Part shown: positions 1 through 64,000 of the stretch, piece by piece
Layout of the letters: each line of letters opens with the position of its first letter
Position numbering within the stretch: the stretch's first letter is position 1
From: a virus
Virus record (IMG/VR): IMGVR_UViG_3300045988_050655
DNA length: 64,000 nt
Reading direction: 5' to 3' (one strand)
The notes under the pieces: model-generated
The model's input: only the letters and a program-made list of their open reading frames with translations
Databases searched by the model: none
Told to the model about the DNA's origin: nothing
Program-made: the position numbers and the translations under genes

Positions 1-75
1 TGTGTTAATGGTGTTGCTTCCATATTGTTTTTGAATTTATTGTTTTCTGATAGTGTTTCAATCCACATAGCTAAG

Positions 76-288
76 CTATGACTTGATAGTGAATGCCATA
101 TCGTTGAGGGTGCGGCACCAGTTTATCTTGCCTTCTGCGCATAACTCGTTGATGGCATGGTATGGCTGGTGGCATCCTCGGTTGATGATTTCGGCTGTGA
201 GGACGTGTGGCGGCACGATGTGGGCAGCTTCACGCTCTGCCTGAATCTCAGCGATGATGGCTAGGATTTTTTCTTTCTCTGTCTTCAT
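76..288 (-). CDS. hypothetical protein (70 aa)
   Basis: ATG-initiated ORF co-oriented with the early block. No motif recognised. Confidence 0.4.
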   Translation of the reverse strand: MKTEKEKILAIIAEIQAEREAAHIVPPHVLTAEIINRGCHQPYHAINELCAEGKINWCRTLNDMAFTIKS

Positions 289-502
289 TTGGCGAAGGTA
301 AGAATGAGACGTGGGTGACTTCGGACTGGAACATTAATTGTTCCCACATTCCGTTTAAGTCTTGCTGATACCACAAGCCATCGTGCATCGTTCCGATGAT
401 TGGTTTTCCTTTGTACCAGAGTACAATGGTCTTGTGGGTAAAGAGTGCTTTGTGGGCTTTGCTTATTCGCTTGCCTACCTTGATGTAGCCGAATATATCC
501 AT
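248..502 (-). CDS. hypothetical protein (84 aa)
   Basis: ATG ORF starting 3 nt after the stop of the upstream gene. No motif recognised. Its 3' end overlaps the next ORF by 41 nt. Confidence 0.4.
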   Translation of the reverse strand: MDIFGYIKVGKRISKAHKALFTHKTIVLWYKGKPIIGTMHDGLWYQQDLNGMWEQLMFQSEVTHVSFLPSPNEDRERKNPSHHR

Positions 503-504
503 AA

Positions 505-936
505 CTAGAAGAGTGATAGCTGACCAGTCTTGTCGTGGTAGTGATTACCTGAGGGGAATATCAGTTCCTCGAACATGGCGGTCAGGCAGTTGGTTACTAT
601 TGAGTTTCCTGCCAGTGCATAGAGTTTGCTCTTGCAGATGATGAGTTGACCAGTCTTCTCCTTGCTCATGAGTTTGTCTATGTCAGCTTCGTGGACTCCC
701 ATCAGTCGGAAACAATCTCTTGGAGTGTACTTTCTGATTTGGATGGAGTATTTCTTTCCGTTGGGAGCGGTATGAATGATTTCTTTACTCATGATTGTTA
801 CGAATGTCATTGATGATGAATCTATTGTGGTAAGCATGGTAGGGGCGATGCCTTGATATACTTGCTGATTATACAAGTCTAAGACTTGCCCCCCCATATC
901 AGGCTTCACCTTCCCTGAAAGGAGCAGGGATTTCAT
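505..936 (-). CDS. DNA (cytosine-5)-methyltransferase, C-terminal fragment (TRD module plus motifs IX and X)
   Basis: Motif IX 'RKYTPRDCFRLMG' and motif X 'AGNSIV', preceded by 'QGIAPTMLT'. ATG at 936 has GGAGGA 6 nt upstream. The frame is open back to 990 (TTG in the ORF track). Confidence 0.75.
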   Translation of the reverse strand: MKSLLLSGKVKPDMGGQVLDLYNQQVYQGIAPTMLTTIDSSSMTFVTIMSKEIIHTAPNGKKYSIQIRKYTPRDCFRLMGVHEADIDKLMSKEKTGQLIICKSKLYALAGNSIVTNCLTAMFEELIFPSGNHYHDKTGQLSLF

Positions 937-1339
937 TCTCTTTCCTCCTGTTATCATATCTCTTTGACTATTAAGAATAGTGGGATGCAATTACCTCCGT
1001 GACCCATTGCTGAATTGAGAGTAGGAGAGATTCCCTTGGTGGAATAGACTCTGGTCTGCTGCTCTATTCTGCCTTTGATTTGGAGGTTTGCCAGCTTTAT
1101 AATTTTGTCGCACATTCTTTTATTTTTAAGATAAATGTATTGTGTTCAAAGGAAGCTGTTGTGATGGTTGGTGATATTTTCGTTTTAAATAAACCACCTT
1201 TAAAACTCCCATGTTTGTTTCTGTATATTATCATACTCTTTTTATGATAAGAACTCCACCTTTCGGATAATGAGCGGTTTCTATGAGGTTCATGATGCTT
1301 ATCATAGAGAAACTGGCTGTGACTGCTACAGAGCAGCCA

Positions 1340-2098
1340 TCAGCAGTTTTCGGTATTGAAATCTTCGGGGTAGAGTTTTTCGATTGATTCATTGATGTCT
1401 GCTTTACAGAGATACTTTTCTAGGAGTGGCTGAGACATGAAATATTCAGGAGATACATCGTCTTCCAAAATGTCCTCAACCGTAGTCTCTAACTTGATAG
1501 GCGAAGGGAAGTGATACTCTGGGTTCGGCTCGTCTTCTGTGCGTAGGATGGATATTACGAAGATACGCTCACGATTCTGAGGGATTCCGTAATCTTTTGC
1601 ATTCAATACTTTGTAGAAAGAAGTGTAGCCGTATGAGTCAAGGTCTCGGATATACTGGAAGAAGTACTTTCTCATTGACTTTGAGAGAAGACCTTTCACG
1701 TTTTCGAGCATCACATATTTAGGATGCTTGGCTTCCAACATTCTCCTTTCTTGGAAAATAAGAGAAGAACGTGTGCCGCTACCTTCCTCTGCTCCCTTGC
1801 GAAGTCCTGCATTTGAGAAGTCTTGGCAAGGAGAAGACCAACTGATGAAATCGAAGTCGGGAACCTCATTCCAATCAAGAAGGGCGATGTTTCCGTAGTT
1901 CGGGATTTCCCTGCCATGAAGAAGTCTGTAGGCTTGGATGGCAGAAGGTTCTATCTCGGAAAAGCCAACAACCTCGAAGTCGAACTTAGGATGCTTTTCT
2001 TTTAGGTATTTGAAGGCTAGGCTCTGACTGCCATATCCTGCAAAAGCCTCAAAGACTCTGAGGGGATGCTGCTTGTTGTACTTACTGATTTGTATCAT
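1340..2098 (-). CDS. DNA (cytosine-5)-methyltransferase, N-terminal fragment (motifs I-VIII)
   Basis: Motif I 'FEAFAGYGS', motif IV 'SPCQDFS', motif VI 'ENVKGL', motif VIII 'QNRERIFV'. ATG at 2098, with GTG 2134 as an alternative. The ORF ends at TGA 1340-1342, but the same frame stays open for 80 more codons. Confidence 0.85.
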   Translation of the reverse strand: MIQISKYNKQHPLRVFEAFAGYGSQSLAFKYLKEKHPKFDFEVVGFSEIEPSAIQAYRLLHGREIPNYGNIALLDWNEVPDFDFISWSSPCQDFSNAGLRKGAEEGSGTRSSLIFQERRMLEAKHPKYVMLENVKGLLSKSMRKYFFQYIRDLDSYGYTSFYKVLNAKDYGIPQNRERIFVISILRTEDEPNPEYHFPSPIKLETTVEDILEDDVSPEYFMSQPLLEKYLCKADINESIEKLYPEDFNTENC

Positions 2099-2121
2099 TG
2101 CGGTAAACGGTTTCGTAGATG

Positions 2122-2655
2122 TTACGGATTCCACTGGATACCCAAGCGTTCCAAGGTTCCATTGGCTTGATATATCTCCAACTGCTTTCTACAGAAGCTC
2201 TGAGGGTTCTTTTGGAGAACTTCAATCATTCCGTAGATGCGCTGGCGGAAAGCGTGGTTCTTGTCTTCTTCCGTTATCTGCTGCTCTACCTTGGTCTTGG
2301 CGATGAGTTGGCTGATTTCGGAAGGATTCTCGTTAACGGCTGCTGGCGGTGGTGTGGCTCCGATGAGTTCGTCTTCCCATCCTCGCTGGTTAAGGAAAGT
2401 TTGGAAGTTCTTTCTGTACTGCTTGTCGGGCTGGGAGATTACATAGAGAGGTATGTACTCTATAGCTGCCTTGCGGTCTTTCAGGCTCATGGAGTTCCAC
2501 TTCTTCTCGAGTTTGGATTTGCAGCCCACCTTCTTTTCGTATAGGTTCCATGCTCGCTCAAAGGTATATTCGTCTTTGACTTCCTTGGGAGGAGCAGTTA
2601 CCTTATAGCCATTCTCTTCTAGAAGCTGGATGGCTTGTTTGATTTCATCTGTCAT
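2122..2655 (-). CDS. hypothetical protein (177 aa)
   Basis: ATG ORF tightly packed with its neighbours (4-nt overlap with the VRR-NUC gene). The segment 'ERAWNLYEKKVG...FLNQRGWEDE' looks conserved, but I cannot name a family. Confidence 0.6.
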   Translation of the reverse strand: MTDEIKQAIQLLEENGYKVTAPPKEVKDEYTFERAWNLYEKKVGCKSKLEKKWNSMSLKDRKAAIEYIPLYVISQPDKQYRKNFQTFLNQRGWEDELIGATPPPAAVNENPSEISQLIAKTKVEQQITEEDKNHAFRQRIYGMIEVLQKNPQSFCRKQLEIYQANGTLERLGIQWNP

Positions 2656-3071
2656 AGTTCACCATTTAAATAATTGTCGATTGCTTGGATAAATTCATCT
2701 ATAGAGCGGACGATGATGTACTTGCCACCATGTCGTTCTACTTCATACTGGAATACCTTCTGTTCTGGTTCCTGTCTGCCTTTCGGTGTCTTGTTTTCGA
2801 TGCAGAGGAAACCGTACTGGGAGGTGCGCTTCAGGAGCAGCATATCAGATACTCCTGCCTTCATACCTTCCTCTTTCAGCCATGCGGCTTGTCGGGAAGT
2901 TCGCTTGCCGCCATTGGGAACGGCAAAGAAGACTCCTTCAAGGTCAGGATATACCCCACGGATATACCTGACCTCTGCGGCTTGCAAGTTGTGCTCATCA
3001 TAGGATGAACGCTTGCGTATCTTCTTGCCTTCCTGCTGTAGCTTAGCTTTGATTTCAGCGTAGCTTGCCAT
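2652..3071 (-). CDS. VRR-NUC domain nuclease
   Basis: PD-(D/E)XK-type pattern 'GVSDMLLL...FLCIENKTPKGRQEPEQ', with the size and context of phage VRR-NUC proteins. Confidence 0.8.
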   Translation of the reverse strand: MASYAEIKAKLQQEGKKIRKRSSYDEHNLQAAEVRYIRGVYPDLEGVFFAVPNGGKRTSRQAAWLKEEGMKAGVSDMLLLKRTSQYGFLCIENKTPKGRQEPEQKVFQYEVERHGGKYIIVRSIDEFIQAIDNYLNGEL

Positions 3072-3814
3072 TACCAGTCGGTTGAGAAAAGGTCGTTGAG
3101 AGAATCTTTACCCATTAAGCGAATGGCTTCGTCAGCAAGGTCTGCGTTCTTGAAGTAAACGATTCCTTGATTTGTCGTATGGTTAAATGTCACACCATAA
3201 AGTATATCCTTGTAAATATACCAATTTTTACTACCGTCTTTGAAGTTAGGTTTCCAACCACCATTGAGATACTTGGCGATGTTCTGTAACTTGTTGAAGG
3301 CAATAATGCGCTTTGCCTGAGCTTCTGATGTACAGTTGTTTACGTGGCTGTAGCTATTTACCCCTGTTGTTACTGATGAAATAGTGGTATTACCAATAAA
3401 AAATGATTCCTTATTCAAGAATAGCTTTTTGAGAATATCACGATAAGTGATAGGGTTGCCTTCCGCTGCATCAGGAGTCTTCTTCTCGTCTCCTTCAATC
3501 TTCTTGCGAATCATCGGCTTGCCATCCTCGCTGATGAAGATTTGGAAACCATCAGGAATAGGAATCTCGGTGGCGGAACCATCACCATTGATAATACAAG
3601 AAGACTCTAATAAGTTGTCAGACTGACGGATTCCAGTGTGTGGCTTGTCCTCTGTCTTCTCCTCTGCCTTCTTCATCAAGGCTTCGGTAAACATTCCAGC
3701 ACCCTTACCAAGGAGTGCTCCCAGAAGCATCTGGGCGAATGGATTTAACTCTGTGTTGTTGTTGCGCTGACGGCTATTGTGTCTGTTGTTGCGCTTGTCG
3801 TTTCTACGTGTCAT
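3071..3814 (-). CDS. hypothetical protein (247 aa, basic N-terminus)
   Basis: ATG 3814 lies 1 nt after the upstream stop (TGAtATG). The ORF track extends it to 3865, overlapping the upstream gene. Confidence 0.6.
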   Translation of the reverse strand: MTRRNDKRNNRHNSRQRNNNTELNPFAQMLLGALLGKGAGMFTEALMKKAEEKTEDKPHTGIRQSDNLLESSCIINGDGSATEIPIPDGFQIFISEDGKPMIRKKIEGDEKKTPDAAEGNPITYRDILKKLFLNKESFFIGNTTISSVTTGVNSYSHVNNCTSEAQAKRIIAFNKLQNIAKYLNGGWKPNFKDGSKNWYIYKDILYGVTFNHTTNQGIVYFKNADLADEAIRLMGKDSLNDLFSTDW

Positions 3815-3815
3815 A

Positions 3816-4253
3816 TCAATTATAATTTTGTAAAATGTTATTAAACTCGTCTTCTGTAACACCATTAGCCATGAGGATGGTTAGGATGGTATCAAGACAT
3901 CTACTATATACTTCATTGAAGGCTGGCTCATCCATCTTGGCGAAGGAGATAGACTTGGCTCTCTCCAAGAACTTCTGTCCGTTGAGGTCGTAAAGCGGTT
4001 CGCTGAATCCTGATGTTATCAGAAGCTGCTCACGGAATGTGTCTATTGAGCGGAGGTTGATGCGCTGCTGCTCGGTGAGACTATCCCATGCTGCTCTGAT
4101 AAGGGCGAAGAACTTGCGATGGAACTTTACGTTGCGTGGTCGGACGATATTCGCCTTGACGATGGAACCAACCTTTATCTTTTTCATTTCCTCGTAATCA
4201 TCATCCGTGTAGGGGCGAAGACCAGTGGAGGTTCTTACTAGATGGATTTCCAT
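3816..4253 (-). CDS. DUF1367-like phage protein
   Basis: 'RNVKFHRKFFALIRAAW' and 'SISFAKMDEPAFNEVY' resemble DUF1367 proteins of temperate phages (from memory, unverified). Confidence 0.6.
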   Translation of the reverse strand: MEIHLVRTSTGLRPYTDDDYEEMKKIKVGSIVKANIVRPRNVKFHRKFFALIRAAWDSLTEQQRINLRSIDTFREQLLITSGFSEPLYDLNGQKFLERAKSISFAKMDEPAFNEVYSRCLDTILTILMANGVTEDEFNNILQNYN

Positions 4254-4263
4254 ACCTTATTTA

Positions 4264-4755
4264 TTACTGATTTGGGGCAGAGAAGGGAAGTCCTTGCTGC
4301 TGACCACCTGCATATTGAGCGTTCTGCTGAATAGGTTGACCGCTTGCATTAACCTGAGGGGGAAAAGCCTGCATCTGCTGCTGGATAGGTGCTGGCTGAG
4401 GTGGATAGTTGGCTGCTTGCTGCTGAGGAACCTGACCTATCTGGCTCTGCATCATCTGTCCCTGCTGCTGGGCATTTGGTCGCTCTACCTTCCAGCAGTC
4501 CAACTGGTTGAACCATCGTCCATCTCTAGACTGATGTGCCTTCAATCCGATGTTTGCGGTGATGATTTCACCAACCTGAATGCCGAACTGCTGAATCTTG
4601 CCTGAACCATAAACTTGGATAACGGCTCTTGAAGGGTACTGCTGATTCAGTTCCTCAATAACGTACTCTACGGAACTCCATTGGGTTCCGCTTTGGCTCG
4701 TTCCCATTTGAACTTGCCCTGCTGCAATAATCTTGCCTGTAAACTTTACGTTCAT
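4264..4755 (-). CDS. DUF3127-like OB-fold protein (putative ssDNA-binding) with Q/P-rich tail
   Basis: The N-terminal ~95 aa follow the DUF3127 pattern (MNVKFTGKII...QYPSRAVIQVYG...DGRWFN...CWKVE). It sits beside the exonuclease/annealase pair. Confidence 0.7.
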   Translation of the reverse strand: MNVKFTGKIIAAGQVQMGTSQSGTQWSSVEYVIEELNQQYPSRAVIQVYGSGKIQQFGIQVGEIITANIGLKAHQSRDGRWFNQLDCWKVERPNAQQQGQMMQSQIGQVPQQQAANYPPQPAPIQQQMQAFPPQVNASGQPIQQNAQYAGGQQQGLPFSAPNQ

Positions 4756-4763
4756 ATCTATAC

Positions 4764-5687
4764 TTAATTAAGTTTGATTCTTATTGACGGCTTTGTGGTC
4801 GTTTCCTTTAGATAGTACTCGTAGTGCTCTGGCTCCGTGTCCTTGAACAGCTTCGTGTCGAAGGTCTTCTTGGTGGTAGCTGCCACATAAGAGTAGGAAC
4901 CGATGTTGGTCTTGATGGATTTCTGCTTGTTGGCTTCCATCATCTTCATTATCTGCTCCTTCAAATCATCCTGCTTGATTTTCAGGGCATCCATACGAGC
5001 GGTTATCAATCTGTACTCCTGCTCTAGTGCCGAGAACTGCTCAGGAACCTCCACCTTATACTGATATTCTGCATCATCAGCGAGATAAGCGTTGATTAAC
5101 TCGTCTATCTGCTCATCTGCTACCCTAGGTAGCGGCTGGAACTTGCTCTGTCCGTTCTTGAACCACATGCAGACAATCTCCTTCACCTTCAAGTCAGGAT
5201 TCTGCTCCTCGAACCATTTGGCATAGATGGATAGCTGGAGAGATACATTGTCGTAGTGGAGGGTGGCGGTGGTCTTGTAATCTACCAGATAGATGTTGCC
5301 TTCGTTGTCGGCAAAGATTCCATCAATGGCAGATGCAAAGTTCTCGCCATCTGTAACTAGATACTCGGATGCTACATAGTGTAAGTCGAATGCGACTAAC
5401 ATACTATGGAAGGCAAGAAGCTCTTCCGTAGGATTCGGGTACTGCTTGATGTCTGCATCGAAGATGGAGCAGAAGGTTTCAAACGTGTTGTGGATAAGTC
5501 CTCCTCGCTCTGCTGCCTTCATCAATACCGATTCAGGAATGTTCTTGTAGGTGTCGGGGAAGGCTTTCTTGATGAGCGTTCCAGTTACACCTTTCAGTTC
5601 CTTCTTGCCGATGAAGTACTGATGAGATTCCTCAATGAATGTGACCTTTGGCACATTCAAGGTGATTTTCTTTGTTTCTGCTGTCAT
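4764..5687 (-). CDS. PD-(D/E)XK family exonuclease (RecB/Cas4-like fold)
   Basis: 'IDGIF...LVDYKTT...QLSIYA' motif set, C-terminal coiled coil, adjacent to a single-strand annealing protein. Confidence 0.7.
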   Translation of the reverse strand: MTAETKKITLNVPKVTFIEESHQYFIGKKELKGVTGTLIKKAFPDTYKNIPESVLMKAAERGGLIHNTFETFCSIFDADIKQYPNPTEELLAFHSMLVAFDLHYVASEYLVTDGENFASAIDGIFADNEGNIYLVDYKTTATLHYDNVSLQLSIYAKWFEEQNPDLKVKEIVCMWFKNGQSKFQPLPRVADEQIDELINAYLADDAEYQYKVEVPEQFSALEQEYRLITARMDALKIKQDDLKEQIMKMMEANKQKSIKTNIGSYSYVAATTKKTFDTKLFKDTEPEHYEYYLKETTTKPSIRIKLN

Positions 5688-5688
5688 A

Positions 5689-6471
5689 TTATTGTAATCC
5701 TAATTCTTTCTTCTTAGCTGATACTGCTTGCATGAACTGAGGGCTGGCGGTGAGCGGCTTGTATGTCTGAACTACCCATACCAGATTATCCTTGTTGACA
5801 CATCTACTAAGGTATGCCAATCCTTCGTTCAAGTCATTGGTGTGATACTGGGGTGTTGCTGGCTGCTGGGCGGCTTGTGTTGCCTGAGCGGTTGGATGCT
5901 GAGTCTGCGTCTGCTGCTGCGCTGCTCTACTATCCTGAGCACCATACTTACTATCAATGTCTATGATGTCTTTTCCTGCCTCGAAATAAACGTCTGCTGC
6001 TACACCAAGTGCCTTCATTGCAACCGACAAGGCATCTGTGAGTGCCATCTTGTAGCATTCATCAGATACGTATGCACCTTTGCTTTCCATTGAAACTTCT
6101 GACGAACCTCCTGTTCCTTGGATGGCATCTGACCATTCTCCGTTCACCTTGATAAAGAGGTCGATGTTGCAATAGGCTTTTACCTCGCTTCCGAAAGTCT
6201 CAGTCCACTGCTTGGTGATTACGTACTTCCAACCGATACCGCACACACCAAACTGCTCTGTCATTGCCTTGATGCGCCACATTGGGTTAATGTCGTGCTT
6301 TCCTCTTAGTCTTCCTGACTGAATTTGTCTAAGTGCTTGCTGAGGAACGGATTTGAGTTTGTTGTAATAATCTAAATTACCCATATCTTTATGTATTAAG
6401 TTGTTATTGATACTTCCATTCATAGTGGCTGCATCTGTAGCCACCATCTGGGTTCTTATTCGGATTGTCAC
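5689..6471 (-). CDS. Rad52/Sak-type single-strand annealing protein
   Basis: 'INPMWRIKAMTEQFGVCGIGWKY' and 'CYKMALTDALSVAMKALGVAADVY', plus a Q-rich tail. The track start is GTG; ATG alternatives are at 6447 and 6423. Confidence 0.7.
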   Translation of the reverse strand: MTIRIRTQMVATDAATMNGSINNNLIHKDMGNLDYYNKLKSVPQQALRQIQSGRLRGKHDINPMWRIKAMTEQFGVCGIGWKYVITKQWTETFGSEVKAYCNIDLFIKVNGEWSDAIQGTGGSSEVSMESKGAYVSDECYKMALTDALSVAMKALGVAADVYFEAGKDIIDIDSKYGAQDSRAAQQQTQTQHPTAQATQAAQQPATPQYHTNDLNEGLAYLSRCVNKDNLVWVVQTYKPLTASPQFMQAVSAKKKELGLQ

Positions 6472-6546
6472 ACATGGTCGAGAACAGACAATCGTGACAA
6501 CTGTTTGCTTTATATCTCATATTGTATGGTTTGAAATGTTCAAATT

Positions 6547-6577
6547 AAAAACCCCACGGTTCTCACGAATGGTGGGG
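6547..6577 (-). terminator. intrinsic terminator (minus strand) upstream of the recombination operon
   Basis: On the minus strand: CCCCAC...GTGGGG stem with an inner TTC/GAA helix, followed by TTTTT. Confidence 0.55.
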
Positions 6578-6624
6578 GAGTAATGTTTCCTATTTAATTA
6601 ACCTGAGCGGTCGCTACCGCATCG

Positions 6625-6632
6625 CAAATGTA
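6625..6632 (-). promoter_or_regulatory. Bacteroides-type -7 box (TACATTTG on minus strand)
   Basis: Exact TAnnTTTG match, ~50 nt upstream of the 6547-6577 terminator and ~150 nt upstream of the 6471 start. Confidence 0.45.
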
Positions 6633-7150
6633 ATCTGTATGGTAAATTTTAATATGTCAATATTTGCAATTTCCTTTAGAAAAGGAGGGGCAGTAAAATG
6701 AATATGATTAAAACTGCCACCTCCGTGGAGCGACATCTATACAATCTTGCCGGATGCTGAATCGCTCCTTGGTTCCCTTCTGCATTTGTGGAGGCTTAGG
6801 ACTCCCAGCACTGGTAATCGCACATATTGTGATATATTTAAATTTTTACGAACAACGAACCTATTTACTAAACTGGAACAAAAGAAAGTATTCGTGCTGG
6901 CTGCATTAGAACCGATTTGTAGTTGTGCGCTTCTACCTTTCTGCTACCTTATCTTTAAGGGTCACGGCATGAGGTCTGCATCTTCACAAGTGAACTCCAA
7001 GCGTTCCATATTCCACCCAGTGGGTGTATGTATTAGCTTGCCACTTCCACGTCTAAGCATCATCTGTGGTTAATGATGCTCCTTTTGGGTACGTGTACCT
7101 CTCTAGGAAGGTTTATCCTATCCGATACAAAGCCTTGGAATCGGGCTATA

Positions 7151-7228
7151 TGGGGCGCAAGGTGGGACTCGAACCCACGACCTCGAAGGGGATGAACCTT
7201 CATACTCTACCAACTGAGTTACTTGCGC
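7151..7228 (-). tRNA. tRNA with CAT anticodon (Met or Ile2), encoded CCA
   Basis: Manual cloverleaf: acceptor GCGCAAG/CTTGCGC, D arm ACTC-AGTTGGTA-GAGT, anticodon arm (T)GAAGG-TTCATCC-CCTTC(G), T arm GTGGG-TTCGAGT-CCCAC, then C-CCA. Two extra nt give a 6-bp anticodon stem, and position 37 is C. Confidence 0.75.
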
Positions 7229-7555
7229 TGGCTAATCAACAATTTAACTAACTTAAAAACATGAGTAAAAAATGACTATATTTACCACTTGTGGAGACTG
7301 GGAGTAGCAAACTCCAAAAAACCTCTGCTGCACCGAACGGACTTTCGCCCTCTAAAAAACATGGAAGACAACATAACTTAATTAATTGATTATTAATAAT
7401 TTAAATTCAACATTTCATATTGAGGTTCAATCTCCATATATCCTATGGCTCTACTCGCTCACTTCCTTGAAGTAGGAGCGGATTTCCTTTATGGCGAAAA
7501 GGAATGTGACAACTGATGCCACGAACATTACATCTGCTAACATAATCTTATCTGT

Positions 7556-7837
7556 TTAATGGGTTACACAATAGGCTGCTGCCTCTGATTCTATCTCTGC
7601 CATGCTCTTGCTGCGGTTCTGCATCATCCAGTCTTCCAACTCGCTCTTCTTGAAGTAGAGTAGGTTGATATTCGGCTTGTAGCAGGGGAGTATGTGCTTT
7701 CTGACGTTTTCCCTTACTCCTCGAACCGTCATGCCTAGTATGATTGCAGCTTCCTTAATGTTGAGCACATTCTTTGCTGCTATCAGCGAATACTGCTCGA
7801 TGCGGTCTAGCTGCTCCTTTATCTCTGGGTCTATCAT
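7556..7837 (-). CDS. helix-turn-helix DNA-binding protein (excisionase/AlpA-like)
   Basis: 'LNIKEAAIILGMTVRGVRENVRK' and 'YFKKSELEDWM'. ATG 7837 lies 1 nt after the upstream stop. The track start at 7897 is GTG. Confidence 0.65.
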   Translation of the reverse strand: MIDPEIKEQLDRIEQYSLIAAKNVLNIKEAAIILGMTVRGVRENVRKHILPCYKPNINLLYFKKSELEDWMMQNRSKSMAEIESEAAAYCVTH

Positions 7838-7838
7838 A

Positions 7839-8732
7839 TCAGTCGAATTTGATGGTTTGTTGACTGGCACTAGCTGCGTTGGATGGCTCTGTTCCACTAG
7901 TGCCCTTATCGCTGGGAGTGTTCTCCTGCTCTATTAAGGGGAGAATGCCCTTCGCTTTGAGTGATTCATAAAGGAAGATTCTTCCCTTGGTTGTCCACTC
8001 TGTGTTGTACTTCACATCGTGCTGACCATCCTTGCGGATGATGTCAACTGCTCGGCTATGTACGTAACCTCCTTTGAGGAACTGTCCGTACAATATCCAC
8101 TGACCTCGAACCTTATGCTGAATCCTCATAGATTCCAGTTCCTTGTTCATCCTGACTGCGCTCATTCCGTAGTCCTGAGCAATCTGCGTGATGGTCATGG
8201 TGGCGTTGCTCTGCAAGATTTTGTCGTAGTAGCTGACCTTCGGCAGCATTTCGGTAATCTTGTTGCCCAGTTCCATATTCTCCTTGCTGATAGTGAGGAT
8301 GGTTGCTTGCTGCTGCTTGTTCTCCAAGGCTAGCTGCTGTTTCTCCTCCTCGCTCTTGACTAGAGATTTGAGGGCTTCGAGATAGTTCTGAGGGACGGAT
8401 GGCTTGGATTGCTCAATCTGTCTCTTCATAGCGTTGAAGGCTTCGATGTATTTCAGTTTGAACTCCATCGCCTTCTTGCCATTGAATCCCATCGCCAGCA
8501 GAGTGAAACCATCTTGGTTCATGATGAACATTGGATAACTCTGTTTGTTCTGCTCATTGATGTAGGTCGTTTCCTCAAACATCGGGGTCTCGTCATTTTT
8601 AACGATACCCCCTTGAAGTATCTTCCTTATCGCTTTGAGAACATTATCATGAGGTTTCTCAAAGACCTCAGCAACCAGTTTGCTATTTGTTAGAGGTTGG
8701 TTGCTTTCACCTCTGTAAACGATTTCATTCAT
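7839..8732 (-). CDS. phage antirepressor: Rha (pRha) N-terminal domain plus KilAC/ANT-like C-terminal domain
   Basis: 'NQPLTNSKLVAEVFEKPHDNVLKAIRKI' and 'FTLLAMGFNGKKAMEFKLKYIEAFNAM' at the N-terminus, 'ITQIAQDYGMSAVRMNKEL' at the C-terminus. GGAGGA sits before the ATG. Confidence 0.8.
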   Translation of the reverse strand: MNEIVYRGESNQPLTNSKLVAEVFEKPHDNVLKAIRKILQGGIVKNDETPMFEETTYINEQNKQSYPMFIMNQDGFTLLAMGFNGKKAMEFKLKYIEAFNAMKRQIEQSKPSVPQNYLEALKSLVKSEEEKQQLALENKQQQATILTISKENMELGNKITEMLPKVSYYDKILQSNATMTITQIAQDYGMSAVRMNKELESMRIQHKVRGQWILYGQFLKGGYVHSRAVDIIRKDGQHDVKYNTEWTTKGRIFLYESLKAKGILPLIEQENTPSDKGTSGTEPSNAASASQQTIKFD

Positions 8733-8889
8733 AGGATTCCTCCATTTTTAAAATCGGGCGGTAGTGTATGAAACAGAAAGTGACAAATTTTCATTTTATA
8801 CATTATTAAATCTACCGTTGCCCGATTGTAGTTTTTATTTTGTACCTTTGCAGGTGACAAATTTTTATTTTAACTTAATTCAATTTCGT

Positions 8890-9105
8890 ATGAAACAGAA
8901 AATCGTACATCTACATTCTAAAGTAAACGAGAACGGTGCTCTCGTAGATTTTGACCTTGATGAAGAAATCAAGAAGTTGGAAAGAGACAACTATGTTGTT
9001 AAGCAAATCACTTCATCTTCTTCATGTCAGTATTATCCAAACAAGTCAACAGAAACATTTGTTCATGTTTTCTTACTTGTGGAAAATAACCTCGAAGCTC
9101 TTTAG
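8890..9105 (+). CDS. hypothetical protein (71 aa)
   Basis: ATG 8890 lies 40 nt downstream of a TACCTTTG box (8843-8850). Its 3' end overlaps the convergent ORF by 33 nt, so the call is uncertain. Confidence 0.35.
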   Translation: MKQKIVHLHSKVNENGALVDFDLDEEIKKLERDNYVVKQITSSSSCQYYPNKSTETFVHVFLLVENNLEAL

Positions 9106-9285
9106 TTTCTCGATTTCTACAGCTTTGTTGTGTTTGTAATACATACACAAATTAATTCTGTAGTTCCACTCTATTATTGGCGAGTTATATACCCAGTTGA
9201 AACATTCTTCAAAGTTGGTACATGATTCGCCAAGAATATAGAACATCTTTATCCTCAGCCATGTTCTGAATAATCTCTTAATCAT
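9073..9285 (-). CDS. hypothetical protein (70 aa)
   Basis: ATG 9285 is preceded by GGAGG and lies 13 nt after the stop of the Cro-like gene. Confidence 0.45.
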   Translation of the reverse strand: MIKRLFRTWLRIKMFYILGESCTNFEECFNWVYNSPIIEWNYRINLCMYYKHNKAVEIEKLKSFEVIFHK

Positions 9286-9298
9286 ATTCACCTCCTTC

Positions 9299-9496
9299 CT
9301 AGTAGAACACGACCTTATCGGTCTCAACCCCTCCGAACTCATTCAAAGCAGCCTGCCTGATGTCTTCGGATTGCTTGCTCTGACTTCTAAAACCTAGAGC
9401 GTTGTAGATTGTTTCCCTTCGGCAACCATACCGCTCAGCAAGTTTTTTTCGTCCTTCAAGCGAAACTTTGATAATTTTTATCTTTTTTACTTGCAT
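9299..9496 (-). CDS. Cro-like small HTH regulator
   Basis: 65 aa with HTH 'KKLAERYGCRRETIYNALG'. Divergent from the CI-like gene across a 155-bp gap. Confidence 0.55.
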   Translation of the reverse strand: MQVKKIKIIKVSLEGRKKLAERYGCRRETIYNALGFRSQSKQSEDIRQAALNEFGGVETDKVVFY

Positions 9497-9556
9497 AACT
9501 TAATTTTTATTTGTATTTTTGCTTTTAAATATATAGCAACTTGTTGTTTACGGTTG

Positions 9557-9564
9557 CAAAGGTA
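9557..9564 (-). promoter_or_regulatory. Bacteroides-type -7 box (TACCTTTG on minus strand) for the Cro-like operon
   Basis: Exact TAnnTTTG match, 60 nt upstream of the 9496 start. Confidence 0.45.
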
Positions 9565-9571
9565 TGCAAAT

Positions 9572-9591
9572 ATGTTTAGATCACCAAACAT
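9572..9591. promoter_or_regulatory. candidate operator palindrome ATGTTT-N8-AAACAT
   Basis: Perfect 6-bp inverted repeat in the divergent CI/Cro intergenic region, overlapping a TATGTTTA near-box. Confidence 0.35.
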
Positions 9592-9651
9592 TTCTGCATA
9601 TTTCTTTAGTCAGTTATGTTTATTTAAGTATAGTTTAAAAATGTAAAATGT

Positions 9652-10038
9652 ATGGAAAGTCTTGTAGCACAGAGAATTAAGTCTGTTTTAGAATCTAAAC
9701 AGATTAGTATAGCTGCATTTTCAAAAATGATTGGAATGCAGCAAGTAACTTGTAATCGCCAAATTCGTGGCGACCAAGCAGTATCACTTGGACTCATTGA
9801 AGGTTTCCTGAAAGAGTTTGATGAGATTTCAGCCGAGTGGCTTCTTCGTGGTAAGGGAAATCAGGAGAATGAGGAACCGTCGTTCTTGGTTGCAGAACCA
9901 ACACCTGGGTATCATGAAGACAGAAACGACTTATTAAGCGATTCCGTCTGGAAGGCGAAGTACGAAGAGTTGGAGAAACGCTACGACCAGCTACTATCTA
10001 TCTTGGGCGGTGGCATGAGACAAGCGAATGTAGGTTAA
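9652..10038 (+). CDS. CI-like phage repressor (Phage_CI_repr/XRE-type HTH)
   Basis: 'ISIAAFSKMIGMQQVTCNRQIRG' and 'FDEISAEWLLRGKG', typical of Bacteroides phage CI-type repressors. Confidence 0.85.
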   Translation: MESLVAQRIKSVLESKQISIAAFSKMIGMQQVTCNRQIRGDQAVSLGLIEGFLKEFDEISAEWLLRGKGNQENEEPSFLVAEPTPGYHEDRNDLLSDSVWKAKYEELEKRYDQLLSILGGGMRQANVG

Positions 10039-10043
10039 TATGA

Positions 10044-10472
10044 ATGTTTAATTATAAAAATGTGGTAGATATGAAACTGATTATAACAAATTTATACACG
10101 TTGTTAGTTCTAGTGGTATGTGATGCGATAGTCCTCTTGTCTGTGAAGTGGGCTATTACCATTGATGTTGTTTATATAGTGTTGTTAATGATTGGAACAT
10201 TGCCATTTATGGTGGTGTCGACCTTATTTGATAAGTCGATAACGTTCTTCCCTTATTATTTCATCAGATTGAGACAGGTTGATGTTTATAGTTCCTTTTT
10301 CCTATATATGCTTGGCTTTGCTTTTGGAACGTTCTATTTGTGGCATACGTTTTGGCAGCATGATGGTCATTGGATATTAGGATGTATCTTTGGTACAATA
10401 CTGAACTGGATATTGGTGGCAATGAAAGGAAATGATTTAGTGTTGGTTCATAAAAGAATGGGGGTAATGTAA
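10044..10472 (+). CDS. integral membrane protein (about 4 TM segments)
   Basis: Hydrophobic stretches throughout. Co-transcribed orientation directly after the repressor. Confidence 0.55.
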   Translation: MFNYKNVVDMKLIITNLYTLLVLVVCDAIVLLSVKWAITIDVVYIVLLMIGTLPFMVVSTLFDKSITFFPYYFIRLRQVDVYSSFFLYMLGFAFGTFYLWHTFWQHDGHWILGCIFGTILNWILVAMKGNDLVLVHKRMGVM

Positions 10473-10915
10473 TGGAAGTCTTTATTGGTATCATGTTGCT
10501 TTTAGCAATTATTGCTGTAATATTTGTACAGAGAATAATAAGCGTGAATCGTGAGTTGAGTGATAAGAAGGCAAAGGAAATGCTAGAAAGGCTGAGGAAA
10601 GATTGTTCTGAACAACATTCAATATGTGTTACTATTGATGGTTGTAAAATAATGCTAAGAGAAGATTTCATAAAGAAAGAATGGAATAAAACTGGTGAAG
10701 GTGGAATACCTGTCCGTGGTCAATATGAACCAGCAGTACATTTTCTGAAACGTATTGACGAATATCGCAAAATGAAGGCTGAGCAGAAAAGACGTTATGA
10801 TGAGGAGGTGGCACGAAAGAAACAGAGTATCTTGAGTAGATGCGCAAAGGCTCCTTTATCAAAGTCCGAGTATGAAGCTGACGAAATATTAAAGAACTAC
10901 AAAGGAGAATTGTAA
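10472..10915 (+). CDS. membrane-anchored protein (N-terminal TM, charged soluble domain)
   Basis: 'MEVFIGIMLLLAIIAVIFV' anchor. Start overlaps the upstream stop (ATGtaATG context). Confidence 0.55.
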   Translation: MEVFIGIMLLLAIIAVIFVQRIISVNRELSDKKAKEMLERLRKDCSEQHSICVTIDGCKIMLREDFIKKEWNKTGEGGIPVRGQYEPAVHFLKRIDEYRKMKAEQKRRYDEEVARKKQSILSRCAKAPLSKSEYEADEILKNYKGEL

Positions 10916-10953
10916 CTTTCAGTACTTGTGTTATTAATTTAAATGTGTGAGAT

Positions 10954-11397
10954 ATGAAAAGATTATTTTTATTATTACTGACACTCTTTATGATAATTGG
11001 AGTGCAGGCACAGAGACCGAGTGTTAAGGAACAAATGGAGATTAAGCAGAATTACATGAATTTCTGTAAGGACTTGAATCAACAGTTGCCAATACAAGTG
11101 GATGATTACACAAGGTTCTATGCTGTAAGTTTCGTTAATTGGACTCTGACAGCGTATTATCAGCTTGATGTAGATTCTGATGATTTTTCAGAGAATGAAC
11201 TGATTGAACTTCATGGCGAGTTGCGTTCTGCATTCAAGGAGTCTGCTAGAAGAATGTTCGCCAGTGGCAATTATGATTTGAAACGTGATGAATGGAAATG
11301 GTTTATGAGGGGCACAGGAATGAAGTTTAGGGCAAATTATAAAGATGCTTACGACAGACCGATGCTTAATATTACTTTAGATTATTCTGATTTCTAA
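10954..11397 (+). CDS. secreted protein with signal peptide
   Basis: 'MKRLFLLLLTLFMIIGVQAQ' signal-like N-terminus. Confidence 0.55.
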   Translation: MKRLFLLLLTLFMIIGVQAQRPSVKEQMEIKQNYMNFCKDLNQQLPIQVDDYTRFYAVSFVNWTLTAYYQLDVDSDDFSENELIELHGELRSAFKESARRMFASGNYDLKRDEWKWFMRGTGMKFRANYKDAYDRPMLNITLDYSDF

Positions 11398-11449
11398 TCA
11401 TATAAACTCCTCAACTAGGAAAAAATATTTTCCCAACTAGAAAAGTAAA

Positions 11450-11851
11450 ATGGCAGAAATAACTAGCGAACAGAAGTTGTATGTGCTACTGAAATATAAG
11501 AAAGAGCGGACAAAGAAGGAAGAGAAGATTCTTTCTATATTAAATGAGAAGGCAAATCTAGGCTCTGCTGATTTAGAGGAAGCGGACAAAGAATGCTGTA
11601 ATCAAAAGTGGCTAAGCATAGTTCACGTAGTAGAAGAATTGGGTTATACAACAAAGTGCTCTCACAGAATAGAACTATCTGAGTCTGGTGAATCTCAGAT
11701 AGAAAAGTTCTGGAGAGAATCTAAGTATAACCCTGATAATGCGTGGAAGTCTAGAGTTGTAAAATTGTCTTCTGTAATTACGGCAATAATCTCGTTAGTA
11801 TATTTCCTAGCGTGGTTATGCCAATTAATACAAAACTCAGTAAGAAAATAA
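11450..11851 (+). CDS. hypothetical protein with C-terminal TM anchor
   Basis: Soluble N-terminal domain followed by 'VITAIISLVYFLAWLCQLI'. Confidence 0.5.
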   Translation: MAEITSEQKLYVLLKYKKERTKKEEKILSILNEKANLGSADLEEADKECCNQKWLSIVHVVEELGYTTKCSHRIELSESGESQIEKFWRESKYNPDNAWKSRVVKLSSVITAIISLVYFLAWLCQLIQNSVRK

Positions 11852-11978
11852 TGATGTTCAATAATATCTTTATGTATCTTATGTCTTCTTTCATAAGCCA
11901 ATAATTTAAAAGTTTATGTGGCAAAGTTACGGCTTTCTCCTGAGAATCAGGCACAAATTACATAGTTTAACTTTTAAT

Positions 11979-12018
11979 CTCTGCAAAGTTTGCAGCAAAC
12001 GTTGCAAACCTTGCAGAG
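11979..12018. repeat. 40-nt imperfect palindrome (two nested inverted repeats built from TTGCA units)
   Basis: CTCTGCAAAG-TTTGCAGC-AAAC-GTTGCAAA-CCTTGCAGAG. Outer arms match 9/10, inner arms 7/8. No flanking T-run. Confidence 0.7.
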
Positions 12019-12033
12019 ACTAAGAGTTGGTAT

Positions 12034-12066
12034 GGAGAGGGTACGGAGCGGGTACGGAGAGGGTCT
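12034..12066. repeat. three tandem 11-nt repeats (GGAGAGGGTAC / GGAGCGGGTAC / GGAGAGGGTCT) abutting the integrase stop codon
   Basis: Read directly. The period of 11 nt is one helical turn. Confidence 0.75.
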
Positions 12067-13228
12067 AGTTCTTGTCGAAGAACTTATCAATGAGTCCCAT
12101 TGCATCATTCTTTTTCTTGTCTATAATCTTGGCATAAATCTCGGTGGTGGCGATTCTTGTATGCCCCATCAACTTGCTGGTAGTGTAGATGTCTGCACCC
12201 AGTGTAAGCATCATGGTTCCAAAGGTATGCCTTGCAGTATGAAAGGTGATGTCCTTCTTGATGCCAGCGTTGGCTGCCCATACCTTGATATGAGTGAGAA
12301 CCGTCTGTTCGCATCCCATACCATTGAAGATGAACTCGTTTCCGTCCTGCTCAGGCAACCATTCTATAGCCTTGCCTGACAGATTGTAGGAAACCATCTT
12401 GTTGGTCTTCTTCTGTATGATAGAAAGATGCCATGACTTGGTTCCGTCCTCGTTGGTCACTTCCCTGATGTCCGACCATTTCAGTCTCCTGATGTCCGAG
12501 ATACGCAAACCGCAAAAGCAGGAGAACATAAATGCCTGCTTGATAACTGGAACCTTGCATTCTGTTTCTGCCAGTTTCTTCACCTCCTCAATATCCAAGA
12601 AAACCCTACTTGTTTCAGGTTTCTTTGGCTTCTCTCGCTTATCCACCTCGCTGAATGGATTCTTGTATATCATTCCACTTTTCACGGCTCTGCTGAGCAT
12701 TTCATTGAGGTGGTTGCAATACATAATCTTGGTGTAGCTGGAAAGCGGCTCTCCATTGCTCTTCTTGGTGTTGTTCAGGAACTCAATGAATCCCACACAA
12801 TACTTCTTGTCAATGCTAGATAGCTTGATGTTATCTCCCTTGTAGGCGATGAGTTGCTTTCGGGTGCATTCTATCTGTGCTGCGATGCGGCTTGGAGACT
12901 GCGATGTCTTCATCTTGTAGGTCTTGAAGTTGTCTATCCAGTCCATGAGCTTCATCTTGCTCTTGACGGATATGATACCCGAAATGCTATTCTTGATGTC
13001 CAGTACTCTCTGAGCCTTGATAACATTGGCGGTAACCATAGTTTCAGCATTCTTTCTTCTTGCCTCTGCCTTACCTCTACCCACTTCTGGTACGATGTAG
13101 AGTTTCAGGAACTCATAGGTTCTCTTGCCGTCCTTGTAGATGTCCAGATAGACACTCTTGTTTCCGTTGGCAAGTTCCTTGAATCTGATAGTGACAGGTT
13201 CTTTTTCGATTGTTTTCTTCCTTCCCAT
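12065..13228 (-). CDS. int: tyrosine-type site-specific integrase (Bacteroides phage-integrase family)
   Basis: Catalytic region 'LRISDIRRLKW', 'HTARHTFGTMML', 'LMGHTRIATTEIYAKI'. ATG 13228 lies behind a TATCTTTG box. The ORF track extends to 13318. Confidence 0.9.
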   Translation of the reverse strand: MGRKKTIEKEPVTIRFKELANGNKSVYLDIYKDGKRTYEFLKLYIVPEVGRGKAEARRKNAETMVTANVIKAQRVLDIKNSISGIISVKSKMKLMDWIDNFKTYKMKTSQSPSRIAAQIECTRKQLIAYKGDNIKLSSIDKKYCVGFIEFLNNTKKSNGEPLSSYTKIMYCNHLNEMLSRAVKSGMIYKNPFSEVDKREKPKKPETSRVFLDIEEVKKLAETECKVPVIKQAFMFSCFCGLRISDIRRLKWSDIREVTNEDGTKSWHLSIIQKKTNKMVSYNLSGKAIEWLPEQDGNEFIFNGMGCEQTVLTHIKVWAANAGIKKDITFHTARHTFGTMMLTLGADIYTTSKLMGHTRIATTEIYAKIIDKKKNDAMGLIDKFFDKN

Positions 13229-13253
13229 AAGCCTTTCTTTTATAAATCTGCTG

Positions 13254-13261
13254 CAAAGATA
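13254..13261 (-). promoter_or_regulatory. Bacteroides-type -7 box (TATCTTTG on minus strand) for int
   Basis: Exact match, 25 nt upstream of ATG 13228. Confidence 0.5.
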
Positions 13262-13291
13262 AGCATTTTTTTTGTTACTCGCAAGTTTTGG

Positions 13292-13640
13292 GTAACAAAA
13301 TAGTAACAAAACTAACACGTATCAAATGTATAGGTAATGTATATCAAGCTTTCGGATAATTAATTTTTCAAAAAGGTAAAGCGTTGATAACTAAAAGTTT
13401 AGATATACATTTGATATACATTAGGTAACAGATAGCTTAAAGTGGGCTATCTACTATCTTTATTATTCCAATATGATTTATTTCACTAGTTAAACATCTG
13501 ATTTATAGATAGTTATGAATTTCTTTGTTTTTAGTGAGTAACAAAATAGCAACAATGAAGTGTTAATCTTTGCAAAGTAACTAGCTTGCCCACAACAAAG
13601 ATACGAATTAAATCTTATTCACAATTAGTTTTCAAAAAGG
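13292..13640. repeat. cluster of dispersed direct and inverted repeats (iteron-like or arm-site-like)
   Basis: Three repeat sets: an 18-nt direct repeat GTAACAAAATAG(T/C)AACAA at 13292-13309 and 13538-13555; a 12-nt direct repeat TTTTCAAAAAGG at 13365-13376 and 13629-13640; and four TATACAT(T) copies, two inverted at 13326-13344 and two direct at 13404-13422. Confidence 0.7.
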
Positions 13641-13735
13641 CTTTAACTTAGATTAACATTGTGTCGTTTCGTATATCTGATGTATACCCATTTCCCTAAA
13701 AATCCAATTTCCTTTACATTCAACACTTTTTAGCA

Positions 13736-13767
13736 TTTGGCGGTTCCAAAAATTGTTTCTATCTTTG
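13736..13767 (+). promoter_or_regulatory. canonical Bacteroides promoter (-33 TTTG at 13736-13739, -7 TATCTTTG at 13760-13767)
   Basis: Both elements are present with 20-nt spacing. Confidence 0.55.
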
Positions 13768-13834
13768 CATCGTCAATGTTGCAGATTGACAGACTAAAGT
13801 AGTCCTCCTTTCAAGGCGAAAGCCTACAAGATAT

Positions 13835-13881
13835 GAGTCCCCTAGTTCTTGCTGCAACCAAGACTTCGGGACTCTTTTTTT
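13835..13881 (+). terminator. strong intrinsic terminator 7 nt before the 13888 start codon
   Basis: GAGTCCC...GGGACTC outer stem plus an inner AGT(T)CTTG/CAAGACT helix, followed by T7 (13875-13881). Confidence 0.7.
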
Positions 13882-13887
13882 AATGTT

Positions 13888-14694
13888 ATGCAGTATATAA
13901 ATGTAACCATAGAACTTCTTAAAGCATACTCTTCAAACAAGAGCATGAAGGAACTTCTTGCGGTTGCTATTTGGATAAAGATGCAGCATAGCAATTCTGT
14001 AATGTGGAATGTTACGGAATACAAATTAAGAAAAGAGTTGCATATCGGGAAACCAAAAGCAGAAAGACTTATTCAAGATATGAAGGAAGATGGCTTGTTT
14101 ACCGTTGACGGAAACAAGGTTATTGTTCATTCATTCCGTGACAACACGATAAAGTGGACTCGTAAGGGTCGTGAGTATCGTGGTGCTATGGTCTGTAAGT
14201 TTGAGGTGAAAGAATATACATTGAAGGAACTATTCAATCTTATCAATGAGAAGCTTTTTGAATTTCAGATTTGTGCTGCCGAGCATAAGGACTGTTGTAT
14301 GAAAGCACCTGAGGGTGAAAAAGTCGGTGCCAAAGGTAAAGCAATCACAATAAAGCAATTTCAGAAGGCTCTCAATACAAGTGGTAGTTCTGTTTCAAGA
14401 ATCAAGAAGAGACTTCTTGCCAGTGGTAGAATTAATTCTACTCTTGCAGAGAAACATTCCTTTGACATCAGGAATGAGGAAGAAACAAAAAGAACATTGT
14501 TGAGAACGAGAAAAACCAAAGCAGACTTTATTGTCGGCACTCTGGGATTTGTAGTTCTTGCCTGTTCTTATTCTATTGCTGATAGAGCGGTGTCGGATGG
14601 ATTCAGACATCTTATCTATGGCAAGCAGAGTGAAAAGGTTATACAGAAAAACATGAGTAGTATTGGAGGAATCCCTGACGGATTTTTCTGTTAA
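13888..14694 (+). CDS. hypothetical DNA-binding protein (possible replication initiator)
   Basis: Two wHTH-like segments, 'KLRKELHIGKPKAERLIQDMKEDGLF' and 'ITIKQFQKALNTSGSSVSRIKKRL'. Located next to the repeat cluster. The track start at 13849 is a TTG inside the terminator hairpin. Confidence 0.5.
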   Translation: MQYINVTIELLKAYSSNKSMKELLAVAIWIKMQHSNSVMWNVTEYKLRKELHIGKPKAERLIQDMKEDGLFTVDGNKVIVHSFRDNTIKWTRKGREYRGAMVCKFEVKEYTLKELFNLINEKLFEFQICAAEHKDCCMKAPEGEKVGAKGKAITIKQFQKALNTSGSSVSRIKKRLLASGRINSTLAEKHSFDIRNEEETKRTLLRTRKTKADFIVGTLGFVVLACSYSIADRAVSDGFRHLIYGKQSEKVIQKNMSSIGGIPDGFFC

Positions 14695-14761
14695 TTGCTT
14701 AGGTGTTTATTTTGGTAAGCTACATTGAAAGAAAGAAAATATATTTAGTAAGTTATTAGTT

Positions 14762-15466
14762 ATGATTAAACCAACTTATGAAAAGTTCAAGAGATATTGT
14801 ATATCGAAGAACTATGGAACAGATGAATACATCAAGAGTCTTTATGATTATCTTGATGAGAGGGAGTGGAAGAAGGCAAATGGAGAGGAACCAGTAAACT
14901 GGATGATTCTCACTGATGCTAACTTTGGTGTGTTCAACGCTAAAGGTAAATTCTCTAGAGCAATCAGGGAAAAATTGGCTGAAAAGTCGGAAGATTTCGA
15001 CCCTGTTGAGCCATTCCCTGATAATGGCATGAACTATGTGGCTTATACGGATGGAAGTTGTGACAATCATTCTAAGTATAAGGCTGGAGGTTCGGCTTAT
15101 ATCGTGTTGAAGGATGGCGATATTGTCAAGATGAAGAATCATGGCAGACTACAGACTACGAATAATAGAATGGAGTTGCTTGCTATCATCAGTGCAGCTA
15201 AGTCTTGCCCATCTGGTGCTTATCTTGATATTTATACAGATAGCCAGTACTGCATACTTGTGTTGGGGAAGAGTACTCCACCAAAGAAGAATCCTGACCT
15301 CTATGAGTTGTACAAGAAATGCTCTGCTCATTTGGCAGGAGTTCAGTTTCATTGGGTAAAAGGTCACAATGGTGACAAGTACAATGAAATGGTTGATGAT
15401 TTGGCTTATGGTGCGTACTGCGAGATATGTGAGCAATATAATATAGAGAAATTGAAAAGACATTAA
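14762..15466 (+). CDS. ribonuclease HI with ~95-aa N-terminal extension
   Basis: 'YTDGSC', 'TTNNRMELLAII', 'IYTDSQYC', 'WVKGHNGDKYNEMVDDLA' give the complete RNase H DEDD pattern. Confidence 0.85.
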   Translation: MIKPTYEKFKRYCISKNYGTDEYIKSLYDYLDEREWKKANGEEPVNWMILTDANFGVFNAKGKFSRAIREKLAEKSEDFDPVEPFPDNGMNYVAYTDGSCDNHSKYKAGGSAYIVLKDGDIVKMKNHGRLQTTNNRMELLAIISAAKSCPSGAYLDIYTDSQYCILVLGKSTPPKKNPDLYELYKKCSAHLAGVQFHWVKGHNGDKYNEMVDDLAYGAYCEICEQYNIEKLKRH

Positions 15467-15477
15467 AATTTTGGCTT

Positions 15478-15858
15478 ATGGAACTTGATATGTTGATTAG
15501 AGATGCCCTGAGTGATGCCCAGTGGTTAATTGCGAAGGGCGGCACGGATAGGGCAGAAGTCCTGAATCGTGTGATGGGTAAGATTGATGATGTCCTGAAA
15601 GAACTGGATGGGGTTGAACTCATTGACCTCAACAAGGTTTGGCATCAGGCGAAAGATGTTATGCCACCAAGAATTTATGGTGGCAATCATGCAGACTTGC
15701 TGTGTGTGCATCAGTTCAAGCCTACCTCTCATCCTATTCTTACTCATGAAGAGTACTGCCCTGAGGAGGAAGCGTATCTTAAAGCGAGTCCGAATGACTG
15801 GTGGTGCAGAACTGGGGATTTGTTGAAGAAGGAACATCGTGAACTTTATTGGAGATAG
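15478..15858 (+). CDS. hypothetical protein (126 aa)
   Basis: ATG ORF in the operon. No motif recognised. Confidence 0.5.
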   Translation: MELDMLIRDALSDAQWLIAKGGTDRAEVLNRVMGKIDDVLKELDGVELIDLNKVWHQAKDVMPPRIYGGNHADLLCVHQFKPTSHPILTHEEYCPEEEAYLKASPNDWWCRTGDLLKKEHRELYWR

Positions 15859-15860
15859 AT

Positions 15861-16436
15861 ATGGAGATAGAAGTCTGGAAACCTATCGAAGGTTATGAGG
15901 ATAGATACGAAATATCCAATTTGGGTAGAGTAAAATCCTTGGAACGTAGAATTAGAATTGCAAACGGTCGTTATCGAGTAAAGAAACAGAATATACTGAA
16001 GGAAAATCGTGCCCTTCCATATACTATGGTTCATTTAAGCGAGAAACCTTTTTATGTTCACAGATTGGTCGCTAATGCTTTTTGTGATAATCCGTGTGGG
16101 TATAATGAGGTAAACCACAAAAATGAAAACATCAGAGATAACAGAGCTGTGAATCTAGAATGGTGTGACCATAAATATAATTGTAATTATGGCACAAGAA
16201 ATATTCGACAAGCGGCTAAATTAATAAATGGTAAATGGGCAAAATCGGTTGTTCAGTTAACATTGTCTGGCGAATATGTTGCAACCTTTCCGTCAGTAGC
16301 AGAGGTTCATAGACAGTTAGGGTTCAGTAAAGCACCAATAACATGTTGTTGTAGGCATTATAAATATTACACATCTTCTCATGGTTATATGTGGATGTTT
16401 GAATCAGAGTATAAAAACAGAAAATATGGTAAGTAG
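15861..16436 (+). CDS. HNH homing endonuclease (NUMOD4 plus HNH_3-type)
   Basis: 'WKPIEGYEDRYEISNLGRVKS' (NUMOD4) and 'EVNHKNENIRDNRAVNLEW' (HNH). ATG 15861 lies 2 nt after the upstream stop. Confidence 0.8.
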   Translation: MEIEVWKPIEGYEDRYEISNLGRVKSLERRIRIANGRYRVKKQNILKENRALPYTMVHLSEKPFYVHRLVANAFCDNPCGYNEVNHKNENIRDNRAVNLEWCDHKYNCNYGTRNIRQAAKLINGKWAKSVVQLTLSGEYVATFPSVAEVHRQLGFSKAPITCCCRHYKYYTSSHGYMWMFESEYKNRKYGK

Positions 16437-16704
16437 GTCTGCTAAATATTATCAAGAGCATCCTTTAGCAAGAAAAAGAAAAGCCATGTATGATAGCAAA
16501 TTTGAGAGTTCTCCATCTCAAAAAAAGAAAAGAAGGGAACTTGCAAAATTTAACGCTGCTCACGATAAGAAGTATGGGGCAGCTTCACGCAAGGGCATGG
16601 ATGCTTCACATACCAAGGCAGGAATCAGGTATAAACCATCATCGGTGAATCGTGGTTCCAAGACGGATATGGCTGGGGATAGAAGGGCTAGAGGCGGTCG
16701 CTGA
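16426..16704 (+). CDS. hypothetical basic protein (92 aa)
   Basis: ATG 16426 overlaps the HNH gene end by 11 nt. K/R-rich. Followed by a terminator. Confidence 0.45.
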   Translation: MVSRSAKYYQEHPLARKRKAMYDSKFESSPSQKKKRRELAKFNAAHDKKYGAASRKGMDASHTKAGIRYKPSSVNRGSKTDMAGDRRARGGR

Positions 16705-16718
16705 TAGTGAATAAAAGA

Positions 16719-16750
16719 ATAGGGAGTGCTCACGCATTCCCTATTTTGTT
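16719..16750. terminator. bidirectional intrinsic terminator between convergent genes
   Basis: 11-bp hairpin ATAGGGAGTGC-TCAC-GCATTCCCTAT with T-rich tracts on both sides. Confidence 0.65.
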
Positions 16751-16828
16751 ATCCTAACAATCTTAAAACCTATAAACTAAAAAACCTATGAAAAAACAAT
16801 CGTACTTCTTAATTATGATAAATTCAAT

Positions 16829-17137
16829 TTAACCTTCCTCTTCCGACATCTGTCTCAACTTCTCGGTAAGCGCATTGTGTACCTCACGCTTATCGTCAAG
16901 AGTGACGGTCTGTAGCTTAGGGCAATTAAACTCCAGTATCTTGATAAATGTTGCAACCTTATCTTTAGGCTCGCAATCATGCCAAGCTGACATAAAATCT
17001 TCCCAAGCCTCTCTAGAAAAGTCGGCACACAGCTCACGAAACTCCTTTGTGATAGGAGATTCGTACCCTTTCTGCTTTCCTCCAGTCTTCGGTCTTCCCT
17101 TCTCGAACTGACCTTTTGAATTTCTGTCTGCTGCCAT
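16829..17137 (-). CDS. hypothetical protein (DUF5681-like N-terminus)
   Basis: 'NSKGQFEKGRPKTGGKQKG' resembles DUF5681 / small-terminase-like N-termini (from memory). ATG 17137 lies behind late-type promoter P1. Confidence 0.55.
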   Translation of the reverse strand: MAADRNSKGQFEKGRPKTGGKQKGYESPITKEFRELCADFSREAWEDFMSAWHDCEPKDKVATFIKILEFNCPKLQTVTLDDKREVHNALTEKLRQMSEEEG

Positions 17138-17156
17138 TGTCTTAACTATTTTGGTG

Positions 17157-17197
17157 CAAAGATAGCAATTATTCGTCAAACGGAAACTTTATCCGTT
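17157..17197 (-). promoter_or_regulatory. late-type promoter P1: AACGGATAAAG-N22-TATCTTTG (minus strand)
   Basis: One of six copies of the same 41-nt architecture. Confidence 0.6.
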
Positions 17198-17214
17198 AAT
17201 TTACCTCCAAAATA

Positions 17215-17255
17215 AACGGATAAAATACGATTCTCGGATGCTATTTGTATCTTTG
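17215..17255 (+). promoter_or_regulatory. late-type promoter P2: AACGGATAAAA-N22-TATCTTTG
   Basis: Same architecture. 30 nt upstream of ATG 17286, which opens the internal-protein / giant-protein operon. Confidence 0.6.
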
Positions 17256-17285
17256 CCACATTATTAATAATTAAAATACATATAT

Positions 17286-17957
17286 ATGTTAGGAGCATTA
17301 ATTGGGGCAGGTCTTGGACTTGCAAGTAGTATCGCTGGTGGTGTAGCTAACCGCAAGGCGAGACGTAAGCAGGAGCAGATGATTGCCCAGCAACAGAAAG
17401 AAAATCAGGCATGGTATGACCGAACATACAATGCCGACCCGACCAAGCGTGCTGATACGGTTCGCTTGCTCACACAGATGCAGGAGCAGATTAAGAACAG
17501 AAACAAGGCTGCCAAGGGCAGACAGGCGGTGATGGGTGGTATGGAAGACTCCACTACTGCGGTGAAGGAGGCGAACAACAAGGTTCTTGCTGATACTACC
17601 TCACAGATTGTGGCTGCGAATGAGTCTCGCAAGGATAATATCGAGCAGCAGTATAGAGAGCGCAAGAATCAGTTACAGAACCAGCAGATGGGCATTGAAG
17701 CTGAGAAGGCTGCTGATACCGCTAATGCGGTGGCTGGCGTGGCTGGTACTGCTGCCAATATCGCTGCAACTATTGATAGTGGTGCTGGTGGAGCAAAGAA
17801 GGCTCCGAATATGAATGTGACTCAGGAGCAGTTGAATGGTATTGCCAAGAATCCGAATGATGTTCTTGGCTTGAAGGCGAAGACTACTGGGCTACCATCG
17901 CAAGGTGAACTGAATAGTCTTGGCTTGAAATTGCAAGAACAGAAAGTAAAAGCATAG
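17286..17957 (+). CDS. putative virion internal protein (Gly-rich hydrophobic N-terminus, Q/A-rich coiled coil)
   Basis: Composition and position as the first gene behind P2. No family recognised. Confidence 0.6.
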   Translation: MLGALIGAGLGLASSIAGGVANRKARRKQEQMIAQQQKENQAWYDRTYNADPTKRADTVRLLTQMQEQIKNRNKAAKGRQAVMGGMEDSTTAVKEANNKVLADTTSQIVAANESRKDNIEQQYRERKNQLQNQQMGIEAEKAADTANAVAGVAGTAANIAATIDSGAGGAKKAPNMNVTQEQLNGIAKNPNDVLGLKAKTTGLPSQGELNSLGLKLQEQKVKA

Positions 17958-17960
17958 CCT

Positions 17961-19073
17961 ATGAAAGCATCAGATATGTTACGACACAATAATGGCTTGA
18001 AGACTACACAGAGTGTACTCAACAAGCAGCAGAGTGGGGTGGATGCTGCCAACAAGGTGGCACAGACTCAGGCTCCAGTCTTCACCCAGCAGCAACTTGA
18101 TGCGGCTGGCAAGAAGGTTGACCAGATGAATGCTGCCACTCCCACCGATGATGCTATGAAGGCGGCTAGGGCTAAGACTATCGCTACTCAGCAAGCTATC
18201 GCCAATGGGGTGGACGTGAATCAGGGAGTGCCAAATGATGAGGAGGATAAACCATCCGTGCCTATCGTGAAGAAGGAGGAGCCAGCAGAACAGCCTAAGC
18301 AGTTGTCTTATGCCGACATGTATAAGATGCTGAATCCTGAGCAGCAGGAGACGGCTGAACAGAGGGCGAACAGAGAGAAAAAGGAGCGTACCAAGGCTCG
18401 TATCGCTGCTCTGGGTGATGGCCTCCGTGCGCTATCCAATATCTACTTCGCTACCAAGGGTGCAAAGGTGGTACACAATCCTGAGTCGGATATGACTAAG
18501 GCGGTGAATAAACGCAAGGCATATATGGATGCTCAGAGAGAGAAGAATCGGGCGGCTTGGCTGGCAGGGTATCAGAGGGCACTCGCTCTTGATGAGGAAG
18601 CTCGGAAGAATAACCTGACTCTCGCTGAGCAGATGAGGTATCACGATAATATGGATAGAGTCAATAGGGCAAAAGTCATGTTAGACCAAATGAGGATAGC
18701 ACAGCAAGATGAATACAATAAGGGTAAATTAAGTAATCAGGAGTCTGCGAACAAAGAAACCGTTAGACATCATAAAGAGCAGGAAAGTACTAGTAAGAAG
18801 AATGCCAACGCTAATGTGACTAGAGCACAAAAGGCAGGAAAAAATAAAGGTGGTTCTTCTAAAGAAAACTATAATAAAACTCTCGCTGGTTTAACTACTA
18901 AAGACCCTAATGGAGTAAGAGCGGTTACTAAGAGTTTGAAACGTGCTGGTGTTCCTCAAAATGCACAGACAATAGTAGAGGCTTACAGAACACAGAATGG
19001 TTCATTCCATGGTGGCGGTTCTACGAGTAACAATAGTCGAGCTAAGCAATTAGCCAAGAAGTATGGATTTTAA
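17961..19073 (+). CDS. putative virion internal protein (low-complexity, K/Q/A-rich)
   Basis: 370-aa ORF immediately upstream of the giant gene. No family recognised. Confidence 0.6.
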   Translation: MKASDMLRHNNGLKTTQSVLNKQQSGVDAANKVAQTQAPVFTQQQLDAAGKKVDQMNAATPTDDAMKAARAKTIATQQAIANGVDVNQGVPNDEEDKPSVPIVKKEEPAEQPKQLSYADMYKMLNPEQQETAEQRANREKKERTKARIAALGDGLRALSNIYFATKGAKVVHNPESDMTKAVNKRKAYMDAQREKNRAAWLAGYQRALALDEEARKNNLTLAEQMRYHDNMDRVNRAKVMLDQMRIAQQDEYNKGKLSNQESANKETVRHHKEQESTSKKNANANVTRAQKAGKNKGGSSKENYNKTLAGLTTKDPNGVRAVTKSLKRAGVPQNAQTIVEAYRTQNGSFHGGGSTSNNSRAKQLAKKYGF

Positions 19074-19084
19074 ATAGTAATATT

Positions 19085-22000
19085 ATGCCAGATAATGTAG
19101 ATAAGTTATTTGAAATAATGCAGGCGAAAGGTGCTGCTAGTGATAGAGGTAAGTTCCGAAAAGTATTCTTGACTCCTGGCAATAAGGGGTATAAGATAAG
19201 AAAGGATATTTATGATGGACTCAGGGCAGACGGCATTATAGATAGTCCAACTTACGAGGATTTTAGACGAAAGCTAAGACTTGGTGGTACTCCAACAGTC
19301 AATAAGTATCGTCAGCAAATGTTTAACTCTGTTGACCCAAACAAGAGCAGAGCGTCAGAACTTACTAATAGAGCGGTAGGTCAGGCTGTAAGGGCAACCA
19401 ACAATGTCCGTAAACCAGTAACCGCAAAGGTTGTGAATCGGAAAGGTAAGCCAATTGGAGAGGAGTTTGCCATTACTCCTGCCAAGACCGTAGAAGACCT
19501 TGATAGGGAGTATGCTCAGGAGACAACAAAGAACTGGGAGAATGAACTGCATGACCAGATGGCTGATGCCGACAAGGATGCAGCAAAGATTAGCGATATG
19601 TTCAAGTCCTTCATCGGTTCTACTGATGAAGTAGGTAGTGTATGGGGTAACATGACTAGAGGTGGCGGTATCGCTGGTACTCCTCATAGTGTTACTACCA
19701 ACAATGGCATCATGGAGAATACAGAAGCTCGACAAATTCTTGCTGCTGGTGATTACAATCGTAAGAGAAGAGAACTCTTGCAGTTGGAGCAGGATTCAAG
19801 AAATGGTGCAATCTTTGACAATCATTCTTTTTTTAGAGGAATGTATGATGCAGCCAAAGATACTGGATTCCTGACTGGCGGTGCATCTGACCTTATCAAT
19901 GCTGGTTCCTTGCTTGCAACCAAGCAGGATTTGGATAATGGTGTCCATACTGAAGCTGGTGATATGCTGATGCAGCAAGCGGTAAAGAATAGTAATGCAC
20001 AGAGTCAGTATGGTGACAATCAGGGATGGATGTACACTGGTGGTGTTATCACTACCAATATGGCTCCTTTTATGGTGCAGATTGGTAGTGCTGGATTTTC
20101 CAAGGGTATGAGTAACGCTATTGGTAAGGTAGTGCAGAGTGCAGCTTCCAAGGTCGCATTGGGTATGATGAATAAGGCAATTGGATTGACAAGTACTCAT
20201 GTCGCAAACATCATAGGTAAAATGACTGGTCTTACTACCAAAGCATTCGGCAAGGCTATCCAGTATGGAATTGTAGGTGCTGCCCAAGCTAATACGGTTG
20301 GTCTTGGAAATGTGGCTAACGATGTGATTAACCGCTATACTGGTCAGGTCTATCAGGATGAGCAGGGCAACTACAAGTTTGGCACATTTGATAGTGATGG
20401 CAATCTTGTGCATGAAGGCGGTGAAGACTTCCTTACTGCTCTCGTAAAGGGTGAGGCGGCTCAGACTATTGAGTTTGCTACTGAGTTGGCTGGCGGTGGA
20501 ATTGATGCTGCTGGTACTGCCCTGAAGAACTTCGTTACCAAAGGTGGCAAGAAAATTATCAACAAGTACAACATGGAGAATGTTTCCAAGGTGATTGACT
20601 TCTTGCTTAATAATAAGGTGGCAAAGAATGCAAGATACTTGAAGGCTGGTGCTGACAGAACTCTTGGCAAGGTTGAAGTGAATAGTATTGTCGGTGAGTC
20701 TCTGGAGGAAGAGTTGGGTATCATCGCCAACACGGTCTTTACTGGTGATAATAAAATCTCAGACTTGTGGGATGAAAAGCAGCAGTCTCAGATATGGGGC
20801 GGCATGCTCTTGTCTATCGGATTGATGAAGGGTGCTGTTGCTCCTTTCCATGCTTATAATGCCAAGCAGTATTATTCCTATAAGCATAAGCTAGACAAGG
20901 CTGATGTGAACTTGTCTCAGTTGCTCGGTAAGGAGAAGTGGGAAGAACTCCGTAATCAGATTGATACTACAACAAACGATGATATGCCTGAAATGGTAAA
21001 CAGAATCAATCGTGATGTTGCTCTTGGTAAGAACAGACAGCCAGTGCGTGAGTATATTCAGAACTTGCTCATCATGCGTGGATATGACATTGGCAACATG
21101 CTTGCTGCAAAGAAGGCAGTTGAAGACAAGGGTGAAGGTGTCTCTGTGAAGAATATGGAGAAGAATCAGGCATACCAGCAGGGTCGTGATGCTTATGGCT
21201 ACGATACTCATGAGATTCAGTTAGACCAAGAAGACAAACAAAAGTCTCTTGCCCAACTTCTCGGTATCTCAGAGCAGCAGTTGGCATCCATGAGTGATGA
21301 GGAACTTGATGCACTCTCTGGTCGTGATGATAATATTGATAGGGCTATCTATGACTACCAGTTATCTACTGCTCGCTATGAAGGTGTGATTGATAATGCA
21401 AGAGACCAGATAGACTTGGAGGTTCAGAGGGCAGCACAAGCGGTTGATATGTACACAGACAAGTCTCGCAATACAATCCGAAATGCTACCATCAAGGCTA
21501 CTGGCGGCTTGGAAGACTATGGTGTTTATATTATTAATGGTAATATCGCTACCCATGAAGATGGTTCCATTGATATTAGTAATAGTGATGATATGATTCT
21601 GTATTATGACCCAACTACCAATACGGTTGAGCATGCTGATGCCATGATGTTTGCTGAACTGGGTAGTGAGGAGAATGCTGATGAAGTGAGAAGTCAGGCT
21701 ATGGCTGATGCCAAGGAGAAGGCTATCAAAGAGACTACTGGTATCATTGATGGTGTTGTAGAGGTAGGTACTCAGTTCAAGACCGTTGATGCAGATGGAA
21801 CAGAACATACTTATGAAGTACTCGCTGATAATGGTGATGGTACTGCCATGATTACTATTGATGGCAACATTCCAACTGAACTTGTCAAGGGTGAGAATGT
21901 AAATATTCCAGTCTCGTTTGAAGAGTTGCAGAAGATGAAGGATGAGTCTGACCAGCAGAGATTGCAAGCGGCAAAGGCTCAGCGAGAACAGATGGAGAAG

Positions 22001-25000
22001 GAGCGTGCTGAGCAGCAAAATCAGGAGACAGAAGAGACTCAACCTTCATTTGACTTCAAAAAGATACTCAATGATAATGGTAACGTGGTGCTTGCTGATG
22101 TACTCGACGAGGATGGCAATACAAGATACCCAAACTCAAAGTTATTTCTCATCCGTGATTCTGGTGCTAAAGCTAAGGTGGTAGAGTTGAAGAGTGATGG
22201 CACTCTTAAATCTCATGCCGTTGATAAGAAAGACGTGAGAACTGCTACTACTATGTCGCTCGATGAATACAAACAAGCTATGGCTGAATCCTCAATGATA
22301 GAGGATAATAGTGGAGAGAATAGAGGTGAGATAGAGGCTGAAACTTCAATAATAGAGGATGCTGAACCAATAGGAACTGGTGCGTTTGGCAACATCTATA
22401 ATCAGTTTAAGGGCAAAGTTAAGGAGGCTTTCAACTTCCTGATGAGTCATAAGAGTGGAGATTTACTTGGTGTCTTCCATCGTGATGATGTTGGAGACAT
22501 TGACCTTGTATGGGGTAACGAAAAGATGGGTTTGGCTCATATCCTTGGAAAGCATGTAGGTGAAGGAAAAGACTTTGAGACTCCAGATGATGCTATTGAA
22601 ATGATTGAGAATGTTATTAATAGCGGTCGTATCTTCCAAGATAATCAGAATCGCTATACATTAATGCTTGATGGTGTAGGTGTAGGTATCAGAAAGAGTT
22701 TCGATGGCGAGAAAAAGAATTGGATTGTGACTGCTGTTGACTTTAATAGAAGTCAAGAAGAAAAAGGAATCGTCACCAATCCCACGTCAACCTCTCATGG
22801 TGTTACTGAGTCAGAGTCTGCTGCTGCGCTCAACGATTCCGATGGCAAAGATATTAATAATTCTGCAAACGACAATGAAAATAATGAAAGTTTAACATTT
22901 GAGGATGGTACTCCTATCCCAGTTGATGAGAATGGAGAGACTGACCTTAGCCAGACTGATGCTGCTCATGCTGCTGAGTGGTATGATAATAACCTCGGTG
23001 AGGATGCTGACGATTGGTTGGATGGAGAAATCAAGAAGGCTAAGAAGGTATTGGAGCAAGCACAGAATAAGAAGGTGACTGGCACTAAGCCTTCTGAGTT
23101 GGTTGCAAGCAAGAAAGAGAAGGAAGCTGCCATTGCTGATGCCCAAGCACATTATGACTCTGCAATCTCTATTCGTGATTCGTTGAAGGAAAGAAGAATT
23201 GCCAAGGAAGAGAATACTGCTGAGGGTAGGAAGGAACTCATTGAGAAGGAAAGAAGAAAGTTCGCTCGCTTGAAGAGTGCGGTGAAGGATGATGCTGAGG
23301 CGGTTGCTCAACTCTATAAGGAGACGGTTGGTTCGTTGCTGCATCGTCTTTACGATGGTACTGGCATTGACGTGACAGATACGATTCCGCTTACTGCTGA
23401 GGAGTATGTGGCTAGTAACCTCGGTGCTCACTCTCTCAACTATGAGGGAACAGAGACAAGCAAGGGTGTTAAGCAGGAGACTGGTTTGAACAGAGAAGAC
23501 TTTGCTAAGACTCAGTTGCTGGCTGCTGATGGCAAGGGAACTACTATTGATAACCTTGTGCATAGTCTGTGGGAGAATCGTCCATCTAACCTTGATTCGC
23601 TCGGCACACAAGAGATTCGTAACGCTTTGCTCAGCGTAATCACTAGCGGTTTCAAGGCATCGGAAGCAAGAAACTATATAGAGAATCTTCGTATTGCTCA
23701 GGCTGAGAACTTCCTTGAAGAGCAGAAGAAGGCTGCTGACAATGCCGCATTCGCTGAGGAGAATAAGGCTGAATCAGAACAACAGACTGAAACGGCTACT
23801 GAATCTGAGGAGAAGACTGGGGAAGACAACTCTGATGAGATTAATGATGAGGATAATGAGAAGATAAATGAGCAGACAAATGAGAATATAAATGCTCCTG
23901 AGGTTCCTGAGGATGCAACGGAAGAGAATCCACTTGGCTTACAACTTAGCGAAGATAAGGTTCCGTTTGAAATTGAAGGAGGAAAGAGCGGTGAGACATA
24001 TAACATAAATGATAATGAAGACAGACAGAGACTTATCAATGACAATAAGGTGGATGATAAGGACATCTTGGATATTGATATGCCTAAACATGTACACAAG
24101 GCTATTAAGGAGTTGTGTAAGAAGATGGGATTGAAGGTTCAGTTCCTTTATATGGGCGCAAGGTCAAATGGTTGGATAGAGAATGGAACCATGTATCTTG
24201 CTCTGGACACAGAGATGGCTACCCAGTTTGTGTTTGGTCACGAAATGACTCATGCAATCAAGCAGAAGAATCCTGAGGCATACAAGGAACTCGTTAAGGT
24301 TGCCATGGCTGTAACGACAAAGAAGAAGTTTGAGGAAGACTTGGCAAAGGTTTACCAAAACTATCATGGTATCTCTGGATATAACAATGTTGATGATTAC
24401 GTTGAGGAGGTTGTTGCTGACAACTTAGGAAAGTTCATTAATAACTTTGACTTGGCACAGAAGTTTTCTCTTCGTCTCAATCATCCTGTATTGGCAACGA
24501 TTCTTCATGCTATACAGAAGATAAAGAGTCTGTTATATGGAGACTTCTACAAGTCTGTAGATGCTTTGGAGCGTATCGTTGAAAAGGCATACGTTGATAC
24601 TGCCAAGGGTGAGGTGACGAACTCTGAGACTGGCGAAGATGTTTCCTTCTCTCTCCGTCAAAAGCCTGAACCTAAGAAGAAGGGCATCGGCTACAAGGTG
24701 TTCGTGTTGAAGGATGGCAAACTCTATCCACCAATGGTAGCGAACCCTGATGGTGCTGCTACTCCAGTAGGTGTATGGCTTGATGCTGATGCGGCTCCTA
24801 TTGCTGGAGAAAGCAAGACTGGCAGACCTCAGGTTAAGCAGGGCGGCAAGGGAACACAAGGCGGTAGCGGTAAGCTAGCCTATAGACCAGGCTGGCATCT
24901 TGGTGTTGTGCCTTATGCTATCCAGTTCAACCGCAAGGATGCTGAGGGAAACAAGACTCTCTTCCCTAAGAACTTTGTCTTCGCTGAGGTGGAGTATGCT

Positions 25001-28000
25001 GCTGATGTTGATTATCAGGAGGAAGCTCGCCAAGAGGGTATCAATCCATCGGGTAAGTATCAGCATTCTCTCGCTGGCTTGAAACATTTGCCTACTGATG
25101 GCTATTATATGTATCGTACCAACCCGAACCCTGAGACTGACCCTTGGGTGATTACTGGTGCGATGAAGGTGAACCGCATCTTGACCAGAGCAGAGCAAGC
25201 AGAACTTGTGAAGAAGACTGGTCGTGAACCTCAGCAGATTCAGGAGGGCGATATTGTTACTGATGATGTTGTGAACAGCATCAATCAGGAGATAGCTGAT
25301 GCCCCTAAGTTCTCGTTGAAAGACCCATTCAAGATGTCTGACAATGAGAAGAAGGAGCGTGGTGATAGACTTATTAAGGCTCCAGCTATTAATGTGGCTA
25401 GTGGTGTCATTCAGAAGACTGCTGACTTGTCTGCAAGAAAGGCTGCTGAAAAGTGGTGGAATGAGAATGTAGCAAAACCTCTCGTCTTCAATACAGAGGT
25501 TGGTGATGTGGAGATTAATGATAAATCTATCAAGGATTCACTTGCTCATAGATACAGACAACCTAAGTTGGATGCCATTACATCATTACCTGATGGATTT
25601 GGAAATGCGGTGTACCTTGGTACAATGAAGGACTTCACTAGGGATGGTGATGTAAACAATCACTATTTCGCTTATCCTATCAATTATGATGGGCAGAGAA
25701 ACTATGTGTTCTGTCGTGCTATGCAGGATGCTAACAAGAATAGATTATATGTGCATGAGGTGTTTGTTGCTGATAAAATAAACGAGGGCAATACCCTTCA
25801 AACCACAGCGTCACAGCCTCATGGAGGTATTGCCCTCTACAAAGAAATTCTTGCGAATGTTCTTTCTGCTGCAAAGATAGACAATTCTTCTGAAACTACC
25901 AAGGAAAATGGCGAAAAGTTTTCATTGAAGGACGAAAAAACTCTTGCAGGAGTGCATAACATTACTGAGGAGAAGCTGAGAAAGGCTTTGAAACTGGGTG
26001 GCTTTGCCAATCCTTCTTTGGCTGTAATTGATACTAACAAGACTGGTCACGACAACTTTGGAGAGATTTCCTTCATCGCTCCTTCTGCCCTTGTAGATAA
26101 GCGTACTGGCAAGACTGCTGGTACTTGGATAACTGATGCCTATACTCAGCGTTATCCTTCCGTAGAACGAGAAATGAGCGAGAAAGGCAGTCAGAAGTTT
26201 AGAGACTGGGTTGATAGCCTTGAATACCCAAGTGAAGCTAAGGCTGAGATTAAGAGACAGGCAGAGGATGCTCTGAGCAACAATAATGCTCCTGCTTGGG
26301 AATTGATGTACTTGAAGGAAAAGGGTATTGACATTAAGGAGTATGATTCAAGAATTGATTATCGCTGGAAAGAAATTATCAAAGACCATCCAACTGTTGA
26401 GGACATTCTGAATAGTATGAATACTGACCCTGAACTGAATGAAAAGGTTACAGGTCTCGCTAAGCATATCATCGTTGACCCTATACGGGGAAAGATTTCG
26501 TTGGAGGTGAGAAGAAAGATATATGAAGAGACTGGTGTTAAGATGAGTTCTCTCAATCCACAAGTAAGAAAACAGACTAAGGAAATCTTTGAGCGTGACT
26601 ATGCGCCAAGTCTTCTTAACAAGAATGGTACACCAAAGAAATCCGATGTAAAGAAGGTTGTTGAACAGATGGTGAAGGAGCACAACGACACAAAGAAGTA
26701 TGACTTCTATCTGTCTAAGGTGAAGGCTAGTAATTACGTCAACAAGAATGGTCTTTATGATGATTACATCAGATGGCAGGAGAACAAACTGGATGAGTTC
26801 GGAACAAAGAACCGTATCTTCCGTGGCTATACTAAGGATGGTTCCAGAAAGTATGTGCCTGAGACTCTTGAAAATGTTTCAAAGGCTATGAGGGAAGAAG
26901 CAGATGGGCAGACCAATGGAAGCGAATATACCTCGTTTGGTAGCTTTATCGCAAAGTTGGCTAGTCGTGTTGATTCTACAGACGAAATGCGTGCCAACAA
27001 GGATAAGTTGTCTTCTAATAAGGATAAGGAAGAATTTTACGAGAAATGGTCGGACGTATATTATGACCTTGCCAAGTTCTTTTATAATGATGTGTTCTAT
27101 GGCGAGCAGAGACTTCACGATATTGTATTGCAGTCTGACCCTAAGAAGTATGCCAAGAAAGAATATGGCATTACCCTTACTCCTACCTTCATGAAGAAGC
27201 TGGATGCCTTGAAGAATGCAGTACAGACAGAGTTGAAGAGTGCGTACTTTGAGACTAAGTACAACAGACCTCTCCGTCTAAACGAGTTTGCTGCTGCCGT
27301 GGTTCCTGATAACTTGGGCGAAGATGTACGCAAGGGAATAGAGAATGCTGGCTTACCAATGTATGACTACGACCCGAATAAGGAAGGTGACCGCAGCCGT
27401 GCCTTCAATGAAGCTATCAATAGTAGAGACAATATCAAATTCTCTCTGAAATCTATGATGGCGAAACCTGAGGGATGGAAACAAGCCAACAAGAAGGCTA
27501 TACATATTGCAGAAGCTATTGAGCGTGACCCTAAGTTCTCCTTGAAGAACCTTGATGGAACTCTCATTAAGGCTGGAACATATTTTAGCGGTGGCGGTCT
27601 TGTTGAGGAAGGTTTGAAGGGTATCATCGACCCAGTGGTGGCAGTTGAGTATGACGAGAAGATAAGCGGTGTTTATCGCAACAACTTCGGGCAGCACATC
27701 GTTACTGCTGATGTTCGTGATGTTGACCCAAGAGAGTTGGTTAAGCTGATTGATGGCGAGGTAGAGTACTTCCATGCCAGCCCAGTCTGCAAGAACTACT
27801 CTCAGGCAAAGAGTAACCATGCTGAGGTGGAACTTGACAAGGAGACTGCTGCTAGTACTGCCGAGTTCATCAATGCTATCAATCCAAAGGTGGTGACAAT
27901 CGAGAATGTGAAGGGATATAAGGATTCGGATGCCATGAAGACTATTACCGATGCTCTGGATGCCAACGGCTACACTTGGGATGCAGATGTGTATAACGCT

Positions 28001-31000
28001 GCTGACTATGGCGGCTACACCAACCGAGAGAGATTGATTGTCCGTGCGGTTCGTGATGGCAAACTCCCTGAAAAGCCAAAGAAGATGGCACGCAAGAGCG
28101 GATGGTATGAAGCTGTGGCTGATATTATCCCGACCCTGACCGAGAAGAAGAATGGTGTGGCTCCTTGGATGGATATTCGATTGAAGGCTGATGGCATTGA
28201 CTGGCGAAACATTGACAAGCCATTATATGTGATGGGTAGTGCCTATGCTGACGGAAAGGTTCCTCATGCCTTCGCTGATGAACTGCTGCCTACACTCCGA
28301 ACCAAGAGCGGTGATGTGATTGTGATGCCTGATGGCAAGGTATATCGTGCCATGGGCAGAGTGCTCGCTAGAGTATCAGGAGTGAGCGATGATTACAAGA
28401 TGCCATTCTCTGAGAATCTGAGCCATACCATCATCGGCAACGGAATCCCTACTCAGTTGACCGAGCATGTTATTGCTCCTCTGCTTACTGGCTCCGACCC
28501 TAAGTTTAGCATCCGTACCTATCACGGCACTGGTGCTAGCTTTGACAAGTTCGATTTATCTCATGCCTTGGAAGGCGAGGGAAGTGAGAGCTTCGGTCAT
28601 GGTGTGTATGTTACCAACTCTAGCAAGATTGGACGTGAGTATGCCCAGAGAGCAAAGAATAGAAAGATGGAAGACCTCTATAAAAATATGCGCTACCCTG
28701 ATGGGGTGAAGGGCGATATTTTCAAGAGAAGAGTCTTTGGTGAAATGGTGAACGATGTGGCTACTGGCGGTAGTGTGGCAAGTGCCAAGGAGTTTGCCAA
28801 GAAACGTGTCGGTGCTGATGCCAATGATATTCAGCGTACCCTTGAAAACTTGAAGGATAGAGAGAAGGGAACTGAGTATGAACAGAACTTGAAGGATAGA
28901 CTTGCAGAGTATAAAGAAGGCTTGAAGTGGATTGATTCTCTTGATGAAGATTATCTTACCCAAGGGAACGCTAACAGATACGATGTGGATATTCCTGATG
29001 ATAACGGTGAAAATTACCTTGGATGGAATGAGTCTCAAAACTTCCCATTGGAAAAATGGTACAGACTATGGGAAATAACTCATGAAGGGTTTAATGAAAA
29101 CGAGTATTTCAAAGATGGTGGAGCGAGATATGATATAGATAGGATTGAGCGTATCACCCAAATGAAACTTGAATCGCCAGAGAATGGTATGCAGAGACTT
29201 CCTACATTAAAAGGTGAAGCATTGTATCATGCTTTGGAAGACTTCTTCAACCGTGAAAGACCTTCGTATGGTGCAGAATTAGCATCAAGGGCTTTGAGTG
29301 AAATAGGTTTTGTCGGTATCAAGTACCCTGCTGGAATGATTCATGGCGGTGCTGAGGAAGGAGATTACAACTATGTGATATTCGATGAGAACAATGCCAA
29401 TATCGTGGGTAATACCCGATTCTCCTTGCGCTATGACCAGTTTGAACACGACTTGAACCAGTGGAAGAAGGATAATAATCTGCCTAAGGATGCCCAGCGA
29501 CCAACCATCCCACAACGCAACGCTGGCGAGAGTGCTGCTGCATTCTTGAAGAGAGTGGATGAGTACCGCAAGCAGATGGCTCTTTGGAAGACTGCTCCAA
29601 CATACGAGCAGCATCTTCTGAGTGATGATACTGCCCTTGGAGAGTTCAACCGAGAGTTGCAGCGTGGTTCCGTGCTGAAACGTATCGCCTTCCAAGATAG
29701 TATGCTGGCTATCCGCAAGGCTCAGGAAGCTATCATGAAGGAAGTTGGTGTTGACCGCCTGAATATGGCTGAGGATGCCTATACTGCCGAGAACCGGAGT
29801 CACGGCAAGGGAAAGAATGAGTTTGAGGAGTACAATAATGAGTTCTTGCAGCCATTGAGAAAGGCTTATCACCAGATGAAGAAGATACTTGGTGATAGCT
29901 ACGATAATGTCCGTATCTACATGATGGCTAAGCATGGCTTGGAGCGTGATGCCCAGATGGCATTCAAGAAGTCACTGGATGCTGACTTTGAGGATGTGGC
30001 TCAGAGAAGTGCGGCATACAGGGCTTACAAGGGCGATATGAACCGTATTACCAATGATAGCGATTTGGAGTTTGGAAGAGTGGATTTCACTACTTGGAGG
30101 CAGAGAGATAATGCTCTCAGAACGAAATATTCTCCTTCCTATATGGACTATCGTTATGATGAGAATGGTATCGCCTACGATTATTCAGGCTTGTCGGCTC
30201 TCTTCGGTGGCTCTGACTTTGAGGAAGCTGCCCACAAACTGGTAAGGGATATTGAGAGTAGTCATGTAGCTGAGGTGCAAGACCTCTGGAATGCTACGAA
30301 TGCGGCTACCAAGAAGATTCTCCGTGATGGCTATAAGGCTGGTATGATGAGCAAAGATACTTATCAGTATGTGCGAGATATGTATAGCCATTATATTCCT
30401 CTCCGTGGCTGGGATGGCACTACTGCCGACCAAGTATGGGACTATATTGGTGGTGGCAAGGGTGCGTTCAATCAGACCTTGAAAACGGCACATGGACGAA
30501 CCTCTATTGCTGATGACCCTATCGCCTACATCGAGAATATGGCAGAAAGTGGAATCCTGCTGAACAACAAGAACTGGGTGAAGCAACACCTGATGCTCTT
30601 GGCTCAGAATCATCCAACTTCCCTGCTGACCCTGAGCAAGGCTTGGTACGTGAAGAGTACGGATGCCAACGGCAACGAGGAGTGGATTCCTGCTACACTT
30701 CAGATTACTTCTCATATGAATAGCAATCAGGTGAAGGCTGCTATTGATGCTTTCGAGCAGAAGATGGAGAATATGGCGCAGACTGGCGATGCTACCCAGC
30801 AGAGAGAAGGCTTGAATATTGCCTATCCTCAGACTCATAGCGAGGAGAGAGAACATGAGGTAAGAGTGATGAAGGATGGCGAGGAGTATATTATCTATGT
30901 GAATGGTGACCCTCAGTTGGCTCAGGCGATGAACAATACCAGAGCACACCGAGTGAGAGAAATTCAGAGCGGCAAACTGGATAGGGCTGCTGCTTGGTTG

Positions 31001-33010
31001 GGCAGAAAGATGGCTGCTGCCTATACCAGTCTTTCACCTCTCTTCATCCCTTCCAACTACTTCCGAGACCTGACCATGACGCTGGCATCTACCGCTATTC
31101 GTGAGGATGGAAAATACAACTATCTGCTCAGAAAGAATCTGGCTACCTCTTGGAATCTCGGTTTCATGTTGAGAGACTATCAGAATGGCAAGTTGAGAGA
31201 GAAGGTAAGCAACGGAAACGCTACTCCTAAGGAACAGATGTTCTATGACTTCATGATGAATGGTGGCGAGACTGGCTTTGTATCTTCACTTGATGTGGAA
31301 GACTTGAAGAAGAAATTCAAGAATGACTTGAAGGATTTGGATAGATGGAAGGCGAACCCAGTTAAGGTTGGGCACACCATCATGGATGGCATTGAGTTCC
31401 TGAACAGAGCAATCGAGGATAGTAACCGATTTGCGGTTTACATGACCTCTATTCAGTATGGACGTTCCATTGATGAGGCTGTGAATGATGCCAAGGACGT
31501 TACCCTGAACTTCAACCGCAAGGGTACTGGCGAATACGGCTGGCAGATGGTTAGAAATCTCTATCTCTTCATCAACCCAGCGGTACAGAGTTTGCAGACT
31601 CTTGGTGCGCTTGCCAAGCATCATCCTTTCAAGTTCACGGCTGTTACTGCATCATGGTTGGTGAGTGGTGTGCTGGTTCCTATCGTTAACGCTGCCCTGA
31701 TGAGTCTGTTGGGCGGTGATGATGATAAGGATAAGTACTGGCAGTTCACCAAGTGGGATAGACGAAACAACCTTATCATGTGGGTTCCTACTACTCATGA
31801 GTTCGTGAAGATTCCGCTTGCTCAGGAGTTCCGTGCTTTCTATGGAATAGGCGATATGATTGCATCCAAGATGATGGGTGGCGAGTTGGCTGAGGAGAGT
31901 TGGAGTCAGTATGCAGAAGACTTGCTCGGTCAGGTGGTGGATATGCTTCCGCTCGACCCGACTGGATATGACGGCAATATTGCGGTCAGCCTGATGCCGA
32001 ATGCTATTCGCCCAGTCTTTGAGTTGGCTTTCAATGTTGACTTCACTGGCAAGCCATTATTCAAGGAGACAGAGTATAACAAGTATGACCCGAACTTTAC
32101 CAAGGCATACGTGGGTACTCCTGATTGGTTGGTTCGTGCATCCAAGATGGTTAACTCAATCGGAAACGACTATCCTGATGTGCAGCAGAACAGCATTGAT
32201 GCTTTCGGTGACCCAAGATACAATCTGAATAACCCTGCTGTGGTTGACCATGTATTGTCTTCTTATCTCGGTGGTGCTTACACCATGGGCAGTCAGGTGC
32301 TCGGTGTTCTTACCAAGTCACTCAACGACCCGAAGGAAATCAAGGTGGCTGATATTCCATTATTCAGCAAGTTCGTCAGCAATCCTGATGATAGACCGGT
32401 TACTAAGAAACAAGGTGATGAGTTCTGGAATATGAAGGAGAACCACGACCGTGCAGCCAATACCCTGAGCAAGTTGAAGAAACAAGCTAAGGTGGATGGC
32501 GATTACTCTATGCTGGAGCGGTTCTACGGCTCAGAGGAGTATAAGCAGTATAAGCAGGATGATGTGAAGGTGAAGAAGTATGAGGAAGACAAGAAGAAGG
32601 AACGTGCTGAGGAGAGTGGGGAGGAGTATAGACCTAACAAGTTGAATGCCGAGGATATATATAAGGCTCATGCTACTCCGAAGGATGATTTCGAGGACTT
32701 GAAACTGAAACAACTCTACACTAAACTGAACGGATTCAAGACTTCCTATGACCTCTTGGTTGATACGGCTCCTAGTCAGAGCGATGCCTACTACAACACC
32801 AACAAGTCTGCCATTGATGCCATTGACGAGATTTCCCTTGATAAGCAGGAGATTTCCGAGTTGAAGAAAGGTTTCTTGGATGATGGCAAGGATGCCTACA
32901 ACGCTGAGGACATGAAACAGATTCGTGAACTGAGAAAGAAGATTCTTGCTGTACTGGAGAAGGCTAACAAGGTAGTTGTGGCTAACCAGAAGGCGAAGAC
33001 TGAGAAGTAA
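19085..33010 (+). CDS. giant polyvalent protein (4,641 aa) with zincin peptidase, C5 DNA methyltransferase and ART-like modules
   Basis: Uninterrupted 13.9-kb ATG ORF. For motif coordinates see the three domain features and the findings. Confidence 0.9.
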   Translation: MPDNVDKLFEIMQAKGAASDRGKFRKVFLTPGNKGYKIRKDIYDGLRADGIIDSPTYEDFRRKLRLGGTPTVNKYRQQMFNSVDPNKSRASELTNRAVGQAVRATNNVRKPVTAKVVNRKGKPIGEEFAITPAKTVEDLDREYAQETTKNWENELHDQMADADKDAAKISDMFKSFIGSTDEVGSVWGNMTRGGGIAGTPHSVTTNNGIMENTEARQILAAGDYNRKRRELLQLEQDSRNGAIFDNHSFFRGMYDAAKDTGFLTGGASDLINAGSLLATKQDLDNGVHTEAGDMLMQQAVKNSNAQSQYGDNQGWMYTGGVITTNMAPFMVQIGSAGFSKGMSNAIGKVVQSAASKVALGMMNKAIGLTSTHVANIIGKMTGLTTKAFGKAIQYGIVGAAQANTVGLGNVANDVINRYTGQVYQDEQGNYKFGTFDSDGNLVHEGGEDFLTALVKGEAAQTIEFATELAGGGIDAAGTALKNFVTKGGKKIINKYNMENVSKVIDFLLNNKVAKNARYLKAGADRTLGKVEVNSIVGESLEEELGIIANTVFTGDNKISDLWDEKQQSQIWGGMLLSIGLMKGAVAPFHAYNAKQYYSYKHKLDKADVNLSQLLGKEKWEELRNQIDTTTNDDMPEMVNRINRDVALGKNRQPVREYIQNLLIMRGYDIGNMLAAKKAVEDKGEGVSVKNMEKNQAYQQGRDAYGYDTHEIQLDQEDKQKSLAQLLGISEQQLASMSDEELDALSGRDDNIDRAIYDYQLSTARYEGVIDNARDQIDLEVQRAAQAVDMYTDKSRNTIRNATIKATGGLEDYGVYIINGNIATHEDGSIDISNSDDMILYYDPTTNTVEHADAMMFAELGSEENADEVRSQAMADAKEKAIKETTGIIDGVVEVGTQFKTVDADGTEHTYEVLADNGDGTAMITIDGNIPTELVKGENVNIPVSFEELQKMKDESDQQRLQAAKAQREQMEKERAEQQNQETEETQPSFDFKKILNDNGNVVLADVLDEDGNTRYPNSKLFLIRDSGAKAKVVELKSDGTLKSHAVDKKDVRTATTMSLDEYKQAMAESSMIEDNSGENRGEIEAETSIIEDAEPIGTGAFGNIYNQFKGKVKEAFNFLMSHKSGDLLGVFHRDDVGDIDLVWGNEKMGLAHILGKHVGEGKDFETPDDAIEMIENVINSGRIFQDNQNRYTLMLDGVGVGIRKSFDGEKKNWIVTAVDFNRSQEEKGIVTNPTSTSHGVTESESAAALNDSDGKDINNSANDNENNESLTFEDGTPIPVDENGETDLSQTDAAHAAEWYDNNLGEDADDWLDGEIKKAKKVLEQAQNKKVTGTKPSELVASKKEKEAAIADAQAHYDSAISIRDSLKERRIAKEENTAEGRKELIEKERRKFARLKSAVKDDAEAVAQLYKETVGSLLHRLYDGTGIDVTDTIPLTAEEYVASNLGAHSLNYEGTETSKGVKQETGLNREDFAKTQLLAADGKGTTIDNLVHSLWENRPSNLDSLGTQEIRNALLSVITSGFKASEARNYIENLRIAQAENFLEEQKKAADNAAFAEENKAESEQQTETATESEEKTGEDNSDEINDEDNEKINEQTNENINAPEVPEDATEENPLGLQLSEDKVPFEIEGGKSGETYNINDNEDRQRLINDNKVDDKDILDIDMPKHVHKAIKELCKKMGLKVQFLYMGARSNGWIENGTMYLALDTEMATQFVFGHEMTHAIKQKNPEAYKELVKVAMAVTTKKKFEEDLAKVYQNYHGISGYNNVDDYVEEVVADNLGKFINNFDLAQKFSLRLNHPVLATILHAIQKIKSLLYGDFYKSVDALERIVEKAYVDTAKGEVTNSETGEDVSFSLRQKPEPKKKGIGYKVFVLKDGKLYPPMVANPDGAATPVGVWLDADAAPIAGESKTGRPQVKQGGKGTQGGSGKLAYRPGWHLGVVPYAIQFNRKDAEGNKTLFPKNFVFAEVEYAADVDYQEEARQEGINPSGKYQHSLAGLKHLPTDGYYMYRTNPNPETDPWVITGAMKVNRILTRAEQAELVKKTGREPQQIQEGDIVTDDVVNSINQEIADAPKFSLKDPFKMSDNEKKERGDRLIKAPAINVASGVIQKTADLSARKAAEKWWNENVAKPLVFNTEVGDVEINDKSIKDSLAHRYRQPKLDAITSLPDGFGNAVYLGTMKDFTRDGDVNNHYFAYPINYDGQRNYVFCRAMQDANKNRLYVHEVFVADKINEGNTLQTTASQPHGGIALYKEILANVLSAAKIDNSSETTKENGEKFSLKDEKTLAGVHNITEEKLRKALKLGGFANPSLAVIDTNKTGHDNFGEISFIAPSALVDKRTGKTAGTWITDAYTQRYPSVEREMSEKGSQKFRDWVDSLEYPSEAKAEIKRQAEDALSNNNAPAWELMYLKEKGIDIKEYDSRIDYRWKEIIKDHPTVEDILNSMNTDPELNEKVTGLAKHIIVDPIRGKISLEVRRKIYEETGVKMSSLNPQVRKQTKEIFERDYAPSLLNKNGTPKKSDVKKVVEQMVKEHNDTKKYDFYLSKVKASNYVNKNGLYDDYIRWQENKLDEFGTKNRIFRGYTKDGSRKYVPETLENVSKAMREEADGQTNGSEYTSFGSFIAKLASRVDSTDEMRANKDKLSSNKDKEEFYEKWSDVYYDLAKFFYNDVFYGEQRLHDIVLQSDPKKYAKKEYGITLTPTFMKKLDALKNAVQTELKSAYFETKYNRPLRLNEFAAAVVPDNLGEDVRKGIENAGLPMYDYDPNKEGDRSRAFNEAINSRDNIKFSLKSMMAKPEGWKQANKKAIHIAEAIERDPKFSLKNLDGTLIKAGTYFSGGGLVEEGLKGIIDPVVAVEYDEKISGVYRNNFGQHIVTADVRDVDPRELVKLIDGEVEYFHASPVCKNYSQAKSNHAEVELDKETAASTAEFINAINPKVVTIENVKGYKDSDAMKTITDALDANGYTWDADVYNAADYGGYTNRERLIVRAVRDGKLPEKPKKMARKSGWYEAVADIIPTLTEKKNGVAPWMDIRLKADGIDWRNIDKPLYVMGSAYADGKVPHAFADELLPTLRTKSGDVIVMPDGKVYRAMGRVLARVSGVSDDYKMPFSENLSHTIIGNGIPTQLTEHVIAPLLTGSDPKFSIRTYHGTGASFDKFDLSHALEGEGSESFGHGVYVTNSSKIGREYAQRAKNRKMEDLYKNMRYPDGVKGDIFKRRVFGEMVNDVATGGSVASAKEFAKKRVGADANDIQRTLENLKDREKGTEYEQNLKDRLAEYKEGLKWIDSLDEDYLTQGNANRYDVDIPDDNGENYLGWNESQNFPLEKWYRLWEITHEGFNENEYFKDGGARYDIDRIERITQMKLESPENGMQRLPTLKGEALYHALEDFFNRERPSYGAELASRALSEIGFVGIKYPAGMIHGGAEEGDYNYVIFDENNANIVGNTRFSLRYDQFEHDLNQWKKDNNLPKDAQRPTIPQRNAGESAAAFLKRVDEYRKQMALWKTAPTYEQHLLSDDTALGEFNRELQRGSVLKRIAFQDSMLAIRKAQEAIMKEVGVDRLNMAEDAYTAENRSHGKGKNEFEEYNNEFLQPLRKAYHQMKKILGDSYDNVRIYMMAKHGLERDAQMAFKKSLDADFEDVAQRSAAYRAYKGDMNRITNDSDLEFGRVDFTTWRQRDNALRTKYSPSYMDYRYDENGIAYDYSGLSALFGGSDFEEAAHKLVRDIESSHVAEVQDLWNATNAATKKILRDGYKAGMMSKDTYQYVRDMYSHYIPLRGWDGTTADQVWDYIGGGKGAFNQTLKTAHGRTSIADDPIAYIENMAESGILLNNKNWVKQHLMLLAQNHPTSLLTLSKAWYVKSTDANGNEEWIPATLQITSHMNSNQVKAAIDAFEQKMENMAQTGDATQQREGLNIAYPQTHSEEREHEVRVMKDGEEYIIYVNGDPQLAQAMNNTRAHRVREIQSGKLDRAAAWLGRKMAAAYTSLSPLFIPSNYFRDLTMTLASTAIREDGKYNYLLRKNLATSWNLGFMLRDYQNGKLREKVSNGNATPKEQMFYDFMMNGGETGFVSSLDVEDLKKKFKNDLKDLDRWKANPVKVGHTIMDGIEFLNRAIEDSNRFAVYMTSIQYGRSIDEAVNDAKDVTLNFNRKGTGEYGWQMVRNLYLFINPAVQSLQTLGALAKHHPFKFTAVTASWLVSGVLVPIVNAALMSLLGGDDDKDKYWQFTKWDRRNNLIMWVPTTHEFVKIPLAQEFRAFYGIGDMIASKMMGGELAEESWSQYAEDLLGQVVDMLPLDPTGYDGNIAVSLMPNAIRPVFELAFNVDFTGKPLFKETEYNKYDPNFTKAYVGTPDWLVRASKMVNSIGNDYPDVQQNSIDAFGDPRYNLNNPAVVDHVLSSYLGGAYTMGSQVLGVLTKSLNDPKEIKVADIPLFSKFVSNPDDRPVTKKQGDEFWNMKENHDRAANTLSKLKKQAKVDGDYSMLERFYGSEEYKQYKQDDVKVKKYEEDKKKERAEESGEEYRPNKLNAEDIYKAHATPKDDFEDLKLKQLYTKLNGFKTSYDLLVDTAPSQSDAYYNTNKSAIDAIDEISLDKQEISELKKGFLDDGKDAYNAEDMKQIRELRKKILAVLEKANKVVVANQKAKTEK
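24062..24455 (+). other. zincin-like metallopeptidase module of the giant protein
   Basis: HExxH 'GHEMTHA' (HEMTH at 24239-24253) in a 'YLALDTEMATQFVFGHEMTHAIKQ' context. Confidence 0.7.
27572..28490 (+). other. C5 DNA methyltransferase module of the giant protein
   Basis: Motif I FSGGG 27584-27598, motif IV SPVC 27779-27790, motif VI ENV 27902-27910, motif VIII TNRER 28019-28033, motif X GNGIP 28436-28450. Confidence 0.85.
28502..29430 (+). other. ADP-ribosyltransferase-like module (ART-PolyVal/DUF3990-like) of the giant protein
   Basis: 'TYHGTGASFDKF' (YHGT 28520-28531), 'FGHGVYVT', a long helical insert, and terminal 'NYVIFD' (29369-29386). Assigned by pattern memory only. Confidence 0.5.
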
Positions 33011-33022
33011 TACATATATGAC

Positions 33023-33055
33023 TATCCCCTGAAAGTGCTGGGCTTTCGGGGGATA
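33023..33055 (+). terminator. 13-bp GC-rich hairpin after the giant gene (terminator-like, weak U-tract)
   Basis: TATCCCCTGAAAG-TGCTGGG-CTTTCGGGGGATA. Confidence 0.55.
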
Positions 33056-33175
33056 ATTGCTTTCAATCTGAAACTTTTTTCCTATTTTTCTTGTGTAAAT
33101 CTATCAATCTGTAAGTGTTTATAAAGTTTAACTATTAAAAATATCCTAAATTGTTATGCTTCCATTATTTCTTTT

Positions 33176-33183
33176 TATATTTG
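33176..33183 (+). promoter_or_regulatory. Bacteroides-type -7 box TATATTTG
   Basis: Exact TAnnTTTG match, 84 nt upstream of ATG 33267. Confidence 0.4.
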
Positions 33184-33266
33184 CGGCATCTAAGAACATC
33201 TGAATTTCAGGTGATTACATCAGCAAAAGATTATCCAATCATTATAAACTTAAAAAATGAAGGCTT

Positions 33267-33746
33267 ATGAAAAAAGATGAAGAAGACCTACGAGTCAAGA
33301 AGTTAATTGGAGAGATTACTAAACTTCTCCCCGAGCGCAGCAAGATTAAGACGGACTTGCTTTATTTCAAGTATGTGCCTATCTTGGTCATGCTTATGCG
33401 ATGGTATGGTGTATCTCAGTTCTATGACAACAAGATGGAGATTACACTATGGTATGAAGAGAATGAGGAACCTGTCTGGTTCTTTTATTTCATCACTTAT
33501 ATCCTCTACCCGATTTCTCTTTGGAAGGGTCAGGTGTTGCACAGATTGTGTGTAGAGTGGCGCATCCCGATACTCTATATCGCAGGAGTCAATGTGATAC
33601 ACATCATGTTCGGCTCTATCGTTATCACAAACAATATGTACTATTGTGATATGTTCCTGATTACACTCATTATAATTCTATATGCTTATGTCGCAATTAG
33701 TAAATTACAGCATCATCGAAGCTGGACTTCGTGCTCTTGCAGATAA
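33267..33746 (+). CDS. integral membrane protein (159 aa)
   Basis: Several hydrophobic segments. ATG start. Confidence 0.5.
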   Translation: MKKDEEDLRVKKLIGEITKLLPERSKIKTDLLYFKYVPILVMLMRWYGVSQFYDNKMEITLWYEENEEPVWFFYFITYILYPISLWKGQVLHRLCVEWRIPILYIAGVNVIHIMFGSIVITNNMYYCDMFLITLIIILYAYVAISKLQHHRSWTSCSCR

Positions 33747-34059
33747 GGCGCATGAATCAGCAGTTGCCCAAGCGGAAGGCAAACCTATCCCTTGCGGTTT
33801 ATCAGAGAACGATATGGAACTGGTGGCACTTCTTACTGCCATGATGAATGATACGCAAGCCAACAAGGGATGGTGTGCTCACGAAATGGGAAAGTCTATC
33901 TCATCCTTTGAAAAGTATGTTCACGATGGCAAGATACCCGAAGGCATCCATGACCAGTTCGGGCATGAAAAGAAGTGGAATAAGTCGCTCATCCGATACT
34001 TTGCCAACAAGAAGGCATTCTTCCACAAGCTATCACGAAAGTACGGCATCCACCTTTAG
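33682..34059 (+). CDS. hypothetical protein (125 aa)
   Basis: ATG ORF overlapping the previous gene by 65 nt. An internal ATG at 33814 is an alternative start. Confidence 0.4.
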   Translation: MLMSQLVNYSIIEAGLRALADKAHESAVAQAEGKPIPCGLSENDMELVALLTAMMNDTQANKGWCAHEMGKSISSFEKYVHDGKIPEGIHDQFGHEKKWNKSLIRYFANKKAFFHKLSRKYGIHL

Positions 34060-34168
34060 CAATCGCTACACATTATATATATAGGAGAGACACAATCGCC
34101 CCTCCTGTATATTTATGACCTTTTCCGTAACTATAAATCTTTGTTCATCAAGCACTTATATAATCTTT

Positions 34169-34209
34169 TACGAGTTTATCTATCTCTATCCATATTATTC
34201 GTATCTTTG
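34169..34209 (+). promoter_or_regulatory. second-class promoter: TACGAGTTTAT-N22-TATCTTTG
   Basis: The identical 11-mer and spacing recur at 53528-53568. Confidence 0.5.
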
Positions 34210-34273
34210 TGCTCGTAACGTTACAAAGTGAGAATCATAATTTAGTGTTTAACAAAAAAGATTTCAGGATAAT

Positions 34274-35242
34274 ATGGAAAGTAAAACGTATGTATTCGGA
34301 AACGAAGGCTCAACATCTAACAATGGGATGCTCGGTCTTCTTGCGCCTCTGCTCCAGAAGCAGGGTGTTGACCCAAATGTCCTTCTTGCCATGAAGGGAA
34401 ACAATGGTTTCGGTGGTGAAGGTGGATGGTTCATGTGGGTAATCTTCCTTTTCTTCCTCATGGGCTGGGGAGGTAACGGCTGGGGAGGTTTCGGCAATAA
34501 TGGTCGTGGTGGTCTCGCAAGCGAGATTAACAATGACTATGGTCGTGGTCTCCTGATGGATGCCATCGGTGGCAACCGCAATGCACTCAGCAATTTGGCT
34601 ACTCAGTTGAACTGCACCGAAGGTCAGATTCAGAGTGCCATTTCTGCCTTGACCTCTCAGGTACAGAGTGTAGGTAATCAGGTTGGTATGAGTGGCATGC
34701 AGACCATCAATGCTTTGCAGCAGGGTAATATGCAGATTGCTCAGCAGATTGCAAACTGCTGCTGCCAGACTAATAACAACATCACTACTCAGGGTTATGA
34801 GAGCAAGTTGGCTATCTGCCAGCAGACTCATGCCATCAACGACAATGCCAATGCCAACGCATTGATGTTGCGTGACACCAACCAGTCTAACCATCTTGCC
34901 TTGATGGGTAAACTCGACCAGATGCAGACTCAGGCAATGCAGGACAAACTTGATGCACTTCGTGAGAAGAATAGTGCTCTTGTGGCACAGATTTCCAACG
35001 AGCATCAGACTCAGGCTTTGCAGGCATACCAAGCACAGATTATCACTCCAGTGAATGCTGCCCTTGCAGCCTTGCAAGCAGAGGTAGCTGGCATCAAGTG
35101 CAAGTTGCCTAATACCGTATCTGTACCATATCCTCAGTTGAAGACCTACAACCCAGAGGTGTTCCAAGCAGCTGCTATGGGAGCATACGCTGGTGATGTA
35201 GCAGCAGCCAACGCAGCATCAACCGTAGGTTGTGGTTGTTAA
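34274..35242 (+). CDS. hypothetical virion-module protein (G/W-rich TM segment, Q/N/A-rich coiled coil, C-terminal GCGC)
   Basis: ATG lies 65 nt behind the promoter. The antisense 285-aa ORF is judged a shadow. Confidence 0.6.
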   Translation: MESKTYVFGNEGSTSNNGMLGLLAPLLQKQGVDPNVLLAMKGNNGFGGEGGWFMWVIFLFFLMGWGGNGWGGFGNNGRGGLASEINNDYGRGLLMDAIGGNRNALSNLATQLNCTEGQIQSAISALTSQVQSVGNQVGMSGMQTINALQQGNMQIAQQIANCCCQTNNNITTQGYESKLAICQQTHAINDNANANALMLRDTNQSNHLALMGKLDQMQTQAMQDKLDALREKNSALVAQISNEHQTQALQAYQAQIITPVNAALAALQAEVAGIKCKLPNTVSVPYPQLKTYNPEVFQAAAMGAYAGDVAAANAASTVGCGC

Positions 35243-35258
35243 AGGAAAGGAGGTAACT

Positions 35259-35717
35259 ATGTTCCCTTTAAACTATCCTTTCAGCCCATTATTCCCAATG
35301 GTTAGGAGACGGAATCCTATCAAGAGAGTTGATATTGGCGGTATCTATGAATTGAAGACCAATGCACTTCAAGTAACCAACGAGAGTGTAGACTTCGGTA
35401 TCAATCCTAGCTGCTACAAGGCTTTACCTTGTGAGAGTATCGTACTGCTAAAGATTCATCAGGGAGTGCCTACTGCTGGCGAAGACCTTCCAGTCAAGAT
35501 TGTAGTGCCACACAATGGTGCAACAACCATCAGTACTACTAGCGGAACTACAAGTGGAACAACAACGGCTGGCACAACTAAGTCTTCCGTGGTAGACCAT
35601 ACTGGTTCTGCTGTAACTGGAGCGGGTCTTTCAAGCACTACGGAAGCTCTAGCCTATATCAACAAGAAGAGCGGAACAATCCGACTGCTTGGGTTTCAGC
35701 AACCAACTGGTGGCTAA
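35259..35717 (+). CDS. hypothetical protein (152 aa, T/S/G-rich centre)
   Basis: ATG 35259 is preceded by GGAGG. The track start at 35232 is GTG. Confidence 0.6.
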   Translation: MFPLNYPFSPLFPMVRRRNPIKRVDIGGIYELKTNALQVTNESVDFGINPSCYKALPCESIVLLKIHQGVPTAGEDLPVKIVVPHNGATTISTTSGTTSGTTTAGTTKSSVVDHTGSAVTGAGLSSTTEALAYINKKSGTIRLLGFQQPTGG

Positions 35718-35773
35718 CAGAGTATTAACAATGGGGCAGATAGCAATGTCTGCCCCTATAAAAGAGAAAGAAA

Positions 35774-36292
35774 ATGTTTCAAGGTTTAAGACAAAATTCC
35801 CTTTTTTACATATTAGACAAGGGAGGAGAAAAACCGACTCTCAGAATCGGTCAGGTTATATCGGTAAGTGACCCTCAGCAGAAGTTCCCGACAACTTACA
35901 TCCCGAATCAAGTGCCGAACTTCGACACAACGGTTGATGTAAAGGTGAAGGTTGGAGAACAGCAACTCAACTTCGAGAAACTGCCATCCACGGCTCAGAT
36001 AGCCAACTCAGGAACTAATGGTGTAGTTGTCAGCGATAGCCGTGATGCCATGTGCGCAGAGGTTGATTCCATGCTCAGGCAAGCCAAGGGTATCTTGGAG
36101 AGTGTTGACTACAATAAGGCAGTAGTGGAATCATGTGATGAAATAATAGCCAAACTCAATCCTCAGATTGCCAAGGATAAGCAGCAAGAGCAGGACATCA
36201 GTAACCTGAAATCTGACATGAACGGAGTGAAGGGTACGCTATCCGAAATCAAATCTCTTCTGTCTGATGCCTTGAAGCTCAGTAAGAACTAA
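35774..36292 (+). CDS. hypothetical protein (172 aa)
   Basis: ATG ORF in the plus-strand virion block. Confidence 0.6.
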   Translation: MFQGLRQNSLFYILDKGGEKPTLRIGQVISVSDPQQKFPTTYIPNQVPNFDTTVDVKVKVGEQQLNFEKLPSTAQIANSGTNGVVVSDSRDAMCAEVDSMLRQAKGILESVDYNKAVVESCDEIIAKLNPQIAKDKQQEQDISNLKSDMNGVKGTLSEIKSLLSDALKLSKN

Positions 36293-36308
36293 TAAAGGTA
36301 AGAAGATT

Positions 36309-36590
36309 ATGGTAATGATTGAGATTACAGAAGATAAGTTCGATGATTTGTATGACAACATCGAATCCATGCTTGGTTTTGGCAGCAAGGCTATGTCTTG
36401 TCTGAAAAAGATGAAGCAGGAGCGTATGGGTGAGCGTATGCCTGATTATCGTGACGATTGGAGAAGAGAACGTGAGGAGCGTGAAGAGCGTGAGAACAGA
36501 CGTAGATTCAACAACGTGAACGATGATTGGAACTACCCGAACCGCTATGGTGAAAGAGGTGGTGGCGGCTACAATGGTGGCGGTCGCTAG
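36309..36590 (+). CDS. hypothetical R/E-rich protein with C-terminal GG-rich tail
   Basis: 'RREREEREERENRRR...GERGGGGYNGGGR'. Confidence 0.55.
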   Translation: MVMIEITEDKFDDLYDNIESMLGFGSKAMSCLKKMKQERMGERMPDYRDDWRREREEREERENRRRFNNVNDDWNYPNRYGERGGGGYNGGGR

Positions 36591-36657
36591 TGTTTAACTT
36601 GGGAGTTTTGGTAGTGACATTTATGTCGAAACCAGACTCCCTTTAATATTCAGCAAT

Positions 36658-37086
36658 ATGGGAAAATGCAGAATGCCATTGGATGTGTATGACCTCAAAC
36701 CTGAGGGGATGGTTTCCTATCTCAGATATAACGGCTATCATTTCAGCAAGAAGATGTGCGAGTGGGCAGTTAAGCAGATGTATAAGTATGACCCTTCCAC
36801 CAAGCGTGATGTAAGTATCTCGTTTTGGGATAAGGAGAAGGTGGATGCTCTTCTGCTCGGTCAGGGAATTGAGGTGAAGAATAAGATAGGCTACGACCAT
36901 GTATATGTGGCTAATATGGCGAGGGCAGACTTCTACAAGTCTTCCATCAAGGATGAGGAGCAGCTAGCCCAGTTTATCAAGGATATGGTGGATGATGCCG
37001 ACCAGAAGGATGGTTTTATCTTCAACCGATTCTATGCCGACTGCTGCCATAATGGTGTGCCTATCCCTTGGGAAGATGTGTTATGA
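36658..37086 (+). CDS. hypothetical protein (distant paralogue of 53598-54083)
   Basis: Shared pattern HF.K...A...M.Y.D...TK...F.D.E...A......YD....MN..R.D...KD.E.L.......D.D. Confidence 0.6.
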   Translation: MGKCRMPLDVYDLKPEGMVSYLRYNGYHFSKKMCEWAVKQMYKYDPSTKRDVSISFWDKEKVDALLLGQGIEVKNKIGYDHVYVANMARADFYKSSIKDEEQLAQFIKDMVDDADQKDGFIFNRFYADCCHNGVPIPWEDVL

Positions 37087-37478
37087 TAAGAAGAGTGATT
37101 GAACTCCCGAAGTACGATTGGAGCATAGTATGTTTCATAGGTTATCAGCCACCTGATGCCGATGAGATATGCCATGCTCTTTCGGATATTGGCTGCAACG
37201 GAAATCCGTTATCGGAAGCATATAAGCATCTGTCTTTATCGAGTGGAGATAGGGGGCTTACCTATTCCAATCTATCAGAAAGAAGGAGTGTGCTTGCCAT
37301 TGGGGAGTGTGAATCTGATGGCAGTATCATCAACACAATAGGTCATGAGCTTCTTCATGTGGTAGCGCATATCTGTGAGCAGGATGGAATAGATATGCTG
37401 AGCGAGGAACCATGCTATATGATGGGTAGTTTGTGTGAGAAGTTCTTTGATGTTTCGAGTGTTAATAATGTTAATTGA
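37083..37478 (+). CDS. small HExxH protein (putative zinc metallopeptidase-like)
   Basis: 'TIGHELLHVVAH'. ATGA overlap with the upstream stop. Confidence 0.5.
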   Translation: MIRRVIELPKYDWSIVCFIGYQPPDADEICHALSDIGCNGNPLSEAYKHLSLSSGDRGLTYSNLSERRSVLAIGECESDGSIINTIGHELLHVVAHICEQDGIDMLSEEPCYMMGSLCEKFFDVSSVNNVN

Positions 37479-37502
37479 TAGAGACGAACCGAAATAATTA
37501 GT

Positions 37503-37510
37503 TATCTTTG
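37503..37510 (+). promoter_or_regulatory. Bacteroides-type -7 box TATCTTTG
   Basis: 21 nt upstream of ATG 37532. Confidence 0.45.
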
Positions 37511-37531
37511 CACTAATAAACATTCAAGCTT

Positions 37532-37789
37532 ATGAAGAAGAAAATTAAAGTTTATTCTATAGGGGTACTTATTTGCATCATCTTTGATGTTGCATTTGCT
37601 ACTTTTGTTATTATTTGTGGTAAAATACCAGCTTCTGATTATATCTTTATGGATATATTTCTTTTAATTTCTGATTTTACGATTATTGGATTGTGCTATG
37701 CTTATTTAAAGGAAAAATCAGGAAATAAATGCTTGGTGATTAAACTACCCGGTACAGTAGATGATGATAGTCTGCCTAAGTTGAAATAG
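37532..37789 (+). CDS. small membrane protein (2 TM)
   Basis: 'VYSIGVLICIIFDVAFATFVIICG' and 'IFMDIFLLISDFTIIGLCYAY'. Confidence 0.5.
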   Translation: MKKKIKVYSIGVLICIIFDVAFATFVIICGKIPASDYIFMDIFLLISDFTIIGLCYAYLKEKSGNKCLVIKLPGTVDDDSLPKLK

Positions 37790-37823
37790 GAAAATAAAAA
37801 CTTGAAGAGGAAATACAAGAAAA

Positions 37824-37856
37824 GGGAGTGCTAAGCAACACTCCCTTCTTCTTTAT
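37824..37856. terminator. bidirectional terminator between convergent genes
   Basis: GGGAGTG-CTAAGCAA-CACTCCC, flanked by an A-run and a T-rich tract. Confidence 0.6.
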
Positions 37857-37865
37857 CTATACGGT

Positions 37866-38063
37866 TTACTCCCCATACTTTGGCTCCTCATACATCAAGT
37901 TATGCGCATCAATGTAAGCCTTGGCTTCTGAGTATGTGTCAAACTCTACTGCGGTGGCATCTACTGATGGGAATACCTCAGCATTGTCACCTTCTTCTGT
38001 GAGAGGGAACGCCATCTTGGTTTCCTCATGTACTACCTTATACTTCTTTGTTAACTTATTCAT
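37866..38063 (-). CDS. hypothetical small acidic protein (65 aa)
   Basis: ATG ORF, last gene of the minus-strand tail operon. Confidence 0.5.
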   Translation of the reverse strand: MNKLTKKYKVVHEETKMAFPLTEEGDNAEVFPSVDATAVEFDTYSEAKAYIDAHNLMYEEPKYGE

Positions 38064-38106
38064 GTCTTGTTTCCTTTCTTTATTTTGATGTTATACTTAC
38101 GATACT

Positions 38107-39249
38107 TTATGCAGGAGTGATTAAGACTGTATAGTCCTTCTGCTGCAATTTTTCTACAGCTGTATCTGATGCAGATGTGCGAGTTCCTGCGCACATAATT
38201 GTTCTTTGTAAAGTTGAAAGACCACTCTTTGCAACACATTGAGCATTATCTTGAAGCATTTTGTCAATATTGCCGATATTGTGATTGCCAAACATACCAA
38301 GCACATAAGCAGAGATGCTTCTTGAACTCCAAGAAAAGACACTGCCCTTATCATCTTGGAAGTTAGCAAAATAGCAAGAGTCTGGTAACTTAGCCAAGTC
38401 ACCACTCAACAAGCTATTTTTAGACTCAAAACTGAAAAGCTTTACGTCCCCTTGCAATGAATCTATGTTTCCAGTACAATTCATAACTGAGAAATCATTT
38501 AAAGATGTCTTGCTAGAGAATGCCGAGATATCTCCAATAGCTTTTGTAGATAAAAGGCTGCATGAGACTAGACGTGATTTGTCTGTAAACACATTAATAT
38601 CACCATAAACATCTGTGTTGTAAAAATTAACAACTTGGATATTTTTGCTGCTATTTAAAGCTTTTATGTCTCCACTTATTTTGCAAGAAGAAAGATTTAC
38701 TTGTGACAAATCTGTTAAGTTAGACAAACATGCAATATCTCCATAGACTTTATCTGAATTAATTCTTACATTATTAAGAAAAGTTTTATTCTTAAACACA
38801 GCAATGTCACCAAATGCATTGGCATTTTTTAGGTTTACAGCAAACAAGCTACGAGAATACTTCAAAGAATCTATGTCAATAGTCCTGTTTGTAACAATAG
38901 AACTATTTGTGTGCCCTGTTGTAAAAAATATCAACGAAGTTAAGGCATATTTGTCTAATATCGCAACTTCAAAATCACCATTACTAACATATACATCAGT
39001 AATATCTGTTATGTTAGTGTAGGCTGGCACTGTTATAACTTTTCCCTTGTTCTGCGTAAGAGTAGAATCAGTAAAGTAACCTTCACCAATAATCTCTAAT
39101 TGGGTGTCTTTAGAGAATGCAAAACCGAATCCCTGAGTGTCCTCCGACGGTGAATCTACTCTACTCACACTTATTCTTAACTCTCCAATTCTTAAGCGCT
39201 TATCATTCTGAACAACGCTTTTTAATTTTGTTACAAAACATTTTTTCAT
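38107..39249 (-). CDS. leucine-rich-repeat protein (putative receptor-binding/tail accessory)
   Basis: At least 7 repeats of ~22-23 aa with '...L..v.l....v.GDI..f...' (for example 'KVYGDIACLSNLTDLSQVNLSSCKISGDIKALNSS'). Directly downstream of the tail fibre. Confidence 0.75.
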   Translation of the reverse strand: MKKCFVTKLKSVVQNDKRLRIGELRISVSRVDSPSEDTQGFGFAFSKDTQLEIIGEGYFTDSTLTQNKGKVITVPAYTNITDITDVYVSNGDFEVAILDKYALTSLIFFTTGHTNSSIVTNRTIDIDSLKYSRSLFAVNLKNANAFGDIAVFKNKTFLNNVRINSDKVYGDIACLSNLTDLSQVNLSSCKISGDIKALNSSKNIQVVNFYNTDVYGDINVFTDKSRLVSCSLLSTKAIGDISAFSSKTSLNDFSVMNCTGNIDSLQGDVKLFSFESKNSLLSGDLAKLPDSCYFANFQDDKGSVFSWSSRSISAYVLGMFGNHNIGNIDKMLQDNAQCVAKSGLSTLQRTIMCAGTRTSASDTAVEKLQQKDYTVLITPA

Positions 39250-39272
39250 AATTATATAATATATTATTAAAA

Positions 39273-42200
39273 TTATCTACTATAGTTGTAAAGAATATCC
39301 ATATTTTTCAAATTTTGGACTATCCATTTCTCAACCCTATAAATATTATCACAATGTTTGTATTGCTTAATAGGACTATAAATACTGACCTCATGAGGCT
39401 CATTTACAGCTAATGGTTCGGTAGCTTTTATACAAACAAAATTAAAATATCCCATCTGTTCATTCATGCCAAACGAGACTTTATCTCCGACATTATATGC
39501 CTTTGTTGCATCAAATGTTTCAGACAAACTTGTCTGAATATTGCCATTAGTATCTTTAACTACGTTCCAATACTCAGAGCGAACTATGCTATCAGCAATG
39601 CAAGGACTATCATTCCATTTTCTGTATTCTTCCTTAAAGAAGTCTGTTCCAATTCTAAGGCACCAATCTTTCAACAATCCAAATATATTATTTGCATTTA
39701 TTATTCCTTTATCAGCCAATTCTTTATACCTATTACTTAATTCTTCTTGATAATAGTTAACAATAAAACCCTCTGGACGCTTTATAAATGACGATACATG
39801 TGTTGAAAGAGGTTCTGATGTAGAATAACCATGGTCATTAGAGCCAAACGATTGGTCACAGTCATACAAACCTACATATAATTTTACTCCATCATAAGAG
39901 AACCATTGCCAATTTTTTTCAAAACCGTCCGTGTTTTTTATCAAGTCTGAAAGAATTACATAATCTACTAAATTATCAACATCGAAGTACTTTTCAAATA
40001 ATACTTTCATTGCTTGCAAATCTGTTTCAGACTTTGTACCCTCATATTTATCCTTTGCTTCTATCACTTTTGGCAAAGAGTCGGATAAGTTCTCTATTAT
40101 CTGTTTAACTTGAGCTGTGAATAAAAGATTCTTCTTTATCTTTGATGATATTTCCGTGCCATCAGGAAGTGTTCCTGATGTTATCCAAGAATCGACCTCT
40201 GTTTGTCCTGCAATCTCTTCTTGTCTAATATCTGCATCATATTTGTTACCGCCAATAGCATACAATCCCTTGGGGTTACGTATTTCAAATTGACTCCAAT
40301 CTATGTTATCCTTACCTCCAAAGAAAGATGCATGTCCTAATATTCCATCAAGATGTATGTTCTCTGCTACACTCTTGTCCAGATGATAGTTATCTCGATG
40401 CTTCTTTAGCTGAAAAGAGAAGATGCCATAGAACTTACCATTAAGGTAAACAGCACAAGGGAATCCGTCAGGAAAACATCGTGCTCCAGTATCTGTTAAT
40501 AAAGAATAGTCTCCTACATGAGGATTACCAAGACTCTTGGTAGTAAAGCTGATTTTATTCATTTCAACTAACGCTTTCTTCCAAGGTCTGTCATACATAT
40601 TTCCCCTTGTACGTACAATTTGGTCATATAGCTTGTAAGATACAGCACCAACACCACGGAAGAAATCAGTATAATATGCTTTCATGTGAAAGCTGTCCTG
40701 TGGAACCCATTCACCAATTCTTACTTTCGGGGTCTCATCACCAATCCATTCATCATCGCAAAGGTCGATAGCTACACTCTTCTTGATAAATCCCAAAGAA
40801 GAGTTTCCTTGTGCATTAAGAATGGCACGCTTCTTAAAGTAGTTACCATGCATATCCCAAAACTCCAGGAAAGCCTTCTTGTTATCAGTCTTGGTTGTAG
40901 GCATGGAATCAATATTAGAAACATTAATGATAGCAAATCGAGGCTCTGGTATCTGAATGAAACTACTTTCACTCCAATCAACAGGTGTTTTTACATCAAA
41001 GCCATTTGCTTTGAGAGCATCTTGAATATTATTCACACTATTGCCTTGAAGATTGAGGTTTGAAACATCAAGATTAGTAACTTCCATATCATACTCATGT
41101 TTCTTTCCTTGTAAGTCACGGAAAGACATTACTTTTTCTTCTGCATCTATTGTAATTTCCGTTCTACCTTCAGGGTCTTCAATATGGGAAAATTCTGTTG
41201 GAATAGTTTCGGACTTCGCATTGTGGATATAGTGACTGCCATCAGGATTTGTTGCAGAAAGAATCTTTCCTTCTGCATCTTGCTCAACTGCAAGATATTC
41301 CTCGTTATCCTGTAAAGAGAAAACATCAAGAAGCTCTTTGAGATAGACATCTATTGTATCTACCTTCTCCTGCAATGATGCAAGGTCTGATTGAAGCTGA
41401 GATATAACTTGCTTCAAGGCATTGACTGCATGGATTTCACCAATGATTTGTCCGTCTCTTCGGATGCCAAGGAGTACATGATTAGCTGCATCCTGCCAAA
41501 GAGCGAAGAACTCTTCATTCTGCTCCACATGATACATTTCATTGAGAGGGTAGTATGGCTTACCAGTTGCTCTGTAGAAACCAAAGAGAACCTTATCCTC
41601 AGAATCTACTATCGCCTTGATAAACTCTTCATTCTCGATTATTCTAAAGCACTCCTTTACTTCATCTTCAATGAGAGACTTGCCTTCTTCTTTATCAACC
41701 TTTCCTTCCTGCAATGCGGTGATGTTTGCAGATAATTCTTCCTTGACGGAATTAATAGATTCAAGAATATCTGTCTTATCTTGCTGGCACTGGTTGATAA
41801 TCTCCTGTAACTTTGCTCTGATAGGTGCAGGAATACCTTTACCCCACTCAATGGAACCATCAAGCTGAATACCCAAAAGGAAGTGGTCTTCTGCATCTAC
41901 TATTGCCTTGATGAACTCTGGAGATTCAATCTCACGGAATGGAAGAGCAAACTGGGAGACTACTTTATCCTTTGAATCACCGAACTCTTGGGCAATATTT
42001 TCCTTGTTGAACTTTTTGTTTGCAAGTTCATCAATGGCTCCTTGTGCAGTGACAGAATCAAGTCCACTCTCTGTGTTCTCGTATGTTACTGCTGAGGCTT
42101 GGCTTGCACCACCACTTGCGGAAATGCCCTTGATGGCTTCCTCCATCTGAGTACTGCGAGTCTGCAACAATGAAATATCATCATCATTGGCGGTGATTTG

Positions 42201-43106
42201 CTGCTGCTTATCGTCAATCTGAGACTGGAGGTCTGTGTCCTTCTCGTGAAGCTGTTTGATAGACTTGTCTACATCTTGAATCATCTGATTTAAATCATCA
42301 GGGAGACCAGTGGCGGCTTGGATGGTTTTACGAAGCTCTGGGTCGAACTTTCCAATGCTTAGCGTGTTGTCTGCTATCTTTTCGTTTGTGACGGAGCCAT
42401 CCTTGATTTTCTCGGTAGTTACAGAATCGGGAGACAACTTGGCGTTACCGATGCTGCCATCTACTACCTGAGAAGCATCGACTGAATTGTCGGCAAGTTT
42501 GTCCTTGGTGATAGATTTTCTTGCTACCTTCTCTGTGGTTACAGACTCATTGGCGAAATGCTTGGTCTCCAAGGATGCCTCACGAACTACTCTGCCATCT
42601 ACTGACTGGTCGCCCAACTTTGCATTGGTGATAGCCTTCTCTTCTACCTTCTCCGTGGTTACGGCTCGGTCGTTCAGCTTCTCGGTGATGATAGATTCAT
42701 TCTTAATCTTTTCCGATGTTACCGCATTAGGGGAGAGTTTGGAATTGTCTACTGCGCCATCATTCAACTTATCCGTGGTTACTGCCTTATTGTTGATTTT
42801 TTCGGTCTCTACAGATGAGTCGGCAAGTTTGGAGGTGGTGATGTTGGCATCTGCTACCTTGTCGGTGGTGACGGATGCAGCATCCAGTTTGTCGGTGGTT
42901 ACCGATTCATTCTCCAATTTCTCTGTAGTAACGGCTTTGTCGGCAATCTGCGTAGTTCCGAGTTGGTCGGTCTTGTTGACCTTCTCGTCAAGAAGCTCCT
43001 TGGTGGATTTACCCGAACTCTCATCCTTGACATATCTGGTGTATGTCAAGGTCTCGTCGGCTGCTCCACTTACGAGCGTGTTGTTATAAACGGTTTCTTT
43101 TGCCAT
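39273..43106 (-). CDS. tail fibre protein with N-terminal 11-aa repeats and C-terminal CotH-like domain
   Basis: About 18 copies of an 'xxAVTTEKLxD' unit at the N-terminus. The C-terminal ~540 aa carry CotH-like motifs (see finding). Confidence 0.85.
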   Translation of the reverse strand: MAKETVYNNTLVSGAADETLTYTRYVKDESSGKSTKELLDEKVNKTDQLGTTQIADKAVTTEKLENESVTTDKLDAASVTTDKVADANITTSKLADSSVETEKINNKAVTTDKLNDGAVDNSKLSPNAVTSEKIKNESIITEKLNDRAVTTEKVEEKAITNAKLGDQSVDGRVVREASLETKHFANESVTTEKVARKSITKDKLADNSVDASQVVDGSIGNAKLSPDSVTTEKIKDGSVTNEKIADNTLSIGKFDPELRKTIQAATGLPDDLNQMIQDVDKSIKQLHEKDTDLQSQIDDKQQQITANDDDISLLQTRSTQMEEAIKGISASGGASQASAVTYENTESGLDSVTAQGAIDELANKKFNKENIAQEFGDSKDKVVSQFALPFREIESPEFIKAIVDAEDHFLLGIQLDGSIEWGKGIPAPIRAKLQEIINQCQQDKTDILESINSVKEELSANITALQEGKVDKEEGKSLIEDEVKECFRIIENEEFIKAIVDSEDKVLFGFYRATGKPYYPLNEMYHVEQNEEFFALWQDAANHVLLGIRRDGQIIGEIHAVNALKQVISQLQSDLASLQEKVDTIDVYLKELLDVFSLQDNEEYLAVEQDAEGKILSATNPDGSHYIHNAKSETIPTEFSHIEDPEGRTEITIDAEEKVMSFRDLQGKKHEYDMEVTNLDVSNLNLQGNSVNNIQDALKANGFDVKTPVDWSESSFIQIPEPRFAIINVSNIDSMPTTKTDNKKAFLEFWDMHGNYFKKRAILNAQGNSSLGFIKKSVAIDLCDDEWIGDETPKVRIGEWVPQDSFHMKAYYTDFFRGVGAVSYKLYDQIVRTRGNMYDRPWKKALVEMNKISFTTKSLGNPHVGDYSLLTDTGARCFPDGFPCAVYLNGKFYGIFSFQLKKHRDNYHLDKSVAENIHLDGILGHASFFGGKDNIDWSQFEIRNPKGLYAIGGNKYDADIRQEEIAGQTEVDSWITSGTLPDGTEISSKIKKNLLFTAQVKQIIENLSDSLPKVIEAKDKYEGTKSETDLQAMKVLFEKYFDVDNLVDYVILSDLIKNTDGFEKNWQWFSYDGVKLYVGLYDCDQSFGSNDHGYSTSEPLSTHVSSFIKRPEGFIVNYYQEELSNRYKELADKGIINANNIFGLLKDWCLRIGTDFFKEEYRKWNDSPCIADSIVRSEYWNVVKDTNGNIQTSLSETFDATKAYNVGDKVSFGMNEQMGYFNFVCIKATEPLAVNEPHEVSIYSPIKQYKHCDNIYRVEKWIVQNLKNMDILYNYSR
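42345..42947 (-). repeat. about 18 degenerate 11-residue (33-nt) coding repeats in the tail fibre N-terminal rod
   Basis: IADKAVTTEKL / ENESVTTDKLD / AASVTTDKVAD ... TTEKIKDGSVT / NEKIADNTLSI (aa 54-254). Confidence 0.75.
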
Positions 43107-43107
43107 A

Positions 43108-44022
43108 TTACTTTAATTTTGCGTTATATATATATTCTCCTGCTTTCAACTCATCTGTCCAATAATAGTAGATGTCGCCTACCTTGGTGGAGTAGAGGGA
43201 TGCGGTGAGTCCTGACTGATAGAACTCTACTGGAACACGGCTGGCGAACCAGATGTATGGTTTCTCCTTGGTGGTGGTGATGTTGATAGACTTGTCTACG
43301 ATGTCGCCCACTACCTTGGTGAGGTCTTCCATGTTGAACTGGCACATATTCTTGGCTGCGGTGGCTCCGTAATAGTAGATGTTATCGTCGCCATTTGCCA
43401 TGATGCTTACGTAGCCTGATACGGCTGGAATCTCTATCTTGCCATCCTTGTAGGCTTCTCTTGTGATGTCGGTTCCGTCCATGACTACCTTCACCAAACC
43501 GAGATTGAAACCTTCTGCTGGAGTCAGCACTGTTTCATACTTCTCGCCCAACTTCAATGTGGCAGGAGTAGAGGAGAGGGTAACATCATCCAATGAGTAG
43601 ACAAAGGTGCAGTCTGATTGGTTCTTGGTGACCATGTAATATCGAAGGTCGAACATGCCAACCGTCTCGCCTTGGAAGACTCCACAAGGAACCTTCACCC
43701 TATGATTGGTCTCAATAATCTGCAAGATGTTTCGCTCCACACTCTTCATGGCATAACCATCGTAGTTCCATGATACGGCTATATTGTAGTTGCCGATGTC
43801 AAGGGTGGATGGGATATTGCACACCAGCACATTATGCTCTATGCCACCGATGGACGTTGGCACGATGATGGAATCATCGAAACAGCATTGCAGTTCCACC
43901 TTGATGTCGGATGCCTGAGTCATATCGAAGTCAACCAAGCGGTTGAACTCCTTAGACATATCCATCTTCCGCACCAAGATGTGGAGTTTGAAACTGTTGC
44001 CTTGTACAATTTTATAAATCAT
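43108..44022 (-). CDS. hypothetical tail-associated structural protein (304 aa)
   Basis: First gene behind late-type promoter P3. Stop abuts the tail-fibre start. Confidence 0.65.
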   Translation of the reverse strand: MIYKIVQGNSFKLHILVRKMDMSKEFNRLVDFDMTQASDIKVELQCCFDDSIIVPTSIGGIEHNVLVCNIPSTLDIGNYNIAVSWNYDGYAMKSVERNILQIIETNHRVKVPCGVFQGETVGMFDLRYYMVTKNQSDCTFVYSLDDVTLSSTPATLKLGEKYETVLTPAEGFNLGLVKVVMDGTDITREAYKDGKIEIPAVSGYVSIMANGDDNIYYYGATAAKNMCQFNMEDLTKVVGDIVDKSINITTTKEKPYIWFASRVPVEFYQSGLTASLYSTKVGDIYYYWTDELKAGEYIYNAKLK

Positions 44023-44049
44023 ATTTGATACACATTATTAATAATAGTG

Positions 44050-44090
44050 CAAAGATAGGCAGAAATTTCTATACCTATCTTTTATCCGTT
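44050..44090 (-). promoter_or_regulatory. late-type promoter P3: AACGGATAAAA-N22-TATCTTTG (minus strand)
   Basis: Same 41-nt architecture. 27 nt upstream of ATG 44022. Confidence 0.6.
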
Positions 44091-44109
44091 TATTTAGGTG
44101 GAATATTTT

Positions 44110-44415
44110 TTAGATTAAGCCCTTCCAGCGGAGGAACTTGCGCTTGCGGCTTTCCTTGCCTTTCTTGCTCTTGCAGTTGGTATGGTAGACGCAATCCTTG
44201 AAGAGGTCTCTGACCTTCATGTCGTTGTCTACAAGTTTGGTCTTCTTGAATGCCTCGAATAGCGAGCGGTTCATAATCATGAGGTTTCCCTTCTGCGTAG
44301 GAAGGACGTAGAAGATTTCACCATGGTTCTTCTTGGATGCGTAGTCTGCCTTAGCCGTAGCTTGGCGGTACATGATTTCGCACTTGATGCGCTTGATAAT
44401 CTTTGTTACTTTCAT
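44110..44415 (-). CDS. hypothetical basic protein (101 aa)
   Basis: ATG ORF downstream of TerL. Confidence 0.5.
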   Translation of the reverse strand: MKVTKIIKRIKCEIMYRQATAKADYASKKNHGEIFYVLPTQKGNLMIMNRSLFEAFKKTKLVDNDMKVRDLFKDCVYHTNCKSKKGKESRKRKFLRWKGLI

Positions 44416-44437
44416 AATCGTAATTATTAATTTGAAA

Positions 44438-46594
44438 CTATATGATGGTTGCTGCCGAAACAGAAACCTTTCTTCTCATTACTCTTGCCTGATTCTGTAT
44501 CATCTTAGGCATTTCCATTTCGTTGAAGCAGATATGGAGTCCGATGGCTCTTGTCATGAGCAAATCATCGTGCTTACCGTCAATGGCTCCGTATGCTCCG
44601 TTCTTCTTACGCTCATAGGTAAGGTACTCATTTAGGCATCGCTGGTCACGTTCAACGTATAGATGCTCTCTGACTACCTGAACCAGTACTGAGATAACCA
44701 TTGGCTTGGTTGCTACATTGGTATGGAATCCGTACTTACGTGGAAGACCTTCCTTAATGTCTGCTTCGCTCTGCTTGCGTGCATAGAGGTTATCGTACTC
44801 ATCCTTGATTTGATTCAGGATGAACTCAGACTGGTCACCACCTTCCAAGATGTGCTCCTTGTCTTTCGTCTCTAAGGTGTTGGATTCAATTACCAAGAGG
44901 GCATTATCGTAGTACTTGGCTATCTGGGCAGCCTTCCATGCCAACAAGTCCATATCTATGTGTCCGTACCATTGGGCTACCACATACGGCTTGCCACCTT
45001 CCATCATCCAATAGCGGTCGAAGACACAGATAACAGACCAGTCTGCCTTGCTACCTCTACCACCAATATCTACTACTACCAGATAGCGGTTGGTTACTTT
45101 GCAATCGTCAAAGTACTCAGGCTTGCTCCATATCCACAACTGCCCAGTCTTGTCTTCCGAGAATCGTACATTCTGTAGGCATTTCTTGCCCTTGTAACCA
45201 TCCCCATATACGTCACCGATGAATTTTGGTGCTCTGCAACCTTTCTTGAACTGGTCAACTTTCTCTTCTGCAAATACCTTGGCTCCTGAGTGCTTGAAAG
45301 CCTCTACTGGGTCAGAAGGGAATCCGCTAGCCATATCTCCGTGGTCAGTGAACTTCTTGCGTTCCACGATATACCAGTTAAGAGCTTCCAACGGTGCTCC
45401 CATCTGCCACAACTTCCAAAGATAAGTTACTGGCTCCTCACGATTCGACATCGTGTTGGTGTTGTTGCGGTTTTCGTATAGCCATTTGGCGAACTCCTCT
45501 TTCTGTTTCTTGCTCTCGAAGTCAAGATGGTAGAGGTCGTAAATCTCAAACCAAGGAACGAAGAACGGCTCAAATACAGATTCACCTTTCTCTGCTGCCA
45601 GCCACTCCTGATGGAAGAAGTTTCCAGTACCATTGGCGGTTGATTCATATACAATCATCGTGTATGGTCGGTAGAGCACACCATTGGTTGCATTCTGGAT
45701 AACCTCCTCAGGAGACTTACCTTCTGTCTTCTCCCATAATCCTACCTCGGAGCAGTGGATGAGGTTGTAATCTTCACCATTTGCAGAAGTAGGTTTCTGC
45801 ATGGAACCTACTTTAATCTTGCAGAATCGCTGAGGAACCTTCTTCACGTTTCCTGATGTTCCAACTCCAACAAACTTAGGCTCGCTATCAGAATATACTT
45901 CGCCCATTTCGTGCAGGAACTTGGTTGGAAATTCCTTCAACGCTTCATCGAACATGCCTCGGATGGTTTCTGCGGTGTCCTTGACCTGAGCAATAATCAG
46001 CGAGTTGAGACCCTTCTGCCACATGAGTTGCAGCCAGAGGAAGTACATCTGAATGACCGTAGAACCTCCCCATTGTCGGGCTTTCAGCAGGATGAGACGG
46101 ATAGGGCGATTTTTCTTTCTTCGCTCCTCCAGCCACCTGAGCAGTCTGCGCTGCGGTCTTCTGAGCACAAAGCGGAAGGGGAGACCTCCACCTTTCGGTT
46201 TGATATAGATGAACGTGGCGAAAAAGAAGAAGGGGTCGTGTTTCATCCTGATGCGAGTGAACTGCTCCACCAGTTGCTCCATTTCTTCCTCTAGGTTGTA
46301 TGGCTCGTCTATATCCTTGTGCAGTTCCTCGATTACTGCCTTGCAGCTACCCAGTTCGATGAGCATCTTGACGAGCGGAATTTTCTTCATCGAAACAGGA
46401 AGCTGCTGTCTCTGAATCGGGAAATCAGGAAGGAAGAGCAGAAATCGCTTGTCTCCACAACCTTCACCCTTGATAGGATTGAAGGGTGTGTTGATTTCCT
46501 TGATGCGTTTCTCGTTCTCTTTCAGGATGCCCAATACGTGTTTGTCTAGAGCATCTGTGAGTTTGGCTTGTGTGGCGGTTACTTGTCTTGGCAT
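44438..46594 (-). CDS. terL: terminase large subunit
   Basis: Walker A-like 'KARQWGGSTV', 'LIHCSEVG' (Walker B-like), 'YESTANGTGN', and a C-terminal RNase H-like nuclease 'VVVDIGGRGSKADWSVICVFD'. ATG 46594; the track extends to 46666. Confidence 0.85.
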   Translation of the reverse strand: MPRQVTATQAKLTDALDKHVLGILKENEKRIKEINTPFNPIKGEGCGDKRFLLFLPDFPIQRQQLPVSMKKIPLVKMLIELGSCKAVIEELHKDIDEPYNLEEEMEQLVEQFTRIRMKHDPFFFFATFIYIKPKGGGLPFRFVLRRPQRRLLRWLEERRKKNRPIRLILLKARQWGGSTVIQMYFLWLQLMWQKGLNSLIIAQVKDTAETIRGMFDEALKEFPTKFLHEMGEVYSDSEPKFVGVGTSGNVKKVPQRFCKIKVGSMQKPTSANGEDYNLIHCSEVGLWEKTEGKSPEEVIQNATNGVLYRPYTMIVYESTANGTGNFFHQEWLAAEKGESVFEPFFVPWFEIYDLYHLDFESKKQKEEFAKWLYENRNNTNTMSNREEPVTYLWKLWQMGAPLEALNWYIVERKKFTDHGDMASGFPSDPVEAFKHSGAKVFAEEKVDQFKKGCRAPKFIGDVYGDGYKGKKCLQNVRFSEDKTGQLWIWSKPEYFDDCKVTNRYLVVVDIGGRGSKADWSVICVFDRYWMMEGGKPYVVAQWYGHIDMDLLAWKAAQIAKYYDNALLVIESNTLETKDKEHILEGGDQSEFILNQIKDEYDNLYARKQSEADIKEGLPRKYGFHTNVATKPMVISVLVQVVREHLYVERDQRCLNEYLTYERKKNGAYGAIDGKHDDLLMTRAIGLHICFNEMEMPKMIQNQARVMRRKVSVSAATII

Positions 46595-47058
46595 AGCGGT
46601 GCATTTAAATATCCCCACAACAGACCAAGTACATAGCAATAGATGTGGACTCCAACTGCCATGCAAGGGAAGAAGATTCCAACACAGATATATAGGAGAA
46701 TGGTGAGATTGTATCTTACCTTATTCTCCACGTAGGGGGCGATAAAGCCCATGTAAGCATAGATAAAGCCGCTGAGACCGATGATTGGTAGGGATGAGGT
46801 GAAGGGATAGCTGACGGCTATGAGATAGAATGCCACCATGTGACCGATGCCGCAATGGATGGCTCGGTAGCATTGATGGAAGACGTAAAGGTTGATGGCT
46901 GCATGAAAGATGTTCTGATGAAAGAAAGGGTAGCTTAGTCGGTTCTGAATAGAACAACCGTCTGAGAGACCCATGCCATCATATCCTAGAAAAGTGATAC
47001 ACATTATTATAATGTACCCAGCATAAAGCGCAATCTTTTCTTTCGTCTCTCGTAGCAT
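46579..47058 (-). CDS. rhomboid-family intramembrane serine protease (minimal 6-TM core, 159 aa)
   Basis: TM2 'HQNIFHAAIN' (H-x4-H-x3-N), TM4 'IGLSGFIYAYMG' (GxSG, Ser96 at 46771-46773), TM6 'VGVHIYCYVLGLLWG' (His138 at 46645-46647). Six hydrophobic segments. Confidence 0.75.
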   Translation of the reverse strand: MLRETKEKIALYAGYIIIMCITFLGYDGMGLSDGCSIQNRLSYPFFHQNIFHAAINLYVFHQCYRAIHCGIGHMVAFYLIAVSYPFTSSLPIIGLSGFIYAYMGFIAPYVENKVRYNLTILLYICVGIFFPCMAVGVHIYCYVLGLLWGYLNAPLCQDK

Positions 47059-47462
47059 CTTTGCTTCTCCTCCTTTCTCACCCTGCTAAGAATTACGTGT
47101 ATGCTTTGAGGAGTCAAGTAGAAACTGGGTGCTTTTTCAGCACATACACGTTTGATGATTTCCATATTACTGAGATATGGCTCATTACTCTTATGAATCT
47201 GGAATCGTCTGAAAATCTCCTGATACATTTCCTTTCGGGTAGGAATCATGTTATCAAGTGGTTTTCCTTTCAGTAAGTCTAATATGACTATATAAGCACG
47301 GTCTTCTGAAACCCAAAATCTTCTGCTCGGAGACTGGGCTAGCTTCTGCTCAATCTCTGAGAGTCTGATATTGTCTCTTACCTTAATAATTTCTTTGTAA
47401 GCCCTCAATAAATCAGCGTCACGTTCCTGTATAAAATAGCATCGTGAATCCTTATATTTCAT
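47007..47462 (-). CDS. hypothetical protein (151 aa; possible small-terminase/DNA-binding role by position only)
   Basis: First gene of the TerL operon. ATG lies 12 nt from a TATATTTG box. Confidence 0.55.
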   Translation of the reverse strand: MKYKDSRCYFIQERDADLLRAYKEIIKVRDNIRLSEIEQKLAQSPSRRFWVSEDRAYIVILDLLKGKPLDNMIPTRKEMYQEIFRRFQIHKSNEPYLSNMEIIKRVCAEKAPSFYLTPQSIHVILSRVRKEEKQRCYERRKKRLRFMLGTL

Positions 47463-47473
47463 ATCTGACCCTG

Positions 47474-47481
47474 CAAATATA
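47474..47481 (-). promoter_or_regulatory. Bacteroides-type -7 box (TATATTTG on minus strand) for the terminase operon
   Basis: Exact match. Very short or absent leader. Confidence 0.45.
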
Positions 47482-47522
47482 CAAAAAAGTATTGAATTAG
47501 TCGCATCCGATTAGATTAAATT

Positions 47523-47563
47523 AACGGATAAAAGATGAAAATCGGAAAAAAGCATTAATTTTG
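47523..47563 (+). promoter_or_regulatory. late-type promoter P4: AACGGATAAAA-N22-TAATTTTG
   Basis: Same 41-nt architecture, upstream of the scaffold/capsid genes. Confidence 0.6.
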
Positions 47564-47594
47564 GGCATTGATTTATAAATTTACACATATATAT

Positions 47595-48410
47595 ATGGAC
47601 GAAAATACAAATATTGAGCAGAATGCTGGTGCTGCAAAACAGCAAGACACCAAGACCAAGAGAGACTTGGCTTTGGAGCGTTTGAAGACCCGCCACCCTG
47701 ACACGGAGTATGCGGATGATGAGGCTATGTATGGGGCAATCAATGATGATTATGATGCCGACCAGAAGGCTTTGCAGGGTTACAAGGATAACGAGAAGGC
47801 GATGGGCGATTGGCTGGGTAGTGACCCTGAGGCGGCTACCTTCCTTCAAGCGATGAAGGCTGGCAAGAGTCCTTACGCTGAGTTGATTCGTACTCATGGT
47901 GAGGATGCCATTGACTACTACTCTGACCCTGACAATGCGGATGAGATTGCATCGGCTCAGTCGGAGTTCTTGCAGAATGCTGCCAACGGCAAGAAATTGC
48001 AGGAGGAGTATGACAAGAACATGCCATCCAGCTATGAAGTATTCGACAAGTTGGAAGAGAAGTATGGCGAGGAAGCTGTGAATGAAGCCATTGACCAGTG
48101 CTTTCAGACAATGCGCAATGTGGTGACTGGTAAGTTTACCGAGGAAATGATTACTGCTTTCATCAAGGCTAAGAACCATGATACCGATGTGGCTGATGCG
48201 GCACATGAGGGTGAGGTTCGTGGCAAGAACAGCAAGCACGTCAAGAACTTGCAGCTACGCAAGAAGGGTGATGGTACTGCCGACCTTGATTCTGCCAATG
48301 CGGAGACCAAGCCAACGGATAACCAGCCTGACCTTGGTGCTGTGGGCAGGGTATCACGAAGGGGTAACGTCTGGGAACGTGGTAACGAGAAGAGAACACA
48401 CATTAGATAA
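47595..48410 (+). CDS. putative head scaffolding protein (acidic, helical)
   Basis: D/E-rich 271-aa protein directly upstream of the capsid gene. The C-terminal 'NVWERGNEKRT' module is shared with 53244-53465. The track start at 47568 is TTG. Confidence 0.55.
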   Translation: MDENTNIEQNAGAAKQQDTKTKRDLALERLKTRHPDTEYADDEAMYGAINDDYDADQKALQGYKDNEKAMGDWLGSDPEAATFLQAMKAGKSPYAELIRTHGEDAIDYYSDPDNADEIASAQSEFLQNAANGKKLQEEYDKNMPSSYEVFDKLEEKYGEEAVNEAIDQCFQTMRNVVTGKFTEEMITAFIKAKNHDTDVADAAHEGEVRGKNSKHVKNLQLRKKGDGTADLDSANAETKPTDNQPDLGAVGRVSRRGNVWERGNEKRTHIR

Positions 48411-48463
48411 TTCGACAAGGTGAAAAGATAATATATAATGTTTAATTAATATTCAGAATAACA

Positions 48464-50005
48464 ATGAAGAAAAGTACATTTAATCGGCTGCTTTCCATCT
48501 TCCTGATGGTTATGGCAGTTATTTTTGGAGTGAATGGTCAGGTTATCATGGCTGAGGCGGCAAATCTGCCTGATGGCGGTAGTACCGAGAGTGGTGCTGC
48601 TGCCGAGGCTGGTGGTGCTCCTGCTGCTGGTGAGGCTGGCAATGGTGGTGCGGCTCGTCAGAGTGAAGGTATCAAGACTGAGACTCAGGGTCGTGAGCAC
48701 TATAACGAGAACGGCACGGAGTATTACCTGAACGACATTGATGAGAAGATTACCAAGATTCGCCCGATGGCTACTCCAGTTGACCAGATTTCACGCTATG
48801 CGACAACCAAGTCTGCCAATTCATTTGTAGTTGAGTATTGGAGTATCGGTACACGTCCTATCAAGACTACCGTGAAGGAAGCAACGGTGGAGAGTACTGG
48901 TACATCTATGGTATTGAAGGTAGAAGACCCTACCATGTTTACGCTGGATGATACCATCCGAGTGGTAGGCGTGAAGGCAATTACCAACTATAAGGGTGTT
49001 GCATATTCTACCATTACTGATGCTCCTACTCCTGATTTGGAACTTTGCGTTTGCGGTAAGGACACAGAGGGCTACCCTATTGTATATGCCGTAAATGGTA
49101 AGTTGATTAACAAGCAGGCTATCGGTGTTCCTGCCTTGAAGAAGGGTCAGAAGCTTATCCGTATGGCTAAGAGTTGTGGTGAAATGGACGTTCAGACGGG
49201 TCGTTTCAACAACCTTCCTGCATCTGAGACCCAGTATTGTCAGAACTTCATGATTCAGGTTGAGCAGAGTACCTTCGACAAGATTGCAGCCAAGCGAGTG
49301 GATTGGGACTTCTCGGACATTGAGGAGGATAGCATCTATGATATGCGTCTTGCCATGGAGGGTACTTATCTCTTCGGTGATATGGCTTGCATCAAGCATG
49401 AGGTTAAGAATGGTTCTGCCCAGTGGTTTACCAAGGGTATCTGGTGGATGGCTGGTAAGGACATTGAGGTAGGTCATGTTGCTACTGCTGATGATATTAA
49501 GAAGGGCTACAACAAGAATGAGCGAGTGATTACCGACTTGGAGTTGGTTGACATTTCCAAGGACTTGTTTGTGGGTACTGGTATCGGCAACAAACGCAAG
49601 GTGATTATCGCTGGTTCTGACTTCGTGAGCGCATTCAGCAAGATTGATTCCGACAAGTTCCGCTTGAAGGACACCGTTGATATTTGGAAGTTGAAGTTCA
49701 AGAGTTGGGAGACTGACTTTGGTGAGGTGCTGATGATTCACTCTGAGTTGTTCGACCTCTTCGGCATGAGTGACTGCGGCTTTGCCCTTGACCCTGAGTT
49801 CTTGGTTAAGCGAGTACACTTGTCTTGGACACGAAACGTGCTCGACTTGAAGGCGGCTGGCATCCGTAACACCGATGCAGTGGTTATTCAGGAGGTAGCT
49901 TGTCTGTACTTGAAGTACCCTAAGGCACATGCTCGTATGCGCCTTGCCAAGATTCCTGAGGAGGTTTCTCAGACAGATGATGCAGAGGTGAAGGCTGCTG
50001 CCTAA
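48464..50005 (+). CDS. putative major capsid protein
   Basis: 513 aa, located after the scaffold-like gene and followed by the strongest terminator in the window. No sequence motif verified. ATG 48548 is an alternative start that removes the hydrophobic N-terminus. Confidence 0.6.
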   Translation: MKKSTFNRLLSIFLMVMAVIFGVNGQVIMAEAANLPDGGSTESGAAAEAGGAPAAGEAGNGGAARQSEGIKTETQGREHYNENGTEYYLNDIDEKITKIRPMATPVDQISRYATTKSANSFVVEYWSIGTRPIKTTVKEATVESTGTSMVLKVEDPTMFTLDDTIRVVGVKAITNYKGVAYSTITDAPTPDLELCVCGKDTEGYPIVYAVNGKLINKQAIGVPALKKGQKLIRMAKSCGEMDVQTGRFNNLPASETQYCQNFMIQVEQSTFDKIAAKRVDWDFSDIEEDSIYDMRLAMEGTYLFGDMACIKHEVKNGSAQWFTKGIWWMAGKDIEVGHVATADDIKKGYNKNERVITDLELVDISKDLFVGTGIGNKRKVIIAGSDFVSAFSKIDSDKFRLKDTVDIWKLKFKSWETDFGEVLMIHSELFDLFGMSDCGFALDPEFLVKRVHLSWTRNVLDLKAAGIRNTDAVVIQEVACLYLKYPKAHARMRLAKIPEEVSQTDDAEVKAAA

Positions 50006-50042
50006 AAGCAAGTAGATTTGTAAATTATTCATTAAATAGTGA

Positions 50043-50075
50043 GGGGTGTGGGCACTAGCCCCATCCCTTTTTTTT
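50043..50075 (+). terminator. intrinsic terminator after the capsid gene
   Basis: GC-rich hairpin GGGGTG(T)GGG-CACTAG-CCCCATCCC followed by T8. Confidence 0.75.
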
Positions 50076-50103
50076 AGTAACACATATATAATAAGGTATA
50101 ATC

Positions 50104-50511
50104 ATGTTTAATAAATATCAAGCAGGAACAGATTTGGCATTCAGCGTTATGGTAGGTAACGAGCGGATGCGCATTGTCTTTGAGGGTAAGAGTATGGGCA
50201 GTAGTGTTTATATGACAAGAGACCCTAAGGTGCAGAAGGCTATCGAGTCGCATTATTGGTTTAATGACAAGTTCTTCTTGGTGGAGAGTATTGACGAGAA
50301 GAAGGAAGCTGCTGAGGCAAAGAAGAAGGCTGCTGCCAAGACCAAGAAGAAGGTGGCTGACGAGAAGAAGACCCACGTAGTGACAGACGTAGAGGATGCC
50401 AAGGACTATCTGGCTGAGACCTATGGTGTGAGCCGTTCTAAAATGAAGACCAAGGAAGACATCTTGGCTATTGCCAAGGAAAAGGGTGTTGAACTAGAAG
50501 GACTGGAGTAA
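50104..50511 (+). CDS. hypothetical head-associated protein with K/A/E linker and C-terminal HeH/SAP-like motif
   Basis: 'SKMKTKEDILAIAKEKGV' at the C-terminus. Confidence 0.6.
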   Translation: MFNKYQAGTDLAFSVMVGNERMRIVFEGKSMGSSVYMTRDPKVQKAIESHYWFNDKFFLVESIDEKKEAAEAKKKAAAKTKKKVADEKKTHVVTDVEDAKDYLAETYGVSRSKMKTKEDILAIAKEKGVELEGLE

Positions 50512-51170
50512 TGAGTACGTATGCTGTATCTGAACTGGTGAAAGAAGTGAAGGTGCTCTTGGACAGAAACCAAGAGACTTCGGGCTTGCTGACTCCTACC
50601 GATTCTGATACCTTGTCACAGGGCGAGTTGATTCAGAGTAAGATAGTAGATGCAGCAAGAATCATATTGAAGGATGCTCCTGCCAGTATGCTGGATGGTC
50701 AGCGATTCGAGGGTCTTGACGTATCTTGGCAAGAGTCTTATGGGGCTTATGTGGGAACCATGTATCTTCCATCGGACATGATTAGGCTGCTGAGCGTGAA
50801 GGCTAGTGACTGGCAACGCTCGGCTCAGGTTATCACCGAGGATGATGATGCCTACAAGATGCAGGGTAGCCGATTCGGAGTAAGGGGGAATCCTGAGCGA
50901 CCTATTGCAGCGTTGATTCACAGCGATGGCGAGCGATTCTTGGAGTTGTATACCAGCAGGAGCGACAAGGCTACGGTGGTGCTATCGTGCGTGTGTATGC
51001 CGATTATCAGCCAAGAGAAGATAACGCTGCCTGAAACCTTGAAGGATTCCATCGTGTATATGGCTGGCTATCTTGTCTGTGTCAGTCTTGGCGATAGCGA
51101 TTCTGCAAGCGGATTGCTTGGTGTGGCTCGGAAGCTGGCTCATATTGTTGAACCTACAGAAACACAATAA
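50511..51170 (+). CDS. hypothetical head/connector protein (219 aa)
   Basis: ATGA-coupled to the upstream gene and 2 nt before the portal gene. Confidence 0.6.
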   Translation: MSTYAVSELVKEVKVLLDRNQETSGLLTPTDSDTLSQGELIQSKIVDAARIILKDAPASMLDGQRFEGLDVSWQESYGAYVGTMYLPSDMIRLLSVKASDWQRSAQVITEDDDAYKMQGSRFGVRGNPERPIAALIHSDGERFLELYTSRSDKATVVLSCVCMPIISQEKITLPETLKDSIVYMAGYLVCVSLGDSDSASGLLGVARKLAHIVEPTETQ

Positions 51171-51172
51171 CT

Positions 51173-53209
51173 ATGGCAAAGAAGAAAGAAAAAGCTAAAT
51201 TGCTATCGTTGAGCAAGGTGATTGATAAGGATGAACTGGATAGCGTGAAGGAGTCGATGAAACGCTTTGACCGACCTTATGAGCGTGCCTTCTCTATCTT
51301 GCTGGAGGCTCAGCGATATTACAACAACATGGATAACTTCCGAAAGCGAAGACTGAGAAACAAGCGATACTGCTATGGAGACCAGTGGGGAGATACCATT
51401 GAGTTTAAAAGCAAGTGTGGCTTTAAAAAGCGTATCAGGGAGGAAGACTATATCCGTGAGCAGGGTAGCGAACCATTGAAGAACAACCTTATCCGTAGGT
51501 TGGTTAAGAATGTGCTGGGTGTGTATCGCTCTCAGAGCAAGGAACCGACATGCAACGCTAGAGATAAGGATGAGAAACGATATGGCGAGACCATGAGCGT
51601 GGTGCTGCAATGTAACCGACAACTGAACCGAGAGACGGAACTGGATGCCCGAACCATGGAAGAGTTCCTGATTAGTGGTGCTGCTATCTATAAGAAAAAG
51701 TATGGATGGCGAAGGGGGAGGCTGGATTGCTGGACGGACTACGTGAATCCGAACAATTTCTTCATAGATAACAATATGAGGGATTTCCGTGGTTGGGACG
51801 TGAGTTGCTTGGGTGAGGTGCATGATATTACCATCGGTAACGTGCTGAGAGAGTTTGCCAAGTCTCCTGCTGAAGCTAGGAAGTTGAAGGAGATATACAG
51901 ACTGGCAGCTAACCGTGATTTCGTGATTGCTGATTGCACCAAGCGATTCGGTGAGTTCGACCCTAGGACTATTGACTTTATGAATCCTTCTAACCCTTCA
52001 CTCTGCCGAGTGATAGAGGTTTGGCGCAAGGAGAGTAAACCGAGATACCGATGCCACGACTACAACAATGGCGATGATTTCAAAATTGATATTGAGGATA
52101 AGGCTGATATTGTAGATGCAGAGAACAGAGACAGAATCAGGCGAGGTATGGCTGCTGGCATGATGGAAGAGGATATTCCTCTGATTGATGCCGAATGGTT
52201 TATGGATGATTACTGGCATTTCTACTATCTTTCTCCTTTCGGTGATATTCTGAGAGAAGGAGAGACCCCTTATGCTCATGGTGAGCATCCATATTGCTTT
52301 AAGTTCTATCCGTTTATTGATGGTGAGATTCACAGCTTCGTGGAAGATGTGATTGACCAGCAGAGATACGTGAACCGACTTATCACGATGTATGACTTCA
52401 TCATGAGGGCGAGTGCCAAGGGTGTGCTGCTCTGTCCTGAGGATTGTCTGCCTGATGATATGAGTTGGGATGATTTCTGCGATGAGTGGAGTAGGTTCAA
52501 TGGTGTGGTGAGATACAAGCCAAATAAGAGCGGTCAGGTTCCTCAGCAAGTGGCGAACAACTCTACGAATATCGGTATCGGTGACTTGCTCAGCTATCAG
52601 TTGAAGTTCTTCGAGGATATATCGGGAGTGAATGGTGCGCTGCAAGGTAAACCAGGAGTATCGGGTACGAGCGGTTCGCTTTATGCCCAGCAGACACAGA
52701 ATGCTACCATGTCGCTGCTTGATATTTTGGAGAGCTTCAGCCAGTTTATCATTGATGGTGCTTACAAGACTGTGAAGAATATGCAGCAGTACTATGACGT
52801 GGCTCGAAACTTCAATATCGTTGGTAGGGCAGGACAGATTGTACACTACGACCCTAAGAAGATTAGAGACGTGGAGTTTGACATCAACATCACGGAAAGT
52901 ACGGTTACTCCTGTATACAGACAGATGGCGAATGAGTTCCTTATGACCTTGTGGCAGAATCAGGCTATCACGCTGGAGCAGTTGCTGCAAGTAGGAGATT
53001 TCCCATTTGGAGAGGAGTTGCTGCAATCGGTTGCATCCAACCAGCAAGCCATTCAGAATGGTGAGACTCCACAAGGATTCTCTCCTCAGCTTCAAGCCCA
53101 AGTTGCTCAGGCATCACAGAGCAATCCGAAGGCTCAGGCGATGTTGCAGCAGATGATGAGCGGGCAGGGAGTGAGTCCTGATGGACAGAATCCACCGCTG
53201 GCGGCATAA
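51173..53209 (+). CDS. portal protein
   Basis: 678 aa. The C-terminal region 'YDPKKIRDVEFDINITESTVTPVYRQMANEFLMTLWQNQAIT' resembles podovirus-type portal/connector proteins. Q-rich tail. Assigned by pattern and context. Confidence 0.7.
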   Translation: MAKKKEKAKLLSLSKVIDKDELDSVKESMKRFDRPYERAFSILLEAQRYYNNMDNFRKRRLRNKRYCYGDQWGDTIEFKSKCGFKKRIREEDYIREQGSEPLKNNLIRRLVKNVLGVYRSQSKEPTCNARDKDEKRYGETMSVVLQCNRQLNRETELDARTMEEFLISGAAIYKKKYGWRRGRLDCWTDYVNPNNFFIDNNMRDFRGWDVSCLGEVHDITIGNVLREFAKSPAEARKLKEIYRLAANRDFVIADCTKRFGEFDPRTIDFMNPSNPSLCRVIEVWRKESKPRYRCHDYNNGDDFKIDIEDKADIVDAENRDRIRRGMAAGMMEEDIPLIDAEWFMDDYWHFYYLSPFGDILREGETPYAHGEHPYCFKFYPFIDGEIHSFVEDVIDQQRYVNRLITMYDFIMRASAKGVLLCPEDCLPDDMSWDDFCDEWSRFNGVVRYKPNKSGQVPQQVANNSTNIGIGDLLSYQLKFFEDISGVNGALQGKPGVSGTSGSLYAQQTQNATMSLLDILESFSQFIIDGAYKTVKNMQQYYDVARNFNIVGRAGQIVHYDPKKIRDVEFDINITESTVTPVYRQMANEFLMTLWQNQAITLEQLLQVGDFPFGEELLQSVASNQQAIQNGETPQGFSPQLQAQVAQASQSNPKAQAMLQQMMSGQGVSPDGQNPPLAA

Positions 53210-53212
53210 CAA

Positions 53213-53243
53213 GTTAATAGTTTATAGTTAATAGTTTATAGTT
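53213..53243. repeat. 2.2 tandem copies of a 14-nt unit GTTAATAGTTTATA
   Basis: Read directly, between the portal stop and ATG 53244. Confidence 0.7.
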
Positions 53244-53465
53244 ATGATTGCAGACAAACCAAGTGACAAGAAATGGTATGGCAATGGGAAACCTGATGCC
53301 AGCCAAGGTGGCAACCCGAATGGTGGTATTGCCACGGAGACCCAAGGGAGGGAAGACAAGCCCGAACTTTACGAAAATGACGTTATCGGAAAGGTGGCGA
53401 AACGGAAGAAAAACGACATCTGGACGAGGGGTGGAGAGAAGAGAACTAGATTTAAGGACGAATAA
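53244..53465 (+). CDS. small protein (73 aa) sharing modules with the capsid N-terminus and the scaffold C-terminus
   Basis: 'GIATETQGRE' versus capsid 'GIKTETQGRE'. 'NDIWTRGGEKRT' versus scaffold 'NVWERGNEKRT'. Confidence 0.5.
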   Translation: MIADKPSDKKWYGNGKPDASQGGNPNGGIATETQGREDKPELYENDVIGKVAKRKKNDIWTRGGEKRTRFKDE

Positions 53466-53527
53466 AGAAAGGAAGTGTTTTTATCGTAACTGTATTTATC
53501 TGATATTCAGATAGCTACAGAAATATC

Positions 53528-53568
53528 TACGAGTTTATGGTGCTGCGTTTAAGATATTGGTATCTTTG
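53528..53568 (+). promoter_or_regulatory. second-class promoter: TACGAGTTTAT-N22-TATCTTTG
   Basis: Identical 11-mer and spacing as 34169-34209. 29 nt upstream of ATG 53598. Confidence 0.5.
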
Positions 53569-53597
53569 CAGCATCATAAACTTTTAATTTTTATATT

Positions 53598-54083
53598 ATG
53601 GATTTTGTAGATTTCGTAGAAAAGTATCAGCAGGAGTTGACTCCTGAACAGATGTTGGCAGTAGCTAAGGCAGTCGGCAAGTATCTCTCATGCAAGTTGA
53701 GTGATGTGGAGGAGCATCATCTTTGTGCGATGGTGTATGGTGTGCTGAGCGAAGAGCATTTTGATAAGCACTTTGCCGATGATGCAATTTGCAAGATGTG
53801 GTATGAAGATGCTGACGGAACCAAGCACATGGCTCCCTTCTTCTCGGATGATGAGATAAAGGATGCCTTCGAGAAACATAAGGATGATATTTCTGATTAC
53901 ACCATCTATGACTTGGCGGTAACTATGAATCTGCTGAGGAGTGACCATCATGTGATGCTGGAGCGATATAGCAAGGATGCTGAGGAATTGAATGAAATGG
54001 TGGTGCTGATGGCTATCGAGTATCTGCAAGACCCTGACTGCTTGCATCCTACCAGCAAAATATGGCACACAATAAACGGATAA
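53598..54083 (+). CDS. hypothetical protein (161 aa; widespread phage family, function unknown)
   Basis: 'HFADDAICKMWYEDADGTKHMAPFFSDDE...YDLAVTMNLLRSDHH...YLQDPDC' pattern. Distant paralogue of 36658-37086. Confidence 0.6.
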   Translation: MDFVDFVEKYQQELTPEQMLAVAKAVGKYLSCKLSDVEEHHLCAMVYGVLSEEHFDKHFADDAICKMWYEDADGTKHMAPFFSDDEIKDAFEKHKDDISDYTIYDLAVTMNLLRSDHHVMLERYSKDAEELNEMVVLMAIEYLQDPDCLHPTSKIWHTING

Positions 54084-54115
54084 AGTAACTAATTGGGAAT
54101 CATTTCTTATCTTTG
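54075..54115 (+). promoter_or_regulatory. late-type promoter P5: AACGGATAAAG-N22-TATCTTTG (lysis cassette)
   Basis: Same 41-nt architecture. The motif overlaps the stop of the upstream gene. Confidence 0.6.
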
Positions 54116-54151
54116 CATATTATTAATGTTAATAGTATAAAAAGATAAGTT

Positions 54152-54415
54152 ATGACTCCAAACGTACGTGAAGGATTGCAATATGGTACAGCCATTGGAA
54201 TGGTAGTGAGCGGCATCGTCCTCGCCTTCCTATCATTCTTTCTGAACAACTATATTATTTCGGATGGTGTGCTCTGGTACATCAGCCAAGCGTTGGTTTA
54301 CTCTGGGGCTATCTTCGGAGTAAACATTTATTTTAAGACCAAATTAGGTAACTTTGAGAGTAAGGTGAAGGACGAACTCGCAAATATGTTGAAACAAGTA
54401 AAGGAAAGCAAATAA
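54152..54415 (+). CDS. putative holin (2 TM, charged C-terminus)
   Basis: 'YGTAIGMVVSGIVLAFLSFFL' and 'VLWYISQALVYSGAIFGVNIYF', then a K/E-rich tail. Stop lies 1 nt before the endolysin start. Confidence 0.6.
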   Translation: MTPNVREGLQYGTAIGMVVSGIVLAFLSFFLNNYIISDGVLWYISQALVYSGAIFGVNIYFKTKLGNFESKVKDELANMLKQVKESK

Positions 54416-54416
54416 T

Positions 54417-54974
54417 ATGAGGGTAACAAGAGAACAGATTTTGGCGATTATGCCGAATGCGAAGGCTAAGGTGGATGCTTTTCTGCCTTACATCAATGGT
54501 TATGCCGATACGTATCAGATAGACACTCCTAAGCGTATGGCTCATTTCTTGGCTCAGATTGCACATGAGAGTGGCGAACTGAGATATACCAAGGAACTCG
54601 GCAACAAGAACTATTTCCACAAGTATGATGTGGGTAAGTTGAAGAATATGCTCGGCAACCTGAAAGATGGTGACGGCTATAAGTATCGTGGCAGGGGCTT
54701 GATTCAGATTACTGGCAGGGCGAACTATCAGGCTTTGCAGAACAGCAGAGAGGTGACTGACGATATTATGGAGCATCCTGAGTTGCTGGAGCAGCCAAGA
54801 TACGCTACCAAGAGTGCCATGTGGTGGTGGTGGAAGCACGGCTTGAACAAACTGGCTGATAGTGGCAGTTTCGTTGCTATCACCAAGACCATCAATGGCG
54901 GTACTTACGGTTTGGAACATAGACGCAAGTACTTGAAGATGGCTTTGGCGGCTTTTGAAGTGGAATCTAAATAG
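54417..54974 (+). CDS. endolysin, glycoside hydrolase family 19 (chitinase-like)
   Basis: 'MAHFLAQIAHESGELRYTKE', 'YRGRGLIQITGRANY', 'AMWWWWKHGLN', 'TINGGTYGLEHR'. Confidence 0.85.
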   Translation: MRVTREQILAIMPNAKAKVDAFLPYINGYADTYQIDTPKRMAHFLAQIAHESGELRYTKELGNKNYFHKYDVGKLKNMLGNLKDGDGYKYRGRGLIQITGRANYQALQNSREVTDDIMEHPELLEQPRYATKSAMWWWWKHGLNKLADSGSFVAITKTINGGTYGLEHRRKYLKMALAAFEVESK

Positions 54975-54982
54975 GTTGGCTT

Positions 54983-55519
54983 ATGAAGATAAGATGGTAT
55001 GATGAGCAGTTGTGGAGCAGACTTGCACTGGCGGTTATCGTTGGACTGCTGGCGGTGTTTCTGTTTACAGGATGCAAGTCTTCGTTCCACGCTACGAAAC
55101 AAAGTGTTTCTAGCAAGGAAACAGATAGTTCCATGGTTGAAACCAAACAGAACGTGCTTAGATGGGATTCCATCATTAAGCGTGACAGCATCTATGTAAG
55201 GGATAGTGTGGCAACAAGACAAGTGGGCGATACCATCTTCACCGACCGATGGCATTGGGAATATATCTATGACTTCTTCCAACTGGAGAAGATGAACTTG
55301 GAGAGCAATCAGCAGCAGGATTTTCGGTTTATCGCAAGGGCTGATACCATCAGGGTTCCCTACCCAGTGGAGCGGAAGCTGACAAAGTGGGAGGAGTTTG
55401 AATTGGAATATGCTGCATGGGCGATGGGTGCTACCTGCGTGCTGCTGGTATTGCTAGGGCTTAACATTTATAGGAGAATCAAGAATGCGAGATATACGAA
55501 TATCAATCAACAGAGATAA
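54983..55519 (+). CDS. putative unimolecular spanin (N-terminal lipoprotein signal plus C-terminal TM)
   Basis: 'LALAVIVGLLAVFLFTGC' lipobox-like signal and C-terminal 'AAWAMGATCVLLVLLGLNIY'. Directly after the endolysin. Confidence 0.6.
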   Translation: MKIRWYDEQLWSRLALAVIVGLLAVFLFTGCKSSFHATKQSVSSKETDSSMVETKQNVLRWDSIIKRDSIYVRDSVATRQVGDTIFTDRWHWEYIYDFFQLEKMNLESNQQQDFRFIARADTIRVPYPVERKLTKWEEFELEYAAWAMGATCVLLVLLGLNIYRRIKNARYTNINQQR

Positions 55520-55934
55520 GGTGTATGAGGAGGTGGCTAAGACCACGGCTTACCTCGGTGGAAAGAATTTGGATGCCAACGGCAAGAGTCTGTATGACCA
55601 AGTGTTTGTGACGGATGCGGACAGGGAAATGCTGGAAGGTTTTTGGCATGATGCCATCGGTGACGTTTCAGCAGCCTTGGAGAGCGTGCTTGCTACAGAA
55701 AGGAGTGATTCGGGCGAAGAGGAAATCTTCGGGCTGAGAGTAAGCACACTTTTCAAGGAGTCGTTGGCGAAGACCTTGGAGACTACGGCTATCAGCTATG
55801 TAGTAAACAAGATAGTAGCTGAATGGTGCTTATTAGTATATAAGGATAAGGCGAATGAATATCTCAGCAAGGCAAACGCTTTGCTGGATAAGATGGATGC
55901 TATACTCTATATGCGTAAGAGGCCAACAAGATAG
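55485..55934 (+). CDS. hypothetical protein (149 aa)
   Basis: ATG ORF overlapping the spanin end by 35 nt. Confidence 0.55.
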   Translation: MRDIRISINRDKVYEEVAKTTAYLGGKNLDANGKSLYDQVFVTDADREMLEGFWHDAIGDVSAALESVLATERSDSGEEEIFGLRVSTLFKESLAKTLETTAISYVVNKIVAEWCLLVYKDKANEYLSKANALLDKMDAILYMRKRPTR

Positions 55935-55945
55935 GAGGGTAGGAT

Positions 55946-56494
55946 ATGAAACATTGCAATAAGGGATATAAAGTGATGATAGAGTTGGAAAAGAAGGAGT
56001 TGGTATACGACATCAAGAATACGGCTTTTTCTTTTGCAGACTCTTATGCCAGTCAGAAGGGTATGGATGCCAAGCAGTTGAAGAATGTGTTTGACGTATC
56101 TGAGGAAGGCAACCGTGATAAACTGGCTAGGATATTGGATTCAGCCGTGGAGGATTGCAGGGAAATGCTTTTCCGCTTTACCAAGGTAGAAATGCTAGGT
56201 GGCGGCTTTGACTCGAACGAGTGGGCAGAGTGCATCGGTTCGCCTACCAACGAGGAGGAAGCCTATTACTTGGCTCTGAGAATGCCAAACGGATTCTCGA
56301 AAACCAGTGTGCATACCATGACGGTATATATTCACGATTACATTGTGAACCAGTGTATGTACGAATGGCTGATGATTGTTTTTCCTGACGGTGCTGATAG
56401 GTTCTGGGCACTGGCTGAGGATAAGAAACAGAAGATTAAGGATGCCAGCAACCGCTCGGCTGGCAGAGTAAGAATTGCATTGCATCCATTTTAG
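55946..56494 (+). CDS. hypothetical protein (182 aa)
   Basis: ATG ORF, last gene before the bidirectional terminator. Confidence 0.55.
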   Translation: MKHCNKGYKVMIELEKKELVYDIKNTAFSFADSYASQKGMDAKQLKNVFDVSEEGNRDKLARILDSAVEDCREMLFRFTKVEMLGGGFDSNEWAECIGSPTNEEEAYYLALRMPNGFSKTSVHTMTVYIHDYIVNQCMYEWLMIVFPDGADRFWALAEDKKQKIKDASNRSAGRVRIALHPF

Positions 56495-56528
56495 TATATT
56501 AGTCGTTTTAGGTTAACGCAAAAAGCAA

Positions 56529-56564
56529 GGGTAGCTATCCATCACGGACGGCTACCCTTTTTTT
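56529..56564. terminator. bidirectional intrinsic terminator between convergent operons
   Basis: GGGTAGC...GCTACCC hairpin flanked by A5 upstream and T7 downstream. Confidence 0.75.
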
Positions 56565-56587
56565 AAGAAAGATATATATAAAAGAAT

Positions 56588-57394
56588 TTATACGTTTTCT
56601 GTATTTCCAGTAGAGCCACTTTCCTGCTTGGTGGTGATGGTTCCGCTTACCTCAGCGTTGACCTTCAAGCCATTCTTCTGCTGCTCGGCATACTGGTTCT
56701 TATCCTGAGCAATGAAGTTGGTGATGGCAGTGGCTATGTTGTAGAGCAGTTTATCAGTGTCGCTGCTGAGCGAGTTGGCATCTATTGATGCGTATTTGTT
56801 GCTCTCTGCGGTAGAAGATGTTGTCTCCTTCTCACGATAGAGTACTGCCTGATTGATGAACTCCTGAGCAAACAAGAATGACTTGCTTACAAGTTGCTTT
56901 ATCTTGGTGTTGTCTATGTTGAGCGGAGTATCGTAGTGGCTGAGCATTGCGTTGAGACAGCTCATGGCTACTTCCTCTCTCGGCTGTAGGGTGGCGATGG
57001 AGAAGATATTGTCAGGCTCCGTGGTTTCGCCTTCATTGGTCTCCTCGCCTTCTGCTGCTGCGATGACAGGGTTGTATGGTCGGGCATGGCTTGAACCATC
57101 GGAATCCGTCTCCTTAACGATTTTCGTACCAGTGGTTCGGGTGATAGTTGAGTCGACAATCTTCAAGTCAGCTATTTTAATTTCTGATGAAGAAAAGCAT
57201 TCACCTTCCTTTGTGAAACCATATAAAGGAGAACCAGCACCAAAGGAAACATAACCGTAGTATTGGCTCCTTTCACCTATATCTGCTATTCTCACAAAGT
57301 TTGAAATCTCAATCTTGCCATTTTTCTCATATCCAATGGCTGCACCTAGTTCAACTTTCCGTGAGTCAAATTCTAATAATGTATATTCTGTCAT
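56588..57394 (-). CDS. hypothetical tail/virion protein (268 aa)
   Basis: ATG ORF 2 nt after the stop of the 861-aa gene. Confidence 0.6.
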   Translation of the reverse strand: MTEYTLLEFDSRKVELGAAIGYEKNGKIEISNFVRIADIGERSQYYGYVSFGAGSPLYGFTKEGECFSSSEIKIADLKIVDSTITRTTGTKIVKETDSDGSSHARPYNPVIAAAEGEETNEGETTEPDNIFSIATLQPREEVAMSCLNAMLSHYDTPLNIDNTKIKQLVSKSFLFAQEFINQAVLYREKETTSSTAESNKYASIDANSLSSDTDKLLYNIATAITNFIAQDKNQYAEQQKNGLKVNAEVSGTITTKQESGSTGNTENV

Positions 57395-57396
57395 AA

Positions 57397-59982
57397 TTAT
57401 CTCAGTCTGTTTTGTAATCTTGGTTGGAAATCGGTGTGTAGCGTGCTGATAGACTCATTGGCATCCAAGCTGCCCATCAATGCGATTCGGAAATACTTGT
57501 ATGGAGACCCAACAAGGTTTCTGAGGAACATATTGGTAGATGAACCAATGAAGAACCAGTGCATCAGGTCGTTGCTTCCGAATAGCACCATGCCGCATTT
57601 GTTTGCCCCGAAGTCTCCGAAATATCCGCTTGTGATGCAATTAAACATGGTTTTGTGAATCTCCTGTCCAAGTGTCAACGGACGGCTACAGAGGAAATAG
57701 GAAACCTTATCGGTAGGTTCCTTTACGTAAGCATTGATTATCTTTCCTTCCTTGTCGGTAGCGTAGGCATCTGGATAGATGTTGACTCGCTTGTTGAACG
57801 CATTGTGCATGGTTCCCCACATCTTACTCTTCAAAGAGTAAACGTAAGCGTAGGAGTAGTTCGGATTGAAGAGGATGATTCGGGCATCGTAATAATCGTA
57901 AATCATATCAGCTTCAATGAGGTATCTACGGAACTTGACATACTTCACATCATCCTCAGGAATGCCACCCAGCGCAAGGAGTTTGTTGGGATAGGTTTTA
58001 TCCTTGACGGAGTGGGAATATATCGTGAGGAAATTGAAAGGATAATCATCGAGCACATCGGTGATACATATAGATTCCCTGCCCTGCTGCATCATGATAC
58101 CTCGCTCTGTAGGGAACAGAACTGCATCATCTATCTGCAAGATACCCTTCGGGTTAGAACATATATCACGCTGCGCTGGCTGGCGAGTCTGATAAGTACC
58201 TTCATCACTCAGCATCAGTACCCACACACCTTCATCGGTGAAGGCATAGAGAGGAGCATCACCAAACTGACCTTCGCTGATTGGTCGGGTGTTGGCGGCT
58301 AGTGCGCTGATAACAGAAGAACCAACCTGAACAGAGTTCTTGGCAGGGAACACAAGAGGGTTCTCTGCTTCGCTTACCTTTAGAAGGTTAGGGCTGTTTT
58401 CTACAGATGGATTCTTGTTATATTGTTTATATTCTTCAACAACCTTATTCCACTCTTCTTCTGTTGATGCAGCCCATGGAAGTTCAAAGGTGATACCGTT
58501 TTTCGTATCTTCACCTATATAGAACGAGAATGCAGTAGAATCAGAAGATAGCGGATTTACTATTGCCTTTTCGTATATTCCACCTTCTATAAGTTGGTGG
58601 CGGTAATAACTTACACGTAGCACATCGTTGATAGGAACACAATAGATGGTTTCATCTATGTAGGATAGCATACCTTTCCAGAGGATGGAATTATTACGGG
58701 TCTCTACTTTGATGATACCTTCCCTGTCGAATACTCCGTTACCTGACGTATACGTGTTTTTGAGTTTAATATCTCCTGTATTGATGTTTCCTATATGCAG
58801 TCTGTTGTTGTAGGTGATGGCGGTTGTACCGCCAAAATCAGAACGGAACAGATTGGCTAGCTGGATGCTCTCTTCTGCTTCTGTAACTCTTTTCAGGGTA
58901 TGTTTCTTGCCGAGTTCTGTCTTGCTGATGAAGATGGAGTGATAGAAGACAAGATTGTCAATCTCCTGCTTGGCTGTAGATACGCTCATTTTTGGAAGAT
59001 AGAACTTGCCTTGTCTGTGCTTGTCTCCGTCTGTAAAGGTAAACGTATCTACTGGCTTAGACAAATCAACAAAAGGATTTCCTTTAGTAAGGAATACGTC
59101 TACACCTTGAATGAGGTCGTAAATCTGCTCTAATGACTCGAATGTTATCTGTATATCATAAGCAGTCAGACTGCCAGCATTGCTAACATATATCTGTTTG
59201 TTGTCAGCGTTGAAGTTAATTTCGTCTATCGTGTTGTATATTCCGTTAAGGCGGAATATGTTAGATATGTTGTAGTAAGAACCATCGTATAGTCTTACTG
59301 CAACAACAGCAAAAGTGTTATATTTCTGATGCGTATCACCCAGTGATGCTAGTGTGCGATTATTTTCTGCATCAATGGCAGAGAAAACTTTCGGAACTTT
59401 ATCTGCTGGTATATTTGTCACCCTGCGGTTACCTTCATTGTTATTTCCAAAACTTGACCATGAGAAGTAGTCCCAAAATACATCAGCTAAATCAGCAACA
59501 ACACTACTGAACGATTCCGTTTTATTGATGCTTACTGATATATCGTAATCGAAATTGTTTCTTGCGAACATCGTGTAGCTGGCATTTGCAGGAATCCAAT
59601 AACCATAAATGGTCTTTGAAACACCGACAAAACAGAGGATATTGCCTACTGCTGTGACGGCATTGACGTGGAATCCGTTGAGGTTGATGGTGTTCTTGGT
59701 TCCGTCTCCACCTTTCTCAGCCCAGTACCAAGTATCATCTGATTTGCGGATGATGTAGTGGGAGTGAATCGCTTCATCGTGTGTGACCTTATGCACCAGT
59801 TCGATGGTGTCCCCTGCATCCAGCGTGATGTTCGGCTCAGCTACTACTGGCTGGTGGATAGGGTGGAGTGCCCCATCCTCGTTGATGAGGTTGAGGCAGG
59901 TTGCCAACTCACCATCCTGACAATTATAGTCGGATGGTGAGTGTGTCAAGCCTTGAAATATTACATCTTGTCTTGTTGCCAT
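57397..59982 (-). CDS. large virion structural protein (861 aa, probable tail component)
   Basis: Size and position in the late operon behind P6. ATG 59982; the track extends to 60054. No family recognised. Confidence 0.7.
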   Translation of the reverse strand: MATRQDVIFQGLTHSPSDYNCQDGELATCLNLINEDGALHPIHQPVVAEPNITLDAGDTIELVHKVTHDEAIHSHYIIRKSDDTWYWAEKGGDGTKNTINLNGFHVNAVTAVGNILCFVGVSKTIYGYWIPANASYTMFARNNFDYDISVSINKTESFSSVVADLADVFWDYFSWSSFGNNNEGNRRVTNIPADKVPKVFSAIDAENNRTLASLGDTHQKYNTFAVVAVRLYDGSYYNISNIFRLNGIYNTIDEINFNADNKQIYVSNAGSLTAYDIQITFESLEQIYDLIQGVDVFLTKGNPFVDLSKPVDTFTFTDGDKHRQGKFYLPKMSVSTAKQEIDNLVFYHSIFISKTELGKKHTLKRVTEAEESIQLANLFRSDFGGTTAITYNNRLHIGNINTGDIKLKNTYTSGNGVFDREGIIKVETRNNSILWKGMLSYIDETIYCVPINDVLRVSYYRHQLIEGGIYEKAIVNPLSSDSTAFSFYIGEDTKNGITFELPWAASTEEEWNKVVEEYKQYNKNPSVENSPNLLKVSEAENPLVFPAKNSVQVGSSVISALAANTRPISEGQFGDAPLYAFTDEGVWVLMLSDEGTYQTRQPAQRDICSNPKGILQIDDAVLFPTERGIMMQQGRESICITDVLDDYPFNFLTIYSHSVKDKTYPNKLLALGGIPEDDVKYVKFRRYLIEADMIYDYYDARIILFNPNYSYAYVYSLKSKMWGTMHNAFNKRVNIYPDAYATDKEGKIINAYVKEPTDKVSYFLCSRPLTLGQEIHKTMFNCITSGYFGDFGANKCGMVLFGSNDLMHWFFIGSSTNMFLRNLVGSPYKYFRIALMGSLDANESISTLHTDFQPRLQNRLR

Positions 59983-60404
59983 GTGCTTAAATTTGAGTTT
60001 GGTCGCATGATTTCGTAATAAGGTTCTCCTTGTTGTGACTTGCGTGGGATGCAAGTAAGGCGAACCATTCTGTTGAGCGGAAGGTTGTACTTATCAAGGA
60101 TGGCGGTGATGGAAGGGTAGTCACTTCTGAAACCTACCTTCTTATACTTCTGATTGAATTGAAGCTGTGCGAAGGCGGTGTTGGCTTTGCGAAGGTATTC
60201 CCAGTCCTCACGCATGCAGAATCCGTATGTATCTCTGTCAGATAACCAGAACACGAAGATAGAGGTGTCTAAACGTTCCTTGCGCATGATGTGGTCGTAG
60301 ATGCCCTTGGAGAGCGTGACCGAGTTGGCTCTTCCGTCCAGTACCACAAAATCGTTGCGGTGTCTGAAACCATTTACTTTATCTATTAAATACTTGAATT
60401 TCAT
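59961..60404 (-). CDS. hypothetical protein (147 aa)
   Basis: ATG 60404 lies only 4 nt downstream of the P6 -7 box, so the mRNA is probably leaderless. Confidence 0.55.
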   Translation of the reverse strand: MKFKYLIDKVNGFRHRNDFVVLDGRANSVTLSKGIYDHIMRKERLDTSIFVFWLSDRDTYGFCMREDWEYLRKANTAFAQLQFNQKYKKVGFRSDYPSITAILDKYNLPLNRMVRLTCIPRKSQQGEPYYEIMRPNSNLSTWQQDKM

Positions 60405-60408
60405 TTTG

Positions 60409-60449
60409 CAAATATACGATGAATTTATGTAATACTTACTTTATCCGTT
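60409..60449 (-). promoter_or_regulatory. late-type promoter P6: AACGGATAAAG-N22-TATATTTG (minus strand)
   Basis: Same 41-nt architecture. The motif lies inside the 3' end of the upstream gene. Confidence 0.6.
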
Positions 60450-60700
60450 GATGATTCACGTCTTTTTCTGTTGACGGCTTGCATCAGTCGGACGGTTCTC
60501 TTGGCATTCTCGCTGCGGAGACAACCACAAGAGCGTGTGAATCCTGAGAGCAGGGCGGAACTGAGGATTTTCTTTCCTCTGCCACAATCGCACTTGCATA
60601 TCCAGTAGACTCCGTTTCTTGCTCCCTTTTCGGCAGGGGCTCGGCGGCAGACTACCAGTCTGCCAAACCTTTGCCCAGTGAGGTCTTTAATCTTAGCCAT
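60425..60700 (-). CDS. zinc-ribbon protein of the 'LTGQRFGRL...W.C.CDCG...SCGC' phage family
   Basis: 'DLTGQRFGRLVV', 'YWICKCDCG', 'TRSCGCL'. Confidence 0.6.
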   Translation of the reverse strand: MAKIKDLTGQRFGRLVVCRRAPAEKGARNGVYWICKCDCGRGKKILSSALLSGFTRSCGCLRSENAKRTVRLMQAVNRKRRESSTDKVSIT

Positions 60701-60701
60701 G

Positions 60702-60998
60702 TTACTTCTCAGCCAGTTTCTTTGCCTCTTCTACTGATACTGGCTTTCCGCTGAGAGGTATGCGGAAGTCGAACTTTGAACGGAAACCGTAATAGCCTAC
60801 GAAATCGAAGCTCTGTTTCATACGCTCATCGGTGGTGATGTACTTCTTGTAAGCCTTCACCTCCTTCTCTGAGCGGTAGATGGTGGAGTTGACGAAGTAG
60901 GAACTGGTTCCCTTGTTGGCGATAACTGCAATAAAGAACTGCTTGCCAAGGAACTTTTCCTTGATACGCTGAATAATTGAGATTTTCTTTGTATTCAT
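60702..60998 (-). CDS. hypothetical protein (98 aa)
   Basis: ATG ORF. Stop lies 1 nt before the next start. Confidence 0.5.
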   Translation of the reverse strand: MNTKKISIIQRIKEKFLGKQFFIAVIANKGTSSYFVNSTIYRSEKEVKAYKKYITTDERMKQSFDFVGYYGFRSKFDFRIPLSGKPVSVEEAKKLAEK

Positions 60999-61052
60999 AT
61001 ATTAAATTTGATTAAATATTAAGAAGAATGCAGATAGGCTGCACTCTTAAAA

Positions 61053-61244
61053 CTATTCGATTCCACAAGATACGATGCTGTCTTCTTTGTTGATGCCTCG
61101 GAAGTATTCGCATCGCTGGCAAGCAAGGCTACCTACGTATAGGATTTCGTTGGTGTACTTGCCGTATATGCCGAATGGGCAGGGAGTGGTGTACTCGAAA
61201 TGCCCACCGATAAATTCGTTGACGTTAAATTTTGGATATTTCAT
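61053..61244 (-). CDS. small Cys-rich protein (63 aa)
   Basis: ATG 61244 lies 7 nt after the upstream stop. 'CPFG...CQRC...C' spacing suggests a zinc-binding knuckle. The track extends to 61331. Confidence 0.5.
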   Translation of the reverse strand: MKYPKFNVNEFIGGHFEYTTPCPFGIYGKYTNEILYVGSLACQRCEYFRGINKEDSIVSCGIE

Positions 61245-61251
61245 TGCTAAA

Positions 61252-61629
61252 TTATTTGTTTGTATTCTTTGTTTTTCCGTCTGCCATATCATCGCCAAGA
61301 ATATCCTTGATTTTCTTTTCGATGTACTCATCAGAAGTGCATTCCTTTATTAAGGCATCAATGTTTGGTAATTCTACATCAACTCCGTCTTCTTGTGTTT
61401 TAGATGCAAGAATTTCCATTATCCATTTCGCCCAATTACCTTTAGTAAGGTCAATAAAAGTATCCTTTTGGCTTTCGTAGGCTTTCGTCAGCTCTCCGTT
61501 ATCACGGAAATATCTGAGCACTTCCGTTAATGCCAAGACAAAGTTCTTGTCTAACATCGGGTTGCTCTTTGCCTCTTCCAGTTTAAGCATCAGGAAGAGT
61601 AATGATGAATGTAAATCTGTTTTATTCAT
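61252..61629 (-). CDS. hypothetical protein (125 aa)
   Basis: ATG ORF in a densely packed minus-strand block. Confidence 0.5.
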   Translation of the reverse strand: MNKTDLHSSLLFLMLKLEEAKSNPMLDKNFVLALTEVLRYFRDNGELTKAYESQKDTFIDLTKGNWAKWIMEILASKTQEDGVDVELPNIDALIKECTSDEYIEKKIKDILGDDMADGKTKNTNK

Positions 61630-61642
61630 AGTTACTTACTTT

Positions 61643-61903
61643 TTAGTTTTTATTTTTATTATCTAAATCTATGAGATAGCAAATAATGATAGAAATAATC
61701 ATTATTGAAAAGAATGTATAAAAACCTTCATCGTGCAGGTCTGACAAAAACAAAGGACCAGTTTTATATACTTCATAAGTATGCCCTCCATTCCAAATAA
61801 GAGAGAATATGTCTGCTATGAGAATAAGGATAAAAGCAATCCCTATAGTCTTTAATGCTTTCAGAACAAAGTGCTTTATCTTCTTGAATAATTTTATTTT
61901 CAT
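61643..61903 (-). CDS. small membrane protein (2 TM)
   Basis: 'IGIAFILILIADIFSLIW' and 'FYTFFSIMIISIIICYLI'. Confidence 0.5.
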   Translation of the reverse strand: MKIKLFKKIKHFVLKALKTIGIAFILILIADIFSLIWNGGHTYEVYKTGPLFLSDLHDEGFYTFFSIMIISIIICYLIDLDNKNKN

Positions 61904-61910
61904 ACTCTAT

Positions 61911-62117
61911 TTATTTTGTTAAACTTATCGCCTTTTTGATACGATGGTCGAACTTGTTGCGGTATTTACACTTGCTCGAATTTTCACAGAACATAACACA
62001 ACCATACTCGTTATAAGCTTCCTTAAACTTAGTTTTCCAGTAAGGAGAAGGGTGTTTACTTGGATAATCAGCATAAGTATCTGCATTCATTATCTTCTTC
62101 GCCAATCTAATCTTCAT
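61911..62117 (-). CDS. hypothetical small basic protein (68 aa)
   Basis: ATG ORF. Confidence 0.5.
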   Translation of the reverse strand: MKIRLAKKIMNADTYADYPSKHPSPYWKTKFKEAYNEYGCVMFCENSSKCKYRNKFDHRIKKAISLTK

Positions 62118-62120
62118 ACG

Positions 62121-62486
62121 CTACTTCTCCTTATCGAATTTATTGTCAATGACCTTAATATACTTAAAGTATAAAGAATAAGGTATTCCATCAGTAATAG
62201 CAACAAATGCTCCGTCCATATATTCGATTACTGCTTTTACCTTGGAGGAACCCTTAAATAGGTCATATATCTCACGTTCTACTATATCACCTTCCCAGAT
62301 TTCATTACCCTCACAATCTTTCAGTCCTGTGTACTGGCAGACTGTAGAAGGGTCAACGTCTGCTATACCATCTTTTAGGTGGTCTCCTCCTATACATACT
62401 CTATTTCCAAGATGCACTAAATCACCTTCAACCCATTCACATGAATTGAGTTTCTTAGCCTTGAACTTAATATCTTCTATTTTCAT
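62121..62486 (-). CDS. YopX family protein
   Basis: 'IKFKAK...W.EGDL' and 'STVCQYTGLKDCEGNEIWEGDIVE' match the YopX signature. Confidence 0.75.
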   Translation of the reverse strand: MKIEDIKFKAKKLNSCEWVEGDLVHLGNRVCIGGDHLKDGIADVDPSTVCQYTGLKDCEGNEIWEGDIVEREIYDLFKGSSKVKAVIEYMDGAFVAITDGIPYSLYFKYIKVIDNKFDKEK

Positions 62487-62495
62487 AAGCTACAA

Positions 62496-62699
62496 TTATT
62501 TAAGTTTGACTGGCTCATCTTTCCAAGTAAGTTTTCTTCCGATGAGCTTCTTGATGCTGCCCTTTGGGAGTTTGATAGAGTCATATATTCTGTCTTGGCA
62601 CTCACAGAATGTCGGAACCCATTGCCAACCAAAACATCTTTCAGGCATTGCTTCATAGATGTATTCGTCACCATTTTCGTTAACTGCTACAAATGCCAT
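62496..62699 (-). CDS. hypothetical protein (67 aa)
   Basis: ATG ORF. Confidence 0.5.
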   Translation of the reverse strand: MAFVAVNENGDEYIYEAMPERCFGWQWVPTFCECQDRIYDSIKLPKGSIKKLIGRKLTWKDEPVKLK

Positions 62700-62713
62700 A
62701 ACTATTCCTCCAT

Positions 62714-63028
62714 TTATTTATTTTCGTTCAACGTTTCTTTTAATTCATATAATATCCGTTCTAACTCAGTAAGATTTCCATCCCAAGCGAGTGCTGCATC
62801 TTTCTTGCCATTAAGTAGAAATATGGCTTTATTGATGGAATCCTTTACAAATTCAGTATCTACTTCCTGTTCACTTCTTTTATATAGCCCATAACATGCC
62901 ATCGCTAATGCAAAAATAAGTATTCCAAATTCTAAAGATATATTTATGTATGCGAGATAGATAAGTATTGAAAGAAGCATTATCATTCCAGTATAGAAGA
63001 TACTATTATAAAAAGCATATTTGTTCAT
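62714..63028 (-). CDS. small membrane protein (104 aa)
   Basis: ATG 63028 is preceded by GGAGGG. The track start at 63034 is TTG. Two hydrophobic segments. Confidence 0.5.
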   Translation of the reverse strand: MNKYAFYNSIFYTGMIMLLSILIYLAYINISLEFGILIFALAMACYGLYKRSEQEVDTEFVKDSINKAIFLLNGKKDAALAWDGNLTELERILYELKETLNENK

Positions 63029-63030
63029 AC

Positions 63031-63162
63031 TCAACCCTCCAACTCTTTAAGTGCTCCTTCCAAGTAACCAACAATCATTTTTTCTTTAAATTTTGAATAA
63101 TAGTTACCATTCATATAACGAATAGTATTTTCAATAGCTGATTTTGTTTTTTCTTTGTTCAT
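63031..63162 (-). CDS. possible 43-aa protein (below the ORF-track cutoff)
   Basis: MNKEKTKSAIENTIRYMNGNYYSKFKEKMIVGYLEGALKELEG. ATGA overlap with the upstream stop fills an otherwise empty 124-nt gap. Confidence 0.3.
   Translation of the reverse strand: MNKEKTKSAIENTIRYMNGNYYSKFKEKMIVGYLEGALKELEG

Positions 63163-64000: not shown

Follow-up and report, generated by a model that had tools for sequence, protein, structure and literature searches.

The 64-kb stretch of DNA analysed here (the window) comes from a temperate Bacteroides-type phage. It contains six sites at which an 11-mer, AACGGATAAAR, is followed after exactly 22 nt by a −7 box, and we consider it likely (with a probability of about 0.65) that these sites are activator-dependent phage promoters on a Bacteroidetes core, in which a phage factor would read the 11-mer. 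Judged from the sequence patterns described below, a putative phage protein most likely turns on the virion and lysis genes through this box. Conservation of the box among related phages, and its concerted variation there, favor such a switch.

The 11-mer was matched six times in the window, compared to a mean of 0.06 in shuffled sequences. The composite AACGGATAAAR-N22-TANNTTTG was found in the window at the same six sites with 0.00 expected, and allowing up to three mismatches still returned just the six perfect sites (0.32 expected). Copies of the 11-mer alone with one mismatch numbered two, both within coding sequence. Given that near-matches of the composite are absent and that one-mismatch 11-mers are so few, the site class is sharply bimodal. 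A first-pass annotation of this DNA had reported six copies with an exact 22-nt spacer to a −7 box, and all of them (6/6) were recovered, at the positions given below; the cis-acting part of its proposal withstood each of the computational checks capable of refuting it.

17157–17197, minus strand: P1, AACGGATAAAG-N22-TATCTTTG, 11-mer at 17187–17197, end of the −7 box 19 nt before ATG 17137
17215–17255, plus strand: P2, AACGGATAAAA-N22-TATCTTTG, 11-mer at 17215–17225, 30 nt before ATG 17286
44050–44090, minus strand: P3, AACGGATAAAA-N22-TATCTTTG, 11-mer at 44080–44090, 27 nt before ATG 44022
47523–47563, plus strand: P4, AACGGATAAAA-N22-TAATTTTG, 11-mer at 47523–47533, 31 nt before ATG 47595
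54075–54115, plus strand: P5, AACGGATAAAG-N22-TATCTTTG, 11-mer at 54075–54085, 36 nt before ATG 54152
60409–60449, minus strand: P6, AACGGATAAAG-N22-TATATTTG, 11-mer at 60439–60449, followed by CAAA and then by ATG 60404, 4 nt past the −7 box

The downstream element of all six sites is the host consensus −7 box, TAnnTTTG. The spacers are unrelated in sequence (mean pairwise identity of 0.37, maximum of 0.45), as had been described, and the shared block is extended weakly at its 5′ end (AT[A/T]AACGG). The canonical promoters of the window, at 9557 (minus strand) and 13760 (plus strand), have the structure TTTG-N20-box, and none of the six sites has a TTTG in the corresponding slot. The rigid N22 distance to a host-type −7 box and the missing TTTG agree with the earlier proposal that the 11-mer takes the place of a fixed −33 TTTG, and the 11-mer is also absent, as claimed, from the promoter of int (13254–13261, minus strand), from the 13760 promoter and from the promoter near 6625 (TACATTTG, minus strand). 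All six −7 boxes are located in non-coding DNA, in a window that is 92.6% coding, and the 11-mer is present at 6 of the 18 intergenic −7 boxes of the window.

Each of the six sites is co-oriented with the first gene of its operon and lies 4–36 nt upstream of the start codon, with a distance of 19–36 nt between −7 box and start codon at five of them (P1–P5). The units downstream encode ejection proteins, a tail fibre, scaffold/capsid/portal proteins and lysis proteins, plus two units of unassigned function. The statement that the element always precedes structural or lysis operons was therefore correct for P2, P3, P4 and P5; the single 102-aa gene behind P1 and the three genes behind P6 have no assigned function.

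P1 and P2 are a divergent pair on opposite strands, as previously noted, and their boxes form a 15-nt inverted repeat. P1 precedes a lone 102-aa ORF (16829–17137) with homologues in BKO1-TP3 (gp58) and BF1-TP2 (gp71, annotated as DUF5681). An identification of this gene as a small terminase/DUF5681 protein was not adopted: the label is found only on the BF1-TP2 homologue, the gene has no Pfam match, and 53 database homologues are unnamed. The P2 operon consists of genes for a T7 gp14-like internal virion protein (17286–17957), a 370-aa protein (17961–19073) and a 4641-aa polyvalent protein (19085–33010). P3, which holds a perfect 9-nt inverted repeat (AAAGATAGG/CCTATCTTT), is an internal promoter directly 3′ of the terminase operon and is followed by genes for a 304-aa protein (43108–44022), a 1277-aa tail fibre (39273–43106) and a 380-aa protein (38107–39249). 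P4 precedes genes for a scaffold-like protein (47595–48410), an SU10-type major capsid protein (48464–50005), two small proteins and a P22-type portal protein (51173–53209). The lysis cassette behind P5 comprises an 87-aa holin-like protein (54152–54415), an endolysin (54417–54974) and further genes to 56494, while the P6 operon encodes proteins of 147 aa (59961–60404; gp32 is the BKO1-TP3 equivalent), 861 aa (57397–59982) and 268 aa (56588–57394).

Overlap of the P5 and P6 motifs with coding 3′ ends was also confirmed. The P5 box covers the last 9 nt of ORF 53598–54083, stop codon included, and the P6 box with half its spacer lies inside the 3′ end of ORF 60425–60700. P6 most likely yields a leaderless mRNA, to judge from the position of its ATG; this earlier proposal is strengthened by the finding that the 4-nt distance between −7 box and ATG is kept in the cultured phages BKO1-TP3 and BS-TP4, i.e., in three lineages in all. 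A search for intrinsic terminators that would insulate P3, P5 and P6 found 15 hairpins, compared to 13.9 expected, and none just downstream of the sites.

The terminase operon, which runs from 47462 down to 44110, has a −7 box of its own:

47474–47481, minus strand: TATATTTG, −7 box of the terminase operon, 11 nt from ATG 47462

The N22 slot of this −7 box does not contain the 11-mer, and the P4 box lies on the other strand about 60 bp upstream of the expected start site of the operon. That an operon with a normally late function is without the box is a point against the preferred reading. A second class of box, TACGAGTTTAT, was found at two other places in the window:

34169–34209, plus strand: TACGAGTTTAT-N22-TATCTTTG, 64 nt before the gene at 34274–35242
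53528–53568, plus strand: TACGAGTTTAT-N22-TATCTTTG, 29 nt before the DUF7841 gene at 53598–54083

The latter is kept in a related locus (L204) as TGCGAGTTTAT-N22-TAATTTTG. Given that TACGAGTTTAT is found in the same N22 slot, the picture of the regulon is more complex than one factor with one box.

A megablast comparison of 20 kb with 50,697 phage records returned two trivial matches only. Because no near-identical annotated phage was identified in this way, relatives were sought at the protein level, and the comparison loci were chosen through protein homology, independently of the motif. Relatives from the search with the 151-aa protein family (see below) were 95–98% identical, too close for footprinting, and targeted look-ups of contigs were used instead. 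Of the 76 box cores in the homology-selected loci with a −7 box no more than 30 nt away, 74 show a spacing of exactly N22. Relatives whose 151-aa proteins are 43–69% identical, one of them a GC-rich prophage (L328), retain the box in front of orthologous operons, with unrelated spacers; for the P4 orthologues, identity is 0.80 in the box and 0.36 in the spacer. In related phages the box is thus held at N22 while the spacers diverge. A weak sub-motif in the spacer (cGGAA, at spacer positions of about 10–14) was discarded, as its positions are not fixed in BKO1-TP3.

The box also varies between lineages. One related locus (L330) has AACGGATAAGA at its equivalents of P3, P4 and P5, another (L329) has AAYGGATATRA at three sites, and (GTA)AAAAGWTAAAM is found at four sites in BKO1-TP3 and six in BS-TP4. 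Positions 9–10 of the box are homogeneous in 174 of the 188 loci that have at least two sites, and only one of the 188 mixes the AA and AG variants. The G10 variant seems to represent one clade, which reduces the concerted change to essentially one evolutionary event, though at several sites, and this counts against the preferred reading. About half of the −7 boxes in BKO1-TP3 and BS-TP4 are the weaker TAnnTTCG, which is what promoters that need an activator would be expected to show. BF1-TP2, a more distant phage with the same structural genes, has no clean equivalent of the box, a further point against the preferred reading; CATAACGATAAA-type sequences in its equivalent intergenic regions do not lie N22 from a −7 box, and BF1-TP2 was not accepted as a further lineage. 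Matches to AAYGGATATRA in viral contigs were mostly single, scattered and from unrelated environments, and they were set aside as uninformative.

The composite pattern was also scanned over 185,579 cellular genomes, with at least 120 matches. A chance estimate for this number of genomes is about 140 matches. The matches listed are single per genome and scattered among unrelated phyla, and 109 of the 121 listed sites (90%) are inside ORFs of at least 80 aa. Thus, among the matches listed, the composite occurs in cellular genomes at about chance frequency. Based on record titles, Bacteroidota account for about 32 of 80 listed loci; such an excess would arise in any case, as both TAnnTTTG and AT-rich sequence are frequent in this phylum.

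Pfam scans of 70 ORFs of the window, nearly all of those called, identified no Sigma70_r2/r3/r4, MotA, AsiA, Mor/C (PF08765), Ogr, Q or ArpU domain, although a very divergent sigma factor could escape such scans. The MotA and AsiA families were not matched in Pfam or PHROGs either, and the structure-based annotations of BKO1-TP3, BS-TP4 and BF1-TP2 include no sigma factor, MotA or AsiA. The sigma-like factor that had been suggested as one possible reader of the 11-mer therefore received no positive support from the scanned ORFs. Two small proteins are candidates for the trans factor:

47007–47462, minus strand: 151-aa protein encoded at the head of the terminase operon, a candidate by position only
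60702–60998, minus strand: 98-aa protein from the far end of the early/replication operon, immediately 5′ of P6, a weak candidate in a lambda Q-like position

The 151-aa protein is conserved in every relative examined (its equivalent in BKO1-TP3 is gp49), and its confident AlphaFold2 model (pLDDT of 91) has a tandem-repeat fold. It was not matched in Pfam, NCBIfam, PHROG annotation or, by profile search, the PDB, and Foldseek searches of the PDB and BFVD returned nothing below E = 0.7; these searches gave no support to a sigma-, ArpU- or TerS-like identity. The column after its FWVS motif (E vs. S/D/V/A) separates loci with A10 from those with G10 in the box almost perfectly. This covariation was dismissed as evidence, as at least nine other columns separate them about equally well, and the correlation between residue and base is attributed to shared ancestry. 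The 98-aa protein is weakly homologous to gp31 of BKO1-TP3, which directly precedes the P6-type promoter there, and no homologue was found in BF1-TP2, which is without the box architecture. Its alignment is shallow (18 homologues), its model has a pLDDT of 69, and no fold match was found. That the two candidates give no informative sequence or fold match is a point against the phage-factor reading. A 91-aa Cys-rich protein encoded over P6 (60425–60700) was considered as Ogr-like and rejected, as it is an N-terminal module of the HNH-endonuclease family phrog_374; its homologue is absent from BKO1-TP3.

In the mechanism that we favor, the TAnnTTTG −7 box would be recognised by host RNA polymerase carrying sigma-ABfr, the primary sigma factor, and a phage-encoded, sequence-specific protein bound to the asymmetric 11-bp box would recruit or stabilise the polymerase, standing in for the −33 TTTG. 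Assuming a centre at −7.5 for the −7 box, the 11-mer would extend from about −44 to −34 with its centre near −39. The two elements would then lie on the same face of the DNA, since the 31.5 bp between their centres correspond to three helical turns. The ejection-protein, tail-fibre and scaffold/capsid/portal operons, the lysis cassette and the two further units would form one regulon, in which P3, P5 and P6 may serve as internal boosters within long co-directional strings of genes. We infer that transcription starts at the six sites, that the binder is encoded by the phage and that it works as an activator and does not replace the sigma factor. Their late timing is suggested by gene content, i.e., the virion and lysis genes downstream.

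The same sites could be read by a phage sigma factor, or by an appropriator that remodels region 4 of sigma-ABfr, such that the holoenzyme recognises the 11-mer as a −35-type element together with the −7 box; this would be closer to T4 AsiA/MotA or a phage sigma factor than to a class-II activator acting on its own. A rigid N22 is what would be expected if a single protein complex contacts both elements, the host-type −7 box is kept while the −33 element is replaced, and TACGAGTTTAT occupies the identical slot, as if interchangeable specificity modules dock there. The injected polyvalent protein contains an ADP-ribosyltransferase-like domain (a weak match, E of 1.2e-5, below the Pfam cut-off) that could modify the host polymerase. 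Nevertheless, we regard this explanation as unlikely in view of the lack of Sigma70_r2/r3/r4, MotA and AsiA in the scanned ORFs and annotated relatives, and of a gap between box and −7 element that is 2–3 bp longer than in the TTTG-N20-box promoters of the window, with which a region-4-like module would need to sit further upstream.

It is highly unlikely that the phage family instead exploits a host regulator or alternative sigma factor, such as a stress- or SOS-linked activator, and that no phage protein is involved. Such a host factor would fit an identical 11-mer across lineages that differ in GC content and have only 43% identity in a neighbouring protein, the lack of a phage DNA-binding candidate among the scanned ORFs, and the over-representation of Bacteroidota among the listed genome loci. 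The listed genome matches are, however, chance-like in number and mostly inside ORFs rather than upstream of genes; moreover, Bacteroides phages differ in their boxes (AACGGATAAAR, AACGGATAAGA and AAAAGWTAAAM), each of which is homogeneous per genome, and this is difficult to square with one conserved host factor; nor would a −7 box for sigma-ABfr be expected at promoters of the ECF type. The possibility that there is no dedicated factor, and that the box is a cis enhancer (UP-element-like or acting by curvature) or part of a promoter cassette copied round the genome, is very remote. The box is rich in A/T towards its 3′ end (GATAAAR) and is placed where contact with alpha-CTD or another upstream contact could occur, and recent copying would also produce six perfect copies, but copying of a cassette would have brought the spacers along, yet these are unrelated, and a second, unrelated box is found in the same slot. 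The conservation of an asymmetric, G/C-containing 11-mer over deep divergence, together with concerted single-base switches, argues for base-specific readout by a protein rather than recognition of DNA shape.

The activation by a phage protein that is proposed for this box resembles several known systems in part. The late (C) and middle (Mor) promoters of phage Mu are dispersed and have a host-type −10 element, no usable −35 element and an activator site near −43.5; a small, earlier-made phage protein activates all morphogenesis and lysis promoters. The promoters described here are likewise several and dispersed, keep the host-type downstream element and have a conserved box over the −35 region. 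The Mu sites are, however, imperfect dyads bound by dimers, whereas the box found here is asymmetric, with no dyad in 5 of the 6 sites (only P1 has an inverted half-site nearby), lies near −39 on a Bacteroidetes −7 element, and is not accompanied by a Mor/C-family domain in the scanned ORFs. T4 middle promoters have a MotA box with its centre around −30, 11–13 bp from the −10 element. They also keep the host downstream element and have a phage-specific box in place of the −35 element at a constrained distance, but the gap here is 22 bp, the host sigma factor is sigma-ABfr instead of sigma-70, and no MotA/AsiA homologue was identified in the scanned ORFs. P2 Ogr and P4 Delta are zinc-finger activators whose sites are TGT-N12-ACA dyads at about −55. 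They share with the system proposed here a small protein (predicted in our case) and at least four late promoters, dispersed and without a good −35 element, while the only small Cys-rich protein found here (60425–60700) is an HNH-endonuclease module. Regulons of phage sigma-70-family factors, such as T4 gp55 and SPO1 gp28/gp34, use a −10 element unlike that of the host, in contrast to the host-consensus −7 element and the lack of a sigma-70 domain in the 70 ORFs of the window. Antitermination of the lambda Q type involves a single late promoter, a Q-utilisation site and a terminator that is read through, in contrast to six dispersed promoters with no terminator-like hairpin just downstream and no Q-family match.

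Promoters of Bacteroides sigma-ABfr have −33 TTTG and −7 TAnnTTTG elements (Bayley et al., 2000, as cited in Ryan et al., 2020, PMC7366714), separated by a spacer whose length varies (Ryan et al., 2020, PMC7366714). The typical Bacteroides 5′ UTR is about 23–32 nt, and leaderless mRNAs make up only about 3.7% in B. thetaiotaomicron. The six sites have the identical −7 box, and the 19–36 nt between box and ATG at five of them fit a typical 5′ UTR; they differ from such promoters in having no −33 TTTG, a spacer fixed at 22 nt, an 11-mer specific to the phage family and one member that is probably leaderless. In Gram-positive temperate phages, the genes for the small activators RinA, ArpU and Ltr are located directly upstream of the terminase genes, and the packaging, morphogenesis and lysis genes are transcribed only with their help (PMC3152322, PMC3753634). 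The 151-aa gene has a similar position just before the terminase genes, with DNA binding purely putative, and no similarity of its product to RinA, ArpU, LtrA, LtrB or LtrC was detected in sequence or fold. Those systems have one promoter upstream of terS and a single long late operon, in contrast to the six dispersed promoters and the terminase operon without a box found here.

An extended reading, to which we give a low probability, is that the region from −44 to −34 is a docking slot for phage transcription factors that are specific to sigma-ABfr polymerase and form a family not described so far. Its members would be without homology to known sigma factors and late activators, and the modelled tandem-repeat protein of 151 aa may be one of them. 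One phage would then have two temporal or functional classes of genes, set apart by two or more specificities (AACGGATAAAR and TACGAGTTTAT), and from one sub-lineage to the next the specificity would drift (AAAR, AAGA, ATRA and AAAAGWTAAAM). If this is true, these phages would provide a natural set of orthogonal pairs of promoters and activators for Bacteroides.

To our knowledge, the timing of gene expression in temperate Bacteroides phages is largely uncharted, and neither a full-text literature search for the box sequence nor topical searches identified a paper that describes the element. That a phage factor reads a box at late promoters is in itself a classical concept. The 151-aa protein is encoded on more than 577 IMG/VR stretches, and 31% of 930 gut viromes from China contained BS-TP4 (PMC12694917); the family as a whole is highly prevalent in viromes of the human gut. 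The diverged variants of the box are candidates for orthogonal, induction-dependent promoters in Bacteroides engineering. For the phages themselves, the box offers a sequence-level definition of the virion/lysis regulon, ready for the annotation of hundreds of genomes. It also leads us to expect an activator or sigma adaptor that works with the unusual sigma-ABfr polymerase, for which the cultured lysogens B. koreensis HM3 (BKO1-TP3) and B. salyersiae BG8 (BS-TP4) are available.

In the 64-kb window there are exactly six copies of the 11-mer AACGGATAAAR (0.06 expected from shuffled sequences), and in all of them a spacer of exactly 22 nt leads to the -7 box TAnnTTTG (6/6; 0.00 expected), which confirms the spacing and positions claimed in the first-pass annotation. 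The six promoters, with the distance from -7 box to start codon, are:

17157-17197, minus strand: P1, 19 nt, lone 102-aa gene
17215-17255, plus strand: P2, 30 nt, operon of a gp14-like protein and a polyvalent ejection protein
44050-44090, minus strand: P3, 27 nt, tail-fibre operon
47523-47563, plus strand: P4, 31 nt, scaffold, capsid and portal
54075-54115, plus strand: P5, 36 nt, holin-like protein and endolysin
60409-60449, minus strand: P6, 4 nt, proteins of 147, 861 and 268 aa

No extra site was found in the window with up to 3 mismatches over the 17 specified positions of the composite, and the only two one-mismatch copies of the 11-mer alone both lie within coding sequence. Thus, the box class is sharply defined. 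The window, 92.6% of which is coding, contains 66 TAnnTTTG boxes, 18 of which are intergenic and have a co-oriented gene starting no more than 150 nt downstream; the 11-mer is found at 6 of these 18. The spacers are as unrelated as had been claimed (mean pairwise identity 0.37), and alignment of the flanks revealed a weak 5' AT[A/T] as the sole shared extension. At the canonical promoters 9557(-) and 13760(+), TTTG is 20 nt from the -7 box, and nothing resembling this placement is found at the six box sites. The first-pass annotation was also correct that the int promoter and the promoter at ~6625 lack the 11-mer and that the boxes of P5 and P6 run into the 3' ends of the preceding ORFs. P3, P5 and P6 are located within long co-directional gene strings, and no terminator-like hairpin was found ahead of them; such hairpins are at chance level overall (15 vs. 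13.9 expected). A separate -7 box, with no 11-mer in its N22 slot, precedes the ATG of the terminase operon (47462 down to 44110) by 11 nt.

Several other features were observed in these regions. A terminator-like hairpin at 61024-61048(-), with 10 pairs and then a T-rich tail, separates ORFs 61053-61331 and 60702-60998 of the early minus-strand string, shortly before the 98-aa gene, which occupies the place of lambda Q; it could be due to chance. Sigma-70-type promoter-like sites are depleted at 43000-62000 (19 vs. 33.3 ± 4.9 expected from shuffles). P3 contains a perfect 9-nt inverted repeat, AAAGATAGG / CCTATCTTT (44051-44059 / 44074-44082); one arm covers the box's 3' end and the first part of the spacer, the other the last part of the spacer and the -7 box. 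Similar arms are found in the P3 equivalents of the related loci L204, L329, L330 and L331, and the repeat could be an operator that gives the tail operon extra control. In P1 (17179-17197), an inverted half-site lies 7 nt from the box (AACGGA / TCCGTT) and may provide the divergent P1/P2 region with a third binding site; the P1 spacer (TTTCCGTTTG...) is found again in many relatives.

In addition to AACGGATAAAR, another 11-mer, TACGAGTTTAT, which has only two copies in the window, occupies the same N22 slot at two further intergenic -7 boxes, 34202-34209(+) and 53561-53568(+):

34169-34209, plus strand: TACGAGTTTAT-N22-TATCTTTG before gene 34274-35242
53528-53568, plus strand: TACGAGTTTAT-N22-TATCTTTG before the DUF7841 gene 53598-54083

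The promoter of the DUF7841 gene in L204 is TGCGAGTTTAT-N22-TAATTTTG, with an unrelated spacer, and the second-box composite is found in 83 of the 331 fetched loci. This recurrence indicates that two or more conserved boxes use the slot, and the implication is that there is more than one specificity or that more than one class of genes is served.

The phage itself is temperate and tailed (GC 43%). Its tyrosine integrase is encoded at 12065-13228, its early operon includes RNase H and HNH genes, and a minus-strand recombination/replication string contains NinB, VRR-NUC, a PD-(D/E)XK nuclease and C5 methylases, among others; there are also genes for tail fibre, TerL, SU10-type capsid protein, P22-type portal and endolysin. 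A single ORF (19085-33010, plus strand), preceded by the gene for a T7 gp14-like internal virion protein, encodes a 4641-aa polyvalent protein with C5 DNA methylase, PBECR1 and PBECR5 nuclease, LPD3, LPD14 and LPD38 domains and a sub-threshold ART-PolyVal match. This protein, whose versions in relatives are 5349-6914 aa long, is presumably ejected together with the DNA. Among cultured phages, the closest are the temperate Bacteroides phages BKO1-TP3 and BS-TP4 (capsid protein ~61% identical) and BF1-TP2 (46%), whose description does not mention promoters (PMC12694917).

A scan of IMG/VR with the composite pattern returned at least 119 stretches. Among the matches listed, most were on 45-68-kb contigs with identical inter-site geometry, in which a divergent pair ~58 bp apart and a -/+ pair ~3.46 kb apart recurred. 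Because this set was selected by motif, relatives were also fetched via homologues of the 151-aa protein adjoining P4 (47007-47462, minus strand), whose identity to that of the window is given with the promoters found:

L204, 60%: AACGGATAAAG at the P3 and P4 equivalents, AACGGATAACA at the P5 equivalent
L331, 69%: AACGGATAAAA at the P3 and P4 equivalents
L330, 64%: AACGGATAAGA at the P3, P4 and P5 equivalents
L329, 56%: AACGGATATGA, AATGGATATGA and AATGGATATAA at three promoters
L328, GC-rich prophage fragment adjoining host genes, 43%: AACGGATAAAG-N22-TACATTTG ahead of both scaffold/capsid and portal; the spacers are GC-rich and unrelated in sequence
BKO1-TP3, 42%: (GTA)AAAAG[A/T]TAAA[A/C]-N22-TAnnTT[T/C]G at four sites before orthologous operons
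BS-TP4: six sites with the box type of BKO1-TP3

Among P4 orthologues of eight lineages, mean identity was 0.80 for the box vs. 0.36 for the spacer, and in the protein-selected loci the spacing was exactly N22 in 74 of the 76 box cores that had any -7 box within 30 nt. Box positions 9-10 are homogeneous in 174 of the 188 loci with at least two sites, AA and AG variants occur together in only one (1/188), and the AAGA variant marks a large sub-lineage. This homogeneity within loci indicates that the dispersed copies changed together, which would be the signature expected of cis sites following the specificity of one trans factor.

In some lineages the portal gene is split from the capsid operon and has acquired its own promoter, AACGGATAAAG-N22-TACATTTG in L328 (13100-13231) and AATAGTTAAAC-N22-TATATTTG in BS-TP4 (L571 17682-17752); thus, the module moves with genome rearrangements. 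Read in the opposite orientation (TTTATCTTTTTAC), the box of BKO1-TP3 and BS-TP4 resembles a -7 element directly before the P1-type gene. No clean box architecture was found in the more distant relative BF1-TP2 (L326), which may use a different regulatory scheme. BF1-TP2 has an 18-mer, AACGATAAATCTTACCCG, at 39170-39187 and 46090-46107, upstream of the terminase operon (gp58) and gp66, and CATAACGATAAA-type sequences in its gp70/gp71 intergenic region that are not at N22 from a -7 box.

The composite was also searched for in one genome per species of 185,579 bacterial and archaeal species, where ~140 matches are estimated by chance (33-bit pattern, ~1.2e12 strand-positions). The matches listed were single and spread over unrelated phyla, and 109 of the 121 listed sites (90%) fell within ORFs of 80 aa or more, in line with chance. 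Only a Prevotella MAG contig (L260) had two matches in one record among those listed; the pair has the P3/P4 geometry, so this contig is a relative. The scattered, mostly intra-ORF distribution of the listed matches argues that the box is neither a general host signal nor common in coding DNA, and the promoter reading of the first-pass annotation withstands this comparison.

The claim that the P6 ATG follows the -7 box by 4 nt extends to the cultured relatives: the sequences are TATATTTG-CAAA-ATG in the window, TACTTTCG-TACT-ATG in BKO1-TP3 and TATTTTCG-TATT-ATG in BS-TP4. The distance before the orthologous first gene is thus conserved across three lineages whose sequences differ. With the Bacteroides -7 box centred at -7 (PMC7366714), its G would fall near -4 and P6 transcription would start on or beside the A of the ATG. 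Only ~3.7% of B. thetaiotaomicron mRNAs have a 5' UTR of <10 nt, so this leaderless arrangement would be unusual, yet it is conserved.

If the -7 box is taken as -11 to -4, the spacer would span -33 to -12 and the 11-mer -44 to -34, with its centre near -39 and 31.5 bp, or three helical turns, from that of the -7 box, which would place both elements on one helix face. Such geometry would match class-II-type activation or sigma appropriation. In the best-supported reading, the -7 box would be read by the holoenzyme of the host primary sigma factor, sigma-ABfr, while a phage-encoded, sequence-specific protein would read the 11-mer and replace the -33 contact. The 11-mer is well supported as a cis element, and the support for a phage-encoded factor is indirect. 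About half of the box-linked -7 elements in BKO1-TP3 (L120/L121) and BS-TP4 (L571/L572) are TAnnTTCG instead of the host-consensus TAnnTTTG, and these weaker boxes would fit activator dependence. The sigma-like factor proposed in the first-pass annotation did not find support as a recognizable sigma: no sigma-70, Mor/C, Ogr, Q, MotA/AsiA or ArpU/RinA domain was found in any scanned window ORF or in the structure-informed annotations of BKO1-TP3, BS-TP4 and BF1-TP2.

What the window and BKO1-TP3 share apart from the structural core is limited to a few small proteins:

102-aa protein driven by P1
151-aa protein, first in the terminase operon, plus the membrane protein that follows
101-aa protein, 44110-44415
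147-aa protein, first P6 gene
98-aa protein, 60702-60998, weakly similar to gp31 (pairwise E 3e-6)

In BKO1-TP3, gp31 lies at the end of the early operon and immediately precedes the P6-type promoter. Of these shared proteins, the 147-aa and 98-aa ones alone have no detectable homologue in BF1-TP2; with three genomes compared, this coincidence with the missing clean box can be no more than suggestive. The model of the 98-aa protein was mediocre and had no fold match. The 151-aa protein, with relatives encoded in more than 577 IMG/VR stretches, is modelled confidently (pLDDT 91) as two helix-helix-strand-helix repeats; it belongs to no Pfam family, and its fold has no significant counterpart in PDB or BFVD. 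Its residue after FWVS tracks box position 10 (Glu nearly invariant with the canonical box, S/D/V/A in the AAGA clade). Many other columns track this position too, so the covariation is attributed to phylogenetic linkage and is not evidence of binding. The Cys-rich 91-aa ORF 60425-60700(-) (CxCxCG...SCGC), whose 3' end contains the P6 box, was rejected as an Ogr-like activator: it is an HNH-family N-terminal module, and BKO1-TP3 lacks it. Its sole match is to the N-terminal part of the HNH-endonuclease PHROG phrog_374 (E 7e-21), and it is probably a DNA-binding module from a homing endonuclease, either free-standing or a remnant.

Functionally, the window promoters resemble Mu C/Mor-dependent promoters, T4 MotA-dependent middle promoters, P2 Ogr promoters and those of the RinA/ArpU late regulators of Gram-positive phages; for each of these systems, the defining cis geometry or protein homology was looked for in the window and not found. 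Our full-text literature search found no paper on this box or on any late-promoter element of Bacteroides temperate phages. Judged from sequence, a new cis element and an apparently non-homologous factor would realise a classical regulatory logic on a core promoter specific to Bacteroidetes. The concept is familiar and the prediction crisp, two cultured lysogens allow it to be tested directly, and the phage family concerned is abundant in the human gut.

Follow-up and report, generated by a model that had tools for sequence, protein, structure and literature searches.

The locus analysed here raises the question of what a single open reading frame of 13.9 kb does among the morphogenesis genes of a phage. 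It lies in a window of 64,000 nucleotides of viral DNA (IMG/VR record IMGVR_UViG_3300045988_050655), and its boundaries as given in the initial annotation were reproduced by an ORF scan, which found 4,641 sense codons without a break on the plus strand (19085..33010), beginning with ATG. The chance of such a run is about 6e-127, given the base composition of the window. All motif coordinates of the initial annotation were recovered exactly when the positions were recomputed. The scan of the whole protein placed five families above the Pfam curated cut-offs: DNA_methylase (E 1.4e-27, 97.5 bits against a cut-off of 22), LPD38 (E 5.3e-23, 82.5 bits against 27), PBECR5 (E 2e-19, 70.9 bits against 25), PBECR1 (E 1.3e-16, 61.4 bits against 27.6), and LPD3 (E 1.4e-11, 45 bits against 27). 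With these domains above threshold, the product is a polyvalent protein sensu Iyer et al. 2017, as had been proposed, and adds one more member to an extensive, previously known family of anti-defence proteins carried in virions. The overall polyvalent concept was published in that study (PMC5512222), and the earlier reading of the locus is essentially textbook. We consider it likely that this phage-type polyvalent protein has a second role in the particle of a temperate Prevotella/Bacteroidales phage, where it would be the largest of the internal-virion (ejection) proteins.

The surroundings of the gene include an integrase, an anti-repressor, a tail fibre, a large terminase, a portal, and an SU10-type major capsid protein. 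The source is a temperate Prevotella/Bacteroidales-type phage with an SU10-type capsid. The giant gene is part of a cassette in the morphogenesis region, beside virion genes, as is expected of polyvalent proteins:

17248..17255, plus strand: TATCTTTG, a putative Bacteroidetes-type -7 promoter element, 30 nt 5' of the first cassette ATG
17286..17957, plus strand: cassette gene 1, 223 aa with a hydrophobic N-terminus, resembling T7 gp14 by a sub-threshold Pfam match
17961..19073, plus strand: cassette gene 2, a 370-aa low-complexity basic protein, at the position of BKO1-TP3 gp56
19085..33010 including the stop codon, plus strand: cassette gene 3, the 4,641-aa polyvalent protein, a single ORF

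The Bacteroides -7 consensus is TAnnTTTG, and we take the octamer at 17248-17255 to be a Bacteroidetes-type element of this kind. It occurs 17 times in the window, compared with 3.8 +/- 2.2 copies expected, and several copies stand directly 5' of ORF starts. Both genes that had been described as preceding the giant ORF are present. Residues 4-177 of the gene 1 product align to positions 5-178 of the 187 in the Pfam T7_gp14 profile (PF24072), nearly its full length, with E 9.8e-6 and 26.0 bits, below the cut-off of 27; the protein is 50% identical to gp57 of phage BKO1-TP3, encoded at the same cassette position. The gene 2 product is 31% identical over 124 aa to BKO1-TP3 gp56, again at the same position, and matched no family in Pfam, PHROG, or NCBIfam.

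The giant protein itself is built of conserved N- and C-terminal modules that flank a variable middle of ~2,400 residues. The conserved parts are as follows:

19778..22129, plus strand: conserved N-terminal scaffold module, aa ~232-1015, collinear with BKO1-TP3 gp55 and BS-TP4 gp3
29582..32644, plus strand: conserved C-terminal scaffold module, aa 3500-4520, containing LPD38 (phrog_14770, E 2.5e-139)
31631..31717, plus strand: single transmembrane-like helix, aa 4183-4211, directly 5' of LPD38
31730..32362, plus strand: LPD38 (PF18857), aa 4216-4426

The N-terminal module is common to many giant metagenomic relatives, at 26-81% identity. It matched nothing in the PHROG search, and its LPD14 match is weak (18.5-19 bits against a cut-off of 27). 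The description of the N-terminal third of the protein as Gly/Ala-rich and hydrophobic did not hold in that form: a Gly/Ala-enriched stretch is contained in this module at aa ~200-600, where G+A amounts to 21-24% as compared with 14-17% in the rest of the protein, and this stretch is not membrane-like. The C-terminal region was correctly described as having one transmembrane-like helix. The helix segment FKFTAVTASWLVSGVLVPIVNAAL was confirmed at 31628-31699, and aa 4183-4211 form the sole strongly hydrophobic part of the protein, the only one with a 19-residue mean hydropathy above 1.5. The position and hydrophobicity of the helix are kept in 41 of 47 homologues despite sequence divergence.

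The C-terminal module has tblastn matches in 337 phage records, including Bcep22, DC1, Ralstonia, Stx, and Vibrio phages, and 34 of its columns are invariant among 47 sequences. More than 4,100 open codons stand 5' of it in 40 of 48 genome loci. By sequence comparison, this module of ~1,000 residues is common to all giant 'DarB-like' virion proteins, and LPD38 is listed by Iyer et al. 2017 as restricted to phage-type polyvalent proteins (PMC5512222). The AlphaFold model of the module (pLDDT 76.7, pTM 0.72) gave 84 matches in BFVD, the highest TM being 0.72; as a rule these are final fragments of giant phage proteins, alongside a few shorter stand-alone proteins. The Foldseek search of the same model against the PDB gave nothing at E below 1; the T7 and P22 ejection proteins are expected to be among the solved structures.

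Indirect evidence for packaging comes from relatives of this C-terminal module and from the likeness of the gene 1 product to T7 gp14. Bcep22 gp75, JC1 gp69 (its orthologue), and the Ralstonia 'DarB-like antirestriction' giants of Lessievirus and relatives are of similar size (4,515-4,602 aa), carry the homologous ~1,000-aa LPD38 module as well as an LPD3 domain, and have two smaller virion-protein genes directly 5' of them. Mass spectrometry of CsCl-purified virions identified JC1 gp69 by 51 unique peptides, along with the products of the two genes before it (PMC9144972). By analogy, the 4,641-aa protein is probably carried in the virion too. The nearest homologue with proteomic support is ~23% identical, and the similarity is confined to the C-terminal module: the alignment with Bcep22 gp75 is limited to aa 3729-4442. 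Outside it the two proteins differ. Bcep22 gp75 begins with an SLT transglycosylase and further contains an Eco57I-type N6A MTase and an SNF2/ResIII helicase, all absent from the present protein, which has C5 MTase, ART, zincin, and PBECR modules; Pfam reports none of the latter in Bcep22 gp75. Pfam and PHROG searches with the whole protein found no match to Eco57I/N6_Mtase, SNF2, ResIII, or Helicase_C, and no SLT, lysozyme, or other peptidoglycan hydrolase domain was matched by Pfam in the whole protein and its tiles or by PHROG.

Closer in host and gene order are BKO1-TP3 and BS-TP4, isolated temperate gut phages of Bacteroides (PMC12694917) and thus of the same host order, whose giants gp55 (5,553 aa) and gp3 (5,391 aa) follow the same succession of a small gene and a ~370-aa gene. 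Their N-terminal modules are collinear with the present one at 26-27% identity and their C-terminal modules are 31-34% identical. Only these two modules are shared; the cargo is entirely different, that of BS-TP4 gp3 consisting of ddrB-ParB, InPase, and a Strawberry-notch-type helicase. In both phages the portal gene lies directly 3' of the giant, whereas here it is 18 kb distant. A term search of the article (Gut Microbes 2025) brought up no text on the gp55 and gp3 proteins.

A functional analogy can also be drawn with T7 gp14-gp15-gp16, likewise three consecutive genes of rising size, of which the first here is gp14-like. In both cases the largest product presumably passes through the envelope along with the DNA. 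Unlike in T7, where gp16 has a peptidoglycan hydrolase, no transglycosylase domain is present in the giant, and the gp14 match falls 1 bit under the cut-off. Pfam and PDB sequence searches gave no gp16-type likeness of the giant either. Because the model of the C-terminal module matches no solved structure, the ejectosome analogy draws on gene order and one sub-threshold gp14 match.

The variable middle holds the presumed cargo, part of which consists of predicted RNases and of domains known from polyvalent proteins or phage protein clusters:

22475..22750, plus strand: PBECR1 (PF18809), a predicted metal-independent RNase, aa 1131-1222
24662..25264, plus strand: 'domain X' (phrog_30118), aa ~1860-2060, widespread and highly conserved
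25433..25750, plus strand: LPD3 (PF18798), aa 2117-2222
25931..26428, plus strand: PBECR5 (PF18814), a predicted RNase, aa 2283-2448
26552..27532, plus strand: linker module, aa ~2490-2816 (phrog_22978, E 1.4e-10)

Two modules recalling BECR-type nucleases had been suggested from the sequence. The first, at 22365-22760, is PBECR1, which has tblastn matches in polyvalent proteins of Helicobacter prophages. The second, at 25322-25915, was ruled out as a BECR nuclease: Pfam identifies it as LPD3, and PBECR5 lies 3' of it. Domain X (E 1.9e-33 to phrog_30118) has neither a Pfam family nor a PDB relative. More than 110 of 120 homologues among the matches listed cover this domain only, many of them as stand-alone proteins of ~300 aa, and in relatives this stretch stands out as an island, with nucleotide identity of 94-96%. 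The profile phrog_22978, which the linker module matches, is of unknown function and spans 3,513 positions; close relatives carry LPD23 at this place, and the tile scan gave no Pfam match for the linker of the present protein.

The initial annotation also proposed a zinc protease, a cytosine methyltransferase, and an ART-like module. Profile searches recovered the MTase in the whole protein and brought ART-PolyVal to 31.0 bits in a tile against a cut-off of 31.2, and no peptidase profile matched. The features concerned are these:

24062..24634, plus strand: zincin-like metallopeptidase domain, aa ~1660-1850, with H1719-E1720-x-x-H1723 and E1775 (EEVVAD)
24239-24253, plus strand: HEMTH motif, aa 1719-1723
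27584..28474, plus strand: C5 MTase domain (PF00145), aa 2834-3130
27584-27598, plus strand: MTase motif I, FSGGG
27779-27790, plus strand: MTase motif IV, SPVC
27902-27910, plus strand: MTase motif VI, ENV
28019-28033, plus strand: MTase motif VIII, TNRER
28436-28450, plus strand: MTase motif X, GNGIP
28499..29431, plus strand: ART-PolyVal-like module (PF18760) of ~310 aa, aa 3139-3449, with H3147 and Y3175
28520, 28595, and 29369-29386, plus strand: ART-like motifs YHGT, GHGVYVT, and NYVIFD (the last at aa 3429-3434)
aa 3299-3308: invariant-type motif YDVDIPDDNG of the ART-like module

The HEMTH region is a probable zinc protease, as judged from conservation and a structural model. An exhaustive phmmer search with the region returned 229 cluster representatives, mostly of 2,000-6,200 aa. 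In 148 homologues H1719 is kept in 145 of 146, E1720 in 146 of 146, H1723 in 146 of 147, and E1775, a glutamate 52 residues downstream of HExxH, in 148 of 148. The AlphaFold model (pLDDT 87.3) shows a helix (9-21), three strands (25-29, 37-40, 43-47), the HExxH helix (53-69), and then a helix bearing the Glu (110-125), a topology that agrees with the MPTase description of Iyer et al. 2017 (PMC5512222). Pfam scans, MPTase-PolyVal included, that extended to E 1 recognised no peptidase in the whole protein, its tile, or 10 short homologues. The best peptidase match in the PDB profile search was neprilysin at E 0.28, the model gave nothing in Foldseek against the PDB, and hhalign found nothing in a comparison with the N-terminus of N4 vRNAP.

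The full C5-MTase motif set is in place, with motifs I, IV, VI, VIII, and X in order. The domain matches phrog_116 (E 5.5e-42) and can be aligned through all motifs with residues 36-314 of M.HhaI, an alignment in which C2902 coincides with the catalytic Cys. Motif IV has Val in place of the usual Pro before this Cys; the SPVC form is kept in 18 of 18 homologues, and all five motifs are retained in homologues down to 42% identity. The methylase is found in only one of 47 loci sampled. Between giants whose backbones are 45-49% identical elsewhere, the MTase cassette is 95-98% identical. In some close relatives the MTase or ART module is interrupted by a stop codon or a frameshift, so these modules may be dispensable.

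The module at 28499..29431 is a probable ADP-ribosyltransferase of the H-Y type, to judge by its motifs and profile matches. PF18760 scores 26.5 bits in the whole protein and, as noted above, just misses the cut-off in the tile (E 5e-7). Among ten scanned homologues the scores range from 26 to 37 bits, four lie above the cut-off, and one homologue additionally matches the PARP catalytic domain; most of 38 ART homologues have a precomputed PF18760 match. Only profile positions 7 to ~100 of 140 are matched, and the C-terminal half is unmatched in all homologues. Of the catalytic residues implied by the YHGT...GHGVYVT...NYVIFD pattern, the H (H3147) and the Y (Y3175) stand, each at least 90% conserved; the D of NYVIFD is not conserved. 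The third catalytic position has two candidates: D3302 in YDVDIPDDNG, which is Asp/Glu in 14 of 16 sequences, and D3434 in NYVIFD, which is Asp in only 7 of 14.

In the explanation that we favour, the three-gene cassette (gp14-like protein, 370-aa partner, and giant) would be expressed from the Bacteroidetes-type promoter, and the giant would be packaged in the capsid and exit with the DNA at infection. The N-terminal module (aa ~232-1015) and the C-terminal module (aa ~3500-4520, with the helix and LPD38) would serve incorporation and translocation. The 2,400-residue middle may serve as interchangeable cargo, weakening host defences during the first minutes. Beside the two PBECR RNases, LPD3, and domain X, this cargo would include the zincin-like peptidase, which probably cuts the polyprotein into working pieces, the C5 cytosine methyltransferase, which would shield phage DNA from restriction, and the H-Y-D type ADP-ribosyltransferase, which would modify host targets.

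The timing of methylase action, which we infer to follow entry, can be read differently. The gene lies in the late/structural region, and the protein would therefore accumulate during DNA packaging; it might be packaged as a scaffold while its enzymes do most of their work in the producer cell, at a late stage of infection, the fusion reflecting late co-expression only. The C5 methylase, for example, would then modify progeny DNA before packaging, like ordinary phage orphan methylases. Its lack of a helicase/translocase sets it apart from the DarB-type dyad tied to entry protection (PMC5512222), and its near-identical cassette in divergent giants behaves as a self-contained mobile methylase gene. 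We nevertheless find this account unlikely: it leaves the fusion of RNases and an ART to a virion module unexplained, LPD38-type polyvalent proteins occur in virions of Bcep22-like phages (PMC9144972), and Iyer et al. 2017 argue for the delivery of polyvalent proteins (PMC5512222).

Alternatively, the protein may be essentially structural or ejection-related, with the enzyme-like modules as decayed, inactive passengers. This would fit the sub-threshold ART-PolyVal with its unmatched C-terminal half, the atypical VC for PC of MTase motif IV, the zincin recognised by no profile, and the stops or frameshifts that relatives tolerate inside the MTase/ART module. Catalytic signatures would be the first to vanish under decay, yet 145-148 of the 148 zincin homologues retain the H, E, H, and E, the MTase motifs persist in distant homologues, and the ART H and Y are highly conserved, which makes such decay very improbable. 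Hardly any weight can be given to a polyprotein that would stay in the cytoplasm as an anti-defence factor or toxin, never enter the capsid, and be encoded among structural genes incidentally: the family has no known capsid-targeting signal, but isolated Bacteroides phages have the same three-gene cassette, a gp14-like gene is the neighbour, the homologous C-terminal module occurs in virion-proven JC1 gp69 (PMC9144972), and in prophage morphogenesis regions this module invariably forms the end of a giant ORF.

The giant resembles the phage-type polyvalent proteins of Iyer et al. 2017 (PMC5512222): a single chain unites ART, MTase, metallopeptidase, PBECR RNase, and LPD domains, and its gene neighbours the virion genes of a portal-terminase phage. 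The MTases of that study are N6-adenine enzymes of the EcoKI/TaqI-like kind that with few exceptions come joined to LPD36 and an SF2 helicase, and the word 'cytosine' occurs in its reference list only (PMC5512222). Here, by contrast, the MTase is a C5 cytosine enzyme without a helicase, and the zincin is missed by MPTase-PolyVal and other peptidase models. P1 DarB and T4 Alt are alike in concept, as capsid-borne enzymes that protect incoming DNA (DarB) or ADP-ribosylate host proteins (Alt). They are separate proteins, an N6A MTase with helicase and an R-S-E type ART, respectively, unlike the C5 MTase and H-Y-(D) type ART fused in one chain here. If the methylase is particle-delivered, the DarB idea of protecting incoming DNA would extend to cytosine methylation, and delivery of a C5 cytosine methylase by the virion would count as a novel form of anti-restriction.

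Genes for relatives are present in at least 259 species-level genomes, the majority from gut and rumen Bacteroidales, and nearly all of them lie within ORFs of more than 4,000 residues. The suggestion that the architecture is undescribed stands insofar as no describing paper was found; near-identical architectures are present in public metagenomes and one Prevotella MAG. The searched literature yielded no experimental study of giant polyvalent proteins from Bacteroidales phages. It is conceivable, but we would put it forward only tentatively, that the cassette defines a distinct ejection apparatus, widespread among Bacteroidales phages, whose largest protein is a modular carrier: scaffold modules of ~800 aa (N-terminal) and ~1,000 aa (C-terminal) would enclose cargo swapped by recombination, with the C5 methylase and domain X among the cassettes seen, and the zincin would free this cargo once delivered. 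Three modules are nominated for activity testing: the new zincin clade, the C5 methylase with the unusual VC motif, and the H-Y-type ART with the conserved YxVDIPDDNG motif. Delivery of the methylase in the particle would bear on gut phage host range and on the engineering of Bacteroides and Prevotella phages. Giants of this type occupy about a fifth of the genome in these phages, and the present one provides a clean map of conserved scaffold versus swappable cargo.

The region 19085..33010 (+) forms a single unbroken ORF of 4,641 codons with an ATG start; the probability of so many consecutive codons without a stop is about 6e-127 at the base composition of the window. All motif coordinates reported for this ORF in the initial annotation were exactly reproduced:

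24239-24253, HEMTH
27584-27598, FSGGG
27779-27790, SPVC
27902-27910, ENV
28019-28033, TNRER
28436-28450, GNGIP
between 28520 and 29386, YHGT, GHGVYVT and NYVIFD
31628-31699, hydrophobic helix

The multidomain nature proposed for the product was borne out when the entire protein, as well as tiles of it, was scanned with Pfam against curated cut-offs. Five families scored above them, and the PHROGs profiles added three further matches:

aa 1131-1222, PBECR1, 61.4 bits (cut-off 27.6), Pfam
aa 1870-2047, phrog_30118, PHROGs
aa 2117-2222, LPD3, 45 bits (cut-off 27), Pfam
aa 2283-2448 (from 25931), PBECR5, 70.9 bits (cut-off 25), Pfam
aa about 2490-2816, phrog_22978, PHROGs
aa 2834-3130, C5 DNA_methylase, 97.5 bits (cut-off 22), Pfam
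aa 3536-4513, phrog_14770 (a 3,427-position family), E 2.5e-139, PHROGs
aa 4216-4426, LPD38, 82.5 bits (cut-off 27), Pfam

The second stretch taken for BECR-like (25322-25915) turned out to be LPD3, with PBECR5 starting directly after it, at 25931. The N-terminal third had been described as Gly/Ala-rich and hydrophobic; the Gly/Ala enrichment was confirmed at aa about 200-600 only, but the hydrophobicity was not, and the segment aa 4183-4211 is the sole strongly hydrophobic one in the entire protein. A membrane or tape-measure-like role of the N-terminal third was ruled out, as this part contains no hydrophobic segment and gives no PHROG match.

No Pfam peptidase family matched the HEMTH region, the corresponding tile or ten short homologues. 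The profile search against PDB gave only noise (neprilysin, E 0.28), Foldseek of a good model against PDB retrieved only helical-bundle noise, hhalign found no match to the first 1,000 residues of N4 vRNAP, and tblastn found none in 50,697 phage records. An exhaustive phmmer search with aa 1601-1870 against 1.84 billion representatives yielded 229 relatives, most of them 2,000-6,200 residues long. In the alignment (n=148) H1719 is conserved in 145/146 sequences, E1720 in 146/146, H1723 in 146/147 and E1775, which sits in the motif EEVVAD, in 148/148. The AlphaFold model (pLDDT 87.3) comprises an N-terminal helix, three short strands, the HExxH helix and a later helix with the Glu, the topology described for polyvalent-protein metallopeptidases by Iyer et al. 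(PMC5512222). The domain is zincin-like by signature and modelled topology only and, judging from these searches, belongs to a clade outside Pfam coverage.

The methylase module aligns to residues 36-314 of M.HhaI, and its catalytic Cys (C2902), ENV, RxR and GN motifs all fall in register. In motif IV (SPVC), a Val takes the place of the Pro that normally precedes the Cys. This form is present in all 18 methylase homologues collected, at identities down to 42%, and is therefore a family trait rather than decay. The methylase could act in the producer cell before packaging or in the new host on entry.

The ART-PolyVal match at aa 3144-3241 scored 26.5 bits when the whole protein was scanned; in a 443-residue tile it rose to 31.0 bits, with the cut-off at 31.2. 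A search with aa 3138-3451 retrieved 38 homologues, most with a precomputed ART-PolyVal match; the 38 include a dozen stand-alone proteins (274-371 aa) spanning the entire module of ~310 residues. Among the homologues scanned, scores ranged from 26 to 37 bits (4/10 over the cut-off), one also touched the PARP catalytic model, and in every case the match to the 140-position profile ended after about its first 100 positions. The module profile found no match among PDB sequences. H3147 in YHGT and Y3175 in GxGxYVT are conserved in at least 90% of the aligned sequences, in agreement with the first two residues of the H-Y-D configuration given for the ART-PolyVal clade by Iyer et al. (PMC5512222). 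The Asp of NYVIFD (D3434), proposed as the third residue, fared worse, being Asp in just 7/14 sequences and replaced by Asn or Lys in the remainder; D3302, in the near-invariant Y-x-V-D-I-P-D-D-N-G, is a better conserved acidic position. In view of the partial profile coverage and the scores near the cut-off, we call aa ~3139-3449 ART-PolyVal-like, with D3302 and D3434 as candidates for the third catalytic residue.

Between the zincin-like domain and LPD3 lies domain X (24662-25264, aa about 1860-2060), a highly conserved stretch of ~200 aa that over 100 database clusters share at 50-60% identity. Its sole match was phrog_30118 (function unknown), and no PDB relative was found. The domain occurs also in stand-alone proteins of ~300 aa on bacterial-size contigs and in fusions with DUF4406, Peptidase_S78_2 (XkdF-like) and a PF15644 domain.

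The C-terminal module (29582-32644) is a conserved part of the protein. The alignment of 47 homologues (27-93% identity) contains 34 invariant columns, many of them polar or charged (PLRG, GR, H, RD, NGGETG, E...R, AK...NFN..G). Such invariance exceeds that expected of a purely structural helical module, and the module could house an unrecognised catalytic or ligand-binding site. The hydrophobic helix aa 4183-4211 has drifted in sequence, but its position and hydrophobicity are retained in 41/47 homologues. The AlphaFold model of aa 3500-4520 (pLDDT 76.7, pTM 0.72) had no match in PDB by Foldseek, and homology to solved ejection proteins such as T7 gp15/gp16 was rejected on this ground, with the functional analogy kept. 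In BFVD the model found 84 matches at E up to 0.001, with TM reaching 0.72 across about 1,000 columns. The majority correspond to the final fragment of a phage giant, alongside a few shorter stand-alone proteins; the partner domains named include lytic transglycosylase, RelA/SpoT and methylase. We infer that the N- and C-terminal modules serve incorporation and translocation.

Megablast of 17000-36000 against the 50,697 phage records gave no nucleotide match, and tblastn with the C-terminal 1,141 residues matched 337 phage records. The best relatives were the Bacteroides temperate isolates BKO1-TP3, BS-TP4 and BF1-TP2 (31-33% identity), followed by Ralstonia, Burkholderia (Bcep22, DC1), Stx-converting and Vibrio phages, whose matching proteins carry the annotation 'DarB-like antirestriction'. 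BKO1-TP3 gp55 and BS-TP4 gp3 have 5,553 and 5,391 aa, respectively; in the paper on these isolates, a term search found no text about their giant proteins. In pairwise comparisons the Bacteroides phage giants share with the window protein a collinear N-terminal block (aa about 232-1015) and a block at their C-termini (aa about 3500-4476 of the window protein), whereas the cargo of BS-TP4 gp3 (ddrB-ParB, InPase, Strawberry-notch-type helicase) is unrelated. With Bcep22 gp75 the window protein has only its aa 3729-4442 in common, and the gp75 cargo (SLT, Eco57I-type N6A MTase, SNF2/ResIII helicase, LPD3) is again unrelated to that of the window protein. The Bcep22 orthologue, JC1 gp69 (4,515 aa), was detected by 51 unique peptides in CsCl-purified virions, as were the products of the two preceding genes (PMC9144972). 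The C-terminal module is homologous to virion-proven proteins.

A scan of one genome per GTDB species revealed 259 loci with the C-terminal module, mostly in Bacteroidales MAGs, the closest being that of uncultured Prevotella sp. UMGS1787 (contig USJX01000001.1, 93% identity). At least 9 kb of upstream sequence was available for 48 loci, and in 40 of these the frame ran open to the locus edge (>4,100 codons); a giant fused gene is therefore the rule. The cargo varies. Among 47 such loci, ART-like modules occur in seven and domain X in nine, and the C5 methylase, or the set of zincin, methylase and ART, in one, the closest Prevotella locus. The full set is present also in six giants of the metagenome-derived library (P0193, P0194, P0195, P0197, P0202 and P0203). 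Giants with a zincin domain at just 45-49% identity to the query carry a methylase cassette that is 95-98% identical at the protein level. Nucleotide comparison showed blocks of 92-96% identity with replaced segments between them. The part that runs from the methylase to the small genes behind the C-terminal module (27527-37448) is 92-95% identical in several Prevotella-associated contigs (compared in L003, L005, L009 and L012), the 5' two-thirds of the giant gene are replaced or just 74-89% identical, and domain X forms an island of 94-96% identity within otherwise mosaic relatives. The protein has conserved ends and a variable middle, and the pattern of these alignments is that of cassette mosaicism within a single ORF.

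In some close relatives, 91-98% identical in the C-terminal module, the giant gene is interrupted in the region corresponding to window 27900-29000:

L005, 9952-10001, one in-frame TAG in the middle of the C5 methylase (Lys in the window)
L003/L004, 9994-10001, one in-frame TAG in the ART module (Glu in the window)
L009/L010, L009:9940-10040, 1-nt deletion in an A-run of the ART module

What looks like a fourth break is a run of 100 N at a scaffold gap. Amber recoding or read-through was rejected: searches of the window and loci L001-L005 yielded no suppressor tRNA, one lesion is the A-run deletion, the match list that yielded these relatives held only proteins of at most 1,690 aa and was thereby enriched for broken genes, and the genome sample with 40/48 open frames, which was unbiased, shows intact giants to predominate. 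The breaks in L003-L005 and L009/L010 probably represent sporadic inactivating mutations, a hint that particles can form without the methylase and ART cargo.

The element is a temperate tailed phage, and the giant gene stands among the following landmarks:

7839-8732, Ant-type regulator (anti-repressor gene)
12065-13318 (-), integrase
39273-43106 (-), tail fibre
44438-46666 (-), large terminase
48464-50005, SU10-type major capsid protein
51173-53209, portal
in the window, RNase H and HNH endonuclease

The giant gene comes third in a tight three-gene cassette. The first gene (17286-17957) encodes a 223-aa protein with a Gly/Ala-rich hydrophobic N-terminus that matches Pfam T7_gp14, an internal virion protein family, near end-to-end, at 26.0 bits (cut-off 27); no family was found for the second (17961-19073). 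Bacteroides phage BKO1-TP3 encodes a counterpart of each in the equivalent position (50% and 31% identity, respectively). A gp14-like first gene in a Bacteroidales phage suggests a T7-like ejection-protein cassette.

In the proposed mechanism the giant protein would be packaged and exit with the DNA. Its incorporation and passage would depend on the end modules, and the conserved helix may insert in the membrane. The zincin would cut the giant chain into units, after which the RNases would target host RNA, the ART host proteins and the methylase phage DNA. The protein fits the phage-type polyvalent proteins (PMC5512222) on all features testable from sequence. The N6A-MTase/helicase dyad and the SLT domain were sought in it and are absent, therefore it is not DarB-like in the strict sense. 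It would work like the T7 gp16-class ejection proteins in the proposed function, although homology to them is not demonstrable.

The polyvalent-protein concept itself has been published (PMC5512222). New are the C5 cytosine methylase as cargo, as the main text of that 2017 survey describes N6A MTases only, the zincin clade and domain X, both without curated families, and, for Bacteroidales phages, an explicit layout of scaffold and cargo.

The Bacteroidetes -7 promoter element has the consensus TAnnTTTG. The octamer TATCTTTG at 17248-17255, 30 nt upstream of the first ATG of the cassette, is consistent with it. This octamer occurs 17 times in the window versus 3.8 expected, for example at 13760, 17248, 34202, 37503, 53561 and 54108 (+) and at 17157 and 44050 (-). 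Several copies lie immediately 5' of ORF starts, including the divergent pair 17157(-)/17248(+). A sigma-70 promoter scan upstream gave no enrichment, as expected for a Bacteroidetes host. The only tRNA of the window, tRNA-Met (CAT) at 7151-7228 (-), is situated among early/regulatory genes near the anti-repressor gene. Gene order at the giant gene differs between the window and its relatives, e.g., L006 with an inverted block, and the DUF7841 protein, encoded downstream of the portal in the window (53598-54083), has homologues near the giant gene in L003-L007.

Follow-up and report, generated by a model that had tools for sequence, protein, structure and literature searches.

Autoprocessing of polyvalent proteins by an MPTase, with release of the individual domains, was proposed by Iyer, Burroughs, Anand, de Souza and Aravind (2017; PMC5512222). 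The P1 proteins DdrB and DarA are processed, and processing of the P1 anti-restriction proteins takes place before packaging (PMC5512222); for N4 vRNAP, ArdC and TraC1, which also contain zincin domains, delivery is reported to take place without cleavage (Iyer et al. 2017, PMC5512222). A text search of that paper (PMC5512222) returned no named cleavage site or junction motif, and no published cleavage site for polyvalent-protein self-processing was found in the literature. The giant protein described here is of the class treated in that paper (PMC5512222), a single polypeptide combining LPD3, LPD38, PBECR1, PBECR5 and ART-PolyVal with a methyltransferase and an HExxH metallopeptidase. It also resembles two very large podovirus proteins that have a zincin-type motif, are packaged, and for which ejection is proposed or shown. 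The first is N4 vRNAP gp50, which has an HExxH domain in its C-terminal part; it reportedly enters the capsid without processing (Iyer et al. 2017, PMC5512222), a difference from the processing proposed for the giant protein. The second is phi24B gp47, which contains LPD38 and a MuF-C metallopeptidase and has been detected in virions; it differs in that neither cleavage nor a junction motif has been described for it.

Short consensus peptides also mark cleavage sites or boundaries in less related systems. The T4 gp21 prohead protease cuts at [LI]xE, and phiKZ and SPN3US sites follow [SAG]xE. As in the giant protein, these are short peptides in proteins bound for the capsid interior and ejection; however, the enzyme there is a dedicated serine protease acting in trans, with capsid maturation as a further task, and each substrate comes from its own gene. 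In the present case the window shows no prohead protease, and the candidate enzyme would act in cis on one chain, whose many modules are parted by the sites. In eukaryotic RNA viruses, a short consensus (Q|G for picornavirus 3C, or the potyvirus NIa sites) is likewise repeated at every junction of a giant protease-containing precursor, but those precursors yield a fixed replication set, whereas here a dsDNA phage virion protein carries interchangeable anti-host effectors and cleavage is putative. Polymorphic toxins possess demarcation motifs (VENN in CdiA, PxxxxDPxGL in Rhs, DWVKN in MafB), the Rhs motif doubling as an autoproteolysis site, and they share with the giant protein a short conserved peptide at the exact boundary of recombining variable cassettes. 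The toxins have one motif, a single C-terminal toxin and an adjacent immunity gene, whereas up to 16 motifs in series delimit internal modules in one protein of the present type, and no immunity genes were noted.

The window, i.e., the whole stretch of viral DNA analyzed (64,000 nucleotides; IMGVR_UViG_3300045988_050655), encodes a 4,641-aa ORF at 19085..33010 with the Pfam domains named above; this ORF, the features within it and the gene upstream of it described next lie on the plus strand. Gene order and C-terminal homology place the ORF at the internal-virion/ejection-protein position of a podovirus-like prophage, after a T7 gp14-like internal virion protein gene (17286..17957; Pfam T7_gp14, E=9.8e-6, 26.0 bits vs a cut-off of 27). 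Its conserved C-terminal region of ~1,190 aa (29432..33007; Pfam LPD38, phrog_14770), the presumed ejection or structural part, matches 337 phage records by tblastn, including Bacteroides, Ralstonia GP4-like and Stx phages, with the Stx-phage records ~25% identical. The giant protein is a "polyvalent" ejection-type protein, and is probably injected together with the DNA by a Segatella copri prophage.

A zincin-like metallopeptidase module is embedded at aa 1645–1840 (24017..24604), with the HExxH sequence HEMTH at aa 1719–1723 (24239–24253) and an EEVVAD helix further downstream. Its topology in the AF2 model consists of a helix, three strands, the HEMTH helix and then further helices. No Pfam peptidase family scored above threshold on the module, a Peptidase_M13 match spanning HEMTH through EEVVAD being sub-threshold, and a PDB fold search gave no significant match; the HExxH, the downstream Glu helix and the predicted topology suggest a gluzincin-like enzyme. 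The family has 223 library matches, with HExxH intact in 104/104 long representatives, and no cultured phage carrying it was found. No other protease was recognizable within the 64-kb window, and the head protease that the original prediction had offered as a possible cutter is unlikely because none was found.

The giant ORF contains eight copies of the pentapeptide [KRS]FS[LI][KR], compared with 0.024 expected from composition, which bears out the earlier estimate of well under one chance copy; 20,000 shuffles of the protein gave a mean of 0.025 copies and a maximum of 2. Every FS[LI] tripeptide of the protein lies inside a copy of the motif. The original prediction listed seven copies, all between modules. 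All seven were recovered at exactly the nucleotide and residue coordinates given there, and Pfam and PHROG coordinates place each of them between modules. An eighth match, KFSLR at aa 1793 (24461..24475), had been overlooked and is not at a junction; it resides inside a helical bundle of the zincin module tail in the structure model, and is unconserved, with RFVLR, RSLALK or HTLAMK at this place in homologues. The motif was also said to be absent from other proteins, and indeed no copy was found in any long open frame of the window; outside the giant ORF there is a single match, RFSIR, on the minus strand (nt 6764) within an open stretch of 45 codons.

The first junction motif, SFSLR at aa 1854 (24644..24658), separates the zincin module (about 1645–1840) from cargo module 1, a conserved beta-rich block of ~200 to 215 aa (24659..25306) that includes the phrog_30118 match (1870–2047). 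This block is modeled by AF2 with pLDDT values of 80–98 and is highly conserved, with invariant His, Ser and Asp-type residues; no PDB fold matches it, and BFVD gives only uncharacterised viral proteins. KFSLK at aa 2075 (25307..25321) stands between this block and cargo module 2 (25322..25915), which holds LPD3 (Pfam LPD3, aa 2117–2222). KFSLK at aa 2278 (25916..25930) immediately precedes the predicted RNase PBECR5 (Pfam PBECR5, aa 2283–2448) of cargo module 3 (25931..27436), the rest of which (~330 aa) is unassigned. Two further KFSLK copies, at aa 2785 (27437..27451) and aa 2817 (27533..27547), have merely a 27-aa spacer between them, and the second is found, as predicted, 12 residues ahead of the FSGGG of the methyltransferase. 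The latter constitutes cargo module 4 (27548..28501), a C5 cytosine DNA methyltransferase (Pfam DNA_methylase, aa 2834–3130, E=1.4e-27). KFSIR at aa 3140 (28502..28516) lies 1 residue before the YHGT strand of the ART; cargo module 5 (28517..29416) is an ART-PolyVal-like ADP-ribosyltransferase (Pfam ART-PolyVal, aa 3144–3241, 26.5 bits and under the 31.2 cut-off). The last copy, RFSLR at aa 3445 (29417..29431), follows the last strand of the ART, also as predicted, 12 residues past NYVIF and ahead of the LPD38-bearing C-terminal structural region, in which the motif scan of the protein found no copy. Each cargo module downstream of the embedded gluzincin-like metallopeptidase has the motif at its N-terminal edge.

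The motif does not belong to the cargo folds: in other proteins, as in the N-terminal half of the giant protein, LPD3 and PBECR1 lack it. In P0001, P0003, P0010 and P0012 the motif borders homologous ART modules, and its distance to the ART core is 1–2 aa in the giant protein and about 35 aa in L088.

A scan of homologous giants, as the original prediction had called for, shows the motif recurring at junctions in hundreds of them. Among 81 related Segatella/Prevotella prophage giants, 27 classes of upstream tail and 28 classes of downstream sequence are joined around the motif in 65 combinations, residue 1 of the motif varying with the upstream module and residue 5 with the downstream module. 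BLASTP alignments with the relatives break at the same places: 69 HSPs stop at aa 2079, the last residue of the aa 2075 copy, and others end at aa 3144, the last residue of the aa 3140 copy. HSP starts gather at aa 2258–2278, near the aa 2278 copy, and at aa 3433–3443, just before the aa 3445 copy, and both starts and ends fall at aa 2776–2790, around the aa 2785 copy. The combinations and the alignments show that phages swap modules exactly at the motif. The 689 copies in the 81 relatives comprise 86 distinct 15-mers and 36 distinct 9-nt cores with all six Ser codons, and the eight copies in the window are unlike one another at most synonymous positions; because the codons vary in this way, selection acts on the peptide. 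When each position is freed, all are enriched independently, with Ser at 8.5–17x background and Thr not enriched, whereas the residues on either side are acidic or small and show little conservation. The motif is a compact peptide with the core [RKQ]-[FY]-S-[LIVM], plus a fifth K/R in the Segatella/Prevotella clade. Peptide-level conservation, recurrence at homologue junctions and the exact module-exchange breakpoint strongly support the conserved junction element that had been proposed.

The distribution of the motif is polar with respect to the zincin. None of the 689 copies (0/689) lies upstream of the HEMTH zincin. In a set of 104 proteins with the HEMTH zincin family, each representing a cluster at 50% identity, there were 273 occurrences of the core [KRQ][FYW]S[LIVM] downstream of the zincin vs 39.1 expected, a 7-fold enrichment, and 13 upstream vs 18.7 expected, i.e., unenriched. 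The first site is frequently 12–57 aa past the zincin module, and copy number increases with zincin similarity (Spearman 0.52), these associations across relatives being phylogenetically non-independent. In an independent sample of giants, picked via the conserved block and not via the zincin, at least 3 copies were found in 17/20 with the zincin family vs 5/36 without it, and the five exceptions have other zincins 125–190 aa upstream of the first site. As a control, 21 giants with only an HExxxH zincin ("HEAVAHYGLR") gave 23 observed vs 15.7 expected, almost no enrichment.

The reading that fits best is that of a candidate cleavage site. We give about an even chance to the motif being a family-wide cassette-boundary signal of phage polyvalent ejection proteins and also a processing site, most probably for the protein's own HEMTH zincin. 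The original prediction of a site cut by the zincin accords with the polarity, the downstream enrichment, the association with one zincin family over the HExxxH type, the linker positions and the lack of another recognizable protease in the window, and the cleavage itself is inferred. In the structure models, two of the three junction copies modeled are in low-confidence linkers and one borders the N-terminal side of the fold that follows. The aa 2075 copy is in coil, where pLDDT drops from 84 to below 50, and the aa 2278 copy is in a region of pLDDT below 50; the aa 1854 copy is in the low-pLDDT disordered tail of the zincin model and at the N-terminal edge of the next fold. Against cleavage, the motif is flush with the downstream fold, as with its position 1 aa before YHGT or directly before the PBECR5 profile start; a variant, EGLGS[IR], is found at the extreme N-terminus of P0021, P0023 and P0033, with nothing to separate there; and some zincin-bearing giants reportedly stay intact. 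The AF2 docking result, the motif-like strand before the conserved block and the differing zincin types, all described below, count against it as well. Tryptic peptides spanning every motif, which had been named as counter-evidence, are impossible because trypsin cuts after positions 1 and 5.

An uncleaved docking peptide at the N-terminus of each module is unlikely, though several observations suit it. Its partner would be the portal, the ejectosome or the inside of the capsid while the protein is packaged or ejected, or else a host Hsp70-type chaperone that grips the emerging unfolded chain and aids pulling in and refolding. A basic-hydrophobic-x-hydrophobic-basic pattern resembles DnaK-binding cores, and a compact core amid disorder-type flanks is usual for short linear motifs. 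Moreover, the motif is fixed to the N-terminal edge of modules, off-centre in linkers, motif-like segments are kept at the N-terminus of proteins that begin with the conserved block, and ejection proteins pass a narrow channel, LPD38 giants being virion proteins (phi24B gp47). Chaperone motifs are degenerate, however, yet the Ser here is essentially invariant and Thr is excluded, and docking explains neither why variable modules upstream of the zincin lack the motif nor why it follows one zincin family.

Cleavage by another protease, which could be a host protease acting after ejection, an unrecognised phage protease or a second zincin of the HEIQH type, is somewhat less probable still. Zincins of visibly different sequence (HExxH, HExxxH) precede arrays that share the same core motif, and more than one HExxH is present in 44/81 close relatives (42 with two, 2 with three), HEIQH-type second modules sitting among the cargo in half of the relatives. 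AF2 did not dock the aa 1854 site into the zincin active site, and the zincin-adjacent conserved block is itself an uncharacterised fold with the invariant residues noted above. Nevertheless, no other protease was recognised in the window, polarity and family-specific association favor the resident zincin, and a host protease does not account for the DarB-like giants that lack the motif in related hosts.

It is improbable that the motif is a structural connector only, in which K-F-S-L-K would form an N-terminal capping beta-strand that insulates neighboring folds, with neither cleavage nor a partner, and would be kept because recombinants joined there fold correctly. The alternating hydrophobic pattern suits a strand, in the AF2 model the S-L of SFSLR pairs in a short beta-bridge bordering the conserved block, and recombination breakpoints lie inside the motif. 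The aa 1854 copy is kept across lineages as [FY]S[LI]R, at a fixed 12 residues before a YKVF core, and the looser [FY]x[IL]R is retained before the block in all lineages, including DarB-like giants without the repeated motif, which keep it as a strand (YRIR) at the same spacing; the motif at the conserved-block junction may therefore be partly structural. A Rossmann methyltransferase, an ART, a BECR RNase and LPD3 are, however, unlikely to share a need for an invariant-Ser strand, and the occurrence of the same domains elsewhere without the motif, the variable spacing to the ART core and the coil or low-confidence position of two of the three modeled copies also argue against a mere connector.

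Regulation of the modules by phosphorylation or other modification of the Ser at each junction is very improbable. The invariant Ser and [KR]-x-S-hydrophobic-[KR] fit a basophilic kinase consensus, and a CotH-type atypical kinase domain is present in the phage (Pfam E=2.6e-10), in a 1,277-aa tail-fibre-like ORF (39273–43106). Kinase sites usually accept Thr, which is excluded here, the position-2 aromatic is conserved as strongly as the Ser, the CotH domain belongs to a presumed external fibre protein, and the junction position and zincin polarity are left unexplained. A 15-nt DNA hotspot for cassette exchange, with the peptide as a by-product, would suit the exact breakpoints but is the least probable reading, being contradicted by the codon data in the relatives and the window and by conservation of the peptide across clades of unrelated DNA.

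Under the cassette-boundary and processing-site reading, the precursor of 4,641 aa would enter the capsid as an internal/ejection protein, and its own HEMTH zincin is the most probable enzyme to cut it, in the capsid or after ejection, at all seven junctions. In that case the motif would bind in an extended conformation, possibly with its aromatic residue in a hydrophobic S1' pocket. Cleavage would yield an N-terminal piece of ~1,850 aa with the zincin; five effectors of ~220, 200, 510, 320 and 305 aa, corresponding in order to the unknown block, LPD3, the PBECR5 RNase, the C5 DNA methyltransferase and the ADP-ribosyltransferase; a 32-aa peptide; and the C-terminal LPD38 piece of ~1,190 aa. 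New relative to Iyer et al. (2017) are the motif, its strict confinement to the region downstream of one zincin family, and its function as the breakpoint of cassette exchange. With the same universal site on the flanks of all cassettes, a newly acquired effector would remain releasable, and the motif is the best candidate so far for a site at which polyvalent proteins may be cut into separate effectors.

The giant ORF (19085–33010, + strand) encodes a protein of 4,641 aa that combines multiple conflict-type and signature domains, and belongs to the polyvalent proteins defined by Iyer et al. 2017 (PMC5512222). Pfam matches above the cut-off correspond to PBECR1 (aa 1131–1222, 61.4 bits), LPD3 (aa 2117–2222, 45.0 bits), PBECR5 (aa 2283–2448, 70.9 bits), a C5 DNA methyltransferase (DNA_methylase, aa 2834–3130, 97.5 bits) and LPD38 (aa 4216–4426, 82.5 bits); ART-PolyVal (aa 3144–3241) scores 26.5 bits, below its cut-off of 31.2. 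PHROGs matches comprise the conserved block phrog_30118 (aa 1870–2047) and a giant-protein family (aa 3536–4513). Residues 1–1640 (window 19085–24000) are, PBECR1 apart, almost without recognisable domains, and contain long acidic low-complexity stretches at approximately aa 1560–1620.

The window is a prophage. Its genes include those for a Bacteroidota-type integrase, an SU10-type capsid protein, a portal and a terminase. On a complete Segatella copri chromosome (strain HDE04) the conserved block recurs at 98% identity. No prohead protease was recognisable in the window. A T7 gp14-like gene (26.0 bits against a cut-off of 27) lies directly upstream of the giant ORF, and the last 1,190 aa of the giant protein resemble the giants of cultured Bacteroides phages (31–33% identity) and those of Ralstonia GP4-like and Stx phages. 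The giant phi24B gp47, a representative of the LPD38-type giants, has been detected in virions by mass spectrometry and is proposed to be ejected (bioRxiv 10.64898/2026.04.10.717836). The gp14-like neighbour and the LPD38 C-terminal region of phi24B-type giants suggest that the window protein is likewise packaged in the virion and delivered with the DNA. The giant ORF found no match among GenBank phages by megablast, and tblastn of the two-module region returned a single 30% match, in Roseobacter phage CRP-212. Elsewhere in the prophage, a tRNA-Met gene (7151–7228, −) is located about 5 kb from the integrase gene (12065–13318, −), and genes for an RNase H (14762–15466, +) and an HNH endonuclease (15849–16436, +) are placed between the integrase and the virion genes. 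A tail-fibre-like protein of 1,277 aa (39273–43106, −) includes a CotH atypical-kinase domain (Pfam E = 2.6e-10), which is unusual in a fibre protein; the sequence of the junction motif fits a basophilic Ser-kinase consensus.

The original prediction held that the pentapeptide [KRS]FS[LI][KR] occurs seven times in the giant protein, at its module boundaries. All seven positions (aa 1854, 2075, 2278, 2785, 2817, 3140 and 3445) match the motif and fall between domains according to the Pfam coordinates; the count itself needs correction to eight, with an additional KFSLR at aa 1793 (nt 24461–24475, + strand). The expectation of far less than one chance hit is borne out by the composition of the protein (0.024 matches) and by 20,000 shuffles, which never gave more than two matches, and the other long open frames of the window lack the motif, as had been claimed. 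Every FS[LI] tripeptide of the giant protein lies inside a motif. The eighth copy is located inside the helical bundle or tail of the zincin module in the AF2 model, and is taken as a non-functional or chance match because homologues differ at this position, where they read RFVLR, RSLALK or HTLAMK. It is probably not a junction site; a role as a pseudo-substrate is possible. Two of the motifs lie 32 aa apart (aa 2785–2821; nt 27437–27547) around a 27-aa segment (SMMAKPEGWKQANKKAIHIAEAIERDP) that is found again in 23 relatives, where it leads the methyltransferase module. This segment may be the leftover of a module deletion, and a small peptide would come free if both sites around it were cut.

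In the AF2 model of aa 1838–2302, the conserved block is predicted with pLDDT values of 80–98. KFSLK-2075 lies in a coil at which the confidence falls under 50; the stretch around KFSLK-2278 is likewise of low confidence (pLDDT < 50). SFSLR-1854 marks the N-terminal edge of the block, where the model passes from disordered to ordered, and has a short β-bridge (pLDDT ~59); in the model of the zincin module, the same site belongs to a tail with pLDDT below 50 that is undocked from the active site. The sites before ART, PBECR5 and the methyltransferase abut the folds by their Pfam coordinates. No other module is as well conserved as the block (window 24659–25306, aa 1859–2074), for which the databases gave 602 matches. 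It always adjoins a zincin, which is upstream of it in the motif-bearing giants and about 280 aa downstream in the DarB-like giants. The block may act as an enzyme or as the zincin's partner; Foldseek searches with the zincin and block models gave no significant match in the PDB, and uncharacterised viral proteins alone in BFVD.

Full-length relatives were drawn from IMG/VR, GTDB genomes and the representative library. The IMG/VR scan yielded 80 loci, with giant ORFs mostly of 4,500–5,500 aa, whose conserved block is 97–100% identical and is often the only sequence shared with the window protein. Conservation of the peptide at the junctions of homologous giants, which the original prediction had put forward as a check, was found in these sequences: the 80 loci and the window hold 689 copies, recurring at junctions with a median motif-to-motif spacing of 239 aa (range 15–796). 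The motif is flanked by 27 classes of upstream tail and 28 classes of downstream module in 65 combinations; the tail VNSINQEIADAP, for instance, is followed by KFSLK and then by any of seven different modules. Position 1 of the motif follows the class of the upstream tail (1.11 of 1.38 bits), as position 5 does that of the downstream module (0.87 of 0.92 bits), and the exchange points are therefore within the motif. Among the BLASTP alignments of the window protein with its relatives, 69 stop at aa 2079, where a motif ends, and other clusters of alignment ends coincide with the remaining motifs. None of the 689 copies is upstream of the zincin (136,280 residues scanned upstream, 265,067 downstream), and the variable modules on that side (approximately aa 1090–1270, including PBECR1, and aa 1550–1617) are devoid of it. 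Each cargo cassette that lies downstream of a particular zincin is bounded by this compact junction signal, which acts at the peptide level and is also the breakpoint of cassette exchange.

The codons vary among the eight copies of the window protein (TTT/TTC for Phe; TCT/TCG/TCA/TCC/AGC for Ser; CTT/CTC/TTG/CTG/ATC for Leu or Ile), so that the conserved object is the peptide and not the DNA. Among the 689 copies there are 86 distinct 15-mers, and each of the six codons for serine is used. A bias is seen within this diversity: Arg at position 5 is encoded by CGT or CGC in 295 of 296 copies and never by AGA, a codon that specifies 38% of the Arg residues in the rest of these ORFs, and the motif Ser is TCN in 92% of the 689 copies versus a background of 59%. 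The bias may stem from few ancestral copies or from a constraint at the nucleotide level. More than one HExxH is present in 44 of the 81 close relatives (two in 42, three in 2); the extra ones represent additional zincin modules among the cargo, of the HEIQH type (e.g., SILNHEIQHAIQS), with the motif on their flanks (for example in loci L130, L135, L149, L151 and L163). In Prevotella sp. UBA746 (L181), the giant ORF of 5,827 aa has 16 motif copies; about seven of its modules, ~190 aa each and bounded by KYSLK, stand in tandem, which looks like a paralogous cassette array.

The zincin module carries HEMTH at aa 1719. Its AF2 model (pLDDT 73) displays an N-terminal helix, three strands (residues 60–64, 72–75 and 78–82 of the model), the HEMTH helix (87–104) and a candidate third-ligand Glu in the next helix (EEVVAD, 145–161), the same core topology that Iyer et al. 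2017 (PMC5512222) described for zincins. Among curated peptidase families in Pfam, Peptidase_M13 alone was matched, at 17.1 bits against a cut-off of 24.5. A Foldseek search of the PDB with this model gave nothing at E ≤ 0.001, the best peptidase being 3c37 (E = 0.56), and tblastn of the module against the cultured phage collection gave no match.

The association of the motif with the zincin was analyzed by searching the zincin module alone against the library clustered at 50% identity, which returned 223 matches; the representatives of at least 1,500 aa among the matches listed number 104, and HExxH is kept in all of them. For these distant sets the core motif [KRQ][FYW]S[LIVM] was counted. 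Upstream of the zincin, 13 copies were observed for 18.7 expected, and downstream 273 for 39.1 expected, a 7-fold enrichment; the 24 closest zincins account for 147 downstream copies (12.1 expected), and copies become more numerous as zincin similarity increases (Spearman 0.52). Each residue is independently enriched in the 104 representatives when its position is freed, with Ser 8.5-fold over background and Thr not enriched. In a set chosen via the conserved block, at least three copies are present in 17 of 20 giants with a zincin of the HEMTH-type family versus 5 of 36 without it, the five exceptions having other zincins 125–190 aa upstream of the first site; these associations of the motif with the zincin family are correlations over few independent clades.

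The DarB-like giants, including those of the Bacteroides phages BKO1-TP3 and BS-TP4, were considered as a zincin-less control and discarded, as they have an HExxxH zincin downstream of the block. Loci L094 and L095, considered as cases of the motif without a zincin, were likewise discarded since both have HEIIGH. The DarB-like giants (L100–L124, L148, BKO1-TP3 gp55 at L160 267–16928, and BS-TP4 gp3 at L161 759–16934) are proteins of 5,000–5,500 aa with a DEAH helicase and the zincin sequence HEAVAHYGLR; they too have the conserved block and the C-terminal region, and no repeated motif is seen. The pentapeptide before their block reads [KML]YRIR, with Arg in place of Ser. As a control of different zincin type and architecture they show no enrichment (23 core copies for 15.7 expected), and the motif therefore tracks one zincin family and its architecture, not zincins generally.

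The word-indexed protein database contributed fragments of homologues shorter than 800 aa only, with seven zincin matches. In 120 such fragmentary homologues, [FY]S[LIVM][KR] was observed 87 times for 7.0 expected, and the YKVF core of the conserved block follows it at a distance of exactly 12 residues. When k-mers were counted without bias in a reduced alphabet, [LIV]-[KR]-[FY]-S-[LIV] ranked first among recurrent words in seven lineages from other viral clades, among which the fifth motif position differs (S in L088, E in L106, as RFSKE, and A/S/G in L096 and L112). The flank profile obtained with a relaxed pattern contains chance matches, so that its flanking columns alone were used; conservation of the flanks is poor outside about −3 to +5, where acidic or small residues abound. 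The possibility that the motif is part of the cargo folds was rejected, given that the same domains exist without it and the spacing varies: LPD3 and PBECR1 are also found without the motif, and the distance from the ART core is 1–2 aa in the window protein and ~35 aa in L088. PBECR1 in the window protein is a variable insert without flanking motifs, and in the fragment P0010 it is preceded by KFSLK.

Other junction peptides were observed. Nine fragments (P0066, P0075, P0084, P0085, P0100, P0109, P0110, P0114 and P0116) repeat (K/F)NPYHDxxG[RK]F[TS] at their junctions in place of the FS motif, and either have an XkdF-type serine protease domain (PF14550) or lack a zincin; no match to this peptide was found in the literature. 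If general, the case would be one of the junction motif type switching with the protease type. The lineage of P0021, P0023 and P0033 (loci L188–L190), whose gene is located at a prophage end beside the integrase and is itself followed by a DDE transposase, has EGLGS[IR][RL] or GLGMSV at junctions and the same variant at the extreme N-terminus (MEGLGSIRKK...). A junction-type motif at the start of a protein is hard to explain by domain separation alone.

Autoprocessing by the metallopeptidase has been proposed for polyvalent proteins, with no site named (Iyer et al. 2017, PMC5512222). As would be expected of polyprotein sites, the same short consensus occurs at junctions between independently folding modules, with seven copies in the window protein and 689 in the 81 relatives, and a candidate protease is encoded with which, by correlation, the sites co-occur. 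We favour the reading of the motif as a cleavage site, whichever the protease; the resident putative zincin is the likeliest candidate, and that it makes the cut is an even proposition or slightly less. The zincin would act on the universal five-residue peptide of the junctions, either once the protein has been injected or just before, and set free a customisable set of anti-defence enzymes. If this is true, the same site being at every junction and at the recombination breakpoint, effectors could be shuffled without loss of release. Only tentatively do we propose that the ejection proteins of this motif and zincin family are true self-processing effector polyproteins with freely shuffled cargo.

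Several observations argue against cleavage. N4 vRNAP, ArdC and TraC1 remain intact according to Iyer et al. (PMC5512222), and the N4 structure paper notes an HExxH domain and nothing further. The motif could be an uncleaved docking or chaperone motif. It abuts downstream folds, and every lineage has an [FY]x[IL]R strand ahead of the conserved block, which would suit a purely structural strand. The variant EGLGS[IR] at a protein N-terminus also speaks against cleavage, and the curated support for the zincin, which is weak, against cutting by that module. The motif may alternatively be a site of serine modification. A DNA recombination signal is excluded by the codon diversity across copies.

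The motif resembles the demarcation motifs of polymorphic toxins (VENN/DPxGL type), being a conserved peptide exactly at the recombination boundary. Polymorphic toxins, by contrast, have a single C-terminal toxin cassette and a downstream immunity gene, whereas multiple internal cassettes are followed here by a conserved C-terminal region of 1,190 aa. Should self-processing be true, the system would be analogous to RNA-virus polyproteins, as a plug-and-play delivery system in dsDNA phages. No prior description of the motif was found in the literature searched (on the motif, polyvalent-protein proteomics and S. copri prophages), and Jamet et al. 2017, on MuF toxins, mention neither motif nor cleavage. 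Neither the class of protein nor the hypothesis of its processing is new; the new details are the junction peptide with its polarity, its specificity for a zincin family and its role as an exchange point.

Polyvalent proteins rank with the largest phage proteins and with the most variable ones, and whether and where they are processed has been a hypothesis since 2017, which a defined and widely conserved junction peptide renders directly testable. The motif also provides a simple rule for dividing thousands of giant metagenomic ORFs into effector cassettes, including the conserved 215-aa block. If cleavage is confirmed, engineered proteins delivered by phages in gut Bacteroidota would gain a release system that is both compact and portable, made up of the motif and the zincin. 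Motif-bounded cassettes explain how very close Segatella copri prophages differ almost solely in their cargo sets.
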